Of a DNA stretch of 64,000 nucleotides, positions 1 through 64,000 are shown one piece after another. The position numbers and the translations under genes were made by a program. Origin of the DNA: Candidatus Falkowbacteria bacterium (lineage in GTDB: Bacteria; Patescibacteriota; Patescibacteriia; Patescibacteriales; UBA12465); the NCBI GenBank assembly GCA_903847415.1, contig CAINDR010000015.1, positions 33,872 through 97,871 on the forward strand, read 5' to 3'. Position 1 is the first letter of the stretch; each line of letters starts with the position of its first letter. The notes below the pieces were generated by a model. The model did not search any database. It was not told the DNA's origin and saw nothing but the letters and a program-made list of their open reading frames with translations.

Positions 1-1007
1 AGGACTTGAAAGGCTTAATCTCTGACGGCGTTAAAGAAATTGTCGGAGAACTAAAAGAGGAAATCGTCAAAGAGACTCAGGCTGGTTTGCGAGATTTTAA
101 AGTTGCCACCGATGAGGAGAAAATTGAGAAAGCGGCTCAGTTTGTTAAAGACATTTGTCTTGGCAATATCGAAGCTAAAGCGGTTGATTCAACAGACGGA
201 TCATTTGGCTACACTGTCCCAACTGAATTGGCTAATTACATTTTGACCAAGAAGAATAAGATTTCCAAGATGAGAAACTTGGCGTTTGTATTCCAATTGT
301 CAGGTGAGTTCCAATTGCCAATTGAGGGTGTTGGAGTTACTGCTTATTGGGTTGGTGAAAATGAGGAAATCACCGAGAGTGACCCAACAATTAGCAAGAA
401 AAACATGCACGATTTCTATTTAGCATCTCGTGTGTTGATTCCTCGCAAATTGTTGAACACTTCAGCGTTTAACATTATCAACTATATTGGTGAACTTTGT
501 TCTCGCAAGTTGCGTGATGTTGAAGAGACTTCCTTTGTAGCTGGTGATGGTGCTAATAAACCAACTGGTCTTAGAACTACCAGTTTTGGTGAGATTTCTC
601 AGGCTGGTGATCAGTTTGATTACGATGATTTGGTTAATTTATTCTATGAGTTGCCAGAGCAGTATCGTCAGAATGCAGTATTCATGACTTCAAGTGCTGG
701 TATGAAATTGCTACGCAAATTGAAAGACAAGAATAATCTGCCAATTTTTGATGTTCGTGATCAAACCGTTTTTAATCGCCCAGTGATTGAGAGTGCTGAT
801 ATTCCAGCAAACTTGGGTGAAACGACTAATCAGACGGAGATTTTATTCTTTGATCCTTGGTACTACTGGATTAAGGATGGAGAGAAGATGTTTGTTGATA
901 CCGACAAGCGTATTCGCAGTTTGCAGACTGAATTGGTAGTTGCTGAAGCCATTGATGGTGTTTACACCTTACCTGATGCAGGTAAAAGACTAAAGGCAGT
1001 TAAATAA
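1..1007 (+). CDS. Phage major capsid protein (HK97-like), 5' end probably outside window
   Basis: Frame is open to the window start; the first in-frame start is TTG at 6. 333+ aa. Lies directly upstream of a gp6-like connector in a head-tail-lysis module. Family resemblance is recalled from memory, no search run. Confidence 0.5.
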   Translation, partial: DLKGLISDGVKEIVGELKEEIVKETQAGLRDFKVATDEEKIEKAAQFVKDICLGNIEAKAVDSTDGSFGYTVPTELANYILTKKNKISKMRNLAFVFQLSGEFQLPIEGVGVTAYWVGENEEITESDPTISKKNMHDFYLASRVLIPRKLLNTSAFNIINYIGELCSRKLRDVEETSFVAGDGANKPTGLRTTSFGEISQAGDQFDYDDLVNLFYELPEQYRQNAVFMTSSAGMKLLRKLKDKNNLPIFDVRDQTVFNRPVIESADIPANLGETTNQTEILFFDPWYYWIKDGEKMFVDTDKRIRSLQTELVVAEAIDGVYTLPDAGKRLKAVK

Positions 1008-1025
1008 AGATAATTAATTAAATTT

Positions 1026-1250
1026 ATGGCAGAAGAAAAAGACAAAGCCGATGCTGGGGCAAAAGCAGACTTAAAGCCTGAAGACAAAAATGATTCAAAA
1101 TCCGAGGCTAAAGAGAAAGTGAAAAAGCCAAAGTTGACTAGAGTTATTTTTAGTAAGAACTACATGCCTTATAAGCAGGGGGAAATGGCAGGGCTTGAGC
1201 CTGATGTTGCCGACAAATTGATTGCTGATAAGGTTTGCTCAAGGGCTTAG
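1026..1250 (+). CDS. Small Lys/Glu-rich phage protein, unknown function
   Basis: 74-aa ORF between the capsid and connector genes, low complexity KEAK-rich. Confidence 0.3.
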   Translation: MAEEKDKADAGAKADLKPEDKNDSKSEAKEKVKKPKLTRVIFSKNYMPYKQGEMAGLEPDVADKLIADKVCSRA

Positions 1251-1308
1251 AGGATTTACTCAATCCCGAATTATTTCGGGATTGGTCTAAGAATTTTAAG
1301 TAATTTAT

Positions 1309-1842
1309 ATGATAGTAACAGTTGAGGAGTTAAAAATTTATGCAGGCATAGACACTAGCGATGATGATGCTGGCTTAGAGTTGATTCTAAAAGGGGTAAT
1401 TGGTTGGGCAGAATCAATTTGTGACAACGCCATGGAGCAGAAAGAATTTATTGAGTATTTTGATGGCGAGTCTAGGGCTTTGTTTATGAAGAACACTTTA
1501 AACATTAGCGATGTCGTGGTTGAGTGGTTCTCGTCTAGCGGTTGGGAAATTCTCGACCCTGATACGAAGCTAAGAATTTTTGTAGAGGAAGGGTGTGTTA
1601 TTTTGCGAGAAGCGGTATTTGGGGAGCTTAATTATAAAGTTACTTATAAAGCTGGCTACAATACGGCAGTGCCGAGTGATTTAAAGTTAATAGTACTTAA
1701 GATGGCTAGTAAGGTTTGGAATAAACGCAAAAGTGATGGCATTAAAGATGAGAAATTGGGAGATGCTCAGGTTATTTGGGAAAACTTTTTGACAGATGAT
1801 ATTTTGGGCATTTTGCAGAAGTATCGAAAATTTAATATATGA
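1309..1842 (+). CDS. Phage head-tail connector protein (gp6-like)
   Basis: N-terminus VEELKIYAGIDTSDDDAGLELILKGVIGWAE matches the characteristic gp6-like connector N-terminal motif (recognised from memory). 177 aa. Confidence 0.55.
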   Translation: MIVTVEELKIYAGIDTSDDDAGLELILKGVIGWAESICDNAMEQKEFIEYFDGESRALFMKNTLNISDVVVEWFSSSGWEILDPDTKLRIFVEEGCVILREAVFGELNYKVTYKAGYNTAVPSDLKLIVLKMASKVWNKRKSDGIKDEKLGDAQVIWENFLTDDILGILQKYRKFNI

Positions 1843-2147
1843 GATTTGTTTTTGAGAAATCATTGAGTTTACATCGCTTGGTTAGTAATCAAGAAAACAC
1901 TGAGGAAGAATATCAGTATCAGGGGCAGATTAAGGGCGTGATTATGCCCATTAAGGCGGAAGACTTGATATTAAGCGAAGGTAATCCGGCTAAGATGTTT
2001 AAACTTTACACTGGCTTCGAAGTTGATTTGAAAGAAACGGACAAATTGCTATGTGATGGTGTGGAATATTTAGTTCGGAATGTCAGACGGTTGGAGTTCA
2101 GAGCATTGTCGCACGCTGAGGCAATAATTTATAAACCAAATAGTTAA
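1839..2147 (+). CDS. Head closure / head-tail adaptor-like protein
   Basis: 102 aa. Start overlaps the upstream stop (ATGA). Position after the connector in the module. Confidence 0.35.
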   Translation: MRFVFEKSLSLHRLVSNQENTEEEYQYQGQIKGVIMPIKAEDLILSEGNPAKMFKLYTGFEVDLKETDKLLCDGVEYLVRNVRRLEFRALSHAEAIIYKPNS

Positions 2148-2148
2148 T

Positions 2149-2610
2149 ATGGCATTTGAAATACATCTTGAAAATTTAAACGAAATTAGAGAGGTGTTTC
2201 GACAATTCCCCAGTGTTGCCGATCAGGAGATTCAGTCTGGCTTGGAAAAAGCTGGCAAATTGATTACTAGAATTGAAAAAGAAGAAGTGCCAATTGGTGT
2301 TAGTGGTCAATTAAGACAAAGCATTATGATGCGATTAGTACCAAATAATGTGACAATCGCACCGAATAAGAATTACGCCATAGATGTTCATGAAGGCACG
2401 CCACCGCATTATGTATCAGTAAAGAACCCAAGAGATCCTTTGAGAATATGGGCGATCAAGAAGGGTATTAATCCTTACGCTGTTCAACGGTCGATTGCTA
2501 AGAAAGGCACAAAGCCGAATCCGTTTGTGGAGCGGACAGTGGCTGGGGCGGAGGGTGAAGTCAGACAAATATTTAGTCAAGTTTTAGAAAATATAATCAA
2601 ACGCATATGA
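2149..2610 (+). CDS. HK97 gp10-like tail-completion family protein (putative)
   Basis: 153 aa. Position between head-closure and tail genes. Weak family resemblance only. Confidence 0.3.
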   Translation: MAFEIHLENLNEIREVFRQFPSVADQEIQSGLEKAGKLITRIEKEEVPIGVSGQLRQSIMMRLVPNNVTIAPNKNYAIDVHEGTPPHYVSVKNPRDPLRIWAIKKGINPYAVQRSIAKKGTKPNPFVERTVAGAEGEVRQIFSQVLENIIKRI

Positions 2611-3017
2611 GATCAGAAATTTTAAACGCTCTTTATACCAAGTTGTACAACATGGAGGGCATCAAAGCAGTTTTTAAATATAACAAAGGGCATTTTACAA
2701 AGTACCCTGTCGCTGTGATTCTTGGTAGCGATAATTCTAAAGCAAGAGAAAGTGTTAAAACAATTAAGAAAACTTATAAATTTAAAGTGCAGATTTTTCA
2801 AGAAATAAATCAGGAGGCACGAGGTCAGGAAGCTGGGGAAGATGTCATTATCACTATTGGCGATCGTATAGACGATGCATTTGATTCTGATGATACGCTT
2901 GGTGGAGTTTGTGATGATGTGTCGGTTATTAGTTCGTATGCATGGGATGATCGTGAGCTTTTGATGAGGGTTTTGCAATTGGAGATAGTTTGCACAAAAC
3001 TTAAACAATTAATTTAA
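2607..3017 (+). CDS. Phage tail component (tail terminator-like), putative
   Basis: 136 aa, translationally coupled (ATGA overlap), in the head-tail joining region. Confidence 0.3.
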   Translation: MRSEILNALYTKLYNMEGIKAVFKYNKGHFTKYPVAVILGSDNSKARESVKTIKKTYKFKVQIFQEINQEARGQEAGEDVIITIGDRIDDAFDSDDTLGGVCDDVSVISSYAWDDRELLMRVLQLEIVCTKLKQLI

Positions 3018-3022
3018 AATTT

Positions 3023-3187
3023 ATGTCTATTAAAAAAAGTGAGATTGAGGACAAATCAATTAAGCCTAGCAAAAGTGATAATTTAACTGAGTTTAACTAT
3101 CCGGAGTACAATATCACCGTCAAGGCTAAAAATCAGGCAGAAGCCGATGAATTATTAAATCAAATTATTAATCAAGAAAACATATGA
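3023..3187 (+). CDS. Small phage ORF (54 aa), unknown
   Basis: ATG at 3023 to TGA at 3185-3187. Overlaps the start of the next gene by 4 nt. Absent from the ORF track because it is under 60 aa. Confidence 0.2.
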   Translation: MSIKKSEIEDKSIKPSKSDNLTEFNYPEYNITVKAKNQAEADELLNQIINQENI

Positions 3188-4161
3188 GCGAATCAATCAA
3201 AAGAAAATATAACATAGGCATTGGCAGAGAGACTACGAGGGGCGTAAAAGTTACGCCAAAGTATTGGCTTAAGCCACTTAGTGCTGAATATAACGATAAG
3301 ATTGAAACTGTTGCCAGCGAGCGTGCTTGCGGAGTCATTGAGGATTCCGAGGAGATGATCATTAAGAATAAATATTCGGATGGTCAAATCCAAGGTGAAG
3401 CCTTTGACAAGAGTTTTGGCTTATTCATTTTAGGGGCGTTGGGTCAGGTTAGTAGCGTGGCTAAAGTTGGTGACTTAGCGGTTTATGATCACACCTTTTC
3501 AGTTTTACAGTCAGCTAAACATCCAACTTTTACTATTGAGGTTAAAAGGGGTGATGTGGAGCAGAAGTCTTACGGCAATTGCGTGATTGAAAGTTTAAAG
3601 ATTGAAAGTCAGGCACATGATTATGTTAAATTCGAAGCCAAGTTAAAAGGCAAGACCAGTGGAGTGGCTACGAATAGTGCTGGTTATGTGACTGAGAATT
3701 ATTTTTTAGGCAAAGATGTCAGTGTGAAATTGGCTGATAATTTATCAGGACTTGACTCGGCGACAGTGATTGATGCTAGAAAAATCACTATACAGATTGC
3801 CAAGAATTTAGAAGAAGATAAGCGACTAGGTGCCGATGAGCCGAATGATTTTCTTAATAAAGAATTATCTATTGAGGGAACGCTGGAGATATTGTTTAAG
3901 GATAGCACGCTTAAGGACTACGCTTTGAATGGCATTCAGAAAGCCTTGCGGATTGATATCGTTAACACAAACAAAGTCATCGGATCATCTAGTAATCCTC
4001 GATTAAAGATTGATCTGGCTAAGATTAAATTTAAGGATCCAGTCGAGGGTGGTGATAATAACGATATCGTTAAAGTCACAGTTGGCTTTAAGGGATTATA
4101 CTCAGCGACTGATTCCAAGAGTATTGAAGCCGTATTAACTAATTTAGAAACTAATTACTAA
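3184..4161 (+). CDS. Major tail protein (putative)
   Basis: 325 aa, beta-rich. Located between head-tail joining genes and the chaperone/tape-measure pair. Confidence 0.4.
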   Translation: MSESIKRKYNIGIGRETTRGVKVTPKYWLKPLSAEYNDKIETVASERACGVIEDSEEMIIKNKYSDGQIQGEAFDKSFGLFILGALGQVSSVAKVGDLAVYDHTFSVLQSAKHPTFTIEVKRGDVEQKSYGNCVIESLKIESQAHDYVKFEAKLKGKTSGVATNSAGYVTENYFLGKDVSVKLADNLSGLDSATVIDARKITIQIAKNLEEDKRLGADEPNDFLNKELSIEGTLEILFKDSTLKDYALNGIQKALRIDIVNTNKVIGSSSNPRLKIDLAKIKFKDPVEGGDNNDIVKVTVGFKGLYSATDSKSIEAVLTNLETNY

Positions 4162-4165
4162 TTAT

Positions 4166-4471
4166 ATGCCGATATTAAAAGATTCAAGAGAAGTTAAAAA
4201 TATCCTTTTACCAGAAAGTGGAATAACGATCAGAATTAAAGATGGTTTGCTGGCTGGAGATTTAGAGGCTTTGGAAAGTGAGCAGAGCGAATTTAAAAAG
4301 ATGATCGCTATGATTACTAGATTGATTATTGATTGGGATGCCGAGGGTGAGGATGGTGTAAAATTGCCAATTAATTTTAATACAGTGAATTTGTTTGGCT
4401 TTACTGATTTGAAGTTTATTCAGGATAATTTGTCATTTTTAAAAAGTTTTTTAGCGGTAACTCCGAGTTAG
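4166..4471 (+). CDS. Tail assembly chaperone (putative)
   Basis: 101-aa acidic protein immediately upstream of the tape measure gene, the canonical position. Confidence 0.35.
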   Translation: MPILKDSREVKNILLPESGITIRIKDGLLAGDLEALESEQSEFKKMIAMITRLIIDWDAEGEDGVKLPINFNTVNLFGFTDLKFIQDNLSFLKSFLAVTPS

Positions 4472-4636
4472 TCTATGAAATAAAGCGAGCGGTTCGGTAC
4501 AGGGAATGGAGCCACCAAACAGTCAAACTATTCCTGTGCCAAGAGATGGGTTGGACTGAGGAGGAGTTTTTGAGTCAAAGAGTCGAGTTCATTAGGGGTA
4601 TGTTCACATTTATTATGGAAATAAAAGAAGTGCAAA

Positions 4637-6268
4637 ATGGAAAATAGAGAACTACAAATTATATTAAAAGCGGTTGACGAAGCATCTAGTGAGATTAAAA
4701 AAGTCAGCCAAGCCATGGATGGCATGACCGGTAATGTGAAAGAATCATCGGAATCTTTTGGTTTGATGACCAAGGCGGTGGCTGTTGGCAATTTGGCTTA
4801 CAACGCTTTGTATAGTGTGGTTACTAAGGTTGCAGGTGGTATTACAAGCCTGGTTAAAGAGAGCGTGGGGCTGGCTGGTCAATTAGAACAGTCAAAATCA
4901 GTTATTTATAAACTGGGGGAGAATAACAATTGGACTAGACAGCAAATCGATGGCTTGGTCAAAAGTATTCGTGAAGAAAACAAAGACATGTTGACGGCTA
5001 TTGATTTGACGAAGACTGCCATCATGACTCACATGAACGAAAAACAGGCTTTAGAATTGATTACTCGTGGTCGTGATGTGGCGGCTACAGCTAATCGCAA
5101 TTCTAATGATGCTATTAAGGCCATGATGGAATCGGTTATTAAGTTGAGACCTGAATTGCTTAGTGAGTATGGTATCGAGATTAACTTGGTTAAAGTCTAT
5201 GGTGATTTTTCCAAGGCGATGGGTATTAAAACGAGTCAGATGACTTATGCTCAGAAAACTCAAGCCATGTATAACGCCGTTGTTCAGGAGGCAACGAGAA
5301 TGCAGGGTGCTTATCATGAGGCGATGGGTAGTTGGTATAAATTATCGATGTCTGTGCAGGATGGCATTGTTAGTTTAAAGCTCATCTTGGGTGATTTGCT
5401 GGATGATGCTATGAAACCTTTGGTTAATTACGTTTATGAGGCAATTAAGACTTTTAGAAACTGGGCATATACCGATGACAATGAGTTGAATCCAAAACTT
5501 AAGGAAACAGCAGCTATTATCGGCACAGTGCTACTGCGATCATTCGAATTGATTAGACTAGCCGTTATTGAATTGATTGCCGTTTATAACGCCTTATCTG
5601 ATTTTTTTCGTGAGGGCATGAAGATTGTTTCGGATTATAAAATTTTGTTAGATATTTTTCAGAATTCATGGAATAACATTGCTTTAGTGTTTAAGCAAAA
5701 CCTGTTACCAGAATTGCAGAAGTTGTGGCAGGCGTTATTGCCACTCCAGCCATTTTTAGAAATATTGGCAAAGATTATCGGCGTTATCTTATTAGGTGCT
5801 TTAATTGCTGTTGTTAAAATTATTGAAGTTAGTTTAATAGTGCTGATTCAGGGATTGACCTTGGTTATTCAGAAGGCGGTGGAATGGATTAATTTTTTCA
5901 AGGCTGGCTGGGAGAGTGTGACTGGAGTTATTTCAAATGTCATTGGTTATATTGATAGTTTAATCAGCAAACTTAACAGCTTGAATGTTGTTTCAAATGC
6001 TAAGAATGCGGTTAGTGGAATGCTAGGCTTTGGCGGAGCAAGAGCTAGTGGCGGTAGCGTTTATGGCGGTCAGGCTTATTTAGTTGGCGAACAGGGGCCC
6101 GAATTGTTTGTGCCAAGCGGAGGTGGCAATATCGTGCCAAATAATCGTTTAGGCGGTGGAAGTATTGTGATCAATATGTCAGGCAATACTTTTCTTGATA
6201 GACAGAGTGCGGAGAAAATTGGCGACATGATGATTAAAAGGTTAAAGGCTAATAATTTGCTCGGATAG
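4637..6268 (+). CDS. Tail tape measure protein
   Basis: 543 aa, long helical/coiled-coil N-terminus, internal hydrophobic segment LLPLQPFLEILAKIIGVILLGALIAVVKIIEV, Gly-rich C-terminus. Canonical position after the chaperone. Confidence 0.6.
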   Translation: MENRELQIILKAVDEASSEIKKVSQAMDGMTGNVKESSESFGLMTKAVAVGNLAYNALYSVVTKVAGGITSLVKESVGLAGQLEQSKSVIYKLGENNNWTRQQIDGLVKSIREENKDMLTAIDLTKTAIMTHMNEKQALELITRGRDVAATANRNSNDAIKAMMESVIKLRPELLSEYGIEINLVKVYGDFSKAMGIKTSQMTYAQKTQAMYNAVVQEATRMQGAYHEAMGSWYKLSMSVQDGIVSLKLILGDLLDDAMKPLVNYVYEAIKTFRNWAYTDDNELNPKLKETAAIIGTVLLRSFELIRLAVIELIAVYNALSDFFREGMKIVSDYKILLDIFQNSWNNIALVFKQNLLPELQKLWQALLPLQPFLEILAKIIGVILLGALIAVVKIIEVSLIVLIQGLTLVIQKAVEWINFFKAGWESVTGVISNVIGYIDSLISKLNSLNVVSNAKNAVSGMLGFGGARASGGSVYGGQAYLVGEQGPELFVPSGGGNIVPNNRLGGGSIVINMSGNTFLDRQSAEKIGDMMIKRLKANNLLG

Positions 6269-6269
6269 T

Positions 6270-7772
6270 ATGAATGTCATTGTAAAAATAAATCAAATAA
6301 ACAGAACAAGCCTGATTGATTGGGAAAGTTTTGGTATTGAAGACAATATCAATGAACAGCCGAATCTATGCAATTTCACAATCAGAGTTTTTGAGGGGCA
6401 GAGTTTTAAACCCGAGATTAGTGATGTGGTGGAGATTTATGACGGCAATTTAAAAATCTTTGGTGGCAAAGTCATCAGGGTTGGCAGTTCTAGTTCTAGT
6501 GATCTTAATTTTTATGAAGTAGAGGCTAAAGATTACACGCTTGATCTCGATCGTGTTTTAGTGACTGAACGGTTTGACGACATGGCTGGAAATGAAATCA
6601 TTGCCTTTATTATTGATAATTATTTAAGTGGCTCAGGAGTAACTTATGGCAATTTAAATTGTCCAATTGTTGTCAGTGTTATTGTTTTTGATCAGACAAG
6701 CGTTAGCAAATGTTTGACCGAGTTATGCGAGTTGTTGAACTACAGTTGGTATATTGATTATGACAAAGACCTGCATTTGTTTGCTAAAAATGAAAAACCA
6801 GCACCGTTTAATTTAAGTGATGACAGTAGCAATACTTATATCAGGGACAGTTTAGTGATTGATAGTGATTTGAGTCAGCTCCGAAATGTAGTGATTATAG
6901 AAGGGGGCGAGATTACTTCGGATTATCCACGCACCAATACTCAAGTCGGCAATGGTACAAAAAAGAGTTTTGCTACTGATTATAAATTTGCTAATAAACC
7001 GACAGTCAAAATTGGTGGAGTGGTTATGAATGTTGGTATTGATTTTCTAGATAATGATGTGAGTTTTGATTGTTTGTGGAATTTTAATGAAAAGTACATC
7101 AGGTTTGTTAATGCTCCGGTTAGTAATGTGGTTATTGAGATGTCCGGACAATATTTAATTCCGATCATGGTGCAAGTTGAGGATGAGGGCAGTATTTCGC
7201 AGTATGGCAGATTTGAGTTCAGTAAAGTTGATAAGAATATTAAGAGTTCAGAGGAAGCTAAGATGTATGGTGAAGCACAGTTGGGTGCTTATGCATTTAC
7301 AATTAGAGAGGGTGCTTTTAGAACTTATGAAAGTGGTTTATCTTCTGGTCAAACAATATCTATAAATTTGATTAGCAGGAATATTTCCGAGAGTTTTTTA
7401 ATAATGAGAGTGTCATTAAAAATGTTGACCGCTAGTCATGGAGAGTGGACAGTTGAACTAGCGACCATGAGAACTTTGGGTATCATTAGTTTTTTACAAA
7501 AGTTGTTAATTGATCAGCGTAAAAAAATAACCTTGAACGAAGATGTGGTTTTGAAAAAATATTATGTTTTAAGTGAGACTGCAAATTTTGATGAAAATAT
7601 AACGGTTAAAATAAAAGAGCAAGATTATCAGTTGCTTGGCATGACTGAGGATATTTTAAAAGATCCCTTTGGGGCAGGTGTTAAGCCTGATTTTGTTTTA
7701 GCTCCGTATGTGCCAACGGGTCAGACTGATCCCGAGAGAGAATTTTATTTAGATAGAGCTTTTTTAAGTTAA
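6270..7772 (+). CDS. Distal tail / baseplate protein (putative)
   Basis: 500 aa. Start overlaps the tape-measure stop. Positional inference. Confidence 0.35.
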   Translation: MNVIVKINQINRTSLIDWESFGIEDNINEQPNLCNFTIRVFEGQSFKPEISDVVEIYDGNLKIFGGKVIRVGSSSSSDLNFYEVEAKDYTLDLDRVLVTERFDDMAGNEIIAFIIDNYLSGSGVTYGNLNCPIVVSVIVFDQTSVSKCLTELCELLNYSWYIDYDKDLHLFAKNEKPAPFNLSDDSSNTYIRDSLVIDSDLSQLRNVVIIEGGEITSDYPRTNTQVGNGTKKSFATDYKFANKPTVKIGGVVMNVGIDFLDNDVSFDCLWNFNEKYIRFVNAPVSNVVIEMSGQYLIPIMVQVEDEGSISQYGRFEFSKVDKNIKSSEEAKMYGEAQLGAYAFTIREGAFRTYESGLSSGQTISINLISRNISESFLIMRVSLKMLTASHGEWTVELATMRTLGIISFLQKLLIDQRKKITLNEDVVLKKYYVLSETANFDENITVKIKEQDYQLLGMTEDILKDPFGAGVKPDFVLAPYVPTGQTDPEREFYLDRAFLS

Positions 7773-7777
7773 AAAAT

Positions 7778-8335
7778 ATGAGCAAATTAAATCAAAACAT
7801 TGGAGCAGTTGGTGAAATAAAAGCCAGTTTTTATGATCAGAGTAATTTGCAGAATTGGCAAATTGCTTTGAATAAAGTTTTAGCTAAATGTCGAAAGTAT
7901 GAGCCTTCAATAATGAAGTTTTATCAGCTAGGTAGGATGGTTAAGTGTGACGAAATAAAAAATGTTATTAGTGCTAACGGCTTTAATACTTTGGCACGCA
8001 GATTGGCTGGAGATACTACTTATACAGGGATTATCAATAAAATGATTCTTGGAACTGGCGTTGGCACACCAGCAGAAACAGACACACAGTTATTTGCCGA
8101 GGCATATCGCAATGATACGGCTAGTGCTACCTCGTCAGGTAAGATTGCTTATCTCACTGCCTATTTTACCGAGACGGAATGTGTTGGTGCATTCAAAGAA
8201 TTTGGTAATTGCATTGATGGTGGTTCAGGGGTTAATACTGGGCAGTTGTGGTCTCACATTGCTGGATTAAATTGGGTTAAAACAAACACGGTCGTTTTGG
8301 TGGTGTCTTGTAAATACACCCTGCAAAACGCTTAG
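7778..8335 (+). CDS. Phage tail-associated hypothetical protein
   Basis: 185-aa ORF in the tail module. Confidence 0.25.
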   Translation: MSKLNQNIGAVGEIKASFYDQSNLQNWQIALNKVLAKCRKYEPSIMKFYQLGRMVKCDEIKNVISANGFNTLARRLAGDTTYTGIINKMILGTGVGTPAETDTQLFAEAYRNDTASATSSGKIAYLTAYFTETECVGAFKEFGNCIDGGSGVNTGQLWSHIAGLNWVKTNTVVLVVSCKYTLQNA

Positions 8336-8339
8336 TTAT

Positions 8340-8555
8340 ATGATTCTTAAAGTAAAGATAAAAGTTAATGATGAAATTGAGGCTTATAAGTTGGTTTCCG
8401 AGCTTGGTTTTGAGTACACGGTAATGAATGCTGATCTTGATGGTCACAGTGAAGATTTTACGGCCAAGAATAAGCCAGCTCATTTTCTTAAAGATAAAAA
8501 AAGACCTGCTCCGAAATTTTTCAGCAAAGGTGATGCAAAGCCAAGAGTCAATTAA
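8340..8555 (+). CDS. Hypothetical phage protein
   Basis: 71-aa ORF, basic C-terminus. Confidence 0.2.
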   Translation: MILKVKIKVNDEIEAYKLVSELGFEYTVMNADLDGHSEDFTAKNKPAHFLKDKKRPAPKFFSKGDAKPRVN

Positions 8556-8559
8556 ATTT

Positions 8560-8811
8560 ATGAAAATATTTACCAACGAAAAATTATACGCTTCTGATTT
8601 GAATAATGCTTTATATGAACTGGGCAATAATGTTTCGATTACTTATAACGATGATCAGACGATTAAAACTATTACTGATAATAACACCAGCACCACTTAT
8701 ACGCTTAGCTGGTCAATGGGCAAATTGGTGGGGTACACAGACGGAACGCATACATGGACTTTAACTTACAGTTCGGACGGTTCGTTGGTTACCGGCATAA
8801 CTATGGCTTAA
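8560..8811 (+). CDS. Hypothetical phage protein
   Basis: ATG at 8560 within track ORF 8428-8811. 83 aa, Thr/Ser-rich. Confidence 0.2.
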   Translation: MKIFTNEKLYASDLNNALYELGNNVSITYNDDQTIKTITDNNTSTTYTLSWSMGKLVGYTDGTHTWTLTYSSDGSLVTGITMA

Positions 8812-8826
8812 TTTTAAAATAAACAT

Positions 8827-10371
8827 ATGGGTATAAATGTATTTACAAGTCCTTTTGGATCAAATAATGGCAGTACTAACGGAATTTATCCGGTCTTTGG
8901 CAAGTTTGTAGACAGTCAGATTGTCGGTGCTGAGAAATGGAGCGATGGGAGCTATAACACTCAGGGTATTCTTTATCCGAAGTCTTTTCGTACTGCCGAG
9001 CAGACAATCATCGATGGTATGATTTCAACATTAAGTGGTAGTTATGCATCGGACAATACTAAATATGCGATTAATGAAACCAAGAACAAGGTTTTGGGGG
9101 AATTCGTTAGTCAGTATAAGACCTTAAAGAATTTGCAGTTAAAGCAAAGGATGGGCTACAACACTATTCCAGTTTCTTCTTATCAGCCACAGTCATTAAG
9201 AGGTGTGGTGCAATTGTCGGACAGCAAGATTGCGGTTGCTTACGATTGTAATGGTACGGCCTATGTCAGTATTGTTGACGTGACAGGTTTTGGTGACATG
9301 TCTTTTTCGGCTTCAACTTATATGCCTAATGGTTGTATTCACATATTTTACGTAGCACCAAATAAGTTTGGCATTGTGACTGGTAGTGGATTGCAGATTG
9401 CGACGGTATCGGGGCAAACAATTACGTTTGGTACGCACCAAGCGTACAGTTGGAATAACTCAGGATCAATCAATGCTAATTACATCAGCGACAATGTTTT
9501 TGCAGTTTCTTATCAGGATAATAGTTCTTATATTCAAGGCTTGGTTTGTACGGTGGCAGGCACTGTTATTACTATCGGCACACCGCAATTGGTTTCGACT
9601 TCAGCGGCTCATACCAACGGCAATGTGGTTAGTATGGGTGCTGGCAAGGTGTTGTTTAAATACGCACTCAATACTGATTCCAATAATATTAGGTTAAGAT
9701 GTGCGACTTTTTCAGGCACAGTGATGACCTTTGGTGCCGAAGTTGTACTTGCAAACACTACTTATGCTGGGTATTACAGAATAACTCCATTAACGACAGA
9801 TAAGGCATTTATAAGCTATACCTCCAAGGCTTATAATGGCAGTACATATTTTGCTTATGGAGCAATTATAACTACCTCGGGCACGGCTATTACCATTAAT
9901 ACGGGTTGTCCATTATTTGATTTGTCTGCAAATACTGCTAGTAGTATGGCGCTGAGTGCTACCGAGGTTATGTTTTTTGGTAATGGAAAATTGGTTAAAT
10001 TGGGTATATCAGGAACGGTTATTACAATTGATGATAGAGCATCTTTAGACACTTCGTATTCAGGGGACTTTTACAGTGGCAGTTGGAGTTCTCAGAATTT
10101 TTCTGATATCGCTTGCAAAGTAACGGCCGACAAATTTTTAATTGCTAGTTATGGCATAAATAATGCAAGTCAATTTACGCTTGGCATTTATAACAAGATT
10201 TACGCCGAGATTAGAGTTAATGGGGCATTGGTTAGTTCACCGACTTTTTGGTTTAATACGGATTTACTTTTGAACACGGCATTGTCACCGATCAGGAATT
10301 ATATCGCCATTAAAAATTTAACTAGTCAGAGTCAATATTCAATCGAACGATTGATTGTTGAGACTAAATAA
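8827..10371 (+). CDS. Tail fibre / receptor-binding protein (putative)
   Basis: 514 aa, Ser/Thr/Gly/Asn-rich, beta-rich. Last large gene before the lysis cassette. Confidence 0.4.
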   Translation: MGINVFTSPFGSNNGSTNGIYPVFGKFVDSQIVGAEKWSDGSYNTQGILYPKSFRTAEQTIIDGMISTLSGSYASDNTKYAINETKNKVLGEFVSQYKTLKNLQLKQRMGYNTIPVSSYQPQSLRGVVQLSDSKIAVAYDCNGTAYVSIVDVTGFGDMSFSASTYMPNGCIHIFYVAPNKFGIVTGSGLQIATVSGQTITFGTHQAYSWNNSGSINANYISDNVFAVSYQDNSSYIQGLVCTVAGTVITIGTPQLVSTSAAHTNGNVVSMGAGKVLFKYALNTDSNNIRLRCATFSGTVMTFGAEVVLANTTYAGYYRITPLTTDKAFISYTSKAYNGSTYFAYGAIITTSGTAITINTGCPLFDLSANTASSMALSATEVMFFGNGKLVKLGISGTVITIDDRASLDTSYSGDFYSGSWSSQNFSDIACKVTADKFLIASYGINNASQFTLGIYNKIYAEIRVNGALVSSPTFWFNTDLLLNTALSPIRNYIAIKNLTSQSQYSIERLIVETK

Positions 10372-10378
10372 TAAATAT

Positions 10379-10540
10379 ATGGATTATACAAAAGAATTTT
10401 TATTAAGCGTGGCAGTGGTGTTTGTTAGTGCTGGCACAACTGTTGTGCAGAAGGATTTAGTGCAAGGTATTATTTTATTACTCTTGGGTGTAGGCGTGTT
10501 TTTTGGCCGAGGGTTTTATAAGAAATACTTCGGCAATTAA
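10379..10540 (+). CDS. Holin-like small membrane protein
   Basis: 53 aa with two hydrophobic segments (LLSVAVVFVSAGTTVV, GIILLLLGVGVFFG). Immediately upstream of the endolysin. Confidence 0.35.
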   Translation: MDYTKEFLLSVAVVFVSAGTTVVQKDLVQGIILLLLGVGVFFGRGFYKKYFGN

Positions 10541-10544
10541 TAGT

Positions 10545-10784
10545 ATGGCAAATAGCAAACTTGATTTAATTATCGACAAAATAAACGATCTTAAAGACGG
10601 CAATTCGCACGAGCATGAGGAGATTAAAAAGCGACTTGATTTGACCAATGGCAATGTAGCTAAAAATACGGCATTCAGAATTGAGGTTTCAACAACGATT
10701 AAAAATCTCAAGTGGCTATTAGGTTTATTGGGTATTGGTAATATCGCCAACCTGATTTACATCATTATTAAATATCAGCGTTAA
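10545..10784 (+). CDS. Small membrane protein (holin/antiholin-like)
   Basis: 79 aa with a C-terminal TM segment LKWLLGLLGIGNIANLIYIII. Between the holin-like gene and the amidase. Confidence 0.3.
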   Translation: MANSKLDLIIDKINDLKDGNSHEHEEIKKRLDLTNGNVAKNTAFRIEVSTTIKNLKWLLGLLGIGNIANLIYIIIKYQR

Positions 10785-10788
10785 ATTT

Positions 10789-11232
10789 ATGCAAAAAATC
10801 AAATACATCATGCTTCATCATTCGGCTGTGTCGCATGAAAAGAATGCTGATCAGTTTGTGGCTAATAATAATTATCACAAGGCTCAGTGGAATTTTAAGA
10901 GTTCGATGGGCTATTATCTTGGATACAATTATGAAATTGCTAAGTCAGGCTTGGTTCGCCAAGCAAGGCGTGATGGTGAGCAAACAGCAGCGTGTTATCA
11001 AAAAAATATGAATAACGGTCAATGCGTTCATATTTGTTTAGATGGTAATTTTGACATAGAAAAGCCAGCACCAGAGCAGATTTATGCTTTACGAGATCTA
11101 GTTAAAAAGTTGGTTAGGACTTACGGTGTTATCAAGGGTAATATTATTTTTCATTCGGCTTATGCTCCAAAGACTTGCCCAGGCAAAAATATTGATATTA
11201 ATTTTGTTAGAGGTTTGGTTGATCAAAAATAG
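10789..11232 (+). CDS. N-acetylmuramoyl-L-alanine amidase endolysin (amidase_2 / PGRP fold)
   Basis: IMLHHSAV...H-x-A...HSAYAPKTCPG pattern typical of amidase_2 zinc amidases. 147 aa. Follows the holin-like genes. Confidence 0.75.
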   Translation: MQKIKYIMLHHSAVSHEKNADQFVANNNYHKAQWNFKSSMGYYLGYNYEIAKSGLVRQARRDGEQTAACYQKNMNNGQCVHICLDGNFDIEKPAPEQIYALRDLVKKLVRTYGVIKGNIIFHSAYAPKTCPGKNIDINFVRGLVDQK

Positions 11233-11310
11233 GGCTAGAATAGCGTGCAACCTTGGCAGAAATGCAGGCTCTTGCCAACCTTTTATTACTACGTTAACGT
11301 CGTCAACAAT

Positions 11311-11490
11311 ATGATAAATATTACAAAAAGACAATTTGAGGCATTTGAAAAAGTGCGACTATCAGGCAGGACTAATATGTTTGATTTTGAAACAGTTTCA
11401 AGGTTTGCGAATGTCGATATCGGTCGAGTTAAGACGATTATTGCCAACTATTCCAAGCTTAAATTTAAGTTTAAAAAAGATGCAGATTAA
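11311..11490 (+). CDS. Hypothetical small protein
   Basis: Internal ATG of track ORF 11245-11490. 59 aa. Confidence 0.2.
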   Translation: MINITKRQFEAFEKVRLSGRTNMFDFETVSRFANVDIGRVKTIIANYSKLKFKFKKDAD

Positions 11491-11671
11491 AGAGACTTTA
11501 AAAGATGTTATTCGTAATCGCACCTGCTTATTAGAGGTTATTGGCGAGAATATTGATTTGCATGCCGAAATTTATGCCAATTCTTTTTATAACGGTAAAC
11601 ATAGGACTAAGAAGGAGGTTATAAAAATTGTTATCGATAATTTAAACAATGAACTAGAAAAATATGATTAG
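11480..11671 (+). CDS. Hypothetical small protein
   Basis: Internal ATG of track ORF 11336-11671. 63 aa. Overlaps the neighbours by a few nt. Confidence 0.2.
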   Translation: MQIKETLKDVIRNRTCLLEVIGENIDLHAEIYANSFYNGKHRTKKEVIKIVIDNLNNELEKYD

Positions 11672-11990
11672 TGCAAGATTGCAAATTAAACCAGCGACCA
11701 AAGAACAGACTTATAGATCGGGTCGGCTTGGCACAATACATGCCAGCTATGATGAATTGGTAGAGTTATTTGGTGAGCCACATGACTGCACCAAAGATGG
11801 TCAGTGGTTTTCAAGTGATGGTAAGATTAGGGTTGAGTGGGCTTTTGTCATTAAGGGGGATGAAGGTAGGGTATTTACGATATATGATTATAAGAGTCAG
11901 TGGCCACTAGATAAAATCAAGCAGTGGAATTTGGGAGGGAAGGATGTTAAAATTAAGGATTCGCTAGCTTTAATGCTAAAAGTTGAGTAA
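11664..11990 (+). CDS. Hypothetical protein
   Basis: 108-aa ORF, followed by a strong terminator. Confidence 0.3.
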   Translation: MISARLQIKPATKEQTYRSGRLGTIHASYDELVELFGEPHDCTKDGQWFSSDGKIRVEWAFVIKGDEGRVFTIYDYKSQWPLDKIKQWNLGGKDVKIKDSLALMLKVE

Positions 11991-12008
11991 AAATTAATAA
12001 TTATTACT

Positions 12009-12036
12009 ACCTCACTTATTCGGTGAGGTTTTTTGT
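12009..12036 (+). terminator. Rho-independent terminator
   Basis: Hairpin ACCTCAC ttattcg GTGAGGT followed by a T-run. Closes the phage late-gene block. Confidence 0.5.
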
Positions 12037-12145
12037 TTATCAAAAAATTGGTTTTACTGTAATTTTGACAAATACTGCCATTTTTTGACATTAAGCAAAT
12101 TTAGCAGTAAGATATATTTATACAAACTTAGCCTAAAATGATTAT

Positions 12146-12328
12146 ATGGAAAGCAAACAAGACAAACTTTTAACTATTGAAGAGGTGGCAGAAATCTTAA
12201 GAGTTAGCACTAGGTCGGTAATCAGATATATTGAATCAGAGAAGCTAAAAGCTTCAAAAATTGGTGTTTGGAGAATTAAATCTTCTGATGTTGATTTATT
12301 CTTGGAACAGACCAGTAACAAAAGTTAA
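12146..12328 (+). CDS. Helix-turn-helix DNA-binding protein (excisionase/MerR-like)
   Basis: 60 aa. LTIEEVAEILRVSTRSVIRYIESEKLKASKIG is the typical excisionase-family HTH pattern. Confidence 0.5.
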   Translation: MESKQDKLLTIEEVAEILRVSTRSVIRYIESEKLKASKIGVWRIKSSDVDLFLEQTSNKS

Positions 12329-12350
12329 TAAAATATTTAAATATTCTTAT

Positions 12351-13928
12351 ATGTCAGAAGAACAAAAAAGATTACTCGAAAAGCAACTTTGGGGAGTAGC
12401 TAACGTGTTGCGTGGCAAGATGAATGCTGATGAATATAAAAACTATATTCTTGGTTTTATATTTTATAAGTATTTATCCGAAAAGCTTGAAAGATACGTT
12501 AACGAAAAATTGCTTGCCAGTGACAATGTTGTTTTTGTTGATATTAATGAAAATACAAAAGAGGGTAAGGAATATATTGAGAATATCGAATCGGCATGTG
12601 TTAGTCACTTGGGTTTCTTTTTAAAACCAACCGAGTTGTTTTCATATCTAGTTAATAAGGGAAAGGGAAATATTGATGGACAAAAAACATTTATTCTTGA
12701 GGACTTAAAAAACATTTTAAACAGTATCGAACAAACTTCGATGGGAACGGCCAGTGAAGATGATTTTAAGGGACTTTTTGACGATGTTGATTTAACCTCA
12801 TCTAAACTGGGATCGAGTGAGAATAAAAAAAATGATGTTATTGTGGAGGTATTGTCCTTGCTTAGCGGAATTGATTTTAAATTAGAAGATGCAAAAAATG
12901 ATTTGCTCGGTGATGCTTATGAGTATTTGATTGGAGAATTCGCAGCTGGAGCAGGCAAAAAGGGCGGTGAATTTTATACTCCAGCTCAAGTATCTCGCTT
13001 GTTAGCACAGATTGTATCTGTAGATAAAAAGCGAGTACGTTCAGTTTTTGATCCCACCTGCGGATCAGGATCTCTTTTGTTGCGTCTTAAAGACTATGTA
13101 GAAGTATCGGATTACTATGGTCAAGAATTAAATCCTACTACTTACAACTTGGCACGCATGAACATGATATTGCATGGAGTTCATTTTGACCACTTTAAAA
13201 TTAAGCAGGGAGATACTTTGACCGAAGACATGCATCCAGATCTTAAAGCTGAGGCGGTGATTGCAAATCCTCCATTTTCCGCAAAGTGGAAAGGAGAAGA
13301 AGATCCACAATTGGCAAATGACGATAGATTCTCGCAGTATGGTAGATTAGCGCCCAAGGGTGCGGCTGATTATGCTTTTATAACACACATGCTTTATCAT
13401 CTTTCTGACAACGGCACTATGGCCATAGTTTTACCCCATGGTGCATTATTTCGTTCAGGAGCAGAAGAACATATAAGAAAATATATTATTGAAAAACAGA
13501 ATTATCTTGATGCTGTTATAGGCTTGCCAGCTAATCTTTTTTATGGAACTAGTATTCCAGCAACAATTTTAGTTTTTAAAAAATGTCGAAAGGATAACGA
13601 AGATATTATATTTATTGACGGATCGAAGGAATTTGAAAGGGGTAAAAATCAAAATAAATTAAGTGATGAAAATATTGCTAAAATTTTTAATACTTATAAA
13701 GATCGTAAGGAAATCGAAAGGTATTCTCATAAGGCTGGCTTGGAAGAAATAAAAGATAATGAATATAATTTAAACATTCCTAGATATATTGATAGTGTTG
13801 AAGCGGAACAGCAAATAAATTTAGAAGATGTGTCTAAAAATTTAAAAGAATTAGGTGTAAATGTATTAGAGATTGAGAATATTATCGAGGGATTTTGCAA
13901 TGAGCTCAAAATAAGTAAACCATTCTAA
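12351..13928 (+). CDS. hsdM: Type I restriction-modification system methyltransferase subunit
   Basis: N6-adenine methyltransferase motifs: DPTCGSGS (motif I) and IANPPFS (motif IV, NPPF). HsdM-like N-terminal domain. ATG 12351 chosen within track ORF 12261-13928. Confidence 0.85.
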   Translation: MSEEQKRLLEKQLWGVANVLRGKMNADEYKNYILGFIFYKYLSEKLERYVNEKLLASDNVVFVDINENTKEGKEYIENIESACVSHLGFFLKPTELFSYLVNKGKGNIDGQKTFILEDLKNILNSIEQTSMGTASEDDFKGLFDDVDLTSSKLGSSENKKNDVIVEVLSLLSGIDFKLEDAKNDLLGDAYEYLIGEFAAGAGKKGGEFYTPAQVSRLLAQIVSVDKKRVRSVFDPTCGSGSLLLRLKDYVEVSDYYGQELNPTTYNLARMNMILHGVHFDHFKIKQGDTLTEDMHPDLKAEAVIANPPFSAKWKGEEDPQLANDDRFSQYGRLAPKGAADYAFITHMLYHLSDNGTMAIVLPHGALFRSGAEEHIRKYIIEKQNYLDAVIGLPANLFYGTSIPATILVFKKCRKDNEDIIFIDGSKEFERGKNQNKLSDENIAKIFNTYKDRKEIERYSHKAGLEEIKDNEYNLNIPRYIDSVEAEQQINLEDVSKNLKELGVNVLEIENIIEGFCNELKISKPF

Positions 13929-13931
13929 GAT

Positions 13932-15119
13932 ATGATAGATACAAAGCTAAAAATAAATAATAAAAACTTGTTTCCAGAATTACGATTTCCAGATTTTAAA
14001 GAGCCTTGGCAAAGAAAAAAACTTAATGAAGTTTTCAAAGAAATAACAGAAACTATAGGAGATAGAAATATTGAAACATACAGTGTAACAGCTGGAAAAG
14101 GTTTTGTTAGCCAAAAAGAAAAGTTTGGTAAAAATATATCCGGGCAACAAAATTCTAAATATATTGTTCTTGGGTCTAATGACTTTTCTTATAATAAAGG
14201 TAATTCAAAGACGTATAAGTGTGGTTGCATTTATTTAAACACTGAAGATAGAAAAATAGCTGTGCCAAATGTTTTTATTAGTTTTAGATTAATTGATAAA
14301 AATAATGATGCTTTTTATTTTTCAAAACTTTTTGAATCTCATTATTTAGATATTGGCTTAAGAAAGATTATTTCAAGCACTTCTAGGGCAGATGGGTTGT
14401 TGAATGTAAATAAAAAGAATTTCTTTAATCTTGAAATAATGTTGCCCAGTCAGCCCGAACAAAAAAAGATATCCATTTTTTTATCTACAATTGATAAGTG
14501 GATTGAAAATTTATACAACCAAAAAGTATTTTTGCAAGAATATAAAAAAAGTATTGCCCAGAAGATATTTTCCCAAGAAATTAGATTTAAGGATGATGAT
14601 GGTAACTCTTTTGATGATTGGAAATGGAATAAATTGAGTGATATTTGCACCATTAAAACGGGAAAAAAAGATGTAAATGAAGGTAATCCAAAAGGAGCTT
14701 ACCCTTTTTTTACTTGTGCAAAGAAGCCGACTTATTGTGATAGCTATTCATTTGATTGTGAGGCAATTCTGATTGCCGGCAATGGAGAAGTGGGGCATTG
14801 CCAAAAGTATAGTGGTAAATTTGAAGCATATCAAAGAACTTATGTGTTAAGTAATTTTATGTGTAATTCTGATTATTTATTTGCTTTTTTAAATTCGTTT
14901 TTTCAGATTTATGTAAATAGTAAAAAGCAAACAGGTGCGATGCCTTATATAAAACTTGGGATGCTGGAAAACTACACTATACCTATATTATCTTTATTGG
15001 AGCAACAGAAAATTGCTAACTTTCTAAATTCAATAGATAAATTTATTGAATTAAAAGAAAAGGAGATTGTAAAAGCCGAAGAGTGGAAAGTCGGGTTAAC
15101 ACAAAAATTATTTATATAA
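13932..15119 (+). CDS. hsdS: Type I restriction-modification system specificity subunit
   Basis: 395 aa. Sits between hsdM and hsdR with 3-nt gaps. Two-domain organisation separated by a conserved helical spacer (LPSQPEQKKISIFL, LEQQKIANFL). Confidence 0.7.
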   Translation: MIDTKLKINNKNLFPELRFPDFKEPWQRKKLNEVFKEITETIGDRNIETYSVTAGKGFVSQKEKFGKNISGQQNSKYIVLGSNDFSYNKGNSKTYKCGCIYLNTEDRKIAVPNVFISFRLIDKNNDAFYFSKLFESHYLDIGLRKIISSTSRADGLLNVNKKNFFNLEIMLPSQPEQKKISIFLSTIDKWIENLYNQKVFLQEYKKSIAQKIFSQEIRFKDDDGNSFDDWKWNKLSDICTIKTGKKDVNEGNPKGAYPFFTCAKKPTYCDSYSFDCEAILIAGNGEVGHCQKYSGKFEAYQRTYVLSNFMCNSDYLFAFLNSFFQIYVNSKKQTGAMPYIKLGMLENYTIPILSLLEQQKIANFLNSIDKFIELKEKEIVKAEEWKVGLTQKLFI

Positions 15120-15121
15120 AT

Positions 15122-17920
15122 ATGTCACATCAATCAGAATTACAACTTGAAAAAACCTTGATAAGTCAGCTCGAAAGACTGGGGTTTGAGTCGGTTATCT
15201 TAGAAGACACTAAGTCTTTAGATATAAATTTAAAAACACAGTTGGAAAAGTTTAATAAAACGACTTTTTCAGATTTAGAGTTTTCAAGAATATTAAATCA
15301 TCTTAAAAAAGGGGATAGATTTCATAAAGCAAAAATTCTAAGAGATCGTTTTGTGTTGTCTCGTGACGATGACAGTAAATTTTGGGTGCGTTTCTTTAAT
15401 ATGGAGCAGTGGTGTAAGAATGAATATCAAGTAACCAATCAGATCACAAATGTCGGGCGTTATGAAAATAGATACGATGTCACATTGCTTATAAACGGTT
15501 TACCATTAGTTCATATTGAATTAAAAAGACGTGGAATTGAGATGAAAGAAGCTTTTAATCAGATTCAGCGTTATCACAAGCACTCGTTTACAGGAACGCT
15601 GTTTGAATTCGTTCAGATATTTGTAATTTCTAACGGAGTAAATACTAAATATTTTGCTAATAACCCTAAACAATCATTTGAGCAGACATTTTATTGGACA
15701 GATGAAAAAAATAATAAGATAACTCAACTCGATGAATTTGCTTCAGTCTTTTTGGAAAAATGTTCTGTGTCAAAAACTATTGCAGAATATATAGTGTTGG
15801 CAGAGTCATTGCAAATTCCAATGATACTTCGCCCTTATCAGTATTATGCGGTCAAGGCTATAGAGAATCGTGTAAAAGAATCAGGTAAAAATGGTTATAT
15901 TTGGCATACAACTGGATCTGGAAAAACATTAACATCATACAAGGCCAGTCAAATACTTTCACAAAACCCTGAAATAAAAAAGGTATTATTTGTGGTTGAT
16001 CGTAAGGATTTGGATATTCAGACAACTAAAGAATTTAATTCGTTTTCTGACGGGTCTGTAGATGGCACAAATTATACTAGAAATCTGGTAGCACAATTAA
16101 AAGACCCAAGCAGAAAATTAATTGTGACGACTATCCAGAAATTGGATATTGCGATTGGCAGAGAATCATATCTTAAACAGTTTGAAAGTCTGGCTAACGA
16201 AAAAATAGTTATTATTTTTGATGAGTGTCATCGTAGTCAATTTGGTCAGACTCATGCTCGCATTAAGGGCTTCTTTAAGAAAGCCCAGTTATTTGGTTTT
16301 ACAGGTACGCCTATCTTTGCGGATAATAATGTTGGGGGAGTTACTACTGCCGATGTTTTTGGTGAATGCTTACATAAATATATAATCACTAATGCAATAT
16401 CGGATAATAATGTACTTGGCTTTGCCGTTGAGTATGTTGGCAAATATACTCAGAAAGATCAAAGTACTTTGGATGCAGATATTTTTGCTGAAACATTGGT
16501 TGAGGGTATAGATACTAAGGAAGTTCTAGAAAGTCCGGAAAGATTAAACAAGATCACTGACTATGTTTTAGCTGATTGGAAAAGAAAAACAAAGAACGGT
16601 AAGTTTAACGCTTTGTTTGCAGTTTCCAGTATTGAAGTTTTGAAAAAATATTATACTTTATTTAAGACTAAAAAATCAGACGACCTTAAAATCGCTACTA
16701 TCTTTACTTATCAAGTGAATGAAGATGAAAGCGGAGACATGCTTGATTTTGATGTTTTTGCTGGAGAGGAAGCTACTGGTAATCAGCATTCTAGGAATTT
16801 TTTAGAAGCTTGTATCAAGGATTATAACTTATTATATTCGACCAATTTCTCAACTGATCGCTTTTATGATTATTACAAAGACCTGCAAAAAAGAATTAAG
16901 GATAAAGAGGTTGATTTAGTCTTGGTGGTTAATATGTTTTTGACGGGATTTGATAGTCCAAGACTCAATACACTTTATGTTGATAAAAATTTGCAATATC
17001 ATGGATTAATTCAGGCCTACTCTAGAACTAATAGATTATTGAATTCTGATAAGCCCCACGGGAATGTCGTATCTTTTAGAAATTTAAAAAAGGCTACCGA
17101 CAAAGCTTTAGCACTTTTTGGTGATGAAAATGCTAAAGAAATAGTTTTTAAAAGGCCATACGATGAACAGAAAAAAGAATTTGAAGATAAATTGTCAGAA
17201 TTACGTGAAGCGGTTCCAACTGTTAGTTCTGTTGATTCTTTGCAAAGCGAGGAGGAAAAGGCCGTTTTTGTTAAAACATTTCGTGATTTGCTTCGCATTA
17301 AATCTTCGCTTGAAACATTTTCTGATTTTTCTTTTGGAGATTTAGGAATAAGCGAGCAAGAATTTTATGATTACCAAAGTAAATATTTGGATGTTTACGA
17401 GGATCGAAAAAATGAAGAAAGTACGGCGGAATCAATTCTTGATCAGATTGATTTTGAACTTGAACTTACTGTCCGTGATATTATTAATTTTGATTATATA
17501 ATTCTGTTAATAGCTGGTTTGAAATGCATTACTTCTGATGTGTTGCGAAAAAAGAAAGCAGAAGAAATACTTCGTATTTTTGACAGAGATGTGCAGTTGC
17601 GAAAAAAGAAAGATTTAATTCGCAAATTTATTGAAGAGAACTTGCCAAAAATTAGCAAGATGGATGATGTTGAAAAAGCATTTAATCATTTTTGGACAAG
17701 TGAAAGAGCCGAGGTATTAAAAAAATTAGCTGAAGATGAGAACATTCCTACTGAAAAGATTGAAGGCTTGATTGGTGAATATTTATATACTCAGAAATTA
17801 CCAAGAGAACAAGATATTGCTGATATGCTACCAGTCCAGCCAAAAATCATGGAAAGAAAGGGTATTATAAACAGGATTAAGAATGCAATTGAAAATATCG
17901 TTGATATGTTTGAGTGGTAA
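15122..17920 (+). CDS. hsdR: Type I restriction enzyme endonuclease/helicase subunit
   Basis: Roughly 930 aa. Walker A TTGSGKT and DEAH-like FDECHRSQ helicase motifs. N-terminal nuclease region. ATG at 15122 directly after the hsdS stop. Confidence 0.85.
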   Translation: MSHQSELQLEKTLISQLERLGFESVILEDTKSLDINLKTQLEKFNKTTFSDLEFSRILNHLKKGDRFHKAKILRDRFVLSRDDDSKFWVRFFNMEQWCKNEYQVTNQITNVGRYENRYDVTLLINGLPLVHIELKRRGIEMKEAFNQIQRYHKHSFTGTLFEFVQIFVISNGVNTKYFANNPKQSFEQTFYWTDEKNNKITQLDEFASVFLEKCSVSKTIAEYIVLAESLQIPMILRPYQYYAVKAIENRVKESGKNGYIWHTTGSGKTLTSYKASQILSQNPEIKKVLFVVDRKDLDIQTTKEFNSFSDGSVDGTNYTRNLVAQLKDPSRKLIVTTIQKLDIAIGRESYLKQFESLANEKIVIIFDECHRSQFGQTHARIKGFFKKAQLFGFTGTPIFADNNVGGVTTADVFGECLHKYIITNAISDNNVLGFAVEYVGKYTQKDQSTLDADIFAETLVEGIDTKEVLESPERLNKITDYVLADWKRKTKNGKFNALFAVSSIEVLKKYYTLFKTKKSDDLKIATIFTYQVNEDESGDMLDFDVFAGEEATGNQHSRNFLEACIKDYNLLYSTNFSTDRFYDYYKDLQKRIKDKEVDLVLVVNMFLTGFDSPRLNTLYVDKNLQYHGLIQAYSRTNRLLNSDKPHGNVVSFRNLKKATDKALALFGDENAKEIVFKRPYDEQKKEFEDKLSELREAVPTVSSVDSLQSEEEKAVFVKTFRDLLRIKSSLETFSDFSFGDLGISEQEFYDYQSKYLDVYEDRKNEESTAESILDQIDFELELTVRDIINFDYIILLIAGLKCITSDVLRKKKAEEILRIFDRDVQLRKKKDLIRKFIEENLPKISKMDDVEKAFNHFWTSERAEVLKKLAEDENIPTEKIEGLIGEYLYTQKLPREQDIADMLPVQPKIMERKGIINRIKNAIENIVDMFEW

Positions 17921-17937
17921 TTATTATAAGACGACCT

Positions 17938-19971
17938 ATGATTAAAAATAAAACTAAAAATTTAGTATATTTGTTTACCTTTACTGGAGCTTTATTTTGT
18001 TTAAAGTTTTTAGTCATTGATAAAGCCTTTCCGAACATTTCAAATGATGCACAAGTTTGGTTTACAAGCGGATTGCTATTGATTGTTCTTGGGGTATTTG
18101 TTACGGAGAAATTTTTCACTAAGCCGTTGGATGTAATAGTTAATATTATAACTTTAGCAGTGGTTTTATCCATGTTGGATCATAAAGATAAGTTTTTGTT
18201 ATTTTTCCCATTATCAGTTTATCTTGTAATTATTGCTCTTGTTGCTTTGGTTTCGTTCGTTTTGATTGATCAAGAAAAAGATAGAAATCATTTGTCACAA
18301 AGAATTGCGAATTCAGCAAATATTATTTCTGGTTTTTTGGGTAGCTCTAAAATGTTGTTTTCAATTGTTTTTATTTTATCAATTTTTAGCTATTTTATAG
18401 CCTCACTGGAAAATGACAGTCTAATTAATAAGGGGCAAATAGCTATAATGTTATTAATTATATTTTGGGGAGTAGCTATTTTAATGGAATCAATCGACAA
18501 AAAATTAATAACACCTTTGTTAAATAGAATTAAGAGTGAGGCAAAAATAAAAATGGTTGGGAAAGTGATTAAACGGTTAAGCCCGAATATTGTTTATGTT
18601 GAACAATCGCCATATTCGCCAGTATTAAAGTCGGGTGATCTCGTTTTTGTTGATGATATAAAAAATTCAAATGAAGGTAAGGAATTGCCCTGCATGATGT
18701 ATATATCGGAGCAAGAATCTGAAAATAAAAAATATTTACAATTTTATTGTTTCGATAATAACCATATTGACGTAAACAAACAGACCCATGTTTTTAAATC
18801 GTTTGTAGAAGCCCCCGCTAAAATATTGGAATCTGAAATATATGTTAACAGGGAAAATATAATTGGCTTTGTTTATTCAGATTCAGATATTGACGTAATA
18901 AAAGTAAAAATGATCGAGGGTGTTGATGAAAAAAAGGAACTAAAAGAGGGCGACTTAATCTCGGTAAATTTTTATAAAAACCATACAAAATATCAAATAA
19001 TTAATGTTGAAACAGAATTCGAAAATATTGACGGACAAAGCAAGAAAGGTGTTAAAATTATTACCGCTCAACAAATAGGATATTGGCAAGGAGAAAAACA
19101 AAAATTCGCTGATACGGGATGGGTGCCAAGTATAAATATGCCAGTTTTTATAGAAAATCAAACTGACGACATAGTAGATCTAGAAGGTAATTTCTTTCGT
19201 GTTGGTATTGTGCCAAGATCTAAGTATCCAATATACGTTGATTTGGATGAGTGTGTAACGCATCATATCGCGATAATTGGTAAAACTGGTACCGGAAAAT
19301 CTTACATGGCTTCAAGGGTAATCGAAAAAATGGCAATGAGCGGTTATAAAATAATAGTATTAGAAGTTGATCGTAACAATTCTCAGTCTTTATCAAAGTA
19401 TATTGATAGTAGTTTGATAGAGGAGCAGGGAGCGGATGCATTTAATCCATCAACTTCCACTAAAAACATAATTTCAATTGCATTGCAAATGGGTGAAGCT
19501 GTTAGGGGAGGCGGAACTGTTAATTTTAGTGATATGGCCGCAGAGCTAATTAACAAAGTGATTGCTTATCAAACTGGTAATCCTGATACGAAAATTTGTG
19601 TCGTTATGGAAGAAGCTTATGACTTCATTCCGGAAAATTCATTTGGCAAGCAAGAGTTTGGTCAGCCCAATGTGAGTCGTATTTCTCAGCAAGTTCTAAA
19701 GTGTAGAAAACATAATATCGGCTTTTTGATAATTACTCAAAGAACAGCATTGGTAACAAAAACAATTTTATATCAGTGCCATACTATTATTGCATTGCAA
19801 TCTTTTGATGAAACTTCAAAGAATTTCATGGGAGCTTATATTAATGGTAGATATTTAGACTCAATGAGTATTCTGCCTAAATTTCGTGCGATTGTGGTTG
19901 GCAAGGGTTCGACTTGTGATAAACCAGTAATAGTTGATTTTTTTGACAGTAAAGCTTCTAAAAATAATTAA
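17938..19971 (+). CDS. Membrane-anchored HerA/FtsK-superfamily (DUF87-like) P-loop ATPase
   Basis: About six N-terminal TM helices. Walker A HHIAIIGKTGTGKSY, Walker B ICVVMEEAYDF, and CRKHNIGFLIITQRTALV (arginine-finger region typical of HerA-like ATPases). Overlaps the hsdR stop. Confidence 0.5.
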   Translation: MIKNKTKNLVYLFTFTGALFCLKFLVIDKAFPNISNDAQVWFTSGLLLIVLGVFVTEKFFTKPLDVIVNIITLAVVLSMLDHKDKFLLFFPLSVYLVIIALVALVSFVLIDQEKDRNHLSQRIANSANIISGFLGSSKMLFSIVFILSIFSYFIASLENDSLINKGQIAIMLLIIFWGVAILMESIDKKLITPLLNRIKSEAKIKMVGKVIKRLSPNIVYVEQSPYSPVLKSGDLVFVDDIKNSNEGKELPCMMYISEQESENKKYLQFYCFDNNHIDVNKQTHVFKSFVEAPAKILESEIYVNRENIIGFVYSDSDIDVIKVKMIEGVDEKKELKEGDLISVNFYKNHTKYQIINVETEFENIDGQSKKGVKIITAQQIGYWQGEKQKFADTGWVPSINMPVFIENQTDDIVDLEGNFFRVGIVPRSKYPIYVDLDECVTHHIAIIGKTGTGKSYMASRVIEKMAMSGYKIIVLEVDRNNSQSLSKYIDSSLIEEQGADAFNPSTSTKNIISIALQMGEAVRGGGTVNFSDMAAELINKVIAYQTGNPDTKICVVMEEAYDFIPENSFGKQEFGQPNVSRISQQVLKCRKHNIGFLIITQRTALVTKTILYQCHTIIALQSFDETSKNFMGAYINGRYLDSMSILPKFRAIVVGKGSTCDKPVIVDFFDSKASKNN

Positions 19972-20006
19972 TAGCAATATTTCTAGGATATTGTTAAAGA
20001 AAATAT

Positions 20007-20921
20007 ATGGCATTATTCAAAAAAGATAACTCAAAGTTATCAGTTATTAACGAAAAACGAATAGATCTCGAGCGTGATATTCAAAGACTCACGGAAGAAA
20101 ATCTTGATTGCGTTTTTGGGCTTGAATTCGTTAGTACAGAGTTTGCTCTGCATAGTTTTAGAATTGATACTTTGGCATTTGATAAAGAGAGTGGTTCATT
20201 TGTAATTATTGAATATAAAAGAGATAGAAGCTTTAGTGTTATTGATCAGGGCTATGCGTATTTAGCACTCATGCTTAATAATAAATCTGACTTTATACTT
20301 GAGTACAATGAAAAAACCAATAATAATCTTAACAGGGCGGATGTTGATTGGACTCAATCTAAGGTTATTTTTATTGCCAATTCTTTTACTTCATATCAGA
20401 TGAATGCAATTAATTTTAAGGATTTGCCTATTGAATTGTGGGAAGTTAAATTTTTTGATAATGACGTAATTCTGTATAATCAGTTGCTATCTCAAGATTC
20501 AAGGGAATCAATAAAAACTATTACAAAAAATAATGATATAAATAGCGTTAGTAATGAGGTGAAAGTTTACACTCTTGAAGATCATCTTAATGTTCCTGAA
20601 AATACAAAGAATTTGTTTTTTGCTTTGAGGGAAAAAATTCTTGCTATTAATGACTCAATCGAGGAAAGACCTAAACAAAATTATGTCTCCTATAGACTGA
20701 GAAATGCTTTTGCTTACGTTCATAATCAACAGTCAAAAATTAAAATTCACTTAGAAATTCATAAAAATGAATTAAATGATCCACGTGGTATTGCTAGAGA
20801 TGTAACAAATGTTGGTCATCATGGTGGAGGTGAGACCGAGGTAATTTTAGATAGCGAAGAAAATTTAAATTATGTCTTTGATCTAATTGAACAGGCATAT
20901 CGTAAAATTTTAGGTAAGTAA
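20007..20921 (+). CDS. PD-(D/E)xK nuclease-like protein with uncharacterised C-terminal domain
   Basis: N-terminal FRIDTLAFDKESGSFVIIEYKRD gives D...E-x-K spacing typical of NucS/restriction-endonuclease-fold nucleases. 304 aa. Confidence 0.4.
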   Translation: MALFKKDNSKLSVINEKRIDLERDIQRLTEENLDCVFGLEFVSTEFALHSFRIDTLAFDKESGSFVIIEYKRDRSFSVIDQGYAYLALMLNNKSDFILEYNEKTNNNLNRADVDWTQSKVIFIANSFTSYQMNAINFKDLPIELWEVKFFDNDVILYNQLLSQDSRESIKTITKNNDINSVSNEVKVYTLEDHLNVPENTKNLFFALREKILAINDSIEERPKQNYVSYRLRNAFAYVHNQQSKIKIHLEIHKNELNDPRGIARDVTNVGHHGGGETEVILDSEENLNYVFDLIEQAYRKILGK

Positions 20922-21032
20922 ATTGTATGAAAAATTATTGCTTTTGTTGCTTTATTCTGATTTAGCAGGCGACATTTGCTTAAAATAGAATACGTGCTAG
21001 TTTAACTATTATTATTTTGTTATAATAAATTT

Positions 21033-21788
21033 ATGAAAGGCAATATTTATAAAAAAAATTATTTAAGTAAGGTAATTCTTAGAATTGATTTTATTAAATC
21101 AATAGAGTTGTCAAAGCTAAGATCATACGCTGATAGTATTTCATCAATATTTCCTTTGTCTAAGCAGATTGACGGCGAGGAAGGATATTTTGATCTTAAT
21201 TTGCAAACAAAGCAACTTAATCAGCATACTAATAAAATAGTTTCTTGGGTTTTTACTGACAAAAATAGTACCAAAAATTTACAGATAAGTCCGAGTTATT
21301 TATTTATCGAATACTTAAAATATAAAAATTCAACAGACCTCATTAATGATGTTGAAAAAGTTGTTAATGTCTTTATAAATTCATTCGGCGTTAAGACGAT
21401 TAAAAGGATTGGTTTGAGATATTTAAATGAGATAGAGTTGCACAATGAAAAAGATTATTTAAAATGGGATAAGTATATAGCTAATGATTTGTTGGGTGCT
21501 ATTTCCTTTGCAAATAATAGTGAATTCTCTGTGTCGAGATCTATGGGACAGTTGGTATTTAAAGACGGATTTAATATTATTAATTTTAATTTCGGAGTAT
21601 GGAATGACGACTACCCCAATGAGGTTAATAGGAAGAGTTTTGTATTAGATTACGACTGTTATTCAAATATACCTGTTGATTTGTCGGATACGAGTATAGT
21701 GGACGTTGTCAAAGAGTATAATAGTAAAATTGAAAAGATCTTTGAGTTAAGTATCTCTGATAGTTTTAGGGGATTGCTTAATAAGTAA
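21033..21788 (+). CDS. Hypothetical protein (conserved-looking, unknown function)
   Basis: 251 aa. Contains IGLRYLNEIEL. No catalytic motif recognised. Confidence 0.3.
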   Translation: MKGNIYKKNYLSKVILRIDFIKSIELSKLRSYADSISSIFPLSKQIDGEEGYFDLNLQTKQLNQHTNKIVSWVFTDKNSTKNLQISPSYLFIEYLKYKNSTDLINDVEKVVNVFINSFGVKTIKRIGLRYLNEIELHNEKDYLKWDKYIANDLLGAISFANNSEFSVSRSMGQLVFKDGFNIINFNFGVWNDDYPNEVNRKSFVLDYDCYSNIPVDLSDTSIVDVVKEYNSKIEKIFELSISDSFRGLLNK

Positions 21789-21894
21789 CCGTATATGAAA
21801 GCAGAAAATAAACAAGCTAAATATTCAGAAGTAGTTATTAATAAAAACATACATCACGATTCAACATCGGGTAGGTTTATAGATAGGCAGGACG

Positions 21895-22527
21895 TTGATT
21901 ATAATGTTTTTAAGAATGTATATCCTGATAGAAAAACGAGTTTTGGACAAAATTATGCTAACAAGTCAAATTAAATATCGGTATAAAAAAATCAACAAAA
22001 AGAGACTTTGCCAAGGTGACATATTAAGGGGCGTGGAGTTTAAAATTGGTGATTCGAATTATGGAGGGAAGTCTGATACTGTTGGTTTAAAATATGCGGT
22101 GGTGATGAGTCAAGATTGTGATATAAATTCAGATTTTTTGAATAAAGAAAAGAAGAAAAGTAATCCAGATGCAGATGATGATAAATTTTTACCAACAATC
22201 TTAGTTTGCCCTGCATATATTTCCGGTGAATTTTATATCGGAAGTCACATAAATGGTTGGTCGATGAAACCTTTTAGTAAGAAGGAAATCGAGAAGCTAA
22301 TGAAAAATGATGAGTATAAGCGTTATCACTATTTGCATCAAAATAATGATCTTGGAATACCAGAGTTAATAATTGACTTTAAACATTTTTTTACATTACC
22401 AGTTGGACTTCTTTATAAGTACAAAAAAACTTCATATATTTCTACTATTAGTGAAGTTTTCAGAGAGGAGCTTTCTCAACGATTTGCTGGCTATCTGTCT
22501 AGATTTGGATTGCCGGATCTAAAATAA
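21895..22527 (+). CDS. Hypothetical protein
   Basis: Roughly 190-210 aa depending on start choice. No recognisable domain. Confidence 0.3.
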   Translation: MIIMFLRMYILIEKRVLDKIMLTSQIKYRYKKINKKRLCQGDILRGVEFKIGDSNYGGKSDTVGLKYAVVMSQDCDINSDFLNKEKKKSNPDADDDKFLPTILVCPAYISGEFYIGSHINGWSMKPFSKKEIEKLMKNDEYKRYHYLHQNNDLGIPELIIDFKHFFTLPVGLLYKYKKTSYISTISEVFREELSQRFAGYLSRFGLPDLK

Positions 22528-22590
22528 TAATTTATCATTTCTTCATAAAAACTTTAGAATTATTTTATCAAAAATTTATCTAAATTTTAA

Positions 22591-22622
22591 AAGCGACCAG
22601 TTATGATAACTGGTCGCTTTTG
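22591..22622 (+). terminator. Rho-independent terminator
   Basis: 12-bp perfect stem GCGACCAGTTAT / ATAACTGGTCGC followed by TTTT. Confidence 0.6.
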
Positions 22623-22659
22623 CTATGGAAAAAAGTAAATAATATGCTATATTAGTCGG

Positions 22660-22681
22660 TTAATGTCAAATCTGACATTAA
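22660..22681. promoter_or_regulatory. Perfect palindromic operator-like site TTAATGTCA-aatc-TGACATTAA
   Basis: 9-bp perfect inverted repeat with a 4-bp spacer. Lies about 200 bp upstream of the small ORF and integrase gene. Confidence 0.3.
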
Positions 22682-22866
22682 TTTGACTTATTTTGGGGAA
22701 GCGGTAACATCTCCCCGAGTCAATTTTATTAATCGAAAAGACGGCTAATAATCCGCCTTTTCTCGCCCCATAAAGGAAAGCACTCCAATATAGGGTTGAT
22801 TTAATTATAGCACGGGCAATATTAATAATACATTAGTATTGTTTTATTGCTTGGCTAATAGGTGTT

Positions 22867-23082
22867 ATGAATAAAGCGAATCACAAAGCGTTAGGCCGTT
22901 ATGCCTACGGAGGAAAGATTTTTCTCGGAGAATGCCATGATTGTGGCAAAGAACATTATTTAACTGTGGAACAGGTTCAGGAAGTGATGAACAATAGTTA
23001 CATCAAGCCTAGACCAGCTTTGCGACAAAAAATCAAAGGTCAGGTCGCAATTTTTGAGAAAGCATTTAGCCTATTTGCCTAA
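22867..23082 (+). CDS. Hypothetical small protein
   Basis: 71 aa. Possibly integrase-cotranscribed. Followed by a hairpin and T-run. Confidence 0.3.
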   Translation: MNKANHKALGRYAYGGKIFLGECHDCGKEHYLTVEQVQEVMNNSYIKPRPALRQKIKGQVAIFEKAFSLFA

Positions 23083-23108
23083 GTCCGAGTTCCGGACTTT
23101 TTAATTTT

Positions 23109-24017
23109 ATGAAAATACACGAGGCAGGGCTAAAGTTTTTTGAGTGGTGTGAGATTGAACAAAATCATTCAAAAAAGACAGTTACCAATTATGAGCATCA
23201 CTTTCGTCATTTTAATGAATGGACGGGGGAGATTGATGTAAGGCAAATAAACGAGGACTTGATTTTAAAGTATAAAAAACATCTGTTAGATACTGATCAT
23301 GCCTATCAGAAGAATCGTAAGATAAAATTATCTACGGTTAGTGAAAAATTAAAGATGATCAGAATGTTTTTGACTTGTATGGAGAAGAAAAGTATCAAGG
23401 CTATGCCACCTTCATTTGTGCCGAAGGGGGTACGTGCTAGTGATCGGATTATCTTTTTCAACCAAGATGAGTTTAAAAGGATGATTGATACTATCGATAC
23501 CAGTAATAACGAGGGCAAGCGGAATCGGGCATTACTCGAGATATTGTTTGCTACTGGCATGAGACTTGAGGAGATGATTAAATTGAATAGAGATATTGAT
23601 ATAAATGGTGGGGAGATAATCGTGCAGGGTAAGTTTGATAAGATTAGGACGGTTTACTTGAACGAGCGGGCTATTTTTTGGGTTAATGAATACCTGAAGA
23701 CTAGGCACGACAATTATCCGGCGCTATTCACCTTTACTCGTAAGCGTAATGAGTGGACAGAGCTGAATAATGGTCGAATTGGCAAGCGGTCAGCACAGGA
23801 GGTGGTTAAGAAGTATGTTAAGCTGGCAGGGCTAAGAAGCGACATTTCTACGCATAGTTTTAGGCATTCTTTTGCCACTCACATGCTAAAGAATGGAGCC
23901 GATCTTAGGGCGGTTCAGATGTTTTTAGGTCATAGTGACCTTAGGAGCACGCAGGTTTATACTCATTATGTTAATCCGGAGCTGAAGCAGATACATAACA
24001 GGCTGATGAATTTTTAG
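23109..24017 (+). CDS. Tyrosine-type site-specific recombinase / phage integrase
   Basis: C-terminal catalytic signature HSFRHSFATHMLKNGADLRAVQMFLGHSDLRSTQVYTH (R...HxxR...Y). Confidence 0.85.
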   Translation: MKIHEAGLKFFEWCEIEQNHSKKTVTNYEHHFRHFNEWTGEIDVRQINEDLILKYKKHLLDTDHAYQKNRKIKLSTVSEKLKMIRMFLTCMEKKSIKAMPPSFVPKGVRASDRIIFFNQDEFKRMIDTIDTSNNEGKRNRALLEILFATGMRLEEMIKLNRDIDINGGEIIVQGKFDKIRTVYLNERAIFWVNEYLKTRHDNYPALFTFTRKRNEWTELNNGRIGKRSAQEVVKKYVKLAGLRSDISTHSFRHSFATHMLKNGADLRAVQMFLGHSDLRSTQVYTHYVNPELKQIHNRLMNF

Positions 24018-24020
24018 CCA

Positions 24021-24059
24021 ATACCGGTGGGGGTAGGACTTGCCAACCCCCACCGGTAT
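24021..24059. repeat. Perfect 13-bp-stem palindrome (ATACCGGTGGGGG ... CCCCCACCGGTAT)
   Basis: Starts 3 nt after the integrase stop. 13-nt loop. No T-run follows, so it could be a recombination/attachment or binding site rather than a terminator. Confidence 0.5.
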
Positions 24060-24202
24060 GTTATAATAAGTCTATAAATTGAAAATCCGAGTCGAGATTA
24101 TAGCGGATTTTTAACTCTCAGGAACACTAGCTGAACATCCAGCATTTATTCGGAAGAGGATGAATTAGTATTATTGAAAATAATTTTATTTTTATAGCAA
24201 AA

Positions 24203-24231
24203 ACGAAGTACTAAGTGCTTCGTTTTTTTTT
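24203..24231 (+). terminator. Rho-independent terminator
   Basis: Hairpin ACGAAGTAC taag TGCTTCGT followed by T9. Coordinates approximate. Confidence 0.4.
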
Positions 24232-24386
24232 ATTTTAATTTACGTGGTGATCAATAATTATATTTTTGTTTTTTTACTTATCCACAGTTTTTTTTCTTCG
24301 CTGTCAATGGCTTATTATTCTTGCTTATATTCGTAAGTTTTTCCCTCTTTTCCTGTTTGGAAAATTCTGCTAAAATACTAATTGAG

Positions 24387-24432
24387 CACAACATTTAGTG
24401 GTAAGAGTAAAAAAACGCCACAAAATGTTGAA
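24387..24432. promoter_or_regulatory. Two candidate NrdR boxes upstream of nrdR-nrdD
   Basis: CACAACATTTAGTG (24387-24400) and CACAAAATGTTGAA (24419-24432) resemble the palindromic NrdR-box consensus (acaCwAtATaTwGtgt). Centre-to-centre spacing is about 32 bp, as for tandem NrdR boxes. Confidence 0.35.
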
Positions 24433-24446
24433 TTTATCAATATTTT

Positions 24447-24905
24447 ATGAAATGCCCAATTTGTTATTTTGATGACACAAAAGTTGTTGATTCGCGAGTG
24501 GCAACTGACGGTCTTTCAATCCGTCGTCGTCGTGAATGTTTGAAGTGTAATTTTCGTTTTTCAACATATGAAGAAGTGGAATTATTAGATTTAGCAATAG
24601 TGAAAAGGGACGGTCGTCGGGAGTCTTATAGTCGAGAAAAACTAATTAGTGGTTTAAAAAAATCTTTTGAGAAAAGACCGATCACTGAAGATAATTTTAA
24701 AAAACTAGTTCATTCAGTCGAAAGGGAATTGCAACGTCTCAAGAAAAGTGAAATCACTTCCCGTCAAATTGGTGCAATTGTGATGAAACAATTAAAAAAA
24801 GTAGATCAGGTCGCCTATATCCGTTATGCTTCAGTTTACGAATCTTTCAAGGATGCCCAAGAATTCAGGAAAGAGTTGAACAAATTAATCAAAGAAAAAA
24901 AATAA
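24447..24905 (+). CDS. nrdR: Transcriptional repressor NrdR
   Basis: N-terminal Zn-ribbon MKCPICYFDDTKVVDSRV...RRRRECLKCNFRF plus an ATP-cone. 152 aa. Confidence 0.9.
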   Translation: MKCPICYFDDTKVVDSRVATDGLSIRRRRECLKCNFRFSTYEEVELLDLAIVKRDGRRESYSREKLISGLKKSFEKRPITEDNFKKLVHSVERELQRLKKSEITSRQIGAIVMKQLKKVDQVAYIRYASVYESFKDAQEFRKELNKLIKEKK

Positions 24906-24921
24906 TTTAATTAAAATTCTT

Positions 24922-26994
24922 ATGTCTGAAGCGATTACCAAAATCAGGAAGAGATCTGGCGACATTGCCTCTTTCTCCGAAGAAAAAATTCTCAAGGCAA
25001 TTGCCAATGCTGCGAAGGCAGTTGGTGAATACAATGAAAATGAAGCCAAGGATTTGTTAGTGGAAGTGATTAATAAAATTAACAAAAAATTTCATCCAAA
25101 CAGCATTCCAGCTGTCGAGGAGATTCAGGATGTCGTTGAAGAAGCTTTGATTGATAATAAAAAAATAAAAATCGCCAAAGCCTATATTCTTTATCGCGAA
25201 CAACATCGACAAGTTCGTGACATTAGTCAGGCGACCGTCGAAGAAAAATTAATGGAAGACTATCTTGGTCGCTCAGATTGGCGCTTAAAGGAAAATAGCA
25301 ACATGAGTTTTTCGGTTCAAGGATTGAATAATTATTTGGCTTCTGCTATTTCTGCAAAATATTGGCTCAATAAACTTTACCCAGAAAATATTCGCCTTGC
25401 TCATGTGAATGGCGATATGCATATTCATGATCTTGGTTTACTTGCTCCTTATTGCTGCGGCTGGGATTTAAAAGATTTGTTGCTGCGTGGTTTTGGTGGT
25501 GTTAAGGAAAAAATTCAAAGTAAACCAGCAAAACATTTTCGTAGTGCTTTGGGTCAGATTGTTAATTTTTTCTACACCTTACAAGGCGAAGCAGCTGGGG
25601 CGCAGGCTTTTGCTAACTTCGATACTTACTTAGCTCCATTTATTCGTTATGATGGATTAAATTATCAAGAAGTCAAACAGGGTTTACAGGAGTTTATGTT
25701 TAATGTGAATGTACCAACTCGAGTTGGTTTTCAAACTCCGTTCACTAACGTTACTCTTGATGTCACTCCTTCCAAAATGATTGGTGAAGAAAATGTGGTA
25801 ATTGGTGGAAAAATAATGCCAGAAAAGTACAAAGATTTTCAAGTTGAAATGGATATGTTCAACCAAGCTTTCGCTGAAGTGATGATTGCTGGTGATTCCA
25901 CTGGTCGCGTGTTTGGCTTTCCAATTCCAACTTATACTGTTGATAAAGAATTTGACTGGGATCGAGAATGTTTGAAGCCAGTCTGGGAGATGACTTCAAA
26001 ATACGGTGTTCCTTATTTTTCAAATTTTGTAAATTCAGACATGAATCGGGATGATGCTCGTTCAATGTGTTGCCGTTTGCGACTCGACAATCGCGAACTT
26101 CGAAAGCGTGGCGGTGGATTGTTTGGCGCCAATCCCTTAACTGGATCTTTGGGGGTTGTGACTATTAATTTAGCTCGCTTAGGATATTTAGCAAAAGACA
26201 AGGAAGATTTCAAAAATCAATTAGTTCGTTTAATGGATATTGCGAAAGAGAGTTTAGCAATCAAAAGAAAGGTGATTGAAAAGTTTACTCTGGATGGCTT
26301 GTATCCATATTCAATGTTTTATCTCAAAGACATTCATGCTCGCTTTGGAACCTATTGGCAAAATCATTTCAACACCATCGGCATTAATGGTATGAACGAG
26401 GCCTCTCTGAATTTACTAGGAAAAGATATCGCAAGTGATGAAGGTCATCAATTCGCTGGGGAAGTTCTTGATTTTATGAGAGAAAAATTAATGGATTATC
26501 AGACCGAAACCAATGATCTCTTTAACCTAGAAGCTACACCAGGAGAAGGTTGCACTTATCGTTTTGCGAAGAAAGATTTAGAGCTTTACCCTGATATCAT
26601 TTTTGCTAATAACGATGCGGTAAAAAATGAAGGTTCCGATCCTTACTACACAAATTCATCGCATATTCCAGTTAGTCATACTGATGATATTTTTTCAGCT
26701 CTTGATCTGCAGGATGACTTGCAAATCAAATACACTGGCGGTACAGTTTTGCATGGATTTTTAGGAGAAAGAATTAAAGATTCAGAGACCACCAAAAAAT
26801 TAGTACAAAAAATTGTAAATAACTATCGTTTGCCATATTTTACCATCACCCCAACTTTTTCAATTTGTCCTAAACATGGTTATTTGGCTGGTGAACACAA
26901 ATTTTGCCCAAAATGTGATGAAGAAATTGGTTTTGTTGGCACTACTGATGACGAGAGGAATGATGCTGGCGCGAACAACCCAACTTGTTGCTAA
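24922..26994 (+). CDS. nrdD: Anaerobic ribonucleoside-triphosphate reductase (class III), large part without glycyl-radical motif
   Basis: N-terminal ATP-cone and the NrdD core. C-terminal Zn-ribbon CPKHG...CPKCDEE. ORF stops before any RVxGY glycyl-radical motif. Confidence 0.8.
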   Translation: MSEAITKIRKRSGDIASFSEEKILKAIANAAKAVGEYNENEAKDLLVEVINKINKKFHPNSIPAVEEIQDVVEEALIDNKKIKIAKAYILYREQHRQVRDISQATVEEKLMEDYLGRSDWRLKENSNMSFSVQGLNNYLASAISAKYWLNKLYPENIRLAHVNGDMHIHDLGLLAPYCCGWDLKDLLLRGFGGVKEKIQSKPAKHFRSALGQIVNFFYTLQGEAAGAQAFANFDTYLAPFIRYDGLNYQEVKQGLQEFMFNVNVPTRVGFQTPFTNVTLDVTPSKMIGEENVVIGGKIMPEKYKDFQVEMDMFNQAFAEVMIAGDSTGRVFGFPIPTYTVDKEFDWDRECLKPVWEMTSKYGVPYFSNFVNSDMNRDDARSMCCRLRLDNRELRKRGGGLFGANPLTGSLGVVTINLARLGYLAKDKEDFKNQLVRLMDIAKESLAIKRKVIEKFTLDGLYPYSMFYLKDIHARFGTYWQNHFNTIGINGMNEASLNLLGKDIASDEGHQFAGEVLDFMREKLMDYQTETNDLFNLEATPGEGCTYRFAKKDLELYPDIIFANNDAVKNEGSDPYYTNSSHIPVSHTDDIFSALDLQDDLQIKYTGGTVLHGFLGERIKDSETTKKLVQKIVNNYRLPYFTITPTFSICPKHGYLAGEHKFCPKCDEEIGFVGTTDDERNDAGANNPTCC

Positions 26995-27082
26995 TTAGAA
27001 AAATTTAAATTAAAATATAAGTATAGTCGACCATTAATTTGTCCCCATGCCAAAAGACAAAGAGTGGTGACCAAAAAAAATT

Positions 27083-27229
27083 ATGAGCCCAATTAAAACT
27101 GAGCGACAAGAATGTGTTGTATATAGTCGAGTAGTCGGCTGGCTAACTCCTGTGCAAAATTTCAACAAAGGAAAAGCTGCCGAGTTTAAGGATCGCAAGA
27201 CTTATCAAGTTGAAAATTCCTGTTGTTAA
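27083..27229 (+). CDS. Separate small ORF encoding the NrdD glycyl-radical C-terminal motif (ECVVYSRVVGWLTPVQNFNKGKAAEFKDRK)
   Basis: 48-aa ORF in a different frame, 88 nt downstream of the nrdD stop. Contains an RVxGW(Y)L glycyl-radical loop-like sequence. Has its own ATG and a weak SD. Confidence 0.5.
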   Translation: MSPIKTERQECVVYSRVVGWLTPVQNFNKGKAAEFKDRKTYQVENSCC

Positions 27230-27311
27230 AAAAAATAAAAAATGGCTTCTTCCGGAATTTTAAAATAGGCAATGTGGTCTTTCGGACTTTCCGGAAAGCC
27301 AATTGAAACCT

Positions 27312-28034
27312 ATGAAAATTGGAGGACTTGAAAAATTAAGCTTGATTGATTATCCTGGTAATTTGTCAGCAATTGTTTTTACCACTGCTTGTAATTTTCG
27401 TTGTCATTTTTGTTATAATCCCATGCTTGTCTGGCCCTTAGAAGAGTTAGGCGGGATAGAATATAAGAACAAAGGTTTTTCCCCAATTTTGGAGGAAGAC
27501 CTTTTTCTTTTTTTACGAAGTAGAGTCGGGAAGCTAGATGGTGTGGTGATTACTGGTGGAGAGCCCACGATGCATAGTGATTTGCCAAAATTTATTCAGA
27601 AAATCAGAGAGCTAGGTTTTAAAATTAAATTGGACACCAATGGGACAAATCCAAAAATGCTTCGCGAAATGATTAATGACAATTTAATCGATTATTTAGC
27701 GATGGATTTAAAGGCACCATTAGATAAATACCAATCAGTGGTGGGGGTTGCTGTTGATTGCCAGAAGTTGCTAGAAAGTGTTAAAATAGTGGTGACTAGC
27801 GGCCTACCACATGAATTTAGAACTACAGTTACCCCTGGTTTATTGGAACTTGATGATTTTTTTGAAATGGGTAAAATCATTCAAGGTGCTGATGCTTGGT
27901 ATTTACAAAAATTTAAGTCCGATACTGACCTTGTTGACCCAAAATTTCAAGGGAAAAAAGCTTTTAGTATTCAAGAAATGGAAAAAATGGCTCAAATTGG
28001 TAGTGAATTTGTTAAACTTTGTCAATTAAGATAA
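27312..28034 (+). CDS. nrdG: Anaerobic ribonucleotide reductase activating protein (radical SAM)
   Basis: LSLIDYPGNLSAIVFTTACNFRCHFCYNP matches the NrdG-family CxxxCxxC cluster. Track ORF starts at TTG 27303. Confidence 0.8.
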   Translation: MKIGGLEKLSLIDYPGNLSAIVFTTACNFRCHFCYNPMLVWPLEELGGIEYKNKGFSPILEEDLFLFLRSRVGKLDGVVITGGEPTMHSDLPKFIQKIRELGFKIKLDTNGTNPKMLREMINDNLIDYLAMDLKAPLDKYQSVVGVAVDCQKLLESVKIVVTSGLPHEFRTTVTPGLLELDDFFEMGKIIQGADAWYLQKFKSDTDLVDPKFQGKKAFSIQEMEKMAQIGSEFVKLCQLR

Positions 28035-28044
28035 ATCTACAAAT

Positions 28045-28284
28045 ATGTCAGAAGAAATGCCAAAAAATGATCAAGAGATAAAAGAATTATTAGAAAAAAA
28101 TCTTGCTTTAAGTCTAGAGATTGCTGAGAGCTTGAAGCATGTTCGCAGTTTTATAAAATGGCAAAATATCTGGGCGACAGCTCGGTTATTAATTGTTCTA
28201 GTTCCTTTAATTATTGGATTTTTGTATCTTCCGCCGTTGATCAAAGAATACCTTTCTAATTATCAACAGATTTTGAATCAATAA
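28045..28284 (+). CDS. Small membrane protein
   Basis: 79 aa, one TM segment (LLIVLVPLIIGFLYLPPLI). Confidence 0.3.
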   Translation: MSEEMPKNDQEIKELLEKNLALSLEIAESLKHVRSFIKWQNIWATARLLIVLVPLIIGFLYLPPLIKEYLSNYQQILNQ

Positions 28285-28288
28285 ATAT

Positions 28289-30289
28289 ATGAATAGTGAA
28301 ATTGCAGTTTTTGCGCAAACAACTTATCGCAACGAATTTAAAAAATTTGGAATTAAAACTGACGATAGACGCCGTCATATGTATTTGATTGGAAAGACGG
28401 GTATGGGAAAATCAACAATCTTAGAGAACATGATTATTGATGATATTCGAGCCGGGAGAGGAGTAGCGGTTGTTGATCCACATGGAGATTTGGCTGAAAA
28501 AGTGATTGAATATATTCCTAGCGAAAGAATTGGTGATGTTGTTTATCTTAATCCTTCCGATATTGATTACCCAATGGCTTTTAACGTGGTTGAGCAAGTT
28601 GATTCCCACCTCCAGCATTTAGTTGCTTCTGGGTTAATTGGTGTTTTTAAAAAACTATGGGCTGATTCTTGGGGGCCACGGTTGGAATATATTTTACGTA
28701 ATGCTATTTTAGCAATTTTAGATTACCCAGGTTCAACTTTAATGGGCGTAGTCCGAATGCTTTCCGATAAAACTTATCGAAAAAAAGTAGTTGCTAGTAT
28801 TAAAGATCCGATGGTTAAATCTTTTTGGGAAAAAGAATTTGCTGGCTACGCAGATAAATTTGCCTCAGAAGCAGTTTCTCCAATTCAGAATAAAGTTGGT
28901 CAATTCTTGTCTAGTTCTTTGATGCGCAACATTATCGGACAAGTCAAATCATCAATCGATGTTCGTAAGATAATGGATGAGGGGAAAATTTTAATCATGA
29001 ATCTTAGTAAAGGCAGAATTGGTGAGGATAACTCTGCATTATTAGGAGCAATGATGATCACAAAAATTCAGCTAGCGGCAATGAGCCGGGTTGATATTCC
29101 CGAAAGCGAACGAAAAGATTTCTATCTCTATATTGATGAATTTCAAAATTTTTCCACTGATAGTTTTGCTAATATTCTTTCGGAAGCTCGAAAATATCGT
29201 CTTAACTTAGTGATGGCTCATCAGTATATTGAACAGCTTGGGGATGTTGTGAAGGCAGCAGTTTTTGGTAACGTTGGCACATTGATTGTTTTCAGAGTTG
29301 GAGCAGCGGATGCTGAAGAGTTGGTCAAAGAGTTTACCCCAACTTTTACCGAAGAAGATATTGTTAATTTGCCAAAATATGAAATGTATTTACGTTTAAT
29401 GATTGATGGCATCACCTCTAATCCTTTTTCTGCCAAAGGCTTAGTACCTTTGCGTGCTGATGAAAAAACTGGTAATACTGAAAAAATTATCAACTATTCT
29501 CGAGAAAAATATTCTGCTCCTCGGGCTTTAGTGGAGGAGAGAATTATGAAATGGCATGAAAGCGAAGATGATGAAAAAGATAAGGAGTTTGGCGAGAGAA
29601 AGGCTTTTCCGAAAAATAATCCTGGTAATTTTTTGCCAAAAAATAACCAGTTTACTTCAAAAACACAAACCTACTCTAACACCCAAGTTTCTAATACTAT
29701 TTCCAATACAGTTTCCAAGACGGATGTAACTGTGAGTCAGACTTCAGCTCCTCAAGCAGTGACACCACCACCAGCCAGCGTTAAACCGGTTTATGAAACT
29801 CTAGCAACACCAATTTTAACAAAGGCACCCCTAAAACCAAACACGCCGATTCAAAGTCAGACAACAAGCAGCAGAATCCCCGCAGGAAAAACATCAACTG
29901 AGTGTAGTAATTGTGGCACAATTACTTTCGTTTCTTTTCAACCAGATGGAATTCGTCCAGTTTATTGTCAAAACTGTTTGATAATTAAAAAAGAAGAAAA
30001 ACGTCAGGAGGCGGAGGCGCGTCAAAAATTGAAACAAGCCGAGTTAGAAAAAATAAAAGAAGTAGAAAAGAAAACTGAAAACTATGTTGATGAAGTTTTT
30101 GAAAGAACTGCTAACCTGCCAGAACCAGTTTCACTTGGTCAGCTTAATGATCTAAAGCCCGTTAATTTTAAGGGCAGAGAGATCAAGGAATCACCAGTCT
30201 CAGCAGTAAAAAATCTTAATTTTAACGATTGCGAGTCTATTGATGAAGGGGAGGAAATAGATTTTTCTCGAATTCCTGGTAGTAATTAA
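28289..30289 (+). CDS. FtsK/HerA/TraD-superfamily P-loop ATPase (T4SS coupling-protein-like) with C-terminal Zn-ribbon
   Basis: YLIGKTGMGKST Walker A and YLYIDEFQNF Walker B. Long S/T/Q/P-rich linker. CSNCG...CQNC zinc ribbon. No TM segments. Confidence 0.5.
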   Translation: MNSEIAVFAQTTYRNEFKKFGIKTDDRRRHMYLIGKTGMGKSTILENMIIDDIRAGRGVAVVDPHGDLAEKVIEYIPSERIGDVVYLNPSDIDYPMAFNVVEQVDSHLQHLVASGLIGVFKKLWADSWGPRLEYILRNAILAILDYPGSTLMGVVRMLSDKTYRKKVVASIKDPMVKSFWEKEFAGYADKFASEAVSPIQNKVGQFLSSSLMRNIIGQVKSSIDVRKIMDEGKILIMNLSKGRIGEDNSALLGAMMITKIQLAAMSRVDIPESERKDFYLYIDEFQNFSTDSFANILSEARKYRLNLVMAHQYIEQLGDVVKAAVFGNVGTLIVFRVGAADAEELVKEFTPTFTEEDIVNLPKYEMYLRLMIDGITSNPFSAKGLVPLRADEKTGNTEKIINYSREKYSAPRALVEERIMKWHESEDDEKDKEFGERKAFPKNNPGNFLPKNNQFTSKTQTYSNTQVSNTISNTVSKTDVTVSQTSAPQAVTPPPASVKPVYETLATPILTKAPLKPNTPIQSQTTSSRIPAGKTSTECSNCGTITFVSFQPDGIRPVYCQNCLIIKKEEKRQEAEARQKLKQAELEKIKEVEKKTENYVDEVFERTANLPEPVSLGQLNDLKPVNFKGREIKESPVSAVKNLNFNDCESIDEGEEIDFSRIPGSN

Positions 30290-30303
30290 AGAAAATTTTT
30301 ATT

Positions 30304-30879
30304 ATGTATTATTTAGTTTTTGATACGGAAACAACCGGATTACCGAAAAATTATAAAGCACCATTAGAAGATTTTGAAAATTGGCCACGTTTAGTTCAAA
30401 TCGCTTGGCAATTTTATGATGGTGACGGTAATCTTTGGGAGGAGGAAAGTCTGATTATTAAACCGGAGGGTTTTTTGATTCCAGAAGAGGTTGCGAAAAT
30501 TCATCGAGTGAGTCAGGAAAGAGCGCTCGAGGAAGGAATTCCTTTGTTAGAAGCTCTTAATAAATTTTCAGAAGCCATTAGTCGAGCTCATTTTTTAGTT
30601 GGTCATAATATTGAATTTGATAACAATATTGTTGGTAGTGAATTTTTACGAAATAAACAAAAGAATCACCTACTAGAAGCACAGAAGATTTGCACTATGA
30701 AATTAGGGGTTAACCTTTGCCGTCTACCGGGACGAAGTGGTTTTAAATGGCCAAATCTTGCGGAGTTGCATCAATTTTTATTTCAAGAAAGTTTTAGTGA
30801 TGCTCACGATGCTTTAATTGATGTTAAAGCTTGTGCTCGTTGTTTTTTTGAAATGAAGCGTCGTGGATTTATTAATTAA
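30304..30879 (+). CDS. DEDDh 3'-5' exonuclease (DnaQ/epsilon-like)
   Basis: Exo I VFDTETTG, Exo II VGHNIEFD, Exo III HDALIDVKA. Confidence 0.7.
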   Translation: MYYLVFDTETTGLPKNYKAPLEDFENWPRLVQIAWQFYDGDGNLWEEESLIIKPEGFLIPEEVAKIHRVSQERALEEGIPLLEALNKFSEAISRAHFLVGHNIEFDNNIVGSEFLRNKQKNHLLEAQKICTMKLGVNLCRLPGRSGFKWPNLAELHQFLFQESFSDAHDALIDVKACARCFFEMKRRGFIN

Positions 30880-30887
30880 TTGTGTCT

Positions 30888-32504
30888 ATGAATTATTTAA
30901 AGATTGGCAAAGCAACGGATCTAACCGGTAAAGATTATCTTTTTTATCGTTTTTTGGAAATGTTACCAGGCTTATTTTCGCTAGTCACTCTTTTTGTTTT
31001 GTTAGTTCTTTCTTACTTTCAGCCGGTTTGGGTGGCTTATTTCATGATTGCCTTTGATGTTTACTGGTTGCTATTAGTAATATATTTAGCAATTTATTTA
31101 TTAGTTTCTTATTTTAAATTAAAAAAAGGCAAGGAAATTAATTGGCAAGAAAAATGCGAGAATCTTTCTTTGGAGAGTAGAAAGAAAGTATTAGACCAAG
31201 AATTAATTAGCAAGATTGAAAATAATGAAAACAGAGAAACAAGTCTTGCTTCAGCTGGTTTGTGTTGGGAGGATTTAATTCAAGTTGTCATTCTTCCAAA
31301 CGCTTTTGAAAGCGCAGAAATTGTCCGGACATGTTTAAATTCTTTGCTAAACGACGGTTTTCCTACCAAGCAAATGATTGTCGTTGTTGCTCTTGAAGCG
31401 AGATGTGGAGATCTTGCCATTGAAAAAGGAAACTTAATGCAAAAAGAATTTGGTGATCGTTTTCGAAATTTTTTAGTAACTTATCATCCAGACGGGATTG
31501 TTGGGGAATTAAAAGGCAAGGGAGCTAATCAGGCTTGGGCAGCAAAACAGGTAAAGAGCCAAATAATTGATCCAGAAGGTCTTGATTCAGCTAAAATTTT
31601 GGTTAGCGTTTTTGATATTGATACAATTTTATCGCCAGGATATTTTTATTGCTTATCTCATAAGTTTTTAACAGTAAATTCTCCTTATCGTTCTAGTTAC
31701 CAACCAATTCCAGTGTTTCATAATAATATTTGGAATGCGCCATTTTTTTCACGAGTTGCCGCTGCTTCAAATACTTTCTGGCAGATGATGATGCAAGTGA
31801 GACAGGAAAGCTTGGTCACTTATTCTTCTCATTCAATGACCTATCGCGCGCTTTTGGATATTGGTTTTTGGTCTACTAATATGGTTAGTGAAGATTCCAG
31901 AATTTTTTGGAATTGTTTGATGTACTATAATGGTGAATATCGAGTGGAACCTCTCTATCATTTAGTTTCAATGGATATTACTGCTGATAAAACAACTAGA
32001 TTAACTGTTCGTAGTTTATATAAACAACAGCGACGTTGGGCTTGGGGAGTGGAAAGCTTGCCTTATTTAATGTTTAATACAATTAAAAATTGGAAAAATT
32101 TAAAAAAGAAGCCAGTTGTTGGCCATATTTTGGTCCAAATTTATGGTTTTCATTCTTGGGCGACAAACGCTTTAATTATTGCGGTGATTGGTTGGATGCC
32201 AATGATTCTTGGTGGTGACCGCTTTAATTCAACAGTATTATCCGGAAACCTTCCAGCTATCTCTTCTTTTTTAATGAACTTAGCGATGATTGGAATGGTT
32301 TTATCCGCAATTATTTCTTCTTTGCTTTTACCAAAAAGACCAAAACAGTATTCAGCTTGGAAAAATATTGCTATGATTCTGGAGTGGGTTTGTGTGCCGA
32401 TTACGATTATTATTTTTGGAGCTATTCCATGTTTGGATGCGCAAATCAAATTATTAAGAGGAAAGTATATGGGATTTTGGATTACTCCAAAAATTAGAAA
32501 TTAA
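30888..32504 (+). CDS. Family 2 processive glycosyltransferase, integral membrane
   Basis: DID (DxD) and QQRRWAWG (QxxRW) motifs characteristic of processive GT2 enzymes. Multiple TM helices at both ends. Confidence 0.55.
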   Translation: MNYLKIGKATDLTGKDYLFYRFLEMLPGLFSLVTLFVLLVLSYFQPVWVAYFMIAFDVYWLLLVIYLAIYLLVSYFKLKKGKEINWQEKCENLSLESRKKVLDQELISKIENNENRETSLASAGLCWEDLIQVVILPNAFESAEIVRTCLNSLLNDGFPTKQMIVVVALEARCGDLAIEKGNLMQKEFGDRFRNFLVTYHPDGIVGELKGKGANQAWAAKQVKSQIIDPEGLDSAKILVSVFDIDTILSPGYFYCLSHKFLTVNSPYRSSYQPIPVFHNNIWNAPFFSRVAAASNTFWQMMMQVRQESLVTYSSHSMTYRALLDIGFWSTNMVSEDSRIFWNCLMYYNGEYRVEPLYHLVSMDITADKTTRLTVRSLYKQQRRWAWGVESLPYLMFNTIKNWKNLKKKPVVGHILVQIYGFHSWATNALIIAVIGWMPMILGGDRFNSTVLSGNLPAISSFLMNLAMIGMVLSAIISSLLLPKRPKQYSAWKNIAMILEWVCVPITIIIFGAIPCLDAQIKLLRGKYMGFWITPKIRN

Positions 32505-32513
32505 TTTTTTTCT

Positions 32514-32870
32514 ATGTCATCGAGTTTAAGACAAAAATTTTATACGTTTTTTTTAATAATTTTAATTATTTTAGTTTGTCTTCCTTTGTTGCGCAATTGG
32601 CGTCAAAAACAAATTATTGAAGATGAAATTCAGAATTTTCGAGAAGAGATTGCTGCGAAAGAAATTAGTAACAAGAAGCTTCGAGAAGCAATTACTTATC
32701 TGGAATCGGATTCTTCTTTGGAGGAAACTGCTCGTCTTAATTTAGGCATGAAAAAACCAGGAGAAAGTGTGGCGGTGATCAAAGAAGAAATTGCCACTTC
32801 TTCTCAATTAATCCAAGAGTTGAAAGTGGAGAGCAATTATCTTAAGTGGTTTAAATATTTTTTTAATTAG
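32514..32870 (+). CDS. Septum formation initiator (FtsB/DivIC-like)
   Basis: 118 aa. N-terminal TM followed by a coiled-coil (EDEIQNFREEIAAKEISNKKLREAITYLESD). Confidence 0.4.
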   Translation: MSSSLRQKFYTFFLIILIILVCLPLLRNWRQKQIIEDEIQNFREEIAAKEISNKKLREAITYLESDSSLEETARLNLGMKKPGESVAVIKEEIATSSQLIQELKVESNYLKWFKYFFN

Positions 32871-32883
32871 TTTTATGGTTGTT

Positions 32884-33882
32884 AATAACTTTTCTCATTT
32901 TATTAATTATTTTTTAAACATCCAAAATTCATATTTTTTGGCATTTTTTTATTTTCTTTTCTTCTTTTTGGTTTTTAAATTAATTAAATCATTTGCTATT
33001 TCCCGCTATCTAGGAGCTATTAAACAAAAAAGTCTTCAGGCCGGTGGTTACACAATTAATTTTGTTCGTTCAATCAAGCCTTGGTTTTATCTCTCTTTAG
33101 CTTTTTGGTTAGCAGCACAAGGATTGACCTTGCCAGTTATCTTGAGTCGCCTTCTTGATTCTTGTTTAGTGATGTCTGTTGCTTTGCAAATTGCTAATAT
33201 TTCTCGGGCCTTAATTAGTCATTTTTTAAAAAAAATAGCTGGTGATCGAGCATTGAAGAATTTTTCTGGTCCAATTTCTTTCTTAGTATTTATTTTGTTT
33301 ATTGTCCTGGGAATCCTTTTTGTTTTAGTTATTTTTGGAGTTGATGTCACTGCTTTAATTGCTGGCTTGGGGTTTGGTGGGGTTGCTATTGCGTTGGCTA
33401 CTCAAAAAATCTTCGGTGATTTATTCAGTGCAATTACTATTTATCTTGATCGACCTTTTGTTCCCGGAGATTTTATTGTTTTTAATAATGAAGGGGGAAG
33501 GGTGGAAAAAATTGGTTGGCGTAGTACTCGGCTACTTGCTGAATCTGGCGAGGAATTGATTATCGCTAACTCCTTGTTGGTTGCTGGAAAGATTAATAAT
33601 TTTAAGAAACAAGAAAAGCGACGAGGAGTTTTAAATTTAAGTTTTTCGTTTTTGAATTCAGAAGAAAAATTAAAATTAGTTAATCAGCTAGTTAGCGAAG
33701 CAGCCAAAGAGTCTAATTTAATTCTTGAAAGGAGTTCTTTTGTGAAGACAGTTAACACTTCTTTAATTTTAGAAATTATTTATTTTGGATCAACTAAACA
33801 AAATGAATATTTTTCTGCCACTGAAGACTTTCTTCTAAAAATTAAGAAAAAATCAGAAGAGGCGTCTATTTTGTTCGCTTAA
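32884..33882 (+). CDS. Mechanosensitive ion channel (MscS family)
   Basis: Pore-lining TM GFGGVAIALATQKIFGDLFSAITIYLDRPFVPGDFI followed by a beta domain. Confidence 0.7.
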   Translation, partial: NNFSHFINYFLNIQNSYFLAFFYFLFFFLVFKLIKSFAISRYLGAIKQKSLQAGGYTINFVRSIKPWFYLSLAFWLAAQGLTLPVILSRLLDSCLVMSVALQIANISRALISHFLKKIAGDRALKNFSGPISFLVFILFIVLGILFVLVIFGVDVTALIAGLGFGGVAIALATQKIFGDLFSAITIYLDRPFVPGDFIVFNNEGGRVEKIGWRSTRLLAESGEELIIANSLLVAGKINNFKKQEKRRGVLNLSFSFLNSEEKLKLVNQLVSEAAKESNLILERSSFVKTVNTSLILEIIYFGSTKQNEYFSATEDFLLKIKKKSEEASILFA

Positions 33883-33885
33883 ATA

Positions 33886-33912
33886 AAAAACGCCCTTACT
33901 CGGGCGTTTTCC
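33886..33912. terminator. Bidirectional rho-independent terminator
   Basis: AACGCCC ttactc GGGCGTT flanked by A-run and T-run. Sits between convergent mscS and tRNA-Thr. Confidence 0.5.
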
Positions 33913-33922
33913 TTCGTTTCTG

Positions 33923-33995
33923 AGCCCCCTACCGGAATTGAACCGACAACCTACGGTTTACGATACCGTTGCTCTACCAATTGAGCTAAAGGGGC
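33923..33995 (-). tRNA. tRNA-Thr (anticodon CGT)
   Basis: Reverse complement GCCCCTT-TA-GCTC-AATTGGTA-GAGC-A-ACGGT-ATCGTAA-ACCGT-AGGTT-GTCGG-TTCAATT-CCGGT-AGGGGGC-T folds as a 73-nt cloverleaf. U33, anticodon CGU, A37. Confidence 0.8.
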
Positions 33996-34047
33996 GAGTA
34001 TTTATCGTTATTGTAATAAACATTCTATAATCAGTCAATTTGTTTTT

Positions 34048-35490
34048 ATGTCTCAAAAAAAATATTTTAGTTCAATTTTTTGTTTAATTTCTATTTTTTT
34101 TACTATTTTTCCAACCTTGCCGGCGTTAGCGGTTGTTGATGGTGGTATTTGGCAAGAAAGTTCTGTGGAATCTGAACCAGTCAATTCTTCTTGGCAGCGA
34201 ATGAGTGCTTGGTATGAAAATAAAACTGCCGAGGGGACTTCTTCGTTAGTTAAAATTAATTATTTTTCGCCAAGTGATAATGTGAAGCAAATTTTTTCTT
34301 TTAATTCCGAAACCAAAAAATGGCAAGCCTGGGCAAGTTTGGATGACCGTAAAAACGGTGTAGTTAGTACCACGGTTAATAACTCAGTTCGGGTTGCTTT
34401 GTTTGTTAAAAATGATTCCTTGGCCTTTGGGACAGCTTCCTGGTATCGCTATAAGAACGGTTTATTCGCGGCTTCTCCGGATTTTCCCAAAGGAACAAAA
34501 TTAAAAGTTACTAATTTAGATAATAGTAAAAGTGTTATTGTGACGGTGAACGATTATGGTCCAGAGAGAAACAAACATCCCGATCGAGCAGTCGACCTTG
34601 ACTTAGTTGCTTTTGAAAAAATTGCCAAAAAAAGTGTTGGCTTGATTAAAGTTAAAGTAGAGCCAGCAGAATTTGCTGTTGTTAGTCCTGGAGAATCAAA
34701 ACCAATTGTTAATCAGGAAAAAAAATCTTCATTGGAAGTAGTGGCTCCCTCGGCCATTTCTATTTGGGAGAAAAGTGGCAAGGTTGTTTATGAAAAAAAT
34801 AAAAACGAAAAATTGCCGATTGCTAGTTTAACTAAAATTGTTGCCGCACGAGTTTTTTTGGATACCAAGATTAGTTTAGATAAGGTGGTGGTTTATAAAA
34901 AAGCGGATGAAGATTTTAATTATCAATATTGTTCACCTTGGGAGTCGGCAAAATTAACTGTTAAAGATGGGGAAACAATGACCGTGAGAGATTTGCTTTA
35001 TTCAGCGTTAGTTGGTTCAGCGAATAATGCCGTTGAGTCATTAGTGAGAGTTAGCGGTTTAAAGCGCGAAGAATTTATTGCTAAAATGAATAGTACTGTG
35101 AAAAAATGGGGGGCAAAAAATACTAATTTTGTGGAACCAACTGGCTTGTCGCCAGAGAATATGAGTTCGGTAAGTGATTATGCTATAATAAGTAAGGAAG
35201 CCTTAAAGGATTTAAATCTGCAAAAAATTGATACTGCTAAAACTTATTCTTTTAAGACAATTAACACTAAAAAAGTTCATAACTTGAAAAATACTAGCAA
35301 GTTATTACAAGATAAAAATTATCAAATTACCGCCTCGAAGACTGGTTATCTTGAGGAAGCTGGACACTGTTTGATGAGTCGAGTAAAAGTGGGTAATGAT
35401 AATTTAATTGTTGTTATTCTGGGAGGGAAAAGTTCGACTTCCAGTCTCGAAGAAACCAAAAAAATTATTGATTACAGCGTTGCCAAATAA
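34048..35490 (+). CDS. Secreted RlpA-like DPBB domain fused to D-Ala-D-Ala carboxypeptidase (peptidase S11, PBP5-like)
   Basis: Signal peptide. DPBB segment ASPDFPKGTKLKVTNLDNSKSVIVTVNDYGPE. SxxK ASLTKI and KTG KTGY motifs. Confidence 0.65.
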   Translation: MSQKKYFSSIFCLISIFFTIFPTLPALAVVDGGIWQESSVESEPVNSSWQRMSAWYENKTAEGTSSLVKINYFSPSDNVKQIFSFNSETKKWQAWASLDDRKNGVVSTTVNNSVRVALFVKNDSLAFGTASWYRYKNGLFAASPDFPKGTKLKVTNLDNSKSVIVTVNDYGPERNKHPDRAVDLDLVAFEKIAKKSVGLIKVKVEPAEFAVVSPGESKPIVNQEKKSSLEVVAPSAISIWEKSGKVVYEKNKNEKLPIASLTKIVAARVFLDTKISLDKVVVYKKADEDFNYQYCSPWESAKLTVKDGETMTVRDLLYSALVGSANNAVESLVRVSGLKREEFIAKMNSTVKKWGAKNTNFVEPTGLSPENMSSVSDYAIISKEALKDLNLQKIDTAKTYSFKTINTKKVHNLKNTSKLLQDKNYQITASKTGYLEEAGHCLMSRVKVGNDNLIVVILGGKSSTSSLEETKKIIDYSVAK

Positions 35491-35507
35491 TCATTATCAT
35501 TATTTTT

Positions 35508-36188
35508 ATGATTCACTTGAAAAATATTTGCAAAACCTATAGTCATCGAACCAAAGTTCTCAGGGATCTTAATTTAAATATTCATCCCGGGGAATTTGTT
35601 TCGATTGTTGGGCAAAGTGGTGCTGGAAAAACCACTTTGGTAAAGATTTTGATTGGTGAAGAAAGAGTGGATAGTGGTCAGGTGGAAATTGGGGGCTGGG
35701 ACATTACCCGTTTGAGTCGCCGAGAAGTTCCTTATTTACGTCGTCAGATCGGAGTAATTTTTCAGGATTTTAAATTGTTACCAAAAAAGACATTAGCTGA
35801 AAACATTGCTTTTGCTTTAGAAGTTTCTGGGGGCACTAATGCCAAAATAAAAAGTATTGTTCCCAGTGTTTTAAAAATAGTTGGCTTAGAGGATAAAGCC
35901 GATCGTTATCCAACGGAAATTTCTGGTGGAGAGGCTCAAAGAGCGGCAATTGCTAGAGCTTTAGTTCATCAACCAAAAATTCTTCTTGCTGATGAGCCAA
36001 CTGGTAATTTGGATACGATTAATGCTGATGAAATTATCGACTTACTTTTAAGAATTAATCGTTTTGGAACCACAGTGATTTTAGTGACTCATAATCGGGA
36101 GATTGTTAATCGCTTGAATCGACGCGTGGTTGCAATGGAGAGGGGAGAGATTATTAGCGATCAAGAACATGGTAAATATGTATTATAA
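35508..36188 (+). CDS. ftsE: Cell division ABC ATPase FtsE
   Basis: 226-aa ABC NBD with Walker A GQSGAGKTT, signature ISGGEAQR and Walker B LLADEPT. Directly upstream of ftsX. Confidence 0.8.
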   Translation: MIHLKNICKTYSHRTKVLRDLNLNIHPGEFVSIVGQSGAGKTTLVKILIGEERVDSGQVEIGGWDITRLSRREVPYLRRQIGVIFQDFKLLPKKTLAENIAFALEVSGGTNAKIKSIVPSVLKIVGLEDKADRYPTEISGGEAQRAAIARALVHQPKILLADEPTGNLDTINADEIIDLLLRINRFGTTVILVTHNREIVNRLNRRVVAMERGEIISDQEHGKYVL

Positions 36189-36194
36189 AATTAT

Positions 36195-37103
36195 ATGAAT
36201 ACTATTTTGCGGATTTTAAAATTTAGTGCTCAGGATATTGCTCGCAATGTTTGGTTGTCTGTGGCGACAATTACTATTTTAGTACTTACTTTGTTTTCGA
36301 TTAATATCATGGCGACAGTCCGAGTGATTTCAGATAATGCAATTGAGGTCATTAAGGGCAAGGTTGATTTTAGTGTTTATTTAAAAAGTGAAGCTGGAGA
36401 AGGAGAAATTCTTGCTTTAAAAACAAAGATTGAAGGATTGAATAATGTGAAGTCGGTTGATTATGTTTCCAAACAACAGGCTTTGCAAAAATTTAGGGAT
36501 AAGAATCAAAACAATCAGCAAGTAATTGAGGCTCTTCGGGAGCTTGGGAAAAATCCCTTATCACCAAGTTTAAATATTTTACCAAACGACACCACCCAAG
36601 CAGCGCAATTGGTTGAAAGTTTAAAACGCTTGGATAGTGATATTATTGAGTCTCGCGATTTTTCTGATAATGCGGCGATTGTGAAAAAAGTTGATTATAT
36701 CACCGGAAAAATAAATGAAGCTGGTCTTTTTGTGATTATTGTTTTTTCTTTGACCAGTCTTTTGGTTATTTATAATACAGTAAAAGTAACTATCTATACT
36801 CATCGCCGGGAGATCGAAATTATGCGCTTAGTCGGCGCTTCTAGATCTTTTATCGTTGCTCCTTTTTTGGTTTCCGCTTTGATCTATACTTTAATTGCGA
36901 TTTTGTTGATTACGAGTATTTTTTTCCCATTTCTCACCCTTTTGCAACCCTATCTGGAGGTCTTTTTTACTGGTTATAATATTAATATTGTTTCTTATTT
37001 TATTAACAATTTTTGGTTTATTTTTGGGGTTGAATTCCTGGCTGCCGCCTTTGCCGCTGCTTCGGCTAGCTTACTGGCGGTTCGAAAATACTCTAAAGTT
37101 TGA
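36195..37103 (+). CDS. ftsX: Cell division permease-like protein FtsX
   Basis: 302 aa. TM1, a periplasmic domain, then three C-terminal TMs. Adjacent to ftsE. Confidence 0.75.
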   Translation: MNTILRILKFSAQDIARNVWLSVATITILVLTLFSINIMATVRVISDNAIEVIKGKVDFSVYLKSEAGEGEILALKTKIEGLNNVKSVDYVSKQQALQKFRDKNQNNQQVIEALRELGKNPLSPSLNILPNDTTQAAQLVESLKRLDSDIIESRDFSDNAAIVKKVDYITGKINEAGLFVIIVFSLTSLLVIYNTVKVTIYTHRREIEIMRLVGASRSFIVAPFLVSALIYTLIAILLITSIFFPFLTLLQPYLEVFFTGYNINIVSYFINNFWFIFGVEFLAAAFAAASASLLAVRKYSKV

Positions 37104-37111
37104 CTTGTGAG

Positions 37112-37141
37112 ACGCTTTTAGTTAAGATTAAAAGCGTTTTT
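37112..37141 (+). terminator. Rho-independent terminator
   Basis: ACGCTTTTA gttaagat TAAAAGCGT followed by TTTT. Confidence 0.55.
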
Positions 37142-37164
37142 AGGGGTGGTATAAATTTAATTAT

Positions 37165-37235
37165 TCGGGGATCGTCTAATGGTAGGACAGCGGCCTTTGA
37201 AGCCGTCGATCATGGTTCGAGTCCATGTCCCCGAG
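37165..37235 (+). tRNA. tRNA-Gln (anticodon TTG)
   Basis: TCGGGGA-TC-GTCT-AATGGTA-GGAC-A-GCGGC-CTTTGAA-GCCGT-CGAT-CATGG-TTCGAGT-CCATG-TCCCCGA-G folds as a cloverleaf. U33, anticodon UUG, discriminator G. Confidence 0.8.
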
Positions 37236-37246
37236 CAGTATTGACA

Positions 37247-37274
37247 AAAAAGTATATCTATGATATACTTTTTT
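37247..37274 (+). terminator. Perfect 11-bp hairpin AAAAGTATATC tat GATATACTTTT flanked by A/T runs (tRNA terminator, overlaps a sigma70-like promoter)
   Basis: Hairpin followed by TTTTT. The same span carries TTGACA (37241-37246), a 17-bp spacer and TATACT (37264-37269) just upstream of the next ORF. Confidence 0.4.
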
Positions 37275-37284
37275 GATAGTTAAA

Positions 37285-37518
37285 ATGATTACTGAACTTT
37301 TAAAACATAAAAAAATGACACAGCAAGAAGAAAATCCGAGATCAATCTTAAGTAGATTGATAAAAGAAGAGTTAATTGCTTCCAGGAGTACAGCACATAA
37401 TGCTGAAGAAAGAGAGGCGGCCGCTTCACAGGCAATTGAGGAATTATTAGAAAAGCATCCTGAACTTTTAGATGAGGTGGATGAAATTCAAAAAAATCGT
37501 ATCAAAAGTCTGAGATAA
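37285..37518 (+). CDS. Hypothetical small acidic protein
   Basis: ATG at 37285 within track ORF 37273-37518. 77 aa. Confidence 0.25.
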   Translation: MITELLKHKKMTQQEENPRSILSRLIKEELIASRSTAHNAEEREAAASQAIEELLEKHPELLDEVDEIQKNRIKSLR

Positions 37519-37603
37519 TAGACCAACGTTTTATAAGCCTAGTACCTTAGAGGAAAAGGCTTTTTTATTTGTCAAAATTGATTCGAATCCCATTCCTATT
37601 ATA

Positions 37604-37640
37604 AATAAAAAAAGGCTGATTTTAAATCAGCCTTTAAACT
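37604..37640. terminator. Bidirectional terminator (12-bp perfect palindrome AAAGGCTGATTT a AAATCAGCCTTT)
   Basis: Between convergent ORFs. A-run upstream, T-run downstream. Confidence 0.55.
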
Positions 37641-37651
37641 TTTTCTTATTT

Positions 37652-38104
37652 TCATTTTACATAAATAAAACTCATTTCTCCGCTTATTACAGTTCTCTTG
37701 TTGGAAAAAACGAAAAGTAGAGAGTTGTTTAAGTTTTTAATTTCTCTAACATTTTTTAGCTCCAAAATCATTTTAAAGCCTTCATCTTTCTTGGTGCGAT
37801 AATGAAAAGTCATAGCTAAATTTCGATAATACAAATCGTAATTGGCCATAGCTTTAATAAATTCATCCTCATCAATTTCAAAAGAAAGAATTTTTTCTTT
37901 TACAAGATGATGGGCTAGTAAATAGGATGTTTGAGATAGACAGCGTACATAATTTTCTGTTGTTACGTAAGGAACTAATTTTTTGGTATAGTTTTTTTGT
38001 GAGGGAATTAAACATTCAACCTCAATAGCCATTTTATCGTCATTAAAAATAAAATTTTTGACAAATATCTCATTGGCCGGGTAAAGAATTTCTAGAATAT
38101 TCAT
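37652..38104 (-). CDS. Hypothetical protein
   Basis: 150-aa minus-strand ORF. No domain recognised. Confidence 0.3.
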   Translation of the reverse strand: MNILEILYPANEIFVKNFIFNDDKMAIEVECLIPSQKNYTKKLVPYVTTENYVRCLSQTSYLLAHHLVKEKILSFEIDEDEFIKAMANYDLYYRNLAMTFHYRTKKDEGFKMILELKNVREIKNLNNSLLFVFSNKRTVISGEMSFIYVK

Positions 38105-38260
38105 GATTTAAATTTTTAATGTTCATTATTATTAATTTGTAATATTACGATATTTTTTACAAATCGTCAATATATATTTTTTCTTTATCCTTAGTCACGC
38201 TATTTTTAAATCATCCACGAATCGGAGTAAGTAGATAAAACATGATTTTTATGTTATTTT

Positions 38261-38617
38261 ATGATTGTAATATATAATCCAATAAATATGAAAGAGGGCG
38301 ATTCTAATTTTTTTGAAATAAAACATGAACACATACCAACCCCGGAAGAAGTCTATTCGATATTTAAGGAATTAACGAATAAAGAGTGCAAAGAAATTCG
38401 CAAAATAGAAGACGAAAAAGGGATTTACTTATTAGAAGTTATAATTCCCGGAGACTTAGAGAACGAGGTTGCTGAATATGCATATATGAGGAAAGGGCGC
38501 TATAAAGAAGGCGAGAGCGCAACGACTGAAATCCATGTAACTTATTATGACGGCGATATGCCAGTCAGCGGAACTTCGGCCGCTAGATGCATTGATGGAA
38601 ATTGGGTAATTCTTTAA
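38261..38617 (+). CDS. Hypothetical protein
   Basis: 118-aa ORF. Confidence 0.3.
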   Translation: MIVIYNPINMKEGDSNFFEIKHEHIPTPEEVYSIFKELTNKECKEIRKIEDEKGIYLLEVIIPGDLENEVAEYAYMRKGRYKEGESATTEIHVTYYDGDMPVSGTSAARCIDGNWVIL

Positions 38618-38741
38618 TTTTTTGTAAAAAAATCGAGAATAATTCCCTTTAATTAAAAAGATATAAGAAAAGGATTTAATTGCGAAAATAAATTATAAAT
38701 AAAAAGACCAGAAATATTAACTTCTGGTCTTTGGTTTTAAT

Positions 38742-39206
38742 TTAGTTGAAAAAAGCCAAGTATTCTTTGTATTCTTTTTCCGCCTTTGCTCGCAACCCTT
38801 CATCTCTTTTGTTGATAGAAGGCATTAAATCTTGGTAGTACATCGTTAACTCTTGATCCTCAGTCAGGCGATGAATTCTGTAAGTATTAGTGATTTTCTT
38901 ATCCTCTCTCACCATTTCACTAATAATTATGTGTGATGGAACGCCGTTTTTTTGGAGTTTTTTTAAGGTTTTTAAAATTGCACAATAGACACTGCTTTGA
39001 TTTGGTTTGTGATCTACATAAATTACGCCTAGTTCAATGGACCAAATTTTATAAAATTTACTATTGTTCATCAAGAGAGTATCAAAATTAATTTCTTGTT
39101 TAGAGAAAATAACTTCTGAGACATAAGTTGTTCCTTTTGAATCATATGGCTTTGTTTTAAAAATCTTTGTCAAAGCCATAACCCCAATTTTGTTAATGCT
39201 ATTCAT
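38742..39206 (-). CDS. Hypothetical protein
   Basis: 154-aa minus-strand ORF. Confidence 0.3.
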   Translation of the reverse strand: MNSINKIGVMALTKIFKTKPYDSKGTTYVSEVIFSKQEINFDTLLMNNSKFYKIWSIELGVIYVDHKPNQSSVYCAILKTLKKLQKNGVPSHIIISEMVREDKKITNTYRIHRLTEDQELTMYYQDLMPSINKRDEGLRAKAEKEYKEYLAFFN

Positions 39207-39497
39207 TTGTTAAATGATTTTATCGCTACGGGCGAGACCGAAATTATTTTTTTCCATTTGGCATTCAGGGAGTTTTTTTATTCACCCGATATCTACTAAT
39301 TAAGGGAGTAGAGCAACCTGGGAACAACTTTATCACGAAAAAAGATTTTTGTCAACGAATATTGGGGTATAGTCAAACTTTTATTGTAACCCCTATTTTT
39401 TTGAATAGAACTATTTTCTAGGTTTTTTTAATCTTTTTCTTCTTCATTTGACTTAATTATCTTGAAGATCTATAGTTAACGCATCAATGTTGCAACT

Positions 39498-39920
39498 ATG
39501 GATAAAAATACTTCTTATATCAAAATTAGAGAGCAGGGAGGAAGAATCACCAAGATTCGGAGTGAAATTGTTAATATTATATCTAACAAGGATTGTTTGA
39601 TTTCTTCTACTGGTCTTTTGTCGGGTTTGAGCAAGTTAAACATTCACCCTAATCGCTCTACTATTTATCGTGAGTTACAATTTTTAACAAAAAATAATGT
39701 TATTTTAAAAAAGACTATTTCGGGTGTTGATTACTATGAAATTCCTCACGACCATCACCACCATCACCATCTTGTTTGTATGAATTGCAATTCAATTATT
39801 AAAGTGGAAATGAATAATCATTTAGAAGAGCAGGAAAAGCAAATTGCCAAACAAAATAAATTTAATATTATTAATCATTCGCTGGAATTTTATGGCTATT
39901 GCCAGAAATGCCAGGCATAA
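39498..39920 (+). CDS. zur: Fur-family metalloregulator, probably Zur
   Basis: Winged-helix N-terminus. HDHHHHHHLVCMNC...CQKC contains a His6 run and two CxxC pairs. Immediately upstream of znuABC. Confidence 0.65.
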   Translation: MDKNTSYIKIREQGGRITKIRSEIVNIISNKDCLISSTGLLSGLSKLNIHPNRSTIYRELQFLTKNNVILKKTISGVDYYEIPHDHHHHHHLVCMNCNSIIKVEMNNHLEEQEKQIAKQNKFNIINHSLEFYGYCQKCQA

Positions 39921-39933
39921 TTTGAAAGTAGCT

Positions 39934-40911
39934 ATGATGAAAAAAATTCTATTCTTTGTAATAATTGTTGTAATTATCGCTTCAGGATTTTTTGCGGTAT
40001 CAAAGATTTCACAAAAACCAAAAAATAATTCCAAGAAATTGACTGTCGTCACTACCCTTTTTCCATTATACGATTTTGTACAAAATATCGGTCAAGATAG
40101 GGTGGAAGTTTCGCTTCTCCTTCCGCCCGGAGTTGAAGCTCACACTTTTGAGCCAAAGCCAAGTGATCTTGTGAAAATAAATGAATCAGAGCTGTTTGTG
40201 TATACCGGTAAATTTATGGAGCCTTGGGCTGAGGATATTATTAAAGGTATTGAAAATAAAAATGTTAAGGTTGTTGATTCTAGTCTTGGTATTGAAATGA
40301 TCAATGAAACAGAGAGCGCCCATGAAGGGGAACAAGGGGATGAGCACGTAGAAGAAGAACATGGACACGAACACAATGGAGTTGATCCTCATATTTGGCT
40401 CGATTTTGATAACGATAAAATAATAGTTGATAGTATAGCAAAGGCACTCTCAGAACAAGATCCTGCTAATGCTGATTTTTATCAAAACAATGCTAGTGAA
40501 TACAAAAATAAATTAGTACAATTAGATAATCAGTATAAATCCGGACTAACAAAATGCGAAAGCAAGGAGATTGTTTATGGTGGACACTATGCTTTTGGTT
40601 ATCTGGGTAAAAGATATAGCTTGGTTTATGAGTCCGCTTATGGTATTTCTCCGGATTCAGAGCCATCAGCGCAGGATTTTGCCAAAATTATCGAACAAAT
40701 CAAAAAAGAAAAAATCAAATATATATTTTTTGAAGAATTAGTCAGCCCAAAAGTTGCCGAAACCCTTTCCAGTGAAACTGGTGCCGGGCTCCTACTCCTT
40801 AATCCAGCTCACAATCTCAAGAAAGAAGATTTTGAAAATAAGATTTCATTTCTTGCTGTTATGGAAAAGAATTTAATTAATCTCAAAACCGGTCTTAGTT
40901 GTAGTGAATAA
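39934..40911 (+). CDS. znuA: Zinc ABC transporter substrate-binding protein (TroA/ZnuA-like)
   Basis: N-terminal TM/signal. His/acidic loop HEGEQGDEHVEEEHGHEHNGVDPHIW typical of ZnuA. Cluster-9 SBP fold pattern. Confidence 0.7.
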   Translation: MMKKILFFVIIVVIIASGFFAVSKISQKPKNNSKKLTVVTTLFPLYDFVQNIGQDRVEVSLLLPPGVEAHTFEPKPSDLVKINESELFVYTGKFMEPWAEDIIKGIENKNVKVVDSSLGIEMINETESAHEGEQGDEHVEEEHGHEHNGVDPHIWLDFDNDKIIVDSIAKALSEQDPANADFYQNNASEYKNKLVQLDNQYKSGLTKCESKEIVYGGHYAFGYLGKRYSLVYESAYGISPDSEPSAQDFAKIIEQIKKEKIKYIFFEELVSPKVAETLSSETGAGLLLLNPAHNLKKEDFENKISFLAVMEKNLINLKTGLSCSE

Positions 40912-40913
40912 TT

Positions 40914-41666
40914 ATGAATCCAATTATTGAAGCAAAAAATTTATCTGTAAATTACGGTCAAACAGAAGCTTTAAAAAATGTCTCCTTGATGGTTGAGCAA
41001 GGTGATTTTATTGGTTTAGCTGGACCAAATGGGGCAGGAAAAACTACCTTAGTTAAAGCTATTCTTGGATTATTGCCAGTGTTAAGTGGAAAAATAGAAC
41101 TTTTTGGTATAGAAAAAGAAAAATTTAATGATTGGGGTAAAATTGGTTATTTGCCACAAAAACTTTCTACCATCAATGCTCTTTTTCCAGCAACAGTTGA
41201 TGAAGTTGTTACTTTGGGATTATTATCACAAAAAAAAATTCCCAGAAGAATTGGATTTAGTGATCGCAAAAGAGCAAATGAAATCTTGCAAGAATTGGGA
41301 ATTGATAACCTCAAGAAAAAAATGCTTTCGGAGCTTTCGGGAGGGCAACAGCAAAAAGTTCTTTTAGCGCGAGCTTTGGTTTCAAATCCTCAGGTTTTAA
41401 TTTTTGATGAACCTTCAACCGCCCTTGACCCCGAATCTAGAGAATTTTTCTTTCAGTTAATACAAAGATTAAATAAGCAGAAAGGTATTACCGTTATTCT
41501 GATCACTCATGATACTAGTTATATTGGGCAATATGCCAATAAACTTTTGTATGTTGATAAGAGTCTTGTTTATTTCGGTAAATTTTCTGATTTTTGTCGA
41601 GATCAGAAAATGAATTCTTATTTTGGCGAATACGAACAACATATAATTTGTCATCAACATAACTAA
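40914..41666 (+). CDS. znuC: Zinc ABC transporter ATP-binding protein
   Basis: Walker A GPNGAGKTT, signature LSGGQQQK and Walker B LIFDEPST. Confidence 0.8.
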   Translation: MNPIIEAKNLSVNYGQTEALKNVSLMVEQGDFIGLAGPNGAGKTTLVKAILGLLPVLSGKIELFGIEKEKFNDWGKIGYLPQKLSTINALFPATVDEVVTLGLLSQKKIPRRIGFSDRKRANEILQELGIDNLKKKMLSELSGGQQQKVLLARALVSNPQVLIFDEPSTALDPESREFFFQLIQRLNKQKGITVILITHDTSYIGQYANKLLYVDKSLVYFGKFSDFCRDQKMNSYFGEYEQHIICHQHN

Positions 41667-41668
41667 CT

Positions 41669-42475
41669 ATGGAGATACTAAACTTTTTACATTATTCATT
41701 TATTCAGAGGGCATTTTTTGCTGGTTCGTTTGTGGCGATTATCTGCTCAGCACTTGGCTTGTTTTTAGTTTTACGAAAAATGTCTTTAATCGGCGATGGG
41801 CTTTCTCATGTTAGCTTTGGAGCAATTGCGCTTGGTTTGTTTTTTGGTATCTATCCTTTTTATATCGCAATCCCCTTGGTGATGCTGTCTTCAATTCTTA
41901 TTTTGAAAATCAGTGAAAAAGCGAAAATTTATGGCGATGCGGCCATCGGTATTGTTTCGGCGGTTGGTATTTCTGGGGGAGTTATTTTAGCTAGCGTGTC
42001 CAAAGGTTTTAACGTTGATTTGTTTAGTTATCTTTTTGGTAATATTTTGGCTATCAGCACCACCGAAGTTATTTTGTCCGTCATTCTTTCTTTTGTAGTT
42101 TTGGCGGTGATCTATTTTTTTTATTGGGATTTATTTTCGGCAACTTTTGACGAAGAATATGCCAAGACCACTGGCATAAAAACAAATTTTATCAATATTC
42201 TTCTAACTTTACTGACTGCAATTACGGTAGTTTTATCAGTTAAAATGGTTGGTATCATGCTGGTTTCGGCACTCCTTATTTTACCAGCAGTAACAGCCTT
42301 GCAATTAGTAAAAGGATTTAAAAGAGCGATTATCATCAGTAGTATCGTTTCTTTATTCTCGGTAATTTTAGGGATTTCGGTCTCCTTTTTTGCTGATTTA
42401 CCAGCTGGAGCAACAATTGTGATGATTAACGCTTTGTTTTTTGGAGTAGCAATTCTTTATAAAAAAAGTGTTTAG
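41669..42475 (+). CDS. znuB: Zinc ABC transporter permease
   Basis: 268 aa, about 8 TM helices. Operon position after znuC. Confidence 0.75.
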   Translation: MEILNFLHYSFIQRAFFAGSFVAIICSALGLFLVLRKMSLIGDGLSHVSFGAIALGLFFGIYPFYIAIPLVMLSSILILKISEKAKIYGDAAIGIVSAVGISGGVILASVSKGFNVDLFSYLFGNILAISTTEVILSVILSFVVLAVIYFFYWDLFSATFDEEYAKTTGIKTNFINILLTLLTAITVVLSVKMVGIMLVSALLILPAVTALQLVKGFKRAIIISSIVSLFSVILGISVSFFADLPAGATIVMINALFFGVAILYKKSV

Positions 42476-42499
42476 ATATAATTGAAATAAATTTGTTAT

Positions 42500-43084
42500 T
42501 TGAAAAGTATTATTATAATGACTTCAGATATTGACAATCATTCAACGGTCTTAAGCGATGAGGAGTTAATGCAGCAATCGTTGTCCAACCCTCAAGCTTT
42601 TGCTACGCTAATCGCTCGTTACAAAGGGTTATTTTTTCGTTATCTAAAAAGTTTTTCTGGTTTGCGAGATGATGAGATTGAAGATGTCGTCCAAATATCT
42701 TTTATAAAAATATATCGCAATCTCAAAGCTTTTAGAACTGATTTGAAGTTCTCCTCCTGGGCTTATCGGATTATCCACAATGAAGCGGTGGATGAGATTA
42801 AAAGGCGACGGCGACAAGGAAGTGAAAATGAGCTAGATTTAGATTTGCCAGACAAGATATCTTTGGTTGATCAATTAGATGAGAAGTTGGAGAGAAAAAA
42901 AGTTTTGGCAGTTTTAAAAAAAATGAGTCCTGATTATCGAGAAATATTAACACTTTATTTTTTTGAAGGGCAATCATATCAAGAAATTTCAGATATCCTT
43001 AGGCGGCCATTGGGAACGGTTTGCACTCAGATTAATCGGGCTAAAAAACAGTTTAAAGAATTATACCAAAAATATGTTAGATGA
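42500..43084 (+). CDS. ECF-type RNA polymerase sigma factor (sigma-70 regions 2 and 4)
   Basis: Region 2 FSSWAYRIIHNEAVD and region 4 REILTLYFFEGQSYQEISDILRRPLGTVCTQINRAKK. Confidence 0.75.
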   Translation: MKSIIIMTSDIDNHSTVLSDEELMQQSLSNPQAFATLIARYKGLFFRYLKSFSGLRDDEIEDVVQISFIKIYRNLKAFRTDLKFSSWAYRIIHNEAVDEIKRRRRQGSENELDLDLPDKISLVDQLDEKLERKKVLAVLKKMSPDYREILTLYFFEGQSYQEISDILRRPLGTVCTQINRAKKQFKELYQKYVR

Positions 43085-43841
43085 TTTAGAAAAAAAAATT
43101 ATCAATGAAATCAGTAATGGTAATTTAAAATCAACTAGTCGTTTCTTTTTGACGCTAAAATCTCTTGGTCGTTCTTTTTTGTTGGCTGTATTTTTGTTTC
43201 TTTCCGGATTATTTCTTTCTGTGCTCTATTTAATCATTAGACACGGAGATTGGGATCTTTATCGTTTTTTTGGTTATTCGCCATTATCTTTTTTTGTAGT
43301 TGCTTTTCCTTATTTTTGGTTAGTGGGCGGCTTGTTTTTTCTGATTTGGTCTTTAATTATAACCAGAAAAACTAATCAGGCTTATCGGTATCCTCTGGTT
43401 TATAATGGAATTTTAGGGATGCTTATTATTCTAATAATTTCAATGATTTTTGTATGGTCTGGGGTGGGGATAAAAACTGAATCTTTTTTATCTTCCAATT
43501 ATTTTTATCGTCAGGCTAACTACTTGAGATCATTATGGGACAATCCAGACAGAGGTTTGTTGGCTGGAACGCTTGAGCGCCTAGCAAATGACCAGTTATC
43601 ATTACGCGATTTTTCTGGAAAATTATGGACCCTCAATCTAAGAGAAGAAAAGATTATAAATCAATCATTATTGAATCCTGGTAATCGGGTGAAAATAATC
43701 GGATTTATAGAAGATGATTATTTCGTTGTTAAAGAGGTTCGTCATTGGGAATGCGGCTGTCCTCATTGTGCAATGATTAATAGCGAATGCTCTAGTTGTT
43801 CTTCCGGTTTTTGTTCAGATTCTTCTTGTCGGGTGAAATAA
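43074..43841 (+). CDS. Anti-sigma-like membrane protein with Cys-rich C-terminus
   Basis: Overlaps the sigma stop (ATGTTAGATGA). About four TM segments. C-terminus WECGCPHCAMINSECSSCSSGFCSDSSC. Confidence 0.35.
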   Translation: MLDDLEKKIINEISNGNLKSTSRFFLTLKSLGRSFLLAVFLFLSGLFLSVLYLIIRHGDWDLYRFFGYSPLSFFVVAFPYFWLVGGLFFLIWSLIITRKTNQAYRYPLVYNGILGMLIILIISMIFVWSGVGIKTESFLSSNYFYRQANYLRSLWDNPDRGLLAGTLERLANDQLSLRDFSGKLWTLNLREEKIINQSLLNPGNRVKIIGFIEDDYFVVKEVRHWECGCPHCAMINSECSSCSSGFCSDSSCRVK

Positions 43842-43903
43842 AATAGCGCTTGGTAAAGTAGTATTTATAGAAAGCGCTTTTATTAATAATAATTTTAATC
43901 ATT

Positions 43904-44173
43904 ATGACAAAAAAAACTATTTCAGCTTTTGCTGTTGCAACATTGTTTTTGGGTGGTTTAGCCTTTTTTATTGGATCAAATGCTCTAAAAACTGAAGCAA
44001 AAGAAGCTGTGTTGACTGATGTAGGCTCTAAACCAGCCGCCTGTAAAGCTTTAATAAAAGATGGTTCTTGTGGCTGCACTGCAAATGGTGGAACTTGTAA
44101 TTGTGGAAAAACTGGATCAAATTGTGCTGCTAACGTTAATCAAAAAGCTACTTGTGGCTGCGGGGCAAAGTAA
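43904..44173 (+). CDS. Secreted/membrane-anchored Cys-rich small protein
   Basis: 89 aa. N-terminal hydrophobic helix. Ten Cys in the last 45 aa with CGC, CNC, CGC spacing. Confidence 0.4.
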   Translation: MTKKTISAFAVATLFLGGLAFFIGSNALKTEAKEAVLTDVGSKPAACKALIKDGSCGCTANGGTCNCGKTGSNCAANVNQKATCGCGAK

Positions 44174-44200
44174 TTAAGTTTTCAACAATTTTTGAAGCAA

Positions 44201-44225
44201 AGCCAGTTTAATCACTGGCTTTTTT
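44201..44225 (+). terminator. Rho-independent terminator
   Basis: AGCCAGT ttaatc ACTGGCT followed by TTTTT. Confidence 0.6.
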
Positions 44226-44375
44226 GTTTGCCAAGGCAGTTTTATAAGAAAATCCTCCAATAAACTACATAGATTGTATTTTGTTTTTTTCTGATTTTTT
44301 AAATAATATCTTTTTACAATAGACCTATTTTTTAAAGTCCTATCCTTATTTCTTTATCTTTTCTGAAAAATAAGC

Positions 44376-44381
44376 TATAAT
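44376..44381 (+). promoter_or_regulatory. Candidate -10 element TATAAT upstream of the putative RT-associated ncRNA
   Basis: Perfect TATAAT 8 nt upstream of inverted-repeat arm a1. No convincing -35. Confidence 0.3.
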
Positions 44382-44389
44382 AATGAAAC

Positions 44390-44572
44390 AATTATCCTCA
44401 AAACCCTTTTTTAGGGATATTAACAGCTATCGTCAATCAAGTCTTTTTTTACCGTTAATATCGGTGACTTGTTCTTTGATAATAGTTTAACGAAGCGCGG
44501 CCTCACGGTTTTGCTCCTCGATGGATTAAAATAATATTTCAGAGATTTCTCTTAAATATCTTGAGGATAATT
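44390..44572 (+). ncRNA. Putative retron-like (msr/msd-type) structured ncRNA bounded by a perfect 12-bp inverted repeat
   Basis: AATTATCCTCAA (44390-44401) pairs with TTGAGGATAATT (44561-44572), which ends 6 nt before the RT ATG. The interior has a compound hairpin CAAGTC-T7-ACCG-ttaatat-CGGT-GACTTG (44438-44471) and further stems. Structure was predicted by eye only. Confidence 0.35.
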
Positions 44573-44578
44573 AAAAAT

Positions 44579-45781
44579 ATGTTTGAAAAGATTATTAGCG
44601 ACGCCAATTTACAGGCGGCGTATTTGAAGATTGTTGAGCAATTTGCTGCCGAGAAAAAAGGTTCTCGTTATCATGGCTTGGACAATCTTTTTTTAAAAGA
44701 TTTTGATTTAGATTCTTGCGAATTGATTAAATTAATTCGGCAAGAATTGCAAACTAAAACAGAAATTAGTCCGGCTTTAGCAATAAAAATTCCGAAAAAA
44801 AACAATCCCGAAAAATTTCGGGAGATTTTTGTTTATAATTTAAAAGAGAGAATTAAAGCTCAGGCAATTTTTCAAATCCTTTTGCCCGTATTTGAAAAAC
44901 ATTTTTCTGATCGTCTTTTCTCTTATCGTCCCGGTAAGCCACCGTATCTAGCTGCAAAATATTTTTGTCGCCGCTATCGAGATTCTTTTACTCAAGACTA
45001 TCTTTTTGTGGTTGATTTGGAAAATTATTCTGATTTAATTGATCATGACTTATTGTTAAGTTATTTATCTGAAATTTTTGTTGAAGAAGAAGTTATTTCT
45101 ACTCTCAAGTTATTTATTGGGAATAAGGTGTATCGTTCTGGAACTATTGAAAAATTGAAACAGGGCTTGGTTCAGGGGGTTCCCTTGATTGCAATGTTCT
45201 CAAATCTTTACTTAAGTGATCTTGATTTTAAGTATCAAAAAAAAGTGCCATTTTATCTTAGGGTTGGTGATGATATTGCTTTTTTTGATCGCTATCCTCA
45301 AAAATTAGAAATTTTAAAAAATAATTTTGTTAGCGATCTTCAGAAAAAAAAGTTAAAAGTTAGTGAAAGCAAACAATATTTTGGTCCAGCAAATGGAGAA
45401 TTTTCTTTCCTTGGTTATTCTTTTTTTCAGGGCCTTATTAGTTTGGAAAAGAAATATTTAAAAAGAATTGTTTTGGAGTGGAAAAATATTTTGAGCAAAC
45501 AAAAATTAAGCGATAACAAAAAAGACTTGTTCATAAAAAAGATAATGTTTAATCCCCGTAGTAATTATAATTTTCAATTTGAAAAAATTATTAAGGATAA
45601 ATCGCAAATTAACAACTCTGAACAGATTAAAAAAGTTTCCGAAGAATTTTTTAAAATTATGACTAAATTTTTTTATACTCGCTATTCTCCTCGCAATCGT
45701 CGCTTGCTAGAAGATCGTCTTCGATCTTTTGGCTTGAAGTCACTTTATTTTTTTTATAAAAAATTTCATTATGAGCGTTAA
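44579..45781 (+). CDS. Reverse transcriptase (retron / group-II-like family, free-standing)
   Basis: RT motifs 1-2 IPKKNNPEKFREIF...FSYRPGKPPYLA. Motif A FVVDLENYSDLIDHDLL. Motif B' GLVQGVPLIAMFSNLYL. Motif C RVGDDIAFF (YxDD variant). Motifs 6-7 FSFLGYSF. ATG at 44579 (track starts at TTG 44561). No intron RNA domains and no maturase/endonuclease extension. Confidence 0.8.
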   Translation: MFEKIISDANLQAAYLKIVEQFAAEKKGSRYHGLDNLFLKDFDLDSCELIKLIRQELQTKTEISPALAIKIPKKNNPEKFREIFVYNLKERIKAQAIFQILLPVFEKHFSDRLFSYRPGKPPYLAAKYFCRRYRDSFTQDYLFVVDLENYSDLIDHDLLLSYLSEIFVEEEVISTLKLFIGNKVYRSGTIEKLKQGLVQGVPLIAMFSNLYLSDLDFKYQKKVPFYLRVGDDIAFFDRYPQKLEILKNNFVSDLQKKKLKVSESKQYFGPANGEFSFLGYSFFQGLISLEKKYLKRIVLEWKNILSKQKLSDNKKDLFIKKIMFNPRSNYNFQFEKIIKDKSQINNSEQIKKVSEEFFKIMTKFFYTRYSPRNRRLLEDRLRSFGLKSLYFFYKKFHYER

Positions 45782-47456
45782 CAAAAAACAAATTAATTTA
45801 TTGAAATCAATTCGCTCAATTCGGAAAAATTATCAAGAGGTGATTTTGAGTAAAAGGCATTGGCGATTTTTGTTTGGTTTTTTACTTGATCATCGTTTGA
45901 GTTTTGTGATTTTAGTTTTTTTGTTCTTTGCTCAGGGTTTAATTGAAGCAATTTTTATTATTTTTAGTCGAAACCAAATATCTGGCGGTCTTTTGCCTTT
46001 TTTTTGGGAATTTTTAGGACTTTTGCTATGTTTATTTTTTCTTAATTCTTATTTTTCAATTCGTCAAGAAAAAACTTTGGGAGTTCTTTTTGCTAACAGT
46101 TTAAGAAAAAGAATTTTTGAAGATTATCTTCGTCGTCCGTCTGCTAGTTTGAATCAAAAAAACCAAGCTGATTTAATCGCTAAAATGTCTTATCAATTAC
46201 CGCTAGCTTCAATGGGGGTGGTTAATTCTTTTTTTGGTGCTTTGCGTTGGCTGATTAATATTTTAGTAGTACTGATACTACTAATTAAAAGTGATTTATC
46301 TTGGTCCTTAGCTTTGTTGTTTTCTTTAATCTTTTCAGCGGTAATTGGTCTGATTAGTTATTTTATTTCCAAAAGTTATGTTTCTCAGGAAGTAACTTTT
46401 TATTCTCAAATTATTAGAGAGGTTGGAATTTCTACTAATGATCGATCTTTTCTTAAAATTTTTAATCAAGAAAAAAAAGTTCTTCAGCGATTTGATCAAT
46501 TAGTAGATTTTGATTCTTTTTTTCGAATTCGTCGGGATCTTTGGTTGAAATTAAGTGTAAAAATTCTTTTTGCCCTTTTATTACTATTATCATTATGGTT
46601 TCATTTTTCTTCATCAAATCTATTATTGGAATTTAATTTAATCTCCTCAGAAAAGAAAATAATTCTTCTATTTCTGTTTATTTATTTTTCTCGAATTTTG
46701 TATGAAAGTTTACGGGTTGGTCTTTATCTTTGGCCAGCACAGCTTGGTTTGTATTTAACGATTCCAAAGTCTGGTCGTAATTTTTGTCGAGATCGGGTTC
46801 TTAAATTTGAGACCAGTTTAAATTTTTATGGTCGAAAACTAAAATTATTTTTGGGAGCGAGTTATCAGAAAAATTTTTCTTGGTTTTTTGAGAAGGGAAA
46901 GCGTTATCTTTTTTATTCTCCTTCTTCGACTGGAAAATCATCACTGGCTCGGGCCTTTTCTGGTCTAGAAGTATTTGAGCCAAAATCTTTAAGAATTAAA
47001 ATTGACGGCAAGCGTCTTGATTTTCAGAGTTGGCAACGTTTTAGCGAGGGAATTTGTTTTATTGATCCAAATTTTTTTTCTGAGAAAAGTATTTTTGAAT
47101 TTATTATTGGTCAAAATAGGAAGAATCAAGATCTTCCTTCAGTAGAGAGTGTTTTTCAAGTTCTTCGTCTTTATCCGGAGTTATTAACAAGAATTTCTCG
47201 GGAAGGAAACTTTAATGTTAGCGCTGCTTCTGTTCTAGGTAGCCCGATTAGTGCTTTTGCTCTTTATTTGGCTCGTTGCTTGGTGAGCAAGCCAGCTTTA
47301 GTGGTTATTGATAATTTTTGGCTAGACTTAGCTTACGAAGAAATCAATAAAATGCTATTATTATTAGACCAGGAATTACCAAATTCAATAATTGTTGTTT
47401 TTTCTAGAAAAGACAATAGTTATTTTAATTATCATCAAAAATATGAACTTAATTAA
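45771..47456 (+). CDS. ABC-exporter-like membrane protein with degenerate nucleotide-binding domain
   Basis: Overlaps the RT stop by 11 nt. About six TM helices, then an NBD-like region. It has a P-loop-like SPSSTGKSS, a degenerate signature, and Walker B VVIDNF without the catalytic Glu. Confidence 0.5.
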   Translation: MSVNKKQINLLKSIRSIRKNYQEVILSKRHWRFLFGFLLDHRLSFVILVFLFFAQGLIEAIFIIFSRNQISGGLLPFFWEFLGLLLCLFFLNSYFSIRQEKTLGVLFANSLRKRIFEDYLRRPSASLNQKNQADLIAKMSYQLPLASMGVVNSFFGALRWLINILVVLILLIKSDLSWSLALLFSLIFSAVIGLISYFISKSYVSQEVTFYSQIIREVGISTNDRSFLKIFNQEKKVLQRFDQLVDFDSFFRIRRDLWLKLSVKILFALLLLLSLWFHFSSSNLLLEFNLISSEKKIILLFLFIYFSRILYESLRVGLYLWPAQLGLYLTIPKSGRNFCRDRVLKFETSLNFYGRKLKLFLGASYQKNFSWFFEKGKRYLFYSPSSTGKSSLARAFSGLEVFEPKSLRIKIDGKRLDFQSWQRFSEGICFIDPNFFSEKSIFEFIIGQNRKNQDLPSVESVFQVLRLYPELLTRISREGNFNVSAASVLGSPISAFALYLARCLVSKPALVVIDNFWLDLAYEEINKMLLLLDQELPNSIIVVFSRKDNSYFNYHQKYELN

Positions 47457-48639
47457 ACAAATTAGGCAAGGCAACTGTCGCGATAGTTTGCCAATGTTTT
47501 TTTTCTCCACAGTTATTTTGTTGTTAGTGATGTTCTTGTTGTTTATTTTTTTCAAATACTATTTTAATTCAGATAATAGTTCTGATTTTAGCTCCACAAA
47601 AACTCTTGTTGTTGATGAGCCGTTTTCTGGGCAGCTTTATTTTAATGATGAATTAGGAGAGAAGGTTTTTTCTCCAGTAATCATCGAGGCAATTTCTAAA
47701 GCAAAAAAAAGTGCAGAATTAGCAGTTTATTCGATGGATGATCAAGGAATTCGTGATGCCCTTTATCGAGCTTCTAAGCGAGGCGTAAAAGTAACAATGG
47801 TGCTTAGTGATAAGCGAAAAGATGGGCACGATCAAGTTCTTCAAAATCTGCCGAAAGAGATTAAACGGATTGATGCGCCGTCAAGTGAAGGTTATATGCA
47901 CCACAAGTTTTTAATTCTTGATCGAGGATCAAATCAGGAAAAGTTATTTTTTGGTTCTTATAACTTTACCGCTCTTCAGGAAAAATATGATCCTTCTTTT
48001 TTGCTAGAAACTACTCGACCAGAGATTGTGAAGATTTTTGGTCAAGAATTTGATCGCTTAAAAAATGAAGTTTATGGTCGGAAGAAACTTAACTCTCGTC
48101 AAATTTATTTGATGACTAGAATTAAATATCCAGAAGGATTTTTGGAGATTTGGTTTTCTCCACAGTTATCTCGTGGTGGTTTGAGGGAAAGAATGCTTGG
48201 TTTGATTAATAATTCGAAGGACAATCTCAAGGTAATGATCTGGAATTTTACCAGCAAAAGCATGGCACTTGATATTGCTGATGCGGCAGTCAGAAAAAGC
48301 GTGAGAATTATTGCTGATGATTTAAATTATTCACTTCCAGAGTCCGCTTTCAACACCTTGTTGTCTGAAAAGGGAAGTCGTTCTTTGGAAAAATTAGAAA
48401 TAATTACTGATGCCAAACGAAATGAAGAAGCGATTCGCTTGTCTGGTGATAAAAGTTTGAATTCTTTCTTACATCATCACCTTCTTTTGGTTGATGATCG
48501 GGTAGCAGTTTTTGGCAGTGGCAACTGGAGTAATAATGGTTTTTATAGCAACGATGAGTCAACGATGATTTCCGATATTAATATTTTAGTTCAGCCATTC
48601 ATTGAGTCTTGGCAAAAAAATTATGAGCACAATAAGTAA
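47443..48639 (+). CDS. Phospholipase D-family (HKD) protein, N-terminal TM anchor
   Basis: Overlaps the upstream stop by 14 nt. HKD motif 1 is HHKFLILD...GSYNFT. Motif 2 LHHHLLLVDD...GSGNWS has K replaced by H. Confidence 0.6.
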   Translation: MNLIKQIRQGNCRDSLPMFFFSTVILLLVMFLLFIFFKYYFNSDNSSDFSSTKTLVVDEPFSGQLYFNDELGEKVFSPVIIEAISKAKKSAELAVYSMDDQGIRDALYRASKRGVKVTMVLSDKRKDGHDQVLQNLPKEIKRIDAPSSEGYMHHKFLILDRGSNQEKLFFGSYNFTALQEKYDPSFLLETTRPEIVKIFGQEFDRLKNEVYGRKKLNSRQIYLMTRIKYPEGFLEIWFSPQLSRGGLRERMLGLINNSKDNLKVMIWNFTSKSMALDIADAAVRKSVRIIADDLNYSLPESAFNTLLSEKGSRSLEKLEIITDAKRNEEAIRLSGDKSLNSFLHHHLLLVDDRVAVFGSGNWSNNGFYSNDESTMISDINILVQPFIESWQKNYEHNK

Positions 48640-48649
48640 TTAATTTTTT

Positions 48650-49081
48650 ATGATTTTGAGAAAATTTTTTCATTTCTTTGATCTCTTGGAAAACAAGATT
48701 AGACAAACTTTAAGCCGCCATCCTTTTATTTATGCTTTTTTAGGTGGTGTTGGAGTAGTAGTCTTTTGGCGTGGAGTTTGGGTGACGTCGGATTTTTTAA
48801 TGGCCAAAATCACAAAAATTCCTGTTGATATTTTGTGGTGGGATGGACCATTAACCGTATTAGTTAGTTTATTGATTCTTTCTCCTCTTGGTATCTTTGT
48901 TTCTAGCTTTATCGGGAATGAGGTGATTATTTCGGGGATTAGAGGCGAAAAAAAGATGTTTGAGAAAACAGAAGCCGAAATTGAAAGCGAATTAACAATT
49001 GGTTCCAGAACTTATAGTAGTATCTCGGAAGTAGTGAATCGTTTGAAAAATATTGACAAAAAACTTGATAAAATAAAATAA
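48650..49081 (+). CDS. Small membrane protein (2 TM)
   Basis: 143 aa. Starts 10 nt after the PLD gene. TM segments FIYAFLGGVGVVVFWRGVWV and LTVLVSLLILSPLGIFVSSFI. Confidence 0.3.
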   Translation: MILRKFFHFFDLLENKIRQTLSRHPFIYAFLGGVGVVVFWRGVWVTSDFLMAKITKIPVDILWWDGPLTVLVSLLILSPLGIFVSSFIGNEVIISGIRGEKKMFEKTEAEIESELTIGSRTYSSISEVVNRLKNIDKKLDKIK

Positions 49082-49143
49082 TTTTTTATTTTTTGCGTAT
49101 TAATTAATAGAACCCCTTTGTAGGAGTTTAAAGGCTTAAATGC

Positions 49144-49737
49144 ATGTTGGAACCATTGGAAGATTATTCTTCTTTTTCAGACAATGAATTAGTGCTTTTA
49201 GCCTTAAAAAATCAGGCCATTTTTGCTATTTTAATGAATCGTTATAGTGAAAAATTAACTAGATATGCTCAACGAATCTCTAATTTAAGAACCGAAGAGG
49301 TTGAGGATGTTATTCAAGAGGTGTTTATTAAAGTCTATAAAAACCTCAATGATTTTGAAAGCGATCTCCGATTTTCTTCTTGGATTTATCGAATTACTCA
49401 TAATCAGGTTATTAGCCACCATCGAGCTAAAAATGCTAGACCTCAAACAGTGGAGATCGACGATGCTTTGGCTAATCGTTTGCGGGCGGAAGTTGACTTG
49501 ACGAAGGAAATCATTAGTCAAGACTTAAAGGTGGAAATCGCGACTTTATTAGCAAAATTAAAACCTATTCATCGAGAAATTTTAGTTTTGCGTTTTTTTG
49601 AGGAAAAGAGTTATGAAGAGATTTCAGATATTTTAAAAAAACCAAGTGGTAGTGTGGCCACTTTGATTTATTCAGCCAAAAAAGAATTAAAAGAAAAGTA
49701 TGAAAAATCTGAGCGACAAAGTCCTGGAAAAAATTAA
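49144..49737 (+). CDS. ECF-type RNA polymerase sigma factor (paralogue of 42500-43084)
   Basis: Region 2 FSSWIYRITHNQVIS and region 4 REILVLRFFEEKSYEEISDILKKPSGSVATLIYSAKK. Clearly alignable with the upstream sigma. Confidence 0.75.
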   Translation: MLEPLEDYSSFSDNELVLLALKNQAIFAILMNRYSEKLTRYAQRISNLRTEEVEDVIQEVFIKVYKNLNDFESDLRFSSWIYRITHNQVISHHRAKNARPQTVEIDDALANRLRAEVDLTKEIISQDLKVEIATLLAKLKPIHREILVLRFFEEKSYEEISDILKKPSGSVATLIYSAKKELKEKYEKSERQSPGKN

Positions 49738-50440
49738 ACAAGAATCAATTAAACCCCATCCTCGTTGGTATTTTTTAGCACGAGATTGTTTCTTGTGGTT
49801 TTTAGTTTCCTTGGTTACTATTTTAGGTGGAATTGCCTTTTCTTTGGTGATGCTTTTTCTTTATTTTCAGCGTTTTGGTTTTAGGAATCCTCATCCCGCT
49901 AGTAATTTTAATTGGCTACTTGTTTCCATTCCTTATGCTTGGTTATTCGTTTTTGTGGTGTTAGTGGTTGTGATTTACTATAATCTTAAACATCTCAAAA
50001 AAAGCTATAAATATCCACCTTACTTATTAATTATTGCATCATTAGTGGCTAGTATTGTTTTGGGTGTCATTATTTCAAATTTTGGAGTTCATCGGCGAAT
50101 GAATGATGAGTTTTCTCGTCGTGTGCCTTTCTATGGGCGAGTTTTTGATGCCAGGGTTCCAGCCTGGGGAAGACCGATGGAAGGAGTTCTAGCAGGGAAA
50201 ATTGGCAGAGTAGAGGAGGATTTTTTTCTTCTTGAAGATTTTCATGCCAAAGAATGGAAAATTGTTCTCCTCAAAGAAACAGAGGCAGTTGAATCAATTA
50301 AAATTGTTTCTGGTCAGTTGATTTTAATCAATGGTCGCCAGGAAGGTCCAGGGGTATTTGTGGCTGAAGAAATTTTTCCTTGGGATGGTTGTCCAAAAAA
50401 GTGTAAATTAATCAATTCGAATTTTCCAAGAATTCGGTAG
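49700..50440 (+). CDS. Anti-sigma-like membrane protein (paralogue of 43074-43841)
   Basis: Overlaps the sigma 3' end. Same architecture as 43074-43841. C-terminus has a single CPKKC. Confidence 0.3.
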   Translation: MKNLSDKVLEKIKQESIKPHPRWYFLARDCFLWFLVSLVTILGGIAFSLVMLFLYFQRFGFRNPHPASNFNWLLVSIPYAWLFVFVVLVVVIYYNLKHLKKSYKYPPYLLIIASLVASIVLGVIISNFGVHRRMNDEFSRRVPFYGRVFDARVPAWGRPMEGVLAGKIGRVEEDFFLLEDFHAKEWKIVLLKETEAVESIKIVSGQLILINGRQEGPGVFVAEEIFPWDGCPKKCKLINSNFPRIR

Positions 50441-50466
50441 AAGTAAATAATAATTAACTTGAAAAT

Positions 50467-52344
50467 ATGGAGAAGATTGCTATTTTTTTAAAACGTTTTT
50501 TGCGGGTCAAATATTTAATTTGGCTTCTAGTTATTGCTGGCGCGGCTTATTATTTTTATCCAAAAGTTTTTCCCAAAAAAGTGGTGCCGCAATATGTTCT
50601 GGCTGCCGCTGAGAAGGGGAATTTGACCGTTTTTGTTTCAGCAACCGGACAAGTTTCCGCTTCTTCTCAAATTAGTATTAAACCAGAGGTTTCTGGTAAA
50701 ATTACAGCAGTGAAAGCAAAGGTAGGACAACTACTAAAAGCTGGTGATGTAATTGCGATTGTTGATCAGCGTAATGCTAAAATTTCTTTGACTCAAGCCC
50801 AAGCTAGCTTGACTAGTGCTCAAGCAAATTATAGCAAAGTTGTTTCCGGGGCAACACCGGAAGATTTAAAAATTAGTCAATTAAGCGTGGAATCAGCTAA
50901 AAGCAGTTATGAAACTGCAAAAACTGATTATGATCAAACAATTAGAACAGTTAATGAAAATTTAATACAAGTTGCAAAACAATTAAATGACATCAAAGAC
51001 ACCTCCTCGTCGGCGAATAGCAAGCGATCACAGGTGATCAATATTGTTGAATCGCAAATCTCAACTTCTCGCAATGCTCTTGATTTGTTGAAAAAGATTT
51101 TTACTGATGAAGACGCAAAAATTGCTTTAGGAGCTTTAGATAGCGGTTATCTTAGTCTGGCTAAAAATAATTATGAAATGGCTCAGAATTATCTTGACCC
51201 AGCAGTTAATACTTTAAACAGCGCAAAAAATTTACGTGATGATTCTAGTATTGCTTCAGCGACGAGTAATGCTTTAAATCTTTTAAACAACACTCTCACA
51301 GCAATGACTAGCGCTTCTTATCTTTTAGAAAAATCAGTAACCAGTTCTTCTTTTTCTCAGTCGGAGCTAGATTCCTATAAAAGTTCAGTAAATTCTCAGG
51401 TCAATTCAGTTAATAGTGGAATATCTTCCATTCAAAACAGTTTTCAGAGTTTTAAAGATGCAATTACAAATGCTGAAAACAATTTAATTAATGCGCAGTT
51501 ATCCGTTTCTTCGCAAACCAATTCTGCTCAAGCCAAAATTGATTCCGCCAAACGAGCACTTGATAATGCTCAGGCGCAATATGCAAAAGTTTCTGCTCCA
51601 GCCGACAAATCTTCAGTTCGCTCAGCTTTATCTCAGCTGGCCTCAGCAAAAGCGCAGGTCGAGTCTGCTCAACTGAATTTCGATAAAACAATTATTAAGT
51701 CACCAATTGATGGTCAAGTAGCAACGCTTAGTGCAGAGCTTGGAATTGATGTTGGTTCTAATGCGACCGTTTCTGGCGCTAGTTCAGTGGCAACGATTGT
51801 CACCAAACAGCAGGTTGCAGTGATCCAACTTAACGAGGTTGATACTGCAAAAGTTGTTGTTGGCCAAAAAGCTAAACTAACTTTTGACGCTATCCCTGGT
51901 CTAACCGTTGAAGGGACGGTCACAGAGATTGAAGGTGTTGGGGTTGTGACCTCTGGTGTTGTTAACTATAGCATTAAAGTCGCTTTCAATACTCAGGAAG
52001 AAAAAGTTAAAACAGGGATGAGCACCTCAGTTGAAATTGTCACTAGCAATCGGGATGATGTTTTGTTAATTCCCAGTGAAGCTCTGAAATCAGGCGTGCA
52101 AGAAAAAACTTATGTTGAAATTCTTCCCGGAGTAACAAGCAATGATCGACGACCAGTTAGCTCTTTGGTCACTCCAGTTCGTCAAGTAGTTGAAATTGGT
52201 GAGTCTAATGACACACAAATTGAAATTAAAAGTGGTTTGTTGGATGGTGATTTTGTAATCTCTCAAGTTATTTCAACTAGCACCGCTGCTAAATCATCTT
52301 CCAGTGGAAAATCTGGCGGATTTCCGATGGGTGGTGGGCGTTAA
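50467..52344 (+). CDS. HlyD/MacA-like membrane fusion (periplasmic adaptor) protein
   Basis: N-terminal TM, very long Ser/Ala/Gln-rich coiled-coil hairpin, C-terminal beta-barrel/MP domains. Upstream of the MacB-like ATPase and permease. Confidence 0.6.
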   Translation: MEKIAIFLKRFLRVKYLIWLLVIAGAAYYFYPKVFPKKVVPQYVLAAAEKGNLTVFVSATGQVSASSQISIKPEVSGKITAVKAKVGQLLKAGDVIAIVDQRNAKISLTQAQASLTSAQANYSKVVSGATPEDLKISQLSVESAKSSYETAKTDYDQTIRTVNENLIQVAKQLNDIKDTSSSANSKRSQVINIVESQISTSRNALDLLKKIFTDEDAKIALGALDSGYLSLAKNNYEMAQNYLDPAVNTLNSAKNLRDDSSIASATSNALNLLNNTLTAMTSASYLLEKSVTSSSFSQSELDSYKSSVNSQVNSVNSGISSIQNSFQSFKDAITNAENNLINAQLSVSSQTNSAQAKIDSAKRALDNAQAQYAKVSAPADKSSVRSALSQLASAKAQVESAQLNFDKTIIKSPIDGQVATLSAELGIDVGSNATVSGASSVATIVTKQQVAVIQLNEVDTAKVVVGQKAKLTFDAIPGLTVEGTVTEIEGVGVVTSGVVNYSIKVAFNTQEEKVKTGMSTSVEIVTSNRDDVLLIPSEALKSGVQEKTYVEILPGVTSNDRRPVSSLVTPVRQVVEIGESNDTQIEIKSGLLDGDFVISQVISTSTAAKSSSSGKSGGFPMGGGR

Positions 52345-52355
52345 ATTATTGTCTT

Positions 52356-53036
52356 ATGATCAAATTTAAAAATATTTGCAAGAATTATTTTAGTGGCGAA
52401 TTAGAAACTAAAATTTTAAAGAATATTTCCTTTGAAATTAAAGCGGGTGAATTTGTGGCAATCACCGGCCCATCTGGTTCGGGAAAATCAACAATCATGA
52501 ATATTTTGGGAGCCTTAGACTCGCCAACTAGTGGAGAATATTTTCTTGATGGTGCGGATGTTTCCAAATTATCTGATGACGAGCTTGCTGTTATTCGTTG
52601 CAATAAAATTGGTTTTGTTTTTCAGTCATTTAATTTATTATCTCGCACGACAGTTCTGAGAAATGTTTGTTTGCCTTTGGTGTATGCGGAAGTTTCTTCT
52701 AAAAAAAGAGAAGAGATTGCTAAAAAATCTTTAGAAGCAGTCTCAATGCCGGAAGATCGTTGGCACCACTATTCTAATCAATTATCAGGTGGACAAATGC
52801 AAAGAGTGGCAATTGCTAGGGCTCTAGTGAATAACCCTTCACTAATTTTAGCCGACGAACCAACTGGTAATCTTGATTCCAAAACCGGTCAAATTGTTTT
52901 GCAGACTTTTAAAGATTTAAATAAAAAAGAAAAACGCACGATTGTTTTAATTACTCATGATTTAGAAATTGCAAAACATGCCGATCGAATTATTCGTCTT
53001 CGGGATGGTGAAATTATTGATGATCAAGAGTCTTAA
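52356..53036 (+). CDS. ABC transporter ATP-binding protein (MacB/LolD-like)
   Basis: Walker [10 protein letters not shown], signature [15 protein letters not shown] and Walker [12 protein letters not shown]. Confidence 0.8.
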
Positions 53037-53048
53037 TTTATTTTTTTT

Positions 53049-54269
53049 ATGCTAACTAGTGATTTATTAAAAGAAACCTACAGCGCAGTAACCGCCAATA
53101 AGGTGCGATCTGGTTTAACAATGTTGGGAATTGTGATCGGTATTGGTTCGGTAATTGCGATGGTTTCAATTGGGCAGGGAGCGCAGAGTTCTATTGAAAG
53201 TAGTATTCAATCGATTGGTTCAAATTTAGTGATGGTGATTCCAGGTGCTCAAAAAGGTGGTTTTAGTCCAGCAAATTCTGGGAGAGGAACTGCTCAAAGT
53301 TTGACTCTTGATGATGCGATGGCCATCAGAGAACAGGTTGATAATTTAAAAGCCGTTTCTCCGGAAGTTTCCAGACGTTATCAGGTGACCCAAAAAGATA
53401 AAAATACAAACACCTCAATTGTTGGTGCGACTGCTCAATATCAAATTGCAAAGAATTTAGAGATTGAACAAGGAGTTTTTATTTCTGAGCTCCAAGAAAA
53501 AACTTTTGCCAAGGTCGCAATTCTTGGTCCAACCACCAAAAACGATCTCTTTGGTGATAGTAGTGCGATTGGTGAGACAATTAAGATTAATCAAATTAAT
53601 TTCAAAGTCATTGGAGTTGCAAAATCGAAAGGTGGTTCAAGTTTTTCGAATCAAGATGATCAAATCTTTGTGCCAATTGCAACTGCTCAGCATTTTTTGG
53701 TTGGCAATGATTACGTAAATAGTATTAATATTTCAGCTAAAGATCAAGAATCTTTATCAATGGTCCAAAGCCAAGTGAAGGCCTTACTTCTGAAAAGACA
53801 TAAAATAAAAAACGAAGTTGATGCTGATTTTAGTCTTTATACTCAAGCAGATATTGTGGCAGCCGCTTCAACTGTTACGGGAACTTTCACAATCTTATTG
53901 GGAGCAATCGCCGGAATCTCTTTGCTCGTTGGCGGCATTGGAATTATGAACATGATGCTCACCACTGTAACCGAAAGAACCAGGGAAATTGGTTTGCGAA
54001 AAGCAATTGGTGCTAGAAGGAGAGATATTTCTAGCCAATTTTTAGCAGAGGCTGTTATGTTAACTTTTTTTGGTGGGGTGCTTGGAGTTCTGTTTGGCTT
54101 TAGTTTGTCCTTAGTTGTTTCTAGGCTTTTTAATCTTACTTCAACTATTTCTACTTCGGCAGTGTTGTTAGCTTTTGGGGTTTCGGCAGGAATTGGGATT
54201 ATTTTTGGTTATTATCCAGCGAAGAGGGCTTCAAAATTAAACCCAATTGACGCTTTGCGCTACGAGTAA
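53049..54269 (+). CDS. ABC transporter permease (MacB/FtsX-like)
   Basis: 406 aa. TM1, a large periplasmic domain, then three C-terminal TMs. Confidence 0.75.
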   Translation: MLTSDLLKETYSAVTANKVRSGLTMLGIVIGIGSVIAMVSIGQGAQSSIESSIQSIGSNLVMVIPGAQKGGFSPANSGRGTAQSLTLDDAMAIREQVDNLKAVSPEVSRRYQVTQKDKNTNTSIVGATAQYQIAKNLEIEQGVFISELQEKTFAKVAILGPTTKNDLFGDSSAIGETIKINQINFKVIGVAKSKGGSSFSNQDDQIFVPIATAQHFLVGNDYVNSINISAKDQESLSMVQSQVKALLLKRHKIKNEVDADFSLYTQADIVAAASTVTGTFTILLGAIAGISLLVGGIGIMNMMLTTVTERTREIGLRKAIGARRRDISSQFLAEAVMLTFFGGVLGVLFGFSLSLVVSRLFNLTSTISTSAVLLAFGVSAGIGIIFGYYPAKRASKLNPIDALRYE

Positions 54270-54295
54270 AAACAACAACCAATATTTTTGTGAAG

Positions 54296-54330
54296 ACCGA
54301 TAATTATTGAGAGAAAATTGTCGGTTTTTT
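54296..54330 (+). terminator. Rho-independent terminator
   Basis: ACCGATAATT ...loop... AATTGTCGGT (one mismatch) followed by T7. Confidence 0.5.
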
Positions 54331-54387
54331 TGTTTGCTATGATTACTGATTTATTGTAAAATATAGGCAGGTGAAACTTTATTTTTT

Positions 54388-55104
54388 ATGGCTGATCAAA
54401 ATGATAAAACTTCAGGAGAGTTACGCGAAGCGAAGCGTTCTTCCGTTATCGATCAGCAATTAATGAACCAGCCTTCATCAGTGAAAAACGATTCTTTGGA
54501 TGATAAAGATTTGGATAATCAAGAAGAATCTGGTGGCCAGAATAATCAGGTTGATGGCAATAATTCACCAGAAAGTAATTCTCAAGCTGGTGAAGATTAT
54601 GCAAATGTTCGAGAGCAACAAAATCAAGCCCGAGTAGAGCAGGAAAATCAAGAGAATGAAGGCGCGGAAGATTCAGACTTTGCAAAAAAATCTTCTCCTC
54701 CAAACCCGATGGCCATAGCTACTTCTGGAGCTTTGAAAGGCGCCTGGGAAAGCTTGATTGAATCTTTCGGGCTTAGTATTCTCTATGTCGATCTCCATTT
54801 TTTATTGAATAAAATTGTTGGTGACAAGGTTTTTCCTAAACTTGGTCATGAATGGGTGCCAAAAGAAATTGCTAAAGTTGGCGGTGACAAAGCGGAAGAA
54901 ATTGGTAAAAAAATTGAGATATTTGAAACTGGTGGTTGTTGTGCAGTTAATTCTTGTTGTTTAGTCGCACTTTTAATGTCTTTAACCCCTTTCATGTTAG
55001 TTTTGTATGTTTATAACAACAAAGCAGAGGCAATTCAAACTATGACACAAGTCGTTGTTGACTTTGTTGAGATAATTGTAAGTAAGATGTTAGGACTCGA
55101 TTAA
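54388..55104 (+). CDS. Hypothetical protein (acidic disordered N-terminus, hydrophobic C-terminus)
   Basis: 238 aa. First gene of the T4SS-like operon. Confidence 0.25.
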   Translation: MADQNDKTSGELREAKRSSVIDQQLMNQPSSVKNDSLDDKDLDNQEESGGQNNQVDGNNSPESNSQAGEDYANVREQQNQARVEQENQENEGAEDSDFAKKSSPPNPMAIATSGALKGAWESLIESFGLSILYVDLHFLLNKIVGDKVFPKLGHEWVPKEIAKVGGDKAEEIGKKIEIFETGGCCAVNSCCLVALLMSLTPFMLVLYVYNNKAEAIQTMTQVVVDFVEIIVSKMLGLD

Positions 55105-55150
55105 AAATATTTTTTTTTCGGCATCTTTATAAGATAATTTTTTAACTGAA

Positions 55151-57802
55151 ATGATTAATAAAATACACAATCTTTTCAAGAAACTGCGACACATTAAGTC
55201 GAGAAATATTTTTGTGGCGTCGTTTATTTTGATTGTTGCTTTTTTTGTTGTTGGTTATACTAATGCCACAGTTGGCACGGCAATAGCCACCATGATTGGT
55301 TGGGTTCTTTTTGGGATCGCTTGGTCATTGGGGCAGCTTCTGGTTTTAATGATGGAAATCTTAGTCTGGATTGCTCAATGGAGTACTTTTATTTCTGCAC
55401 CAGCAGTTGGTTTTGGTTGGAAAATTGTTCGTGATATTTGCAATATGTTTTTCGTGGTGATTATGTTAGTGATTGCTTTTGCAACTGTTTTGCGGGTTGA
55501 AAAATATAGTTATGAGAAATTATTGCCAAAGCTAATTATCATGGCAATCCTAATTAATTTTTCAAAAATGATTTGTGGTCTGATTATTGATGTCTCTCAG
55601 GTGGTGATGTTAACTTTTGTGAATTCTTTTAAAGATGTTGCTGGTACAAATCTTACTCAGATGATGGGCCTAAACACTATCACTAGCATGAATGCAAATG
55701 ATGCAAATACTGATAGTGATGTAACCGGTTGGTCAATTCTAGGTGCTTATGTTTTAGCAATTATTTACATTATTATTAGTTTAATTACTATTATCACGAT
55801 GGTTTTGATGTTGGCGATGAGAATTGTGATGATGTGGATCTATGTTGTTTTATCGCCGATGGCCTATTTACTCGGAGCTTTCCCCGATGGGCAGAAGTAT
55901 GCCTCAAAATGGTGGACAGAATTTTCTCAGAATGTAATCGTTGGTCCAGTTTTAGCTTTTTTCATTTGGCTTTCTTTTGCTTCTCTCGGAGGTGTAACTG
56001 ATCAAGCTTCTATTGGTGGCGTGACTTCTGCAGCGCCAACGGGATCTGAGGTGACTGGTAGTAATAATGAAGGATCTGAATCCTTAACTGTAGCTGGCTC
56101 ACCCAATCACATGCTGAACTTTGTGATTTCAATTGCCATGCTTTATGGTGGACTTCAGATTAGTCAATCAATTGGCGGGGCAGCGGGTGGAATGGCAGGA
56201 AAGGGGATTAGTGCTATAAATCAGGGAAAGGGGATGATCACAAAACCAATCATGGCCGGAGCTTTAGCTGCCGGTCTTTATGCTAAAGGAAAAGGAATTC
56301 AGGGAGCAAAATGGACTGGAAGAATGGGCAAGACTGTTCTTGGTGGTCTTGATCGTATGGCTGGGGCAAAAGTTGATAAGTGGAGAAAAGATAAAAATGG
56401 TGTTATTAAAAAAGGACCAACTTTTGCTGGCGAAGGCTTAGTCTCTACAGGTGCTGGCTTTGTAGTTAATAGACCTAAAAATTGGTGGAACGAAAAGAAA
56501 GCTAAATGGAATAAGGACGATTCTTTGAATCAAAATCTAAGAACTTTTGGTGAAAATAAAAAAAGAGATAAAGATGCTTTCTTAAAACATGATAGTAAAG
56601 AATGGGACCTTCAAGCTAACGGCACATTTATCAATAGAGCTGACACAGATGAAGTTTTACGAGATAGTAAGGGTCGTGACGTCACAGAACTTTCACCAAT
56701 GAAATCAGCTTGGCAACAGGCTTGGCGTGACACCAATGGAAAGGCTCAATCTGAATCTAGTAAAAAACAAGAAAAAGAAATTTCTGAGAAACAACAACAA
56801 ATGGCTGACTCTAATCTTACTGTTGATGAAATGCTGCAGAAGTTTATGAGAGTTTCTACTTCAGCTACCGAGAAAATGGCTCTGGCAATGACTTTGGCGG
56901 CTAAGGGTGCTTTTGAAAACAAAGATCAGGTCAAAGCAGCCAAAGCGGCTGTTGGAAATAATTATGTTCTTGGTAAGAAAATTAATGATGAAATTGACAA
57001 GAACCAAGCTCACTTAAATTATGATTTTCAAAGCCCTGAAGGGATTGCTAAGTTTAAGGCGCGATATGATTTAGGGAAAATCGATGGCACAAGTTCAAAA
57101 GCCGCAGCTCTTGGAGATAACCATTATCTAGCAGCATTAGAAAGTCAACTTGGCCCAACTGAATTCCTAGAAGTTCTTAAAGCTAATGTTCGAAAAGGTG
57201 GCAGAAAATCTTCTGATGCTATTGAGGATGGTTTAAAAAAGATGGCCGCCGCAGCAGGAGGTAAGGGAGATAATACAGAAAAAAATAAAAAATTAGCAAT
57301 GGCTGCTAGTATTTCAGGGAAATTAGAGCAAATCTTTACTATTGATAACAATGGTACACAAACATTAGACGCAGACGCAATTACTCATCATTTTGCAAAT
57401 TCTGATGCCAGGGATGTTAATAAAATTGATAAGGCAGAGTTGGAGGCATCTTTTGGTTTAGGTGGTGGTTTGGCCGGAAGCGTTGGAGCTGAAATTAAGA
57501 GTGCTGTGATTGATGGTCTTGATGTAACAAAGCTATCGGCCATGCAAGCCGCTGGAGCAAAAACTGACGCTCTCAGGGAGTTGATTGAGGCGATTATGAG
57601 CAGTCAGGGAAATGATAGAAAGAAAGCTGATATTTTAGCAAATGCTAAGCTTCGGCCATTGATTGATACAAAATACATTCCTCCTGCACCAACTACATCC
57701 ACTGCTACGTCTGCTCCAATAACCACACCAGCTCAGTCTGTAAATCCAGCAGCTCGTTCACGACGACCAGGAGGATCAAATTATCGTCCCTCCAATCCTT
57801 AA
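55151..57802 (+). CDS. Polytopic membrane protein, VirB6/TrbL-like (putative), with long Lys/Ala-rich C-terminal extension
   Basis: Seven or more TM helices in the first 300 aa. Operon partner of VirB3-like and VirB4 genes. Confidence 0.35.
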   Translation: MINKIHNLFKKLRHIKSRNIFVASFILIVAFFVVGYTNATVGTAIATMIGWVLFGIAWSLGQLLVLMMEILVWIAQWSTFISAPAVGFGWKIVRDICNMFFVVIMLVIAFATVLRVEKYSYEKLLPKLIIMAILINFSKMICGLIIDVSQVVMLTFVNSFKDVAGTNLTQMMGLNTITSMNANDANTDSDVTGWSILGAYVLAIIYIIISLITIITMVLMLAMRIVMMWIYVVLSPMAYLLGAFPDGQKYASKWWTEFSQNVIVGPVLAFFIWLSFASLGGVTDQASIGGVTSAAPTGSEVTGSNNEGSESLTVAGSPNHMLNFVISIAMLYGGLQISQSIGGAAGGMAGKGISAINQGKGMITKPIMAGALAAGLYAKGKGIQGAKWTGRMGKTVLGGLDRMAGAKVDKWRKDKNGVIKKGPTFAGEGLVSTGAGFVVNRPKNWWNEKKAKWNKDDSLNQNLRTFGENKKRDKDAFLKHDSKEWDLQANGTFINRADTDEVLRDSKGRDVTELSPMKSAWQQAWRDTNGKAQSESSKKQEKEISEKQQQMADSNLTVDEMLQKFMRVSTSATEKMALAMTLAAKGAFENKDQVKAAKAAVGNNYVLGKKINDEIDKNQAHLNYDFQSPEGIAKFKARYDLGKIDGTSSKAAALGDNHYLAALESQLGPTEFLEVLKANVRKGGRKSSDAIEDGLKKMAAAAGGKGDNTEKNKKLAMAASISGKLEQIFTIDNNGTQTLDADAITHHFANSDARDVNKIDKAELEASFGLGGGLAGSVGAEIKSAVIDGLDVTKLSAMQAAGAKTDALRELIEAIMSSQGNDRKKADILANAKLRPLIDTKYIPPAPTTSTATSAPITTPAQSVNPAARSRRPGGSNYRPSNP

Positions 57803-57845
57803 TCAATATGGTAATCCTATCAATCCCTAATCTCAAAAATCACTT

Positions 57846-58907
57846 ATGATCACTTCAGAAAATCAATTGAATAATTTAGACCCTCAAGTATCTGAATTTT
57901 TAAATTCAATTATTCGAGGTTCTTTGACTGTTGAATTGGCTGAAAAATATAAACTTAGTAATAATCTAATTCCTTCAATTGTTGATTTGATTTTTAATGT
58001 GGCTAGTTCGCAGGTTTCTTTTTCGAAAATCCCTCAAGAATCAAGTAAATTATTTTCTCTTGATGACGCCACAGCTCTTTCTTTTTCCCTTGATTTGATT
58101 GGGCAAAACTTTCTTTTTTTGGCAAGTTATTTTCCAGAAATGATGCCCGTCTTTGAATCTCTCGGTGGTCAACCGGAAAAATATAGTGAAGTGATTGGAA
58201 GGATTAGCCAAGCTTTAGCGGAAGAGCGAAAATATTTCGCCAAACAATTAGAACCAGAAAAAGAATATGTTTTTCAAGAAAAAGTTGTTGAGGAAATTTT
58301 TGGACGTGAAGAATATATAGAAATTTTTCACCAGGGAGTTTTGCAATTTTTATTTAAAATTTCTGACGCTAGTACTGCCGAAGATTTTAACCGCGACCTT
58401 CTTCTTTTTCTTGTTGATCATCTTTCGGTGAAAAATGAACTATTCAAAGGCTTGATGAATAACCAGGAATTACTTGGTGAACAAAGGATCATTTTAGAAA
58501 ATAAGAACGTCGACCAGACTATTGCTAATTGGTTAAAAGATTTTATTAAAGAAAAGGGAAGTGATTTATTTGATGAGTTAATTCTAGCCGAATATTTAAC
58601 CAGCTCTAGAAATCCAAAAAGTCTATCTAGCGATGGCAAAGATTTGCTTCGGAGGGTTTTGAAGCTATATCGCAATATTGCTTTTTTTCCAGAAAGCCAA
58701 GGAAACCTTGATCCTGAAAAATGGCAAATTTTGCCGTTTACTGATAATGACGAACGACTTGATTCTTCGGCAAAAAACTTCACAACAAGACATGAAAATT
58801 CTTTGCGTCAAGAACTAGAATTATCACTAAAAACTTTCCCCGTCGGCAGTTTGGAGCATCGCGCAGCCAGCGAAGAATTAGCTCGTTTGGATAAAAATAT
58901 TAATTAG
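57846..58907 (+). CDS. Hypothetical protein
   Basis: 353 aa, in the operon. Confidence 0.25.
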   Translation: MITSENQLNNLDPQVSEFLNSIIRGSLTVELAEKYKLSNNLIPSIVDLIFNVASSQVSFSKIPQESSKLFSLDDATALSFSLDLIGQNFLFLASYFPEMMPVFESLGGQPEKYSEVIGRISQALAEERKYFAKQLEPEKEYVFQEKVVEEIFGREEYIEIFHQGVLQFLFKISDASTAEDFNRDLLLFLVDHLSVKNELFKGLMNNQELLGEQRIILENKNVDQTIANWLKDFIKEKGSDLFDELILAEYLTSSRNPKSLSSDGKDLLRRVLKLYRNIAFFPESQGNLDPEKWQILPFTDNDERLDSSAKNFTTRHENSLRQELELSLKTFPVGSLEHRAASEELARLDKNIN

Positions 58908-58914
58908 GGACAAA

Positions 58915-60498
58915 ATGTTTGATTATTTGCAACAATTTAATCGTTTGGCTAAAGAATTACGTGATTCTGTTTCCTCATCAGAAGCAATGAAATCTTTAGA
59001 TGAAATCGAAGCTAAATATGGAGTTAAACTCGCTTCGGTAGTTATGAGAATAATGGTTAAGGATTTACCACTCCTAAAATTACCACTTTTTTTGGCTTCC
59101 GAATTTTCTCTTAACGAAGAAGATGCTAAAAAAATTGTTGATGATTTAAAGAATAGTGTTTTTAAAAAAGTTTCTTCCTATTTGGGTTTTGTACCAGTAA
59201 TTAAACCAGAAAATCTTGATGATAAAATTAGTAATATTTTGCAAGCCGGAGCGCTTTCTTTTGCTAGTCAAAATTTAGTTGATCGTTTTAAATCAGCGGC
59301 GAAAACTTATTTACATGGTGTTCGGGGAAAGATTGATACTCGCTTAATTTTGCAAAAGAGTGTTGATGCTGGCGGGCTCGGGTTATCAACTGAAAAGACC
59401 GATCAAATTTTAGCTCTTTTAGACGGTAATTTGCCACCAGTTGTGGTGGCTAAAAAGTCATCAGCGCTTGATGACTTAATTGCCAAAAGTGTTATTCAAC
59501 CAGAATATAGTTTGGCGGCAGCAATTGAAGAAAGAAAAAAGAAACTTCTTGCCAAAAAAGAACTTCAAGCAGGAGAAGATGTTTTAGATTTTCCACTTCA
59601 TCAGACGCAAAAAGATCTTCCTTTGCCAGAAAATTTGCCATTTGCTGAACTTAAAAAAGAAATCCCCAAATTGAGCAAAATAGAAGTGCCGGTCGTTAAA
59701 AAAGATGATGAAATTGCTAGTCCAGAAGAGATTGAAGCTTTTTTGAAGAAAATTTCTCAAAATCAACAGCCAGAAGAAACGGTTAAGCCAGTCGAAGAGA
59801 AAATTTCTGCACCAACCCCAATAGTTAAGGTTGTTGAAGAAAAAAAAGAACAAGAACCGCCGACACCGGTCAACAAAGTTGTTGCTCCAACTCCTTTGCC
59901 AGATTTAAAAAAAGTTGAAACTCCTCTTATTGAAAAAGAACTGGCCAATGGAGAAATAAAGATTAACGTCCAACAAACAGCAAAAGAGATTTCTGCTGGA
60001 ACCCCAGAAATTAATAGCAATGGAATTAGTTTTCAGGCGATTCCCACCAACAAACTACTAGAACCAACTAGAATAATTCCACCAGTTGCCGCCCCGACTT
60101 TAAAAGTAGCACCACTTAGCTCTGTTGGTGTCCAGGGAAAAACTCGCATGGATGACGTGAAGGCAGCACCACGAATTATGGGGCCAATTGAAGAGTTGCG
60201 ATTTTTGGATTTAGTTAGTTTTCGTCGTTTATCTCATAACCCCGGAGAAGCTACTGCTAAGATTTTTGCTAAAATAAAATTATTAGAAAAGGCTGGTTAT
60301 GATCGAATGACCTCGGGAATTGCAGCTTGGCGACAAAGTGAAACCAGTCATCTTTATTTAAAGATGTGTCACGATTCCGCTTTTCAAGCCAAACCTTTGA
60401 CGGAAATTATTAAAAGTTATCAGGCTAAGAATGAAGATTATTTAACTCAAGAAGAGATTGATTCAATTATGGCCCTTAATGCCAAGCTTCTTTTTTAA
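58915..60498 (+). CDS. Hypothetical protein with Pro/Glu/Lys-rich repeat linker
   Basis: 527 aa. Repeats of PEETVKPVEEK, APTPIVKVVEEKK and PPTPVNKVVAPTP. Confidence 0.25.
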   Translation: MFDYLQQFNRLAKELRDSVSSSEAMKSLDEIEAKYGVKLASVVMRIMVKDLPLLKLPLFLASEFSLNEEDAKKIVDDLKNSVFKKVSSYLGFVPVIKPENLDDKISNILQAGALSFASQNLVDRFKSAAKTYLHGVRGKIDTRLILQKSVDAGGLGLSTEKTDQILALLDGNLPPVVVAKKSSALDDLIAKSVIQPEYSLAAAIEERKKKLLAKKELQAGEDVLDFPLHQTQKDLPLPENLPFAELKKEIPKLSKIEVPVVKKDDEIASPEEIEAFLKKISQNQQPEETVKPVEEKISAPTPIVKVVEEKKEQEPPTPVNKVVAPTPLPDLKKVETPLIEKELANGEIKINVQQTAKEISAGTPEINSNGISFQAIPTNKLLEPTRIIPPVAAPTLKVAPLSSVGVQGKTRMDDVKAAPRIMGPIEELRFLDLVSFRRLSHNPGEATAKIFAKIKLLEKAGYDRMTSGIAAWRQSETSHLYLKMCHDSAFQAKPLTEIIKSYQAKNEDYLTQEEIDSIMALNAKLLF

Positions 60499-60501
60499 GT
60501 T

Positions 60502-60966
60502 ATGCAACAGTTCACCGTCCCCCAATTTATTGATGTTGAAAGTAAGATTATCGGACCAATTACTGTCCGTCAGTTTTTGATTTTTCTTGGTTTTGGGGTT
60601 TTCATTGCTTTGTTTTATCGAATTTTTGATTTCGCTTTATTTCTTACCACCTCAATTCCGTCGGCAATTTTAGCAGTGATGTTTGCTTTCGCAAAAATTA
60701 ATGGCCGGCCTTTGCATCTTTTCTTGATTAGTATGCTCCAAACTTGGCGGCGCCCAGGAATTAGGGTTTGGAATAATAAAAATAATATTGTTGAAGAGGA
60801 AAAGAAAATTTATATTTTTAATGAAAAATTACCAACCAAGGAATTCTATCATCGTTCTCGTTTAGCGGAACTTTCTTTAATTGTTGATACTTCCGGAGAG
60901 TATCGTGGGACCTGGGAAGATGATAATGACATCATGGATGATCATGAAAGTGGTGTTAATCTTTAA
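60502..60966 (+). CDS. VirB3/PrgI-like small membrane protein (putative)
   Basis: 154 aa. Two TM segments early in the protein. Two genes upstream of VirB4 (VirB3 usually directly precedes VirB4). Confidence 0.3.
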   Translation: MQQFTVPQFIDVESKIIGPITVRQFLIFLGFGVFIALFYRIFDFALFLTTSIPSAILAVMFAFAKINGRPLHLFLISMLQTWRRPGIRVWNNKNNIVEEEKKIYIFNEKLPTKEFYHRSRLAELSLIVDTSGEYRGTWEDDNDIMDDHESGVNL

Positions 60967-60971
60967 GTTTT

Positions 60972-61655
60972 ATGGATAAACCAGACAAATTAGCAAAAAA
61001 TAAAATCAGCGTTTCCACTCAGCAGTATTTGAATATCAATGAGATCAAGGGAGATAGCGTGATAATGCGTGATGGCACAATGCGGGCAGTCTTGTTAGCT
61101 TCCAGTATTAACTTTGCCCTGAAGAGTGAAGATGAGCAGAATGCCGTGATTGAGTCCTATATTCGTTTTTTGAATAATTTAACTTTTTCTTTGCAAGTGG
61201 TAATTCAGTCTCGAGAATTAAATATCTCTTCCTATCTAGAATACTTAAAAGAGAAAGAAAAAGAACAAACCAATCGTCTCTTAAAAATGCAGACTGGTGA
61301 TTACATTGATTACATTCAAGAATTAACTTCAATTGGAAAAATCATGAACAAACGTTTTTACGTGGTTGTTCCTTATAGTCCACTTTCCGATAAGCACAAA
61401 AGTACTCTTGGTTTATTGACCGAATCTTTGAAGCCAGCTACTTCTGTTAAATTGAAAGATAAGAAATTTTTAGAATACAAAGAAATGCTTGATCGACGAG
61501 TGGAAAGTGTTGTTGGTAGTTTGGAGGCCATGGGAGTTAAAACAGTGCGATTGGATACCCAAGGATTAATTGAGCTTTATTATAATACTTATAATCCAGA
61601 AACCGCTAAAAACCAAGCGTTAGTTGATTTAAATAAACTCCGCGTAGAAAGATAA
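60972..61655 (+). CDS. Hypothetical T4SS-associated protein
   Basis: 227 aa. Tightly coupled between the VirB3-like and VirB4 genes. Confidence 0.25.
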   Translation: MDKPDKLAKNKISVSTQQYLNINEIKGDSVIMRDGTMRAVLLASSINFALKSEDEQNAVIESYIRFLNNLTFSLQVVIQSRELNISSYLEYLKEKEKEQTNRLLKMQTGDYIDYIQELTSIGKIMNKRFYVVVPYSPLSDKHKSTLGLLTESLKPATSVKLKDKKFLEYKEMLDRRVESVVGSLEAMGVKTVRLDTQGLIELYYNTYNPETAKNQALVDLNKLRVER

Positions 61656-61656
61656 T

Positions 61657-63576
61657 ATGATTAATTTCAAAAATAACAATCAGCTTTCAGAGGATTCCTC
61701 GAAAAAACCGGATGTTTTAGATCGGATTATCGATCAAGGACAAAGGAGGACGACAGACAGTCTGGAGTCTGACCCAAAATTAACCAGGGAAATTATTGAA
61801 GAAGAAAAAGCATTTCGTCTTGGTATTTTGTCGGTTCGTGATCTGATTTCCCCCGCTAGCATGAAGGTTGATTCAACTTTTTTGCGCCTAGGATCTCGAT
61901 ATGTTAGAACTTTTTTTGTGGTTAATTATCCTAGATATATTAGCGTTGGTTGGTTTGCCCCAATTATCAACTTAAATTTAAATTTTGATGTTTCCATGTT
62001 TTTTTATCCAGTGAAGAGTGCTGTGATTTTAAAACAACTTCGAAATCGAGTTGGTGCTCTGGAAGCTCAGATCGCTGGTGATGCTGACAAAGGAGCGGCT
62101 CGTGACCCAATGAGAGAAACAGCGTTAAGGGATATCGAATATTTGCGAGATGCTTTGACGCAGGGGACTGAGAAATTTTTTCAATTTGCTCTTTATGTCA
62201 CCGCTTACGCCAATGATTTAGAGGAATTGGATCGGATTTCTGATCAGGTTGAGGATATTTTTGGCTCTCGTCTGGTTTATTCAAAACGAGTATTTTTTCA
62301 AGCAGAGCAAGGATTTAATTCAACCTTACCATTAGGAGACGATGAGTTGTACATTACCTTTAACATGAATTCTTCACCGATTGCTTCTTCCTTTCCTTTT
62401 ATTTCTAGTGAACTTTCTAGTGATCGGGGAATTCTTTACGGAATCAATCGGCACAATAATAGTTTGATTCTTTTTGATCGCTTTTCTTTGCAGAATGCTA
62501 ATTCAGTGGTGTTTGCGACTTCTGGTGCGGGAAAAAGTTATGCAATTAAGCTTGAGGTTTTAAGATCCTTGATGTTAGGGACGGATGTGATTATCATTGA
62601 TCCAGAGTATGAATATAAACATCTTTCAGATGCAGTTGGCGGAACTTATATTAATATCTCTCTTTCTAGTGACAATCGGATTAATCCTTTTGATTTACCC
62701 CGTTCAATTGGCGGAGAAGCTAGACCAAAGGATATCATTCGAAGTGCGGTTATCACCTTGAAAGGTCTGGTTCGCTTAATGATTGGTAAGCTGACTTATG
62801 ATGAGGATTCAGTTGTTGATCGAGCTCTTTTAGAAACTTATGCTAAAAAAGATATTACTCCGGACGCTGATCTCAGTAAAATCGAGGCTCCAACGATGAG
62901 TGATTTTGAGCAAGTTCTAGAAGGCATGGAGGGTGGTGCCGATCTGGCTTTAAGATTAAAAAAATATACTGAAGGAACTTTTGCTGGTTTATTGAATAAT
63001 TTTACGAATGTGGAGATGGATAATCAGCTCGTTAGTTTTTCAGTTCGTGATTTGGAAGATGAACTGCGACCAATTGCGATTTACACTATTGTTAATTATA
63101 TCTGGAACGTTGTTCGCAGTGAGACTAAAAAAAGAATTTTAGTAATTGATGAAGCTTGGTGGATGATGCAAAACGAAGATTCCGCGAAGTTTATTTTTGC
63201 CTTAGTAAAGAGATGCCGTAAATATTATTTAGGGGTAACAACCATTACTCAGGATGTTAATGACTTTTTAACCTCGCCCTACGGAAAAGCGATTGTAACT
63301 AACTCATCTTTGCAGATTCTTTTAAAGCAATCACCAGCGGCAATTGAATTAATTCAAAAAACCTTTTTGTTGACTGAAGGTGAAAAATATCTACTTTTAG
63401 AATGTGGATTAGGAGAGGGAATTTTCTTTGCTGGGAATAAACATGTCGCAATGAAAGTGGTGGCATCCTATTCTGAGGATCAGTTAATTACTTCCGACCC
63501 ACGTCAATTGTTGGAAATTGAAGAAGCTAAAAAAGAATATGAAAAAAGTGTCAGAGAAGAAGAGGCGGCTGCCTAG
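61657..63576 (+). CDS. Type IV secretion system ATPase VirB4/TrbE/TraC family
   Basis: Walker A ATSGAGKSY and Walker B ILVIDEAWWMM (DEAW). VirB4-type N-terminal region RTFFVVNYPRYISVGWF. Confidence 0.8.
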   Translation: MINFKNNNQLSEDSSKKPDVLDRIIDQGQRRTTDSLESDPKLTREIIEEEKAFRLGILSVRDLISPASMKVDSTFLRLGSRYVRTFFVVNYPRYISVGWFAPIINLNLNFDVSMFFYPVKSAVILKQLRNRVGALEAQIAGDADKGAARDPMRETALRDIEYLRDALTQGTEKFFQFALYVTAYANDLEELDRISDQVEDIFGSRLVYSKRVFFQAEQGFNSTLPLGDDELYITFNMNSSPIASSFPFISSELSSDRGILYGINRHNNSLILFDRFSLQNANSVVFATSGAGKSYAIKLEVLRSLMLGTDVIIIDPEYEYKHLSDAVGGTYINISLSSDNRINPFDLPRSIGGEARPKDIIRSAVITLKGLVRLMIGKLTYDEDSVVDRALLETYAKKDITPDADLSKIEAPTMSDFEQVLEGMEGGADLALRLKKYTEGTFAGLLNNFTNVEMDNQLVSFSVRDLEDELRPIAIYTIVNYIWNVVRSETKKRILVIDEAWWMMQNEDSAKFIFALVKRCRKYYLGVTTITQDVNDFLTSPYGKAIVTNSSLQILLKQSPAAIELIQKTFLLTEGEKYLLLECGLGEGIFFAGNKHVAMKVVASYSEDQLITSDPRQLLEIEEAKKEYEKSVREEEAAA

Positions 63577-63601
63577 ATTATTTTTTTAAATTTAAAAATA
63601 T

Positions 63602-64000
63602 ATGATGGAGAATAAGAAGAAAGTTAGTTTTTTAATCATGGCACTTGCCTTGATCATGATCGCTCTAATTGTTTGGTTTGTGGTAAGTAGAAATAAAAAA
63701 GCTGCTCTTAACGAACAGGTGCTTGATCAAAATGGTCAAATTGTTGGTTCGGACAAGCTAATTAATACCAGTACTCCAGGTAATCAACCTCGTGATTATC
63801 GTAAATTTGATGTCTCCAAAGAACCAAAAAGAGAAGCAGATGCTGAGGCAGTCAAAAAAATTGCGATGTCTTTTGCGGAACGATTTGGGTCATTTTCAAA
63901 TCATTCTAATTATGCAAATATTGAAGATTTAAAAATTTTTATGACGAAAAGTATGTCCGAGTGGGCAGAAAAATATTTACTTGATTTGAAGAAAGAAAAA
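63602..64000 (+). CDS. Hypothetical membrane-anchored protein, 3' end outside window
   Basis: Open to the window end. N-terminal TM ALALIMIALIVWFVV. Confidence 0.3.
   Translation, partial: MMENKKKVSFLIMALALIMIALIVWFVVSRNKKAALNEQVLDQNGQIVGSDKLINTSTPGNQPRDYRKFDVSKEPKREADAEAVKKIAMSFAERFGSFSNHSNYANIEDLKIFMTKSMSEWAEKYLLDLKKEK

Follow-up and report, generated by a model that had tools for sequence, protein, structure and literature searches.

A membrane-embedded HerA-like ATPase behind a type I restriction–modification operon in a Falkowbacteria prophage: a candidate single-gene defence determinant

What is a membrane-embedded ATPase of the HerA type doing at the end of a type I restriction–modification (R-M) operon, inside what looks like a prophage? 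The question is raised by a 64,000-nucleotide stretch (the window) of contig CAINDR010000015.1 from Candidatus Falkowbacteria. The initial annotation of this DNA had proposed that the ATPase (here called TM-HerA) and the nuclease-like protein encoded after it form a distinct accessory defence module, co-transcribed with the R-M system. The relevant features are as follows.

12009–12029, terminator of the preceding unit
12085–12113, promoter-like site ahead of the HTH_17 ORF
12146–12328, + strand, HTH_17 (excisionase/MerR-like) DNA-binding protein, 60 aa (Pfam HTH_17, 2e-15)
12351–13928, + strand, hsdM, type I methyltransferase (TIGR00497, 3e-137; N6_Mtase, 1e-109, plus HsdM_N)
13932–15119, + strand, hsdS, specificity subunit with two target-recognition domains (two Methylase_S stretches)
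15122–17920, + strand, hsdR, restriction/translocase subunit (TIGR00348, 1.5e-144)
17938–19971, + strand, TM-HerA, 677 aa (Pfam DUF87, 5e-13)
20007–20921, + strand, ORF5, NucS-like D..ExK nuclease-type domain with C-terminal DUF5655 (PADLOC PDC-S18, 6e-115)
21033–21788, + strand, ORF6, TIGR04255 family (3.9e-28), first gene of a trio
21795–21974, + strand, small putative ORF, 59 aa, between the trio partners (position conserved, sequence not)
21955–22527, + strand, ORF7, predicted MazF/PemK-fold protein, about 190 aa, third gene of the trio (AF2 and Foldseek)
22588–22622, + strand, closing terminator-like hairpin (16-bp stem, -22.4 kcal/mol)
23109–24017, + strand, Xer-like tyrosine recombinase (Phage_integrase, 5e-39)

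The setting bears out the earlier placement of these genes in a phage-derived element. Genes for phage head, adaptor, neck, minor tail, tape measure and endolysin proteins (PHROGs matches) occupy positions 6–11232, 5' of the island, and on its 3' side lies the tyrosine recombinase, which scores under the XerC/XerD equivalog cut-offs (198 bits vs 330) and is probably the prophage integrase, marking the end of the element; nrdR and nrdD, which are host genes, follow directly. The GC content within the island is 0.28–0.34, against 0.36–0.40 in the flanks. The island is thus cargo at the integrase end of the prophage. The ORF at its head, considered as hsdM, was rejected for that role, being the small HTH_17 protein (57 bits vs a Pfam cut-off of 27). 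At the other end, the closing hairpin is far more stable than its shuffled counterparts (z = -7.4) and has a U-run on its 3' side; a consensus terminator scan did not pick it up.

The hsdM–hsdS–hsdR set is complete, as had been read from its motifs: hsdM scores 458 bits against a TIGR00497 cut-off of 243 (PADLOC MTase_I, 1e-163), hsdS matches PADLOC Specificity_I (1e-69), and hsdR, with the domains HSDR_N, SWI2_SNF2, T1R_D3(-like) and EcoR124_C, scores 483 bits against a TIGR00348 cut-off of 285 (PADLOC REase_I, 3e-302).

The hsdR stop had been described as overlapping the start of the ATPase gene. This holds for the longest ORF (GTG at 17914), but not for the start at ATG 17938, 17 nt past the hsdR stop, which is indicated by alignment of homologues and by a public 677-aa gene call. 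The description of the protein itself, as about six transmembrane helices fused to a HerA-like ATPase, stands: six hydrophobic helices (residues 8–28, 39–57, 62–80, 88–109, 137–158 and 166–186) are followed by a beta-barrel (204–290), a HAS-barrel-like domain (308–435) and a RecA-like HerA ATPase domain (436–677), the DUF87 match scoring 50 bits against a Pfam cut-off of 23. The Walker A (GKTGTGKS) and Walker B (MEEAY) motifs are invariant family-wide, as are R590, Q601 and R602. Hydropathy and the distribution of lysine and arginine indicate an N-in/C-in topology. In the AF2 model (pLDDT 75), the membrane domain is of low confidence (pLDDT 52–84). All of the best 50 Foldseek matches in the PDB are to HerA (top match 8woc, 9e-16; the HerA entries 4d2i and 9x1m at about 1e-14), a profile search against the PDB found 9c1m (5e-19), and the ATPase domain matches PADLOC mad8 (1e-10). 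The fold is that of HerA, not TraD/VirD4.

N-terminal membrane helices joined to a ring ATPase of the FtsK–HerA superfamily are also the plan of the FtsK/SpoIIIE/TraB pumps and of TraD/VirD4. Might TM-HerA then be a DNA-transfer pump, either a one-protein translocase such as TraB/FtsK of actinomycete conjugative elements or a coupling protein, that moves the element or prophage between cells? Besides this shared plan, one could point to the large serine recombinases found near the ATPase gene in seven loci (L004, L007, L009, L047, L049, L052 and L053), to weak precomputed TrwB_AAD_bind matches of a few homologues, and to a separate T4CP-like ATPase elsewhere in the window (28289–30289). Yet the protein falls in the HerA clade, with its HAS-barrel domains, and its scores for SXT_TraD (15.9 bits vs a cut-off of 366), TraC (18 vs 567) and VirB4 (16 vs 643) are so low that orthology with TraD-type coupling proteins can be set aside and identification as TraC or VirB4 was rejected. 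Moreover, relaxase, replication and mating-pair genes are absent beside TM-HerA, homologues occur on plasmids typed as non-mobilizable, and the last position in an R-M operon is unlike that of transfer genes. We regard a transfer pump as very unlikely.

The partnership with ORF5 deserves closer attention, as HerA proteins (including those matched in the PDB) classically have nuclease partners. The nuclease core noted in ORF5 is indeed present (D53...E69-x-K71), the gene follows TM-HerA after 35 nt in the same orientation, uninterrupted by a terminator, and proteins of broadly similar kind abut the ATPase elsewhere: a NucS-like protein with DUF4268, related to ORF5, is downstream of it in L006 and upstream in L033, and other PD-(D/E)xK proteins adjoin it in L002, L010 and L035. 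From these five loci, a loose affinity between ATPase and nucleases may exist. A two-gene module resembling HerA–NurA or HerA–DUF4297 should, however, be recognizable in other genomes, and there the pair falls apart. No homologue of ORF5 was found in any of about 40 other TM-HerA loci; the nuclease-like neighbours are of differing families and on either side of the ATPase, and many copies of the ATPase have none. Conversely, Acinetobacter plasmids carry ORF5 homologues (43.5% identical) in the interval separating hsdS from hsdR, and the 11 kb inspected there contain no DUF87 gene. By sequence, ORF5 is an already known PADLOC single-gene candidate, PDC-S18 (the match covers residues 1–298 of 304; DUF5655 5e-13; NucS_C sub-threshold at 16.9 bits vs 24), and the neighbour in L006 is another, PDC-S11 (8e-124), whose N-terminal region resembles that of ORF5 (E 3e-4). 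Each combines a NucS-like N-terminal domain with DUF5655 or DUF4268, and both are computational candidates for which we found no experimental test in the literature. The proposed module is accordingly improbable, and we conclude that TM-HerA and the ORF5 nuclease are not partners.

With what, then, does TM-HerA travel? The family comprises 462 clusters at E<=1e-30, and 70 full-length homologues were collected. They are scattered sporadically over unrelated phyla, among which they retain 50–75% identity, and many of the hosts are CPR bacteria. All-against-all BLAST of the neighbours in 13 loci revealed no conserved neighbour gene; the family is horizontally spread, without a fixed partner gene. 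Searches of phage genomes and of IMG/VR contigs turned up no homologue, which makes its carriage by a prophage here atypical. What does recur is an association with restriction: in 18 of 37 contexts (a modest sample, mostly CPR metagenome bins, in which several cassettes are related, so that these counts are not counts of independent events), the genes directly 5' and in the same orientation are R-M or restriction genes. They are of at least eight mutually unrelated kinds, including type I, type I/ISP-like, type III, AlwI, BsaWI, an EcoRI-methylase with GmrSD-HNH, and an N6_N4 methylase. In R-M cassettes TM-HerA invariably closes the operon, after a gap with a median of 4 nt that falls between -8 and +21 nt in 16 of 17 cassettes. 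The family has been repeatedly appended to the 3' ends of unrelated R-M operons at translational-coupling distances.

That a type I R-M locus can house an extra gene is known from the anticodon nuclease PrrC of the EcoprrI locus. TM-HerA likewise lies within an R-M operon or at its end and is co-transcribed with the R-M genes, and a placement between hsdS/M and hsdR is seen in a distant relative on an Arcobacter plasmid (which adjoins a SLATT protein) and in the PDC-S18 homologues. It differs in belonging to an unrelated family and in being attached to many R-M types rather than one, which makes a specific physical partnership with a restriction enzyme unlikely. Could it nevertheless be an accessory with no function apart from an R-M system, handling the DNA ends made by restriction (whether it clears, sequesters or exports the fragments or keeps self-damage in check), and no autonomous defence at all? 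The operon position, the frequency of R-M genes 5' and the embedded Arcobacter relative speak for this, as does the existence of HerA/FtsK-type ATPases in other modification-based systems, such as DndH (PMC10853773), together with the mad8 match. Against it, the R-M enzymes it accompanies work by unrelated mechanisms (type I, type III, type IIS, type IIP and a GmrSD-type enzyme, presumably modification-dependent from its Pfam GmrSD_N and HNH domains), and the R-M cassettes are already complete without TM-HerA. Nor does a neighbour-joining tree of the ATPases follow R-M type: the types are mixed, with R-M association mostly in a crown clade and the deeper branches largely solitary. Solitary copies include those in L009, L011, L012 and L049, and others adjoin non-R-M defence genes: for distant relatives on plasmids of cultured bacteria, AbiEi/Eii with two reverse transcriptases (Aminobacter) or an Abi gene (Bradyrhizobium). 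Further neighbours of the ATPase are independent PADLOC candidates (PDC-S11, PDC-S54, a Cas4-like protein and a type I S subunit). Such an accessory role is on balance doubtful; the tight coupling to R-M operons, taken by itself, fits functional dependence on restriction equally well.

A housekeeping role, in chromosome segregation or in DNA uptake for nucleotide salvage by CPR bacteria, with mobile DNA merely adjacent, has in its favour the many CPR hosts (CPR bacteria depend on scavenged nucleotides) and the presence of nrdR and nrdD just outside the island. It is scarcely credible in view of the sporadic distribution, the absence of conserved housekeeping neighbours in the 13 loci compared by BLAST, and the occurrence of the gene in low-GC islands near recombinases, IS elements and defence genes.

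The best reading is, then, that TM-HerA is an uncharacterised stand-alone, single-gene, R-M-associated defence candidate; that it acts in defence or against mobile genetic elements, as argued purely from its neighbourhood, seems to us somewhat the better bet. Its closest known relatives are the HerA components of SIR2-HerA (Nezha/Gao19) and DUF4297-HerA, which provide its best PDB sequence and fold matches and its best PADLOC and NCBIfam matches, share the HAS-barrel and RecA-like HerA ATPase fold of its cytoplasmic part, and also reside in defence islands. TM-HerA nevertheless reaches only 44–50 bits against their equivalog cut-offs of 800–850, is a single gene, has no SIR2 or DUF4297 gene adjoining it here or in any related locus, and carries its six-helix domain and the extra beta-barrel at their effector-docking place. 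HerA–NurA, which acts in archaeal and bacterial end resection, has the same ring-translocase fold, and a nuclease-type gene adjoins TM-HerA too; there is, however, no NurA homologue here, the NucS-like neighbour with DUF5655 is not conserved with the ATPase, and TM-HerA is membrane-embedded.

How might such a protein work? It would form a HerA-type hexameric ring held on the inner side of the cytoplasmic membrane and load on free dsDNA ends, for example those of an injected phage genome or those left by the restriction enzyme encoded alongside. In SIR2-HerA, DUF4297-HerA and NurA–HerA the effector is on the HAS-barrel face; by analogy, the membrane domain of TM-HerA may take the effector's place, since it is fused to the same N-terminal side. 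That this domain is more than a mere anchor is suggested by its conservation: W41, F42, S44, G45, T56, E57, F60 and T61 are among the residues invariant in 27 sequences, and the membrane motifs are still majority-conserved at 23–31% identity, with G135 invariant. Two tentative outcomes can be envisaged. ATP-driven translocation might drag DNA against or into a ring of 36 conserved membrane helices, so that it is sequestered or expelled (the direction of movement is taken from published HerA–NurA models, which concern other proteins); or, just as speculatively, translocation might switch the membrane ring to a leaky state, leading to abortive infection. The literature yielded no experimental paper on any TM-HerA, PDC-S18 or TIGR04255 member.

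Finally, the two proteins that complete the island, earlier listed as unknowns on the same strand before a strong terminator, keep their strand and their hairpin, but are no longer featureless, and have a small ORF between them. ORF6 belongs to TIGR04255, a family earlier proposed for profile searches (98.9 bits vs a cut-off of 30). ORF7 has no match in Pfam, PADLOC or NCBIfam, but its AF2 model (pLDDT 90.6) is predicted to have the MazF/PemK fold, all of its best 50 Foldseek matches in the PDB being MazF-type toxins (lowest E 1.8e-4; TM-score normalised to target 0.6–0.7). No homologue of either was found in any other TM-HerA locus examined. From gene content and this independence, it is highly likely that the island holds four independent defence-type modules (the type I R-M system, TM-HerA, PDC-S18 and the conserved trio), probably read from one strand. 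ORF7 differs from MazF/PemK toxins in its length (about 190 aa vs about 115 aa; its 312 homologues are mostly 184–200 aa), in its low identity (about 12%), in the lack of a Pfam PemK match and in being always behind a 250-aa TIGR04255 protein, and an RNase role for it is only putative. In each of the six further independent loci inspected, the TIGR04255 gene is followed by an ORF7 homologue, and an ORF of 59–74 aa overlapping the start of the third gene recurs in L054, L055, L060, L065/69/70 and a Methylocystis plasmid, with no BLAST similarity among these small ORFs. In MazE–MazF pairs the antitoxin gene is upstream and overlaps the toxin start; the putative small ORF is placed in the same antitoxin-like manner with respect to ORF7, and the trio, as modelled, resembles a toxin–antitoxin-like module.

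The ATPase encoded downstream of hsdR (TM-HerA, a HerA ATPase with six TM helices) is, by gene-neighbourhood association, a candidate HerA-based defence protein. Every gene between 12146 and 22527 lies on the + strand, and the content initially annotated for this region (hsdM-hsdS-hsdR, the ATPase, ORF5, ORF6 and ORF7 on one strand, with a closing hairpin) stands with small corrections:

12146-12328 (+), HTH_17 protein (Pfam) of 60 aa, the first ORF of the island
12351-13928 (+), hsdM (TIGR00497, 3e-137)
13932-15119 (+), hsdS, with two Methylase_S stretches
15122-17920 (+), hsdR (TIGR00348, 1.5e-144; HSDR_N, SWI2_SNF2, T1R_D3, EcoR124_C)
17938-19971 (+), TM-HerA
20007-20921 (+), ORF5 (PADLOC PDC-S18)
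21033-21788 (+), ORF6 (TIGR04255)
21955 (best start)-22527 (+), ORF7, with a predicted MazF-type fold
22588-22622, hairpin closing the island (16-bp stem, -22.4 kcal/mol, z = -7.4)

If the ATPase ORF is started at GTG 17914, it does overlap the hsdR stop, as had been claimed; but in an alignment of 26 homologues, and in the public gene call of 677 aa, the start is ATG 17938, 17 nt past that stop, where there is no overlap.

Phage proteins recognized with PHROGs (major head, head-tail adaptor, neck, minor tail, tape measure, tail and endolysin/amidase) are encoded at 6-11232, and downstream of the island come a Xer-like tyrosine recombinase (23109-24017) and then nrdR and nrdD. GC content is 0.28-0.34 within the island vs 0.36-0.40 outside. 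From this we conclude that the island is prophage cargo between lysis genes and integrase, in agreement with the earlier view of a defence island within a phage-derived element. No tRNA was found near the island border. The phage structural and lysis block (6-11232) runs directly into the island and contains a 514-aa protein (8827-10371) without Pfam or PHROGs match. Just 5' of the recombinase, a 71-aa ORF (22867-23082) that lacks a Pfam match and has its own terminator-like hairpin (23081-23099) could be an excisionase-type accessory. Outside the island, at 28289-30289, there is a second ATPase of the FtsK-HerA superfamily (666 aa; precomputed Pfam matches to TrwB_AAD_bind, weakly to DUF87, faintly to TraG-D_C and to a zinc-finger domain), which is coupling-protein-like and unrelated to TM-HerA.

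The type I R-M system is complete, with methylase, two-TRD HsdS and HsdR. HsdM scores 458 bits against TIGR00497 (cut-off 243), with N6_Mtase at 1e-109 and HsdM_N at 7e-23; HsdR scores 483 bits against TIGR00348 (cut-off 285) and joins an HSDR_N nuclease N-terminus to an SF2 motor; and the three genes, spaced 2-3 nt apart, form one operon. This assignment is routine, as is that of ORF5 to PDC-S18. A MADS (methylation-associated defence) system was rejected: the full mad1-mad8 set is not present, the PADLOC matches are at domain level only (mad8 at 1e-10 to the ATPase domain of TM-HerA, mad2 and mad5 to hsdM and hsdS), and the NCBIfam models give 64 bits vs a cut-off of 720 (MADS2) and 26 vs 400 (MADS5).

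TM-HerA has six membrane helices within residues 8-186 and one amphipathic helix, as judged from hydropathy and an AF2 model (monomer only, pLDDT 75, with the membrane part at low confidence); each end of the membrane domain is rich in lysine, which points to an N-in/C-in topology. Residues 204-290 then form a beta-barrel, 308-435 a HAS-barrel-like domain and 436-677 a RecA-like ATPase, which scores 50 bits against DUF87 (cut-off 23.2). In a search with the family profile, barrel and ATPase align to chains of anti-phage HerA, first 9c1m (5e-19, with both halves of the ATPase aligned) and then 8wiv and 8xau; the best 50 Foldseek matches in the PDB are all HerA, from SIR2-HerA, DUF4297-HerA and NurA-HerA complexes (E to 1e-15). 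Residues G448-K454-S455, E558-E559, R590 and R602 are invariant, and Walker A, Walker B, R590 and Q601-R602 are unchanged across homologues even at 23-31% identity. With its HAS-barrel, RecA-like ATPase, Walker A and B motifs and conserved arginine, the protein belongs to the HerA family. The membrane domain also has invariant positions among 27 sequences (including W41-F42-x-S44-G45, T56-E57 and F60-T61), and in a wide alignment the majority of sequences retain its motifs; because it is so unusually well conserved, we infer that it has a role beyond anchoring.

Assignment to the anti-phage HerA equivalogs was rejected (HerA_antiphage_2, 50 bits vs 850; HerA_antiphage, 44 vs 800), neither the window nor about 40 loci showed a SIR2 or DUF4297 effector gene beside the ATPase, and PADLOC gave no match of the KAP/Tmn type of transmembrane NTPase. 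That the protein is the transfer pump of a mobile element is very improbable. Large serine recombinases (Pfam) do occur near several related ATPase loci; there are no transfer genes adjacent to TM-HerA in the window, no T4CP appears among its best 50 fold matches, and conjugative ATPase models score far under their cut-offs (SXT_TraD 15.9 bits vs 366, TraC 18 vs 567, VirB4 16 vs 643). The possibility, raised in the initial annotation, of a TraD orthologue thus fails on both score and fold, the latter being that of HerA.

The family is large and unannotated: we found 70 full-length homologues (39-84% identity), and when 1.84 billion representatives were searched with a profile, 462 clusters reached E<=1e-30. 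Membrane domain and ATPase are both covered in 150 or more of these clusters. The nearest homologues come from Patescibacteria-type metagenome bins, and there were no matches in phage genomes or IMG/VR. Public annotation goes no further than "DUF87 domain-containing protein", PADLOC 2.0 does not include the family, and the literature search gave no paper that describes a membrane-embedded HerA with a role in defence. Loci from 13 genomes, 31 metagenomes and 8 further contigs were examined. All-against-all BLAST of neighbours at the 13 genome loci revealed no conserved partner, the sole multi-locus cluster being present at four loci in no fixed position beside the ATPase. What did recur were restriction or modification genes directly upstream on the same strand, in 18 of the 37 contexts with upstream sequence (contexts partly related to one another and mostly from CPR bins):

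Restriction or modification genes upstream of TM-HerA, with the loci (L numbers, homologue loci elsewhere)
Type I: window, L033
HsdR-like and N6 methylase: L006, L040
Type III Mod-Res: L021, L047, L023; probably L015, L002
Two Dam methylases and AlwI: L003, L016, L017, L019
Methylase-BsaWI-methylase: L004, L026
EcoRI-type methylase and GmrSD-HNH: L024, L005, L046
N6_N4 methylase: L052

TM-HerA is the last gene of the R-M cassette in every case, and 16 of the 17 cassettes have it within -8 to +21 nt of the R-M genes (median gap, 4 nt). In a neighbour-joining tree, ATPases sharing an R-M type do not cluster, so the gene has recombined repeatedly with different cassettes. One reading of its terminal position is that TM-HerA is a true R-M accessory without function of its own, which we consider unlikely; the deeper branches of the tree are mostly solitary or beside recombinases, and distant relatives in cultured bacteria (25-28% identity) occupy defence loci. 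One of these, on Arcobacter plasmid CP146529.1 (L057), lies within a type I locus and has a SLATT protein as neighbour, another (Aminobacter) adjoins AbiEi/AbiEii and two reverse transcriptases, and a third (Bradyrhizobium) adjoins an Abi gene and IS elements.

Several of these loci have further unusual genes. In the Arcobacter type I locus (L057, 1420-15261), the extra genes between hsdM/S and hsdR encode RhuM, a second HsdS, a 431-aa unknown, the SLATT protein, the DUF87 relative of TM-HerA and an RNA-binding-domain protein, and a SprT-like protease follows. In L001, a gene divergent from that of TM-HerA (8196-9764, - strand) encodes an unusual 522-aa fusion of a LexA DNA-binding domain, Peptidase_S24 and a C-5 cytosine DNA methylase, which would link methylation with the SOS signal. 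The first gene of the AlwI-type cassette of L017 (1772-3580) encodes a fusion of RadC-like JAB and a Dam-type (D12) methylase. Two unrelated cassettes (L005, 3894-5459; L023, 1801-3288) have an ATPase of the AAA_21/AAA_15 (OLD/AbiEii-like) kind inserted between the R-M genes and TM-HerA. Directly upstream of TM-HerA in L002 (1525-4266) is a ResIII helicase of 913 aa that ends in a TnsA-like endonuclease domain; a Cas4-like protein of the PD-(D/E)xK type and then a PDC-S54 candidate follow.

The initial annotation had tentatively coupled the ATPase with ORF5 as a distinct HerA-nuclease module. ORF5 matches PDC-S18, a PADLOC single-gene candidate for which there is no curated cut-off, over its full length (6e-115; residues 1-298 on profile positions 1-301 of 302); a D53..E69xK71 motif is visible in its NucS-like N-terminus, making it a putative nuclease, and its C-terminus is DUF5655. 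Membership of the NucS family was rejected (NucS_C, 16.9 bits vs 24; NucS equivalog, 15 vs 216). There was no NurA match in Pfam or NCBIfam, a PDB sequence search gave nothing significant, and no paper on PDC-S18 was found. Homologues of ORF5 (or of ORF6 or ORF7) were found at none of 45 loci of ATPase homologues, and on Acinetobacter plasmids ORF5 homologues (43.5% identical) are found between hsdS and hsdR with no DUF87 gene nearby. This implies that the PDC-S18 and TM-HerA families each join R-M loci independently, and the module as proposed is not supported. A pairing of TM-HerA with ORF5 is accordingly improbable, even though nuclease-like proteins do abut the ATPase in some loci: a NucS-like plus DUF4268 protein related to ORF5 in L006 (PDC-S11, downstream) and L033 (upstream), and other PD-(D/E)xK proteins in L002, L010 and L035. 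These neighbours are of different families, on either side, and in a minority of loci.

How might such a protein act without a partner? The direct results give an ATPase of HerA fold whose catalytic motifs are intact, with a fused and conserved 6-TM domain and no fixed partner, in defence-island and R-M-operon contexts and with horizontal spread across phyla. To our knowledge, the HerA-based defences so far known require a separate effector protein, and a HerA that needs no partner and carries a conserved membrane domain as a fusion would be a different defence design. In published HerA complexes, the N-terminal barrel side is the docking site of SIR2, DUF4297 or NurA. The membrane domain of TM-HerA would be joined to this same effector-docking side, suggesting by analogy that a membrane ring is the likely output of the system. 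We tentatively propose, as a possibility, that TM-HerA represents a class of single-gene immune motor acting generically downstream of any restriction enzyme. It would form a membrane-embedded hexameric ring in which the 6-TM domain replaces the soluble effector (SIR2, DUF4297 or NurA) and which engages free DNA ends, seizing those that arise from restriction or injection; captured ends might then be threaded into or through the membrane (a conduit or trap), or the ring might open, the leak aborting infection. A generic tie to restriction enzymes would follow, because these make DNA ends, and attachment 3' of type I, II, III and GmrSD-type operons suggests that cleavage by restriction enzymes and a DNA motor in the membrane are functionally linked in general. 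If this is true, TM-HerA would be a "second stage" of restriction that is type-agnostic and has spread by stitching onto the ends of R-M operons; the link offers a possible route to cooperation of R-M with other defences, a question that would become directly testable.

The last genes of the island had been described as two unknowns. ORF6 is a TIGR04255 protein (98.9 bits, cut-off 30; residues 6-249 covered) and ORF7 has a predicted MazF-type fold. The AF2 model of ORF7 has pLDDT 90.6 and its top 50 PDB matches are all MazF (best E 1.8e-4), the matches being weak (E 2e-4 to 0.1, query-normalized TM-score about 0.4, identity about 12%); there is no Pfam PemK match, and PDB sequence searches with the TIGR04255 protein and ORF7 gave nothing significant. 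We found 312 homologues of ORF7, and in six of six other independent loci examined one follows a TIGR04255 gene, a linkage that persists to 27% identity for the TIGR04255 protein and 33% for that of ORF7. A 59-74 aa ORF is called between the partners in five of six loci, overlapping the ORF7 start; its sequence shows no similarity from locus to locus, and in L061 no gene is called in the gap. The resulting trios are placed as follows:

window, 21033-22527
L054, 4001-5662
L055, 4001-5488
L060, 657-2131
L062, 3098-4561
L072, 3012-4540

The trio looks like a toxin-antitoxin arrangement, putatively, and often adjoins R-M or Abi genes; on an annotated Methylocystis plasmid, which provides one of the six loci, its neighbour is an Abi gene. 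It is not in PADLOC 2.0 and we found no paper on TIGR04255, so that it represents an unannotated candidate module, and one easily tested. In a recurrent metagenome locus (L062-L070), the TIGR04255/MazF-fold module has beside it a gene for an Ltp-type lipoprotein (Pfam Lipoprotein_Ltp; about 4880-5416, - strand, in L062), which we take to be of a phage superinfection-exclusion family.

Follow-up and report, generated by a model that had tools for sequence, protein, structure and literature searches.

Among the RTs (reverse transcriptases) of the class 2 UG/Abi group, DRT2 and DRT9 have a structured non-coding RNA (ncRNA) 5' of the RT gene, and UG17 has a membrane effector as its partner: its RT is paired with SLATT, which is a precedent for coupling an RT to a membrane effector (PMC9226505). 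Retron RTs are defined by an NAxxH motif and a VTG triplet (PMC7736814). Here we describe a cassette that resembles these RT-based phage-defense systems yet lies outside every known class. It is found in a window of 64,000 nucleotides (the whole stretch of DNA that was analyzed) from a Candidatus Falkowbacteria bacterium. The cassette is self-contained and, in our reading, horizontally shuffled; its parts are an RT, a structured ncRNA that is dedicated to this RT, and a membrane module made of two proteins. A preliminary description of this DNA did not recognize the combination of effectors, and our searches of PADLOC, NCBIfam, Rfam, and the literature gave no description of RT, ncRNA, ABC, and PLD together. 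The features are:

44199-44222, + strand: terminator-like hairpin of the upstream gene (43904-44173), a 9-bp stem and then a T-run, from an inverted-repeat scan
44376-44381, + strand: perfect TATAAT -10 box, with 8 nt between it and the outer stem of the RNA (5' arm)
44390-44572, + strand: structured ncRNA, about 185 nt (the covariance-model match spans 44368-44582)
44390-44401 with 44561-44572, + strand: ncRNA outer stem, P1
about 44404-44416, + strand: ncRNA hairpin P2
44416-44424 with 44454-44462, + strand: ncRNA stem P3
about 44463-44515, + strand: variable region of the ncRNA, with a G+C-rich hairpin
44516-44532, + strand: conserved single-stranded block of the ncRNA, CCTCGATGGATTAAAAT
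44534-44545 with 44548-44559, + strand: ncRNA hairpin P5
44579-45781, + strand: reverse transcriptase, 400 aa (RVT_1, 4.7e-14)
45771-47456, + strand: ABC-exporter-like half-transporter, 561 aa, six TM helices (ABC_tran, 8.2e-6)
47443-48639, + strand: membrane-anchored two-domain PLD-superfamily enzyme, 398 aa (PLDc_2, 1.9e-32, in two stretches)
48650-49081, + strand: small predicted 2-TM protein, 143 aa, with two weak hydrophobic segments

The terminator-like hairpin sets the transcription unit of the cassette apart from the upstream gene. The TATAAT box has the same position in an alignment with the two closest loci (L007 and L008), and a consensus scan upstream of it found no matching -35 element. 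The box is likely the promoter of the cassette, in which case the transcript of the operon would begin with the ncRNA. The arms of the 12-bp inverted repeat, AATTATCCTCAA (44390-44401) and TTGAGGATAATT (44561-44572), are complementary at 12/12 positions; they are 159 nt apart, or 171 nt from start to start. Homolog alignments place the start codon of the RT at ATG 44579, 6 nt past the 3' arm. The RT and ABC-like genes overlap by 11 nt, and the ABC-like and PLD genes by 14 nt. The PLD gene starts at ATG 47443, which gives the 398-aa product of P0164, and a 10-nt gap separates it from the small 2-TM gene.

This layout, from the TATAAT box and the perfect repeat to the tight operon, is as first described. 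The small 2-TM protein had also been counted among the effectors, which we do not uphold. Among about 50 loci, only L008 has a homolog (72% identity), and searches of Pfam-type domains, PADLOC, and NCBIfam profiles gave no family match. Because the gene is kept only in this closest relative, we place it outside the conserved core; judging by its distribution, it is accessory or lineage-specific.

We derived the structure of the ncRNA from two homolog alignments and RNAalifold. The preliminary description had singled out 44390-44572, and this region does encode a structured RNA (folding z-score of -4.66), which lacks the long hairpin of an msd. Our covariance model (R1) scores 155 bits at the ncRNA in the window and matches directly 5' of the RT in about 40 loci, so the inverted repeat and the ncRNA are conserved; the model finds no ncRNA in the most divergent loci (L050-L054). 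Across the alignment, 94.1% of pair cells form standard pairs, versus 34-48% in slid controls, and 30 of the 36 pairs show compensatory changes (both sides changed). For helix 1, both sides changed in 10/12 pairs and 97% of cells are paired across species. Because its arms covary across species, the 12-bp repeat is more than chance. A scan by RNA motif alone found 7 further true copies, each of which (7/7) is followed by the RT(-ABC-PLD). There was no match in an Rfam search. On this comparative evidence, we consider the ncRNA to be a new RNA family.

It's worth asking if the RNA is merely a cis-regulatory leader, such as an autoregulatory site that the RT binds. It would then contain no template, and the RT would act on other substrates. 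Group II intron RTs, which are the closest to this RT, autoregulate through a high-affinity RNA site (domain IVa) at their own start codon. The ncRNA always adjoins the start codon of the RT (6-10 nt away in homologous loci), and the GAGG in the 3' arm has two CCTC blocks as potential alternative pairing partners. However, P1 does not sequester a ribosome-binding site, because GAGGA lies 11-13 nt from the ATG and Shine-Dalgarno sequences are scarcely used in this genome: 5 of 48 genes have an SD-like core, and none has it at the canonical spacing. Also, a multi-helix RNA of ~185-290 nt is large for a protein-binding operator, and in L010, two pilin-like genes sit between the RNA and the RT. 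Finally, L017, L037, and L055 have tandem second copies of the RNA upstream, away from any start codon, and these keep their structure through compensatory changes, which favors a component of a ribonucleoprotein (RNP) over a simple leader. Although a leader role and an RNP role are not mutually exclusive, we think it rather unlikely that the RNA is only a leader.

The RT is free-standing, as first described. It aligns to positions 1-204 of 205 in RVT_1 and has fingers, palm, and thumb/X regions, and neither a domain search nor the alignment identified an endonuclease or DNA-binding domain. Its active site is RVGDD in place of YxDD. G230, D231, and D232 are invariant in 34 homologs, and D146 and K265 are likewise invariant in the homolog alignment; on the basis of these residues, the RT is predicted to be an active polymerase. 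The top PADLOC models were RT (1.9e-35), RT_UG26 (2e-31), and RT_UG17 (3.7e-25), while the best retron model was RT_IX (1.5e-6). In a profile search against PDB, the RT matched the GsI-IIC RT (1.1e-31), Cas6-RT-Cas1 (1e-27), and retron Ec86 (2.5e-6). Its nearest outgroup proteins are UG26-like. By these comparisons, the nearest relatives of the RT are group II intron, CRISPR-associated, and UG26-like RTs, and it is not of the retron type.

These results bear on whether the cassette is a genuine divergent retron, with an msr-msd flanked by a1/a2, 2'-OH-primed msDNA, and a restrained toxin made up of the ABC-like and PLD proteins. The 12-bp terminal inverted repeat directly 5' of the RT and the tripartite layout with accessory genes would fit, and JGI annotators labeled some of the homologs as "retron-type reverse transcriptase." But the RT matches group II RTs far better than Ec86 or RT_IX, and both NAxxH and VTG are missing from its sequence. 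In the RNA, AAAAC comes after the 5' arm, and the alignment shows no conserved G there. A long msd-type hairpin is missing too: the sole hairpin adjoining the 3' arm has 11 bp. Given the lineage of the RT, the missing motifs, and the missing G after the 5' arm, we rejected the retron, which is very improbable. The preliminary description had called the locus retron-like; this holds for the layout (a terminal stem directly 5' of the RT), but not for the type of RT, the NAxxH and VTG motifs, or the branching G.

The similarity to group II intron RTs raises another explanation, that we are dealing not with a cellular system but with a mobile retroelement, either a group II intron or a DGR, of which the cassette would be a remnant or a variant. 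DGRs are common in CPR genomes. However, group II intron RNA families had no match at any threshold, consistent with the original expectation that intron RNA domains would not be found, and the ABC-like gene overlaps the stop codon of the RT, which is where domains V and VI would sit. The score for TIGR04416 is 118.6 bits, versus a cut-off of 300, and, as noted above, the RT has no endonuclease or DNA-binding domain. As for a DGR, the window contains no template/variable repeat pair (a search that tolerated adenine mismatches gave self matches only), and its conservation between species sets the RNA apart from the template repeat of a DGR. With no intron RNA and no such repeat pair in the window, we ruled out both kinds of element, and we view a retroelement origin of this kind as extremely improbable.

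The ABC-like protein has a weak similarity to ABC_membrane (5.5e-4, under the gathering score). Its AF2 model (pLDDT 83.2) has the MsbA fold, with MsbA, TM287/288, PglK, and TmrAB as the best matches from Foldseek (TM about 0.6). The nucleotide-binding domain is degenerate. It had been thought to have an inactive Walker B, but the Walker B Asp is kept, as is Walker A (GK[ST]); what has been lost is the catalytic Glu, which is replaced by Asn (IDN is invariant in the family), and, in a comparison of family motifs, the LSGGQ signature and the H-loop His. Given these changes, we predict that the protein cannot hydrolyze ATP via the canonical mechanism. A homodimer would have two degenerate sites. 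Homologs of this protein are found solely within this cassette.

In the PLD protein, the first motif is HxK(x)4D and the second is HxH(x)4D. The K-to-H change in the second motif had been noticed before, and it is invariant across the family. The protein matches PADLOC's DrmC profile (8.4e-20) as well as NucT models, and its sequence matches in PDB are NucT, Zucchini/MitoPLD, and Nuc; by sequence, it is Nuc-like. Foldseek matches to the AF2 model (pLDDT 92.6) were two-HKD PLDs, PLD3/4, F13, and PssA. The protein has an N-terminal signal anchor: in 39/39 homologs, a basic N-terminus is followed by one TM helix, with 188 K+R before the helix versus 81 after it (summed over the 39 homologs). Because the basic N-terminus precedes the single TM helix, we predict an extracytoplasmic location for the catalytic domain. 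This makes the earlier analogy to DrmC doubtful.

A nearly invariant peptide pattern identified 49 loci among 185,579 species genomes. All of the homologous loci are from Patescibacteria, and the RTs are 34% to 68% identical. In every locus with enough sequence (about 50), the order RT-ABC-PLD is kept, with overlapping genes. The ABC-like and PLD genes accompany the RT everywhere, and no other gene is a universal neighbor. The flanks of the cassette differ between loci: for instance, backbone genes are directly 3' of the cassette in L001, but in the window they are on its upstream side, at a distance of 10-16 kb. Three genomes have two divergent copies of the cassette, each with its own RNA. 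Within one lineage (L005, L031, L033, and L034), the neighbors are unchanged, which is compatible with stable vertical inheritance. Overall, the varied contexts, the double copies, the rarity, and nearest named RTs that are defense-associated UG or CRISPR-associated are the behavior of an accessory element or a conflict element.

There are no known defense genes beside the cassette within the window, and no defense gene recurs as a neighbor across the 50 loci. Instead, surface-related neighbors recur (pilin-like genes and pairs of ECF sigma factors), and a pilin-like gene is immediately upstream in L001, L010, L011, L052, and L053. These neighbors could point to a function in the envelope. In this alternative, the cassette would not be for defense: CPR cells are episymbiotic and auxotrophic, and the cassette would be a trans-membrane machine with which they handle nucleic acids or lipids at their surface. 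The outward Nuc-like PLD would be the enzyme that cuts nucleic acid outside the cell, or lipid of the host; the conduit would be the MsbA-like scaffold; and the RT-RNA particle, in the cytoplasm, would process or produce nucleic acid that crosses the membrane. This would explain the predicted location of the PLD domain, whose closest relatives by sequence are nucleases that are secreted or periplasmic (NucT and Nuc); Zucchini, which is also close, is a membrane-anchored RNA nuclease. The MsbA/PglK flippase-like fold would fit as well. On the other hand, the adjacency of pilin and ECF sigma genes could be due to chance, because CPR genomes have many of them. Also, one would not usually expect a patchy distribution and multicopy genomes of a housekeeping system for uptake, residues to power transport are missing from the nucleotide-binding domain, and an RT coupled to a transporter has no known precedent. 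We consider an envelope function unlikely.

Our preferred explanation, with a probability of about 0.42, is that the cassette is a new RT/ncRNA conflict system of CPR bacteria with a membrane effector module. It would most likely act in anti-phage defense or abortive infection, with the logic of retrons or DRTs and different parts. In this conflict system, the operon would be transcribed from the TATAAT box, with the ~185-nt RNA at its 5' end. The RT would bind the ncRNA, in which P1 closes a multi-helix junction, and the two would be cognate partners; we propose this because the RNA and the RT strictly co-occur and diverge together. Because of the analogy with retrons, DRT2, and DRT9, we expect that the RT probably copies part of the ncRNA into cDNA, most plausibly the variable hairpin region. 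The RT-RNA(-cDNA) particle may dock on the cytoplasmic nucleotide-binding domains of the MsbA-like dimer, which would be hydrolysis-dead and would probably still bind nucleotides, and the transmembrane part of the dimer may associate with the single-pass anchor of the PLD. We suggest this assembly because the genes overlap and are translationally coupled, and because of the predicted topologies. We speculate that loss or alteration of the RNP during infection turns the membrane module on, and that the exporter-like channel and the outward PLD then damage the envelope or attack nucleic acid at the surface, which would halt the infection. The effector step is the weakest part of this model because an extracytoplasmic PLD is ill suited to be an intracellular nuclease effector.

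How does this cassette compare to known systems? Like retrons, it has an ncRNA with a terminal inverted repeat directly 5' of the RT, and an RT that is co-transcribed with accessory proteins in a tripartite logic. Unlike in retrons, the RT is from another lineage and lacks NAxxH and VTG, the RNA lacks the branching G past the 5' arm and the long msd hairpin, and the effectors are of types that no retron type uses. Among the named groups of RTs, UG26 scores best (2e-31), and UG26-like proteins are also the nearest outgroup. But the profile match is limited to positions 14-288 of 398, the score is no better than for the generic/CRISPR RT and group II profiles, and the partner reported for UG26 is a Vsr-like endonuclease instead of ABC and PLD. 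With the class 2 UG/Abi RTs, the cassette shares an ncRNA 5' of the RT (as in DRT2 and DRT9) and a membrane effector (as in UG17 with SLATT), although its ncRNA matches nothing in Rfam.

With group II intron RTs, free-standing group-II-like RTs (G2L4), and CRISPR-associated RTs, the RT has in common the architecture of RT0-7 and thumb as well as FLGY in motif 7, and the group II intron and CRISPR-associated RTs include the closest solved structures by sequence profile. In contrast to these, the cassette has no intron RNA and no Cas1; its RT has RVGDD at the active site where theirs have YADD or YIDD; it has Ser at the position that aligns to the steric-gate Phe; and it has its own dedicated, different ncRNA.

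Turning to the membrane module, the ABC-like protein shares the full-length fold of MsbA-type (type IV) half-transporters, with six TM helices and a nucleotide-binding domain, along with the Walker A Lys and the Walker B Asp. It differs from them in having Asn instead of Glu, in lacking LSGGQ and the H-loop His, and in belonging to a family that is confined to the cassette. The PLD shares the HKD fold with Nuc, NucT, and Zucchini, and each of its halves resembles a single-HKD nuclease, but here the domains are fused as a pseudo-dimer, and the second motif is HxH instead of HxK; the substrate may be nucleic acid or lipid. DrmC is cytoplasmic and part of DISARM, while this PLD is predicted to be extracytoplasmic. 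In that respect it is like PLD3 and PLD4, which are type II membrane proteins with two non-cytoplasmic HKD domains, as we predict for the PLD of the cassette.

The reverse transcriptase (RT) lies in a cassette whose anatomy is solid and unusual. In the window, the cassette and its immediate surroundings are laid out as follows:

44199-44222, terminator-like hairpin at the end of the upstream gene
44376-44381, TATAAT box, 8 nt before the 5' arm of the inverted repeat
44390-44572, + strand, ncRNA
44390-44401, 5' arm of the 12-bp perfect inverted repeat, AATTATCCTCAA
44561-44572, 3' arm of the inverted repeat, TTGAGGATAATT
44579, ATG start codon of the RT, 6 nt after the 3' arm (the true start, according to alignments of homologs)
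44579-45781, + strand, RT gene, overlapping the ABC-like gene by 11 nt
45771-47456, + strand, ABC-like gene, overlapping the PLD gene by 14 nt
47443-48639, + strand, PLD gene
48650-49081, small gene for a 2-TM protein, 10 nt downstream of the PLD gene

The inverted repeat, the TATAAT box, the RT start, and the gene overlaps are all where the preliminary description placed them. It also included the small membrane gene in the operon. This gene does follow the PLD gene closely in the window, but among the homologous loci, only L008 has a counterpart.

The + strand holds 46 of the 48 ORFs of at least 150 aa in the window (1-64000). Start codons in the window are preceded by A/T-rich leaders and almost never by Shine-Dalgarno-like (SD-like) sequence. 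The G+C content is 30.5–32% in the cassette versus ~35% in the window; base composition is not decisive as a sign of transfer. Directly 5' of the cassette (43904-44173) is a gene for a Cys/Gly-rich protein of 89 aa, which has a predicted signal sequence, no family match, and its own terminator after it. Within the RT coding region, a perfect 7-bp palindromic hairpin (TCCCGAAAAATTTCGGGA, 44806-44823) was marked, on either strand, as resembling a terminator.

We scanned 185,579 species genomes and obtained 49 loci. The preliminary description had made its reading depend on the downstream genes staying with the RT elsewhere, and they do: the order RT, ABC-like, PLD was found in every locus with enough sequence, with RT identities of 34–68% (tblastn), and the gene overlaps are conserved. 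When all neighboring ORFs were clustered, the only universal members were the RT, the ABC-like protein, and PLD (50, 48, and 45 loci, respectively). Word-based searches for homologs of the ABC-like and PLD proteins outside the cassette returned cassette members only. Three assemblies each contain two divergent copies of the cassette. In a distant clade, a protein of ~197 aa (192–205 aa) is encoded 54–119 nt after the PLD gene (L037:5753-6367, with counterparts in L039, L040, L042, L043, L047, L048, L049, and L055). This protein is anchored by an N-terminal TM segment, contains an internally repeated domain (DYNTW...NFSQF...LLxQG), and has no significant match in Pfam.

Many of the TPA-assembled MAGs with the cassette (L007, L010, L014-L016, and others) have records titled "uncultured Gammaproteobacteria bacterium," a short contig (L054) is titled Flavobacteriaceae, and one protein representative (P0143) is named Sphaerochaetaceae. 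The gene content indicates Patescibacteria, so the titles are apparently placeholders or the result of wrong binning.

The 5' region of the cassette has a folding z-score of -4.66 relative to shuffled sequence, and an alignment of 16 upstream regions contains conserved helices with compensatory changes. The RNA has six elements:

Element 1, P1, the outer stem formed by the inverted repeat
Element 2, a small hairpin, CC/GG
Element 3, a stem, GATATTARC / GTTAATATC
Element 4, a variable region of 32–64 nt with lineage-specific hairpins
Element 5, a single-stranded conserved block, CCTCnTTGGATTTAAT
Element 6, an 11-bp hairpin adjoining the 3' arm

A covariance model built from 14 sequences has a single match in the window and matches directly 5' of the RT in ~40 loci. 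P1 covaries across species, and neither the inverted repeat nor the RNA is peculiar to this genome, which was another point on which the preliminary description could have failed. In an alignment of 29 sequences, which was fitted to the model, 94.1% of the pair cells hold standard pairs, versus 34–48% if the partners are slid, and 30 of the 36 pairs have changes on both sides; these values were reached by none of 500 shuffles. As an independent test, we searched metagenomes with a 20-base motif of the RNA and left the RT out of the query. By the covariance model, 7 of the 52 pattern matches were true, and all seven have an RT at the same spacing, followed by ABC and PLD where the sequence allows. 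The other 45 were chance matches, in agreement with our rough estimate of 30–55 random matches to a variably gapped 20-base pattern in a collection of this size. The model gives no match in the most divergent loci (L050-L054), and direct alignment there shows short conserved blocks only. The RNA region was not matched in Rfam 15, either by a gathering-threshold search of the whole window or by an E-value search of 44150-49300, and we found no description of this RNA in Rfam or in the literature searched.

Three loci have two tandem copies of the RNA upstream of one RT:

L017:5506-5708 and 5809-6004
L037:911-1195 and 1217-1512
L055:5380-5661 and 5684-5990

Most differences between the copies fall in the variable hairpins, where the changes are fully compensatory, and copy-specific differences are common to L037 and L055. 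Copy 1 in L017 retains the first bases of the RT ORF, followed by stop codons.

We considered if P1 might simply sequester the ribosome-binding site. An SD-like core was found for 5 of the 48 genes in the window, at canonical spacing in none of them, and the GAGGA of P1 is 11–13 nt from the ATG of the RT. Because the genome has hardly any SD sequences and because of this spacing, we rejected this idea. More generally, the RNA might have a purely cis-regulatory role. This would be compatible with an added role as a template, but the tandem copies and the scarce use of SD sequences weaken it, and we consider it improbable.

The RT contains a complete RVT_1 domain. Across 34 homologs, there is no variation at the catalytic D146, at G230-D231-D232 (RVGDD in place of YxDD), or at K265, which implies that polymerase activity is under selection. 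The RT has ~160 relatives at 90% clustering, each of about 400 aa. All of them are from Patescibacteria and are named as Falkowbacteria, Magasanikbacteria, Parcubacteria, or Peribacteria. When 1.84 billion representatives were searched exhaustively with a profile, the family formed a distinct block of ~45 full-length representatives, with scores from 538 down to ~235 bits. Below this block are UG26-like RTs of 437–483 aa and RT-RT fusions, and next are CRISPR RT-Cas1 and RT-PrimPol proteins at ~130–160 bits. Three of the nearest outgroup proteins (P0326, P0328, and P0337; 834–858 aa) have two RT stretches each, with UG26 as the best profile, and look like tandem RT-RT fusions.

Ser151 of the RT aligns with the steric-gate Phe143 of the GsI-IIC RT, and most homologs have a small residue there (D146-D152 and Y226-D232 are encoded at 45014-45034 and 45257-45277). 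Together, Ser151 and RVGDD are reminiscent of the GDD motif in RNA-dependent RNA polymerases; for one homolog, there is a precomputed Pfam match to Bunyavirus RdRp. Given these residues, the sugar selectivity of the RT may be relaxed, and polymerization of ribonucleotides is a possibility.

The preliminary description termed the system retron-like. This holds for the layout of the RNA only: it is bounded by an a1/a2-type inverted repeat that covaries and that ends 6 nt before the ATG of the RT. It does not hold for the RT, whose profile matches are to group II intron RTs (1e-31) and Cas6-RT-Cas1 (1e-27), with only 2.5e-6 for retron Ec86 and 1.5e-6 for the best retron model in PADLOC. The NAxxH motif and the VTG triplet, which are hallmarks of retron RTs (PMC7736814), are absent from both the RT sequence and the family alignment. 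Nor is there a conserved branching G after the 5' arm: the next bases are AAAAC in the window, and the consensus of the 29 sequences is A-rich at this point. Given the group II-like profile and the absence of these three features, we rejected a retron.

A group II intron maturase accompanied by intron RNA domains would have refuted the preliminary reading. Neither the gathering score nor an E-value limit of 5 gave a match to Intron_gpII or group-II-D1D4, the stop codon of the RT is overlapped by the ABC-like gene, and the score for TIGR04416 (an NCBIfam equivalog) is 118.6 bits, against a cutoff of 300. We rejected this candidate as well.

The RT matches the RT_UG26 profile at 2e-31, over positions 14–288 of 398, which is the RT core only, and this profile is outscored by both the generic/CRISPR RT profile (1.9e-35) and TIGR04416. 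In contrast, the nearest outgroup proteins match the full length of UG26. A YcjD/Vsr-like endonuclease has been reported for 9 of 35 members of UG26 (PMC9226505), whereas the partners here are the ABC-like protein and PLD in all loci. So, the RT is not clearly UG26. We rejected DRT2 and DRT9 (UG2 or UG28 RTs), as the PADLOC scores for Drt2 (5.6e-6) and Drt9 (3.9e-13) are far below the best profiles; with NCBIfam's Drt2, the RT scores 27.7 bits, against a cutoff of 390. Finally, we compared the RNA to the 64-kb window with BLAST and with a scan that tolerates adenine mismatches. These found self matches only, that is, no template/variable repeat pair in the window, so we rejected a diversity-generating retroelement.

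The ABC-like protein is a full-length type IV ABC half-transporter (AlphaFold pLDDT of 83), and its best matches in Foldseek are MsbA, TM287/288, PglK, and TmrAB; its match to ABC_membrane is under Pfam's gathering score. The only exporter motifs that are conserved in the family are the GK[S/T] of Walker A and the Asp of Walker B. The LSGGQ signature and the His of the H-loop are missing in 39 and 29 homologs, and the catalytic Glu is replaced by an invariant Asn (IDN instead of DE). With all three features lost, we rejected a functional ABC exporter. Walker B had been described as inactive, which is right for the catalytic Glu but not for the Walker B Asp itself.

The PLD protein matches PLDc_2 in two stretches (1.9e-32), and the predicted structure (pLDDT of 92.6) confirms a two-domain enzyme of the PLD superfamily. 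Of the two motifs, the first is intact (HxK(x)4D), and the second is a variant, HxH(x)4D; this K-to-H change, which had been noticed before, is invariant in the family. With the variant, the protein is still a two-HKD member of the superfamily. In sequence comparisons, the nearest relatives of each half are single-HKD nucleases (NucT, Nuc, and Zucchini). By fold, the protein is inseparable from PLD3/4, F13, and PssA; a fold search gave TM scores of ~0.6 to both kinds and did not separate nucleases from lipid-acting enzymes. All 39 homologs have a basic tail and then a single hydrophobic helix at the N-terminus, with a total of 188 Lys and Arg residues before the helix and 81 after it. From this, we predict a signal anchor and a catalytic domain on the outside of the cell. 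The suggested analogy to the DISARM protein DrmC is doubtful: the score for the DrmC equivalog NF038319 is 39.5 bits (cutoff 133), there are no DISARM genes near the cassette, and the PLD domain is predicted to be extracytoplasmic.

The genes that flank the cassette vary from locus to locus. A block of backbone genes (TrwB-like, glycosyltransferase, and carboxypeptidase) is directly 3' of the cassette in L001 and is 10–16 kb upstream in the window. (In the window, 28289-30289 and 61657-63576 encode a TrwB/VirD4-like coupling protein and a TraG/VirB4-like ATPase.) In L010, the ncRNA (3792-3988) sits among three tandem, paralogous type IV pilin-like genes (L010:2794-5992), two of which separate it from the RT. 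A pilin-like gene is the immediate upstream neighbor of the cassette in L001, L011, L052, and L053. In the window, a pair of genes for an ECF sigma factor and a multi-TM (anti-sigma-like) protein flanks the cassette on both sides (42500-43841 and 49144-50440), and the same type of pair is downstream of the cassette in L003, L007, L008, and L035. We considered if the two pairs in the window were recent duplicates that mark an insertion, but their identities of 39% and 23% mark them as old paralogs. Also, only one weak locus (L056) came from IMG/VR, so we rejected a phage origin; two large ORFs next to the cassette in L056 have no match in Pfam.

Comparisons across the loci show that one structured RNA, one RT with intact catalytic residues, one membrane ABC-like protein without the residues for hydrolysis, and one predicted membrane-anchored PLD are strictly inherited together. 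The genes are translationally coupled, and the cassette varies in its genomic position and is sometimes duplicated. We infer that the RT binds the cassette's RNA and probably copies part of it, that the resulting RNP touches the degenerate nucleotide-binding domains of the ABC-like protein in the cytoplasm, and that the ABC-like dimer and the PLD anchor assemble into a membrane complex. The RNP might restrain this membrane module or sense infection on its behalf. By analogy with retrons and with systems that combine an RT with a membrane effector, such as UG17 with SLATT (PMC9226505), we tentatively favor, with a probability of roughly 40%, a role in conflict or abortive infection, with the membrane module governed by the RNP. 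The main weaknesses of this proposal are that PLD is predicted to face outward and that there is no defense-island context around the cassette in the window. These two observations keep alive a function in the envelope or in nucleic-acid handling, which also has some support from the recurrent pilin-like and ECF sigma neighbors; nevertheless, we think this is unlikely. It is more doubtful still that the cassette is a trans-envelope reverse-transcription machine, with the RT-ncRNA particle docked on a hydrolysis-dead ABC-exporter scaffold. In that case, cDNA from the RT, or incoming RNA or DNA, would move through or along the scaffold, either towards an outward-facing PLD nuclease or away from it, which would give the ultra-small episymbiotic CPR cells an RT-coupled export or import of nucleic acids, for instance towards a host cell.

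If the cassette is a conflict system, as we favor, then it adds a membrane-based effector logic that is new. If it is not for defense, then an RT would have been co-opted for a role in the envelope, an even more surprising outcome. To our knowledge, almost nothing is known about the immunity or the cell-surface biology of CPR bacteria, and this RT-ncRNA pair is specific to them. RT-based systems (retrons, DRTs, Abi, and CRISPR RTs) have recently been a source of unexpected biochemistry and of genome-editing tools, and any newly found RT-ncRNA pair might provide both. The present pair brings a well-defined new RNA family that is backed by strong covariation, an RT with an unusual active site, and a degenerate MsbA-like protein with a PLD that is predicted to face outward, a combination with no known precedent beside an RT. 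The RT-ABC-PLD system is undescribed in PADLOC, NCBIfam, Pfam, and the literature searched, so the impression that its effectors fall outside the described retron, DRT, and Abi classes was borne out in these sources. An RT with a dedicated ncRNA and accessory proteins is a known scheme; the RT lineage, the RNA family, and the partner module of this cassette match no described class.

Follow-up and report, generated by a model that had tools for sequence, protein, structure and literature searches.

In a 64-kb stretch of Candidatus Falkowbacteria DNA (hereafter the window, meaning the whole 64,000-nt stretch analysed), an exact inverted repeat upstream of a reverse transcriptase (RT) gene forms the closing helix of a roughly 185-nt pseudoknotted RNA. 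The same RNA structure is kept in about 50 homologous loci of Patescibacteria, where it is linked to an unusual RT, a degenerate ABC-exporter-like membrane protein and a PLD/Nuc-like enzyme predicted to face outward. The observation made in the earlier note, a perfect 12-bp inverted repeat bracketing a structured noncoding region that ends at the RT ribosome-binding site, is confirmed. Its interpretation is only partly supported: the repeat does close a structured, RT-linked noncoding RNA on the RT strand, but the proposed identity as a retron msr-msd is not supported, and no described RNA family was matched in Rfam.

A conserved pseudoknotted RNA upstream of the RT gene

The two arms are exact 12-nt reverse complements separated by 159 nt, and no other exact copy of the 12-mer exists in the window, which speaks against a dispersed repeat. 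The 198-nt region folds at -51.9 kcal/mol, compared with -32.8 +/- 4.0 for dinucleotide shuffles (z = -4.7). Although the earlier note considered a chance origin of the repeat improbable, this argument holds only for a region chosen beforehand: perfect 12-nt inverted repeats 20-300 nt apart number 4 seeds (3 pairs) across the window, whereas first-order Markov simulations give 5.4 seeds, so that the repeat alone is not significant. What lifts it above chance is conservation with compensatory change in related loci. An alignment-free search finds a 10-23-bp long-range inverted repeat upstream of the RT in nearly all of 58 loci, with quite different sequences, and RNAalifold applied to a MAFFT alignment recovers P1, the pseudoknot and P5 with compensatory changes in 19 of 21 pairs. 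In a 50-sequence alignment 90.1% of cells pair, against 38-41% when partners are slid, 41 of 46 pairs have changes on both sides, and 0 of 500 shuffles reach the observed score. The pseudoknot was left out of the covariance model, yet it is 90.6% paired, with 6 of 7 pairs compensatory; about 15 different sequence versions are seen, and it is kept with new sequences in Saccharibacteria-like and Peribacteria-like loci. Together with the metagenomic copies described below, these data refute a chance inverted repeat in A+T-rich intergenic DNA or one copy of a dispersed repeat.

The minus strand folds almost as well in isolation (z = -4.6), but all model hits lie on the RT strand, and the frequent U-G pairs, many with U in the 5' arm of P1, would be C-A mismatches on the other strand; G-U pair orientation and gene linkage assign the RNA to the + strand. 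The features of the locus are collected in Table 1, where L followed by a number designates an individual homologous locus. The nested stem-loop pointed out in the earlier note is part of the predicted fold, as the top of a longer hairpin whose loop forms the covarying pseudoknot.

Table 1. Features of the RNA and the associated genes (positions within the window)
Position	Strand	Feature	Description and support
44376..44381	+	Promoter-like -10 box	TATAAT, 8 nt upstream of the 5' arm; weak -35 (TTTATC), for which reason a consensus scan did not flag it; the same GCTATAAT or GTTATAAT at the same distance in L001 and L002; TATAAT or TATACT 10-25 nt upstream of the 5' arm in most loci; transcription start inferred
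44390..44401	+	P1 5' arm	AATTATCCTCAA; 8 of the 10 P1 pairs in the alignment show compensatory changes
44404..44416	+	SL1	Small hairpin CCCU-UUUUU-AGGG after the conserved linker AA(AA)C; CG to UA changes at the middle pair; A44402 94% conserved
44417..44424	+	Pseudoknot 5' strand	AUAUUAAC; pairs with 44454-44461 (9-nt perfect complement); followed by A44425, 100% conserved
44426..44487	+	P3	Long three-segment hairpin; its helices are 84-96% paired, 12 of their 13 pairs with compensatory changes
44438..44471	+	Nested stem-loop within P3	CAAGTC...ACCG-TTAATAT-CGGT-GACTTG
44451..44465	+	Apical hairpin of P3	ACCG-UUAAUAU-CGGU
44454..44461	+	Pseudoknot 3' strand	GUUAAUAU, in the apical loop of P3
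44491..44513	+	SL4	G+C-richer hairpin, variable in length and sequence, with large insertions and replacements between loci (a perfect 13-bp hairpin in L018, two hairpins in L009)
44516..44533	+	Mini-hairpin and tail	Most conserved unpaired part: CC-UCGAU-GG (consensus loop UCNUU), then AUUAAAAUA (consensus AUUUAAUNA); 44518, 44519, 44522, 44525 and 44528 at least 91% conserved across all clades; the 2-bp helix covaries (CC/GG, CU/AG, CA/UG, GA/UC, AC/GU); candidate RT-contact or template region, function inferred
44534..44559	+	P5	Hairpin AUAUUUCAGAG-AUUU-CUCUUAAAUAU; all 11 pairs with compensatory changes
44561..44572	+	P1 3' arm	TTGAGGATAATT
44564..44568	+	Shine-Dalgarno-like GAGGA	Within the P1 3' arm, 10 nt before the RT ATG
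44579..45781	+	Reverse transcriptase	400 aa; start matches the MF.KI.S N-terminus of all homologues; predicted group-II-intron-like fold; motif C R-V-G-D-D in place of YxDD; conserved C-terminal tail YSPRNRRLL...SLY..Y..FHYER; Pfam RVT_1
45771..47456	+	ABC-exporter-like membrane protein	Transmembrane plus nucleotide-binding domain; overlaps the RT stop by 11 nt; weak Pfam ABC_tran and ABC_membrane hits; degenerate ATPase site: only GK of Walker A conserved, Walker B D-N without catalytic E, no signature motif
47392..48639	+	Two-domain PLD/Nuc-like protein	Likely start ATG 47443; N-terminal membrane anchor; PLDc_2 2e-32, NucT and DrmC-like hits

Several loci favour a free-standing RNA rather than only a leader. 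Tandem duplicate RNAs occur in L012, L017, L029, L037 and L057, and the upstream copy in L012 is followed by a terminator and then a fresh promoter-like region. In L004 the RNA has its own terminator and lies 2 kb from the RT, from which it is separated by two pilin genes, and terminators also lie between the RNA and the RT in L036, L038, L044 and L045. An RNA-only pattern scan of metagenomes gave 7 true hits, and all 7 lie directly upstream of an RT homologue.

Affinities of the reverse transcriptase and its RNA

The RT is closest in sequence and predicted fold to group II intron RTs. It matches the GsI-IIC RT at 3.6e-30, with TM of 0.75-0.81 for the AF2 model (pLDDT 93.4), and scores 118.6 bits against TIGR04416, below the equivalog cut-off of 300. 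The catalytic D146, D231 and D232 are invariant, and Y150, at position +4 of motif A, may be read as the residue that excludes ribonucleotides. The conserved C-terminal tail includes an invariant Y390 and near-invariant S388 and Y369, which is no more than a lead towards the protein priming from a Tyr or Ser that characterises DRT9 and DRT10.

The geometry that led the earlier note to propose a retron is indeed present: a promoter-like element, an inverted repeat around a structured RNA and an RT directly downstream on the same strand, with accessory genes in the same operon; the long hairpin P3 could even be read as an msd stem. However, the conserved guanosine expected just 3' of the 5' arm, set beforehand as a test of the retron reading, is absent: the two positions after the arm are A in 46 of 50 and 44 of 50 sequences, with G in 0 and 1, and the last arm positions are A/A. 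The retron RT signatures NAxxH of region X and VTG of region Y are each found in 0 of 81 family members, and motif C is R[VIL]GDD in 80 of 81, rather than YADD. Retron models and structures match only weakly (the only retron hit in PADLOC is RT_IX, partial, at 1.5e-6; Ec86 gives 1e-5; TM is about 0.5), and no retron family of Rfam matches. The pseudoknot involves the very hairpin that would be the msd, and a pseudoknot of this type is not known as a feature of msr-msd; nor are an ABC-like protein and a PLD known among retron accessory genes. Some database entries call homologues "retron-type reverse transcriptase", but this automatic label is also given to group II RT fragments. A true retron, priming from a 2'-OH to make msDNA, is therefore considered very unlikely.

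Despite the affinity of the RT, no group II intron ribozyme was detected: no Rfam intron family matched at E up to 10 in 43500-46500, nor at gathering score in 16 related loci, and the overlap of the ABC-like gene with the RT stop leaves no room for domains V and VI. A degenerate 5' intron RNA kept without function next to a domesticated intron RT is likewise very unlikely and close to refuted, as the RNA is only 165-290 nt long and strong compensatory evolution across RTs down to 34% identity shows ongoing selection on its fold. The domesticated group-II-like RT G2L4 is not known to have a dedicated ncRNA. In Ll.LtrB, domain IVa, the high-affinity RNA site of the intron RT, also lies next to the start codon and includes the ribosome-binding site, but here the RNA is a closed, pseudoknotted unit that can be duplicated. 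With Rfam 15, nothing overlaps 44390-44572 even at E up to 10, and only tRNA and 23S rRNA matched in the 16 related loci. A diversity-generating retroelement is not supported either, since the window holds no template/variable repeat pair: no second copy of any part of 44300-44580 longer than chance 11-21-mers exists in the window.

Among defence RTs, the nearest PADLOC models are the class 2 UG/Abi groups UG26 (2e-31; 107 bits over profile positions 14-288 of 398) and UG17 (4e-25; 87 bits over 16-310 of 429). These matches cover the RT core alone and are similar in size to the group II intron match. Class 2 members use upstream ncRNA templates (PMC12632851, PMC9226505, PMC13174585), and UG17 was formerly classed as group-II-like G2L3 (PMC8632793). 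In common with DRT10/UG17, DRT9/UG28 and DRT2/UG2, the locus has a stand-alone RT of about 400 aa without an extra enzymatic domain and, directly upstream on the same strand, a structured ncRNA (about 140-190 nt), described for DRT10 as a large central stem decorated with smaller stem-loops (PMC12632851). A conserved unpaired stretch follows the stable SL4, and DRT10 and DRT9 have their templates right after a stable hairpin; however, direct repeats of the DRT10 A-B-A' type in this stretch are not enriched over shuffles (mean longest repeat 3.65 against 3.06 nt), no clear A-B-A' or U-tract template signature was found, and no template was pinned down. Membrane-protein partners occur in both cases, SLATT in DRT10 and an ABC-like protein with an anchored PLD here, neither of which gave a SLATT hit in Pfam or PADLOC. 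The RVGDD motif C, the occurrence in Patescibacteria and the covarying pseudoknot also set the locus apart; the word pseudoknot does not occur in the DRT9 paper, nor is such an element mentioned in the parts of the DRT10 paper that were consulted. The core-closing helix, the pseudoknot and the stable helix directly 5' of a conserved single-stranded stretch also bear a purely topological resemblance to the template/pseudoknot domain of telomerase RNA, with which DRT10 has been argued to share such features (PMC12632851). Evidence of repeat synthesis is absent, no clear alignment/template duplication was detected, and the RT is not TERT-like beyond the common RT fold.

Possible role of the RNA

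The reading favoured here, with moderate confidence, is that the RNA is transcribed from its own -10 element on the RT strand and is the dedicated partner of the group-II-intron-like RT encoded downstream, acting as the scaffold that the RT binds. Most likely it would also carry the template for cDNA synthesis, as is the case for every bacterial RT-adjacent conserved RNA studied so far (retron msr-msd, DGR TR RNA and the DRT2, DRT3, DRT9 and DRT10 ncRNAs), the best candidate for the active-site or template region being the conserved unpaired stretch 3' of SL4. In this locus and its close relatives P1 also buries the RT ribosome-binding site, so the folded RNA should hold RT translation low, and in other clades an intrinsic terminator after the RNA would do the same job. 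In this view the RNA-RT pair works with the two membrane proteins of the operon. The analysis itself establishes the RNA structure, its strand, its strict linkage to the three genes and the RT fold class, whereas RT binding, templating and cDNA synthesis, translational control and any coupling to the membrane proteins are inferred from sequence alone. It should be noted that the RT is about as close to group II intron RTs, which bind their own leader (domain IVa) purely for regulation and splicing, as to templated DRTs.

A purely cis-regulatory leader that is never copied into DNA, either an autoregulatory RT-binding site like domain IVa, which LtrA binds to repress its own translation, or a riboswitch-like sensor, remains possible but is considered less likely. 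Such a leader would control the RT-ABC-PLD operon by hiding the ribosome-binding site in P1 or by termination. It fits the position of GAGGA in the closing helix, the extension of P1 in many close relatives to 20-23 bp ending at the ATG, the attenuator-like terminators that in other clades lie between the RNA and the ATG with no room for a promoter, and the affinity of the RT; tandem aptamers are also found in riboswitches. On the other hand, the 3' arm ends 0-11 nt before the ATG in the close clade but 14-71 nt before it in other clades, so hiding the ribosome-binding site is not the conserved feature. The terminators do not overlap P1, leaving no obvious antiterminator switch, the arrangements in L004 and L012 point to an independent RNA, and the large RNA with its hypervariable hairpin is unlike a compact ligand pocket.

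It is intriguing, though speculative and rather unlikely on present evidence, to hypothesize an undescribed four-part retroelement-derived system of Patescibacteria, in which a pseudoknotted RNA with a telomerase-RNA-like core layout programs a group-II-like RT with an RdRp-style GDD motif to make a specific DNA product. This product would be handed to, or would gate, a non-hydrolysing ABC-exporter-like protein and an extracytoplasmic Nuc-like PLD, tying reverse transcription to the cell envelope or to DNA traffic rather than to classical intracellular phage defence.

Bacterial RTs paired with a dedicated RNA have each revealed an unexpected way of making DNA: msDNA in retrons, gene synthesis in DRT2, homopolymers in DRT9 and telomere-like repeats in DRT10. 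The pair described here differs in its new RNA fold with a strongly supported pseudoknot and in a partner set that is not listed in PADLOC. Literature searches on UG26 and UG17, on group-II-intron-like RTs with ABC transporters and PLD, on RT-associated noncoding RNAs in defence, and on RTs with ncRNA, phospholipase D or defence systems in Patescibacteria returned no description of this cassette or RNA; among the papers examined, those on UG/Abi and prokaryotic RTs do not mention ABC or phospholipase, and the myRT and SPIRE retron papers mention neither these nor Patescibacteria or CPR. The system is restricted to Patescibacteria, ultra-small episymbionts in which RT biology other than DGRs is, as far as is known, little explored. 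As the RNA and RT are small and well defined, the hypothesis is directly testable by heterologous expression, and the pair could become a compact programmable DNA-synthesis tool.

Partner genes and genomic context

The RNA, RT, ABC-like and PLD genes occur together while the flanking genes differ. The ABC-like gene follows the RT on the same strand in 57 of 58 genome loci, and the PLD gene lies on the RT strand downstream of the ABC-like gene in 55 of 58; a 56th match, in L058, lies upstream on the opposite strand. The K/R bias indicates an N-in, C-out topology of the PLD protein in 49 of 54 homologues, so that the catalytic part is predicted to lie outside the cytoplasm, which is hard to connect with a cytoplasmic cDNA.

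None of six long contexts examined, nor the window itself, holds recognisable defence genes, so a DRT-like immune role is not supported by the neighbourhood. A phage-borne element was likewise rejected, with only 1 relative among 2.9 million viral contigs. A link to type IV pili or competence was suggested by L004 and L061, but pilin-like genes lie within the flanks of only 6 of 62 loci, and the association is not a general one.

Inverted repeat and predicted fold

The two arms of the repeat read AATTATCCTCAA and TTGAGGATAATT and were recovered by a repeat search as a 12-nt, 100% complementary pair with 159 nt between the arms, neither of which extends further as a perfect helix. The 12-mer has no other exact copy in the window, and its three one-mismatch copies are within what shuffled sequences give. 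The observation in the earlier note holds: the arms are exact reverse complements, GAGGA lies in the 3' arm 10 nt before the ATG of the reverse transcriptase (RT), and the nested stem-loop singled out there is present in the minimum-free-energy fold. The ATG opens a 400-aa ORF whose N-terminus, MF.KI.S, matches all homologues. The 198-nt region folds far better than dinucleotide shuffles, at -51.9 against -32.8 +/- 4.0 kcal/mol (z = -4.7).

The argument from chance made in the earlier note requires correction, as it holds only for a region picked in advance. Across the whole window, perfect 12-nt inverted repeats 20-300 nt apart occur as 4 seeds (3 pairs), whereas a first-order Markov simulation gives 5.4 seeds, and the repeat by itself is not beyond chance. 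Two other perfect 12-13-nt inverted repeats with 150-260-nt spacing exist in the window, their number being what chance predicts. Two further hairpin-forming palindromes lie inside the RT coding region: ATTCTTGC...GCAAGAAT was picked up as spurious miRNA-like Rfam hits, and TCCCGAAAAATTTCGGGA was flagged as terminator-like on both strands. The predicted transcription start falls within a nucleotide or two of the first base of the closing helix P1, although this is an inference.

Coordinates of the RNA elements and associated features in the window
Feature	Coordinates	Remarks
-10 box TATAAT	44376-44381	Conserved in position in related loci L001 and L002; similar boxes in most loci
P1 5' arm	44390-44401
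Linker AAAAC	follows the arm
SL1	44404-44416
Pseudoknot 5' strand	44417-44424
Invariant A	44425
P3	44426-44487	Three-segment hairpin
Nested stem-loop of the earlier note	44438-44471
Pseudoknot 3' strand	44454-44461	In the apical loop of P3
SL4	44491-44513	Variable in length and sequence across loci
Mini-hairpin CC-UCGAU-GG plus A/U tail	44516-44533	Holds most of the nucleotides conserved in all clades
P5	44534-44559
P1 3' arm	44561-44572
GAGGA	44564-44568
RT start codon ATG	44579
Hairpin-forming palindromes inside the RT coding region	44699-44761 and 44806-44823
RT motif C	45260-45280	RT residues 228-232
ABC-exporter-like protein	45771-47456
PLD protein	47392-48639
Other perfect inverted repeats	14862-15144 and 32100-32274
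ECF-type sigma factor plus membrane anti-sigma-like gene pairs	42500-44173 and 49144-50440	On both sides of the cassette; the first range includes the small Cys-rich protein
Small Cys-rich protein	43904-44173	Secreted-looking; CxC repeats
Strong terminator after the Cys-rich protein	44199-44222

Comparative evidence for a structured RNA

The RT has more than 120 clusters of close homologues, all from Patescibacteria-type metagenome bins, and a scan of one genome per species gave 58 loci (the related loci are designated L001 onward). Many of the genome records carrying the cassette, including those of L001, L004 and L009, are titled "uncultured Gammaproteobacteria bacterium" (binchicken co-assemblies), which looks like a record-title error rather than a true host range. 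In an alignment-free search of the 300 nt upstream of each RT, almost every locus was found to have a long-range inverted repeat of 10-23 bp, often of unrelated sequence, for example TTTCTCCC/GGGAGATTT in L011, GACTGCTCTTAA/TTAAGAGCAGTT in L029, and arms of 20-23 bp in L040, L050, L052 and L053. On a MAFFT alignment of 28 upstream regions, RNAalifold recovers P1, P5 and a long-range helix GAUAUUA:UAAUAUC, with compensatory changes in 19 of 21 pairs.

A covariance model built from a nested structure without that long-range helix finds the RNA upstream of 43 of the 58 RT loci, with 50 genuine hits counting the window and five tandem duplicates, and all genuine hits are on the RT strand. On the resulting alignment 90.1% of cells form standard pairs, against 38-41% when partners are slid by 1-3 columns; 41 of 46 pairs show changes on both sides, and no shuffle reaches the observed covariation score. 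A chance repeat is contradicted by the tests made here. Frequent U-G pairs would be C-A mismatches on the opposite strand, so the RNA is read from the + strand.

The helix left out of the model, which forms the pseudoknot, is 90.6% paired, with compensatory changes in 6 of 7 pairs. Its sequence takes about 15 forms, among them ATATTA/TAATAT, ATGCCG/CGGCAT, ATATCA/TGATAT, GCATTA/TAATGC, GTATTA/TAATAC, GTGTTA/TAACAC, ATGTTA/TAACAT and GTATCG/CGATAC, whereas in loci that the model missed it reads GTATCA/TGATAC, GACATTA/TAATGTC, GTTATCA/TGATAAC, TTGTTTG/CAAACAA, GTTGCTC/GAGCAAC and GTTTCCTT/AAGGAAAC.

Linkage of the RNA to a three-gene cassette

A tblastn search of the window's proteins against the loci shows that only three genes travel together: the RT, the ABC-like protein (57 of 58) and the PLD (55 of 58 on the RT strand downstream, a 56th match, in L058, lying upstream on the opposite strand). 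The flanking genes differ except in the closest relatives. A pattern taken from the RNA alone (GGATATTA, a gap, then CGTTAATATCG) gave 79 matches when scanned against metagenome contigs; seven pass the covariance model, and all seven lie 6-7 nt upstream of an RT homologue, with the ABC-like and PLD genes following where the contig allows. The RNA is therefore not a dispersed repeat.

The RNA also behaves as a unit of its own. Tandem duplicates lie upstream of a single RT in L012, L017, L029, L037 and L057. In L012 (copies at 3525-3698 and 3828-3994) the upstream copy starts about 20 nt after a tRNA-like sequence and is followed by a truncated RT start (ATGTTTCGCTAG) and a terminator, which suggests duplication or integration next to a tRNA gene. 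In L004 (794-3992) the RNA has its own terminator and is surrounded by three paralogous type-IV-pilin-like genes (N-terminus KAFTLIELLVVIAIIGILA), two of which separate it from the RT by 2 kb. In L036, L038, L044 and L045 an intrinsic terminator lies between the RNA and the ATG. The 3' arm ends 0-11 nt from the ATG in the window's clade but 14-71 nt away elsewhere, so that burying the ribosome-binding site is a clade feature and not the conserved function. These arrangements bear on the main alternative, a purely cis-regulatory leader acting either in RT autoregulation, as at group II domain IVa, or as a riboswitch-like sensor. Such a leader would fit the ribosome-binding-site overlap and the terminators, but it does not fit the separated and duplicated copies, and it is considered unlikely, though the strongest of the rivals.

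Proteins encoded by the cassette

The RT carries RVT_1. In PADLOC its best named DRT models are UG26 (2e-31) and UG17/DRT10 (4e-25), both covering the RT core only, and the single retron model hit is 1.5e-6. Against solved structures the profile matches GsI-IIC group II intron RT best (3.6e-30), followed by other group II RTs and Cas6-RT-Cas1, with DRT2 and DRT9 near 1e-10 and Ec86 at 1e-5. TIGR04416 scores 118.6 bits, below its cut-off of 300. An AlphaFold2 model (pLDDT 93.4) superposes best on GsI-IIC RT over nearly its full length (TM 0.75-0.81), with DGR bRT, DRT9 and G2L4 next and retron RTs lower. The catalytic aspartates are invariant, and the C-terminal tail is conserved, with an invariant Y390. 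Motif C is R[VIL]GDD in 80 of 81 members in place of the usual YxDD, and one homologue (P0081) even carries a precomputed Pfam RdRP_1 hit. Y150, read here as the residue that excludes ribonucleotides, is kept. The retron motifs NAxxH and VTG are absent in all 81. The interpretation offered in the earlier note, that the region is a retron msr-msd, is thus supported only in part: a structured RNA does lie directly upstream of an RT, but a true retron is contradicted by the tests made here, as is an inert intron relic.

The ABC-like protein has weak ABC_membrane and ABC_tran matches. Its nucleotide-binding domain is degenerate in all 41 homologues aligned, keeping only GK of Walker A, with a Walker B of D-N lacking the catalytic glutamate and no conserved LSGGQ signature motif, and it is unlikely to be a conventional ATP-driven pump. 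The PLD protein has two PLDc_2 domains that resemble NucT and DrmC, and its second HKD motif reads HxH (LHHHLLLVDD). The K/R bias of its N-terminal anchor predicts an N-in, C-out orientation in 49 of 54 homologues, so that the Nuc-like domains would face outward.

Proposed role of the RNA

The best-supported reading, held with moderate confidence, is that this RNA is the dedicated partner of the RT. The strongly constrained fold, the strand, the strict linkage to the cassette and the character of the RNA as a unit are established by the present analysis, whereas binding by the RT and copying of part of the RNA are inferred from precedent. Every bacterial RT-adjacent conserved RNA studied acts as a template. 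The class 2 UG groups nearest in PADLOC use upstream ncRNAs (PMC12632851, PMC9226505, PMC13174585), and UG17 was once classed as group-II-like (PMC8632793), which fits the intermediate position of the RT. The layout resembles the DRT10 RNA as described, with a central stem decorated with stem-loops and a template loop just 3' of a stable hairpin, and the conserved stretch after SL4 is therefore a candidate for the active-site region, although a direct test for DRT10-type A-B-A' repeats was not significant. In this clade P1 should also restrain RT translation.

No Rfam 15 family matches the RNA, PADLOC has no model for the ABC-like partner and only generic PLD hits, and no description of this cassette was found in the literature searched or in the papers checked. 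Bacterial RTs with a dedicated structured RNA are already known; within the limits of those libraries, what is undescribed is this RNA family and this gene cassette. A cytoplasmic RT-RNA pair combined with an exporter-like protein and a predicted outward-facing Nuc-like enzyme appears unusual among known RT systems and leaves room for a function at the envelope or in DNA traffic.

Genomic context

The six long contexts examined, and the window itself, hold transporters, sigma/anti-sigma pairs, pilus genes, giant surface proteins and housekeeping genes, but no recognisable defence genes. In L061 the cassette follows a PilM/PilB/PilC operon, yet pilin genes are near only 6 of 62 loci. Only one viral contig carries a relative. 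In L029 (8468-9206) and L031 (8488-9206) the 23S rRNA gene starts a few hundred nt downstream of the PLD gene, and tRNA genes lie about 0.7-1.7 kb upstream of the RT in L001, L040 and L050. In the window the cassette is flanked on both sides by pairs of an ECF-type sigma factor and a membrane anti-sigma-like gene, and the gene of a small Cys-rich protein lies just upstream.
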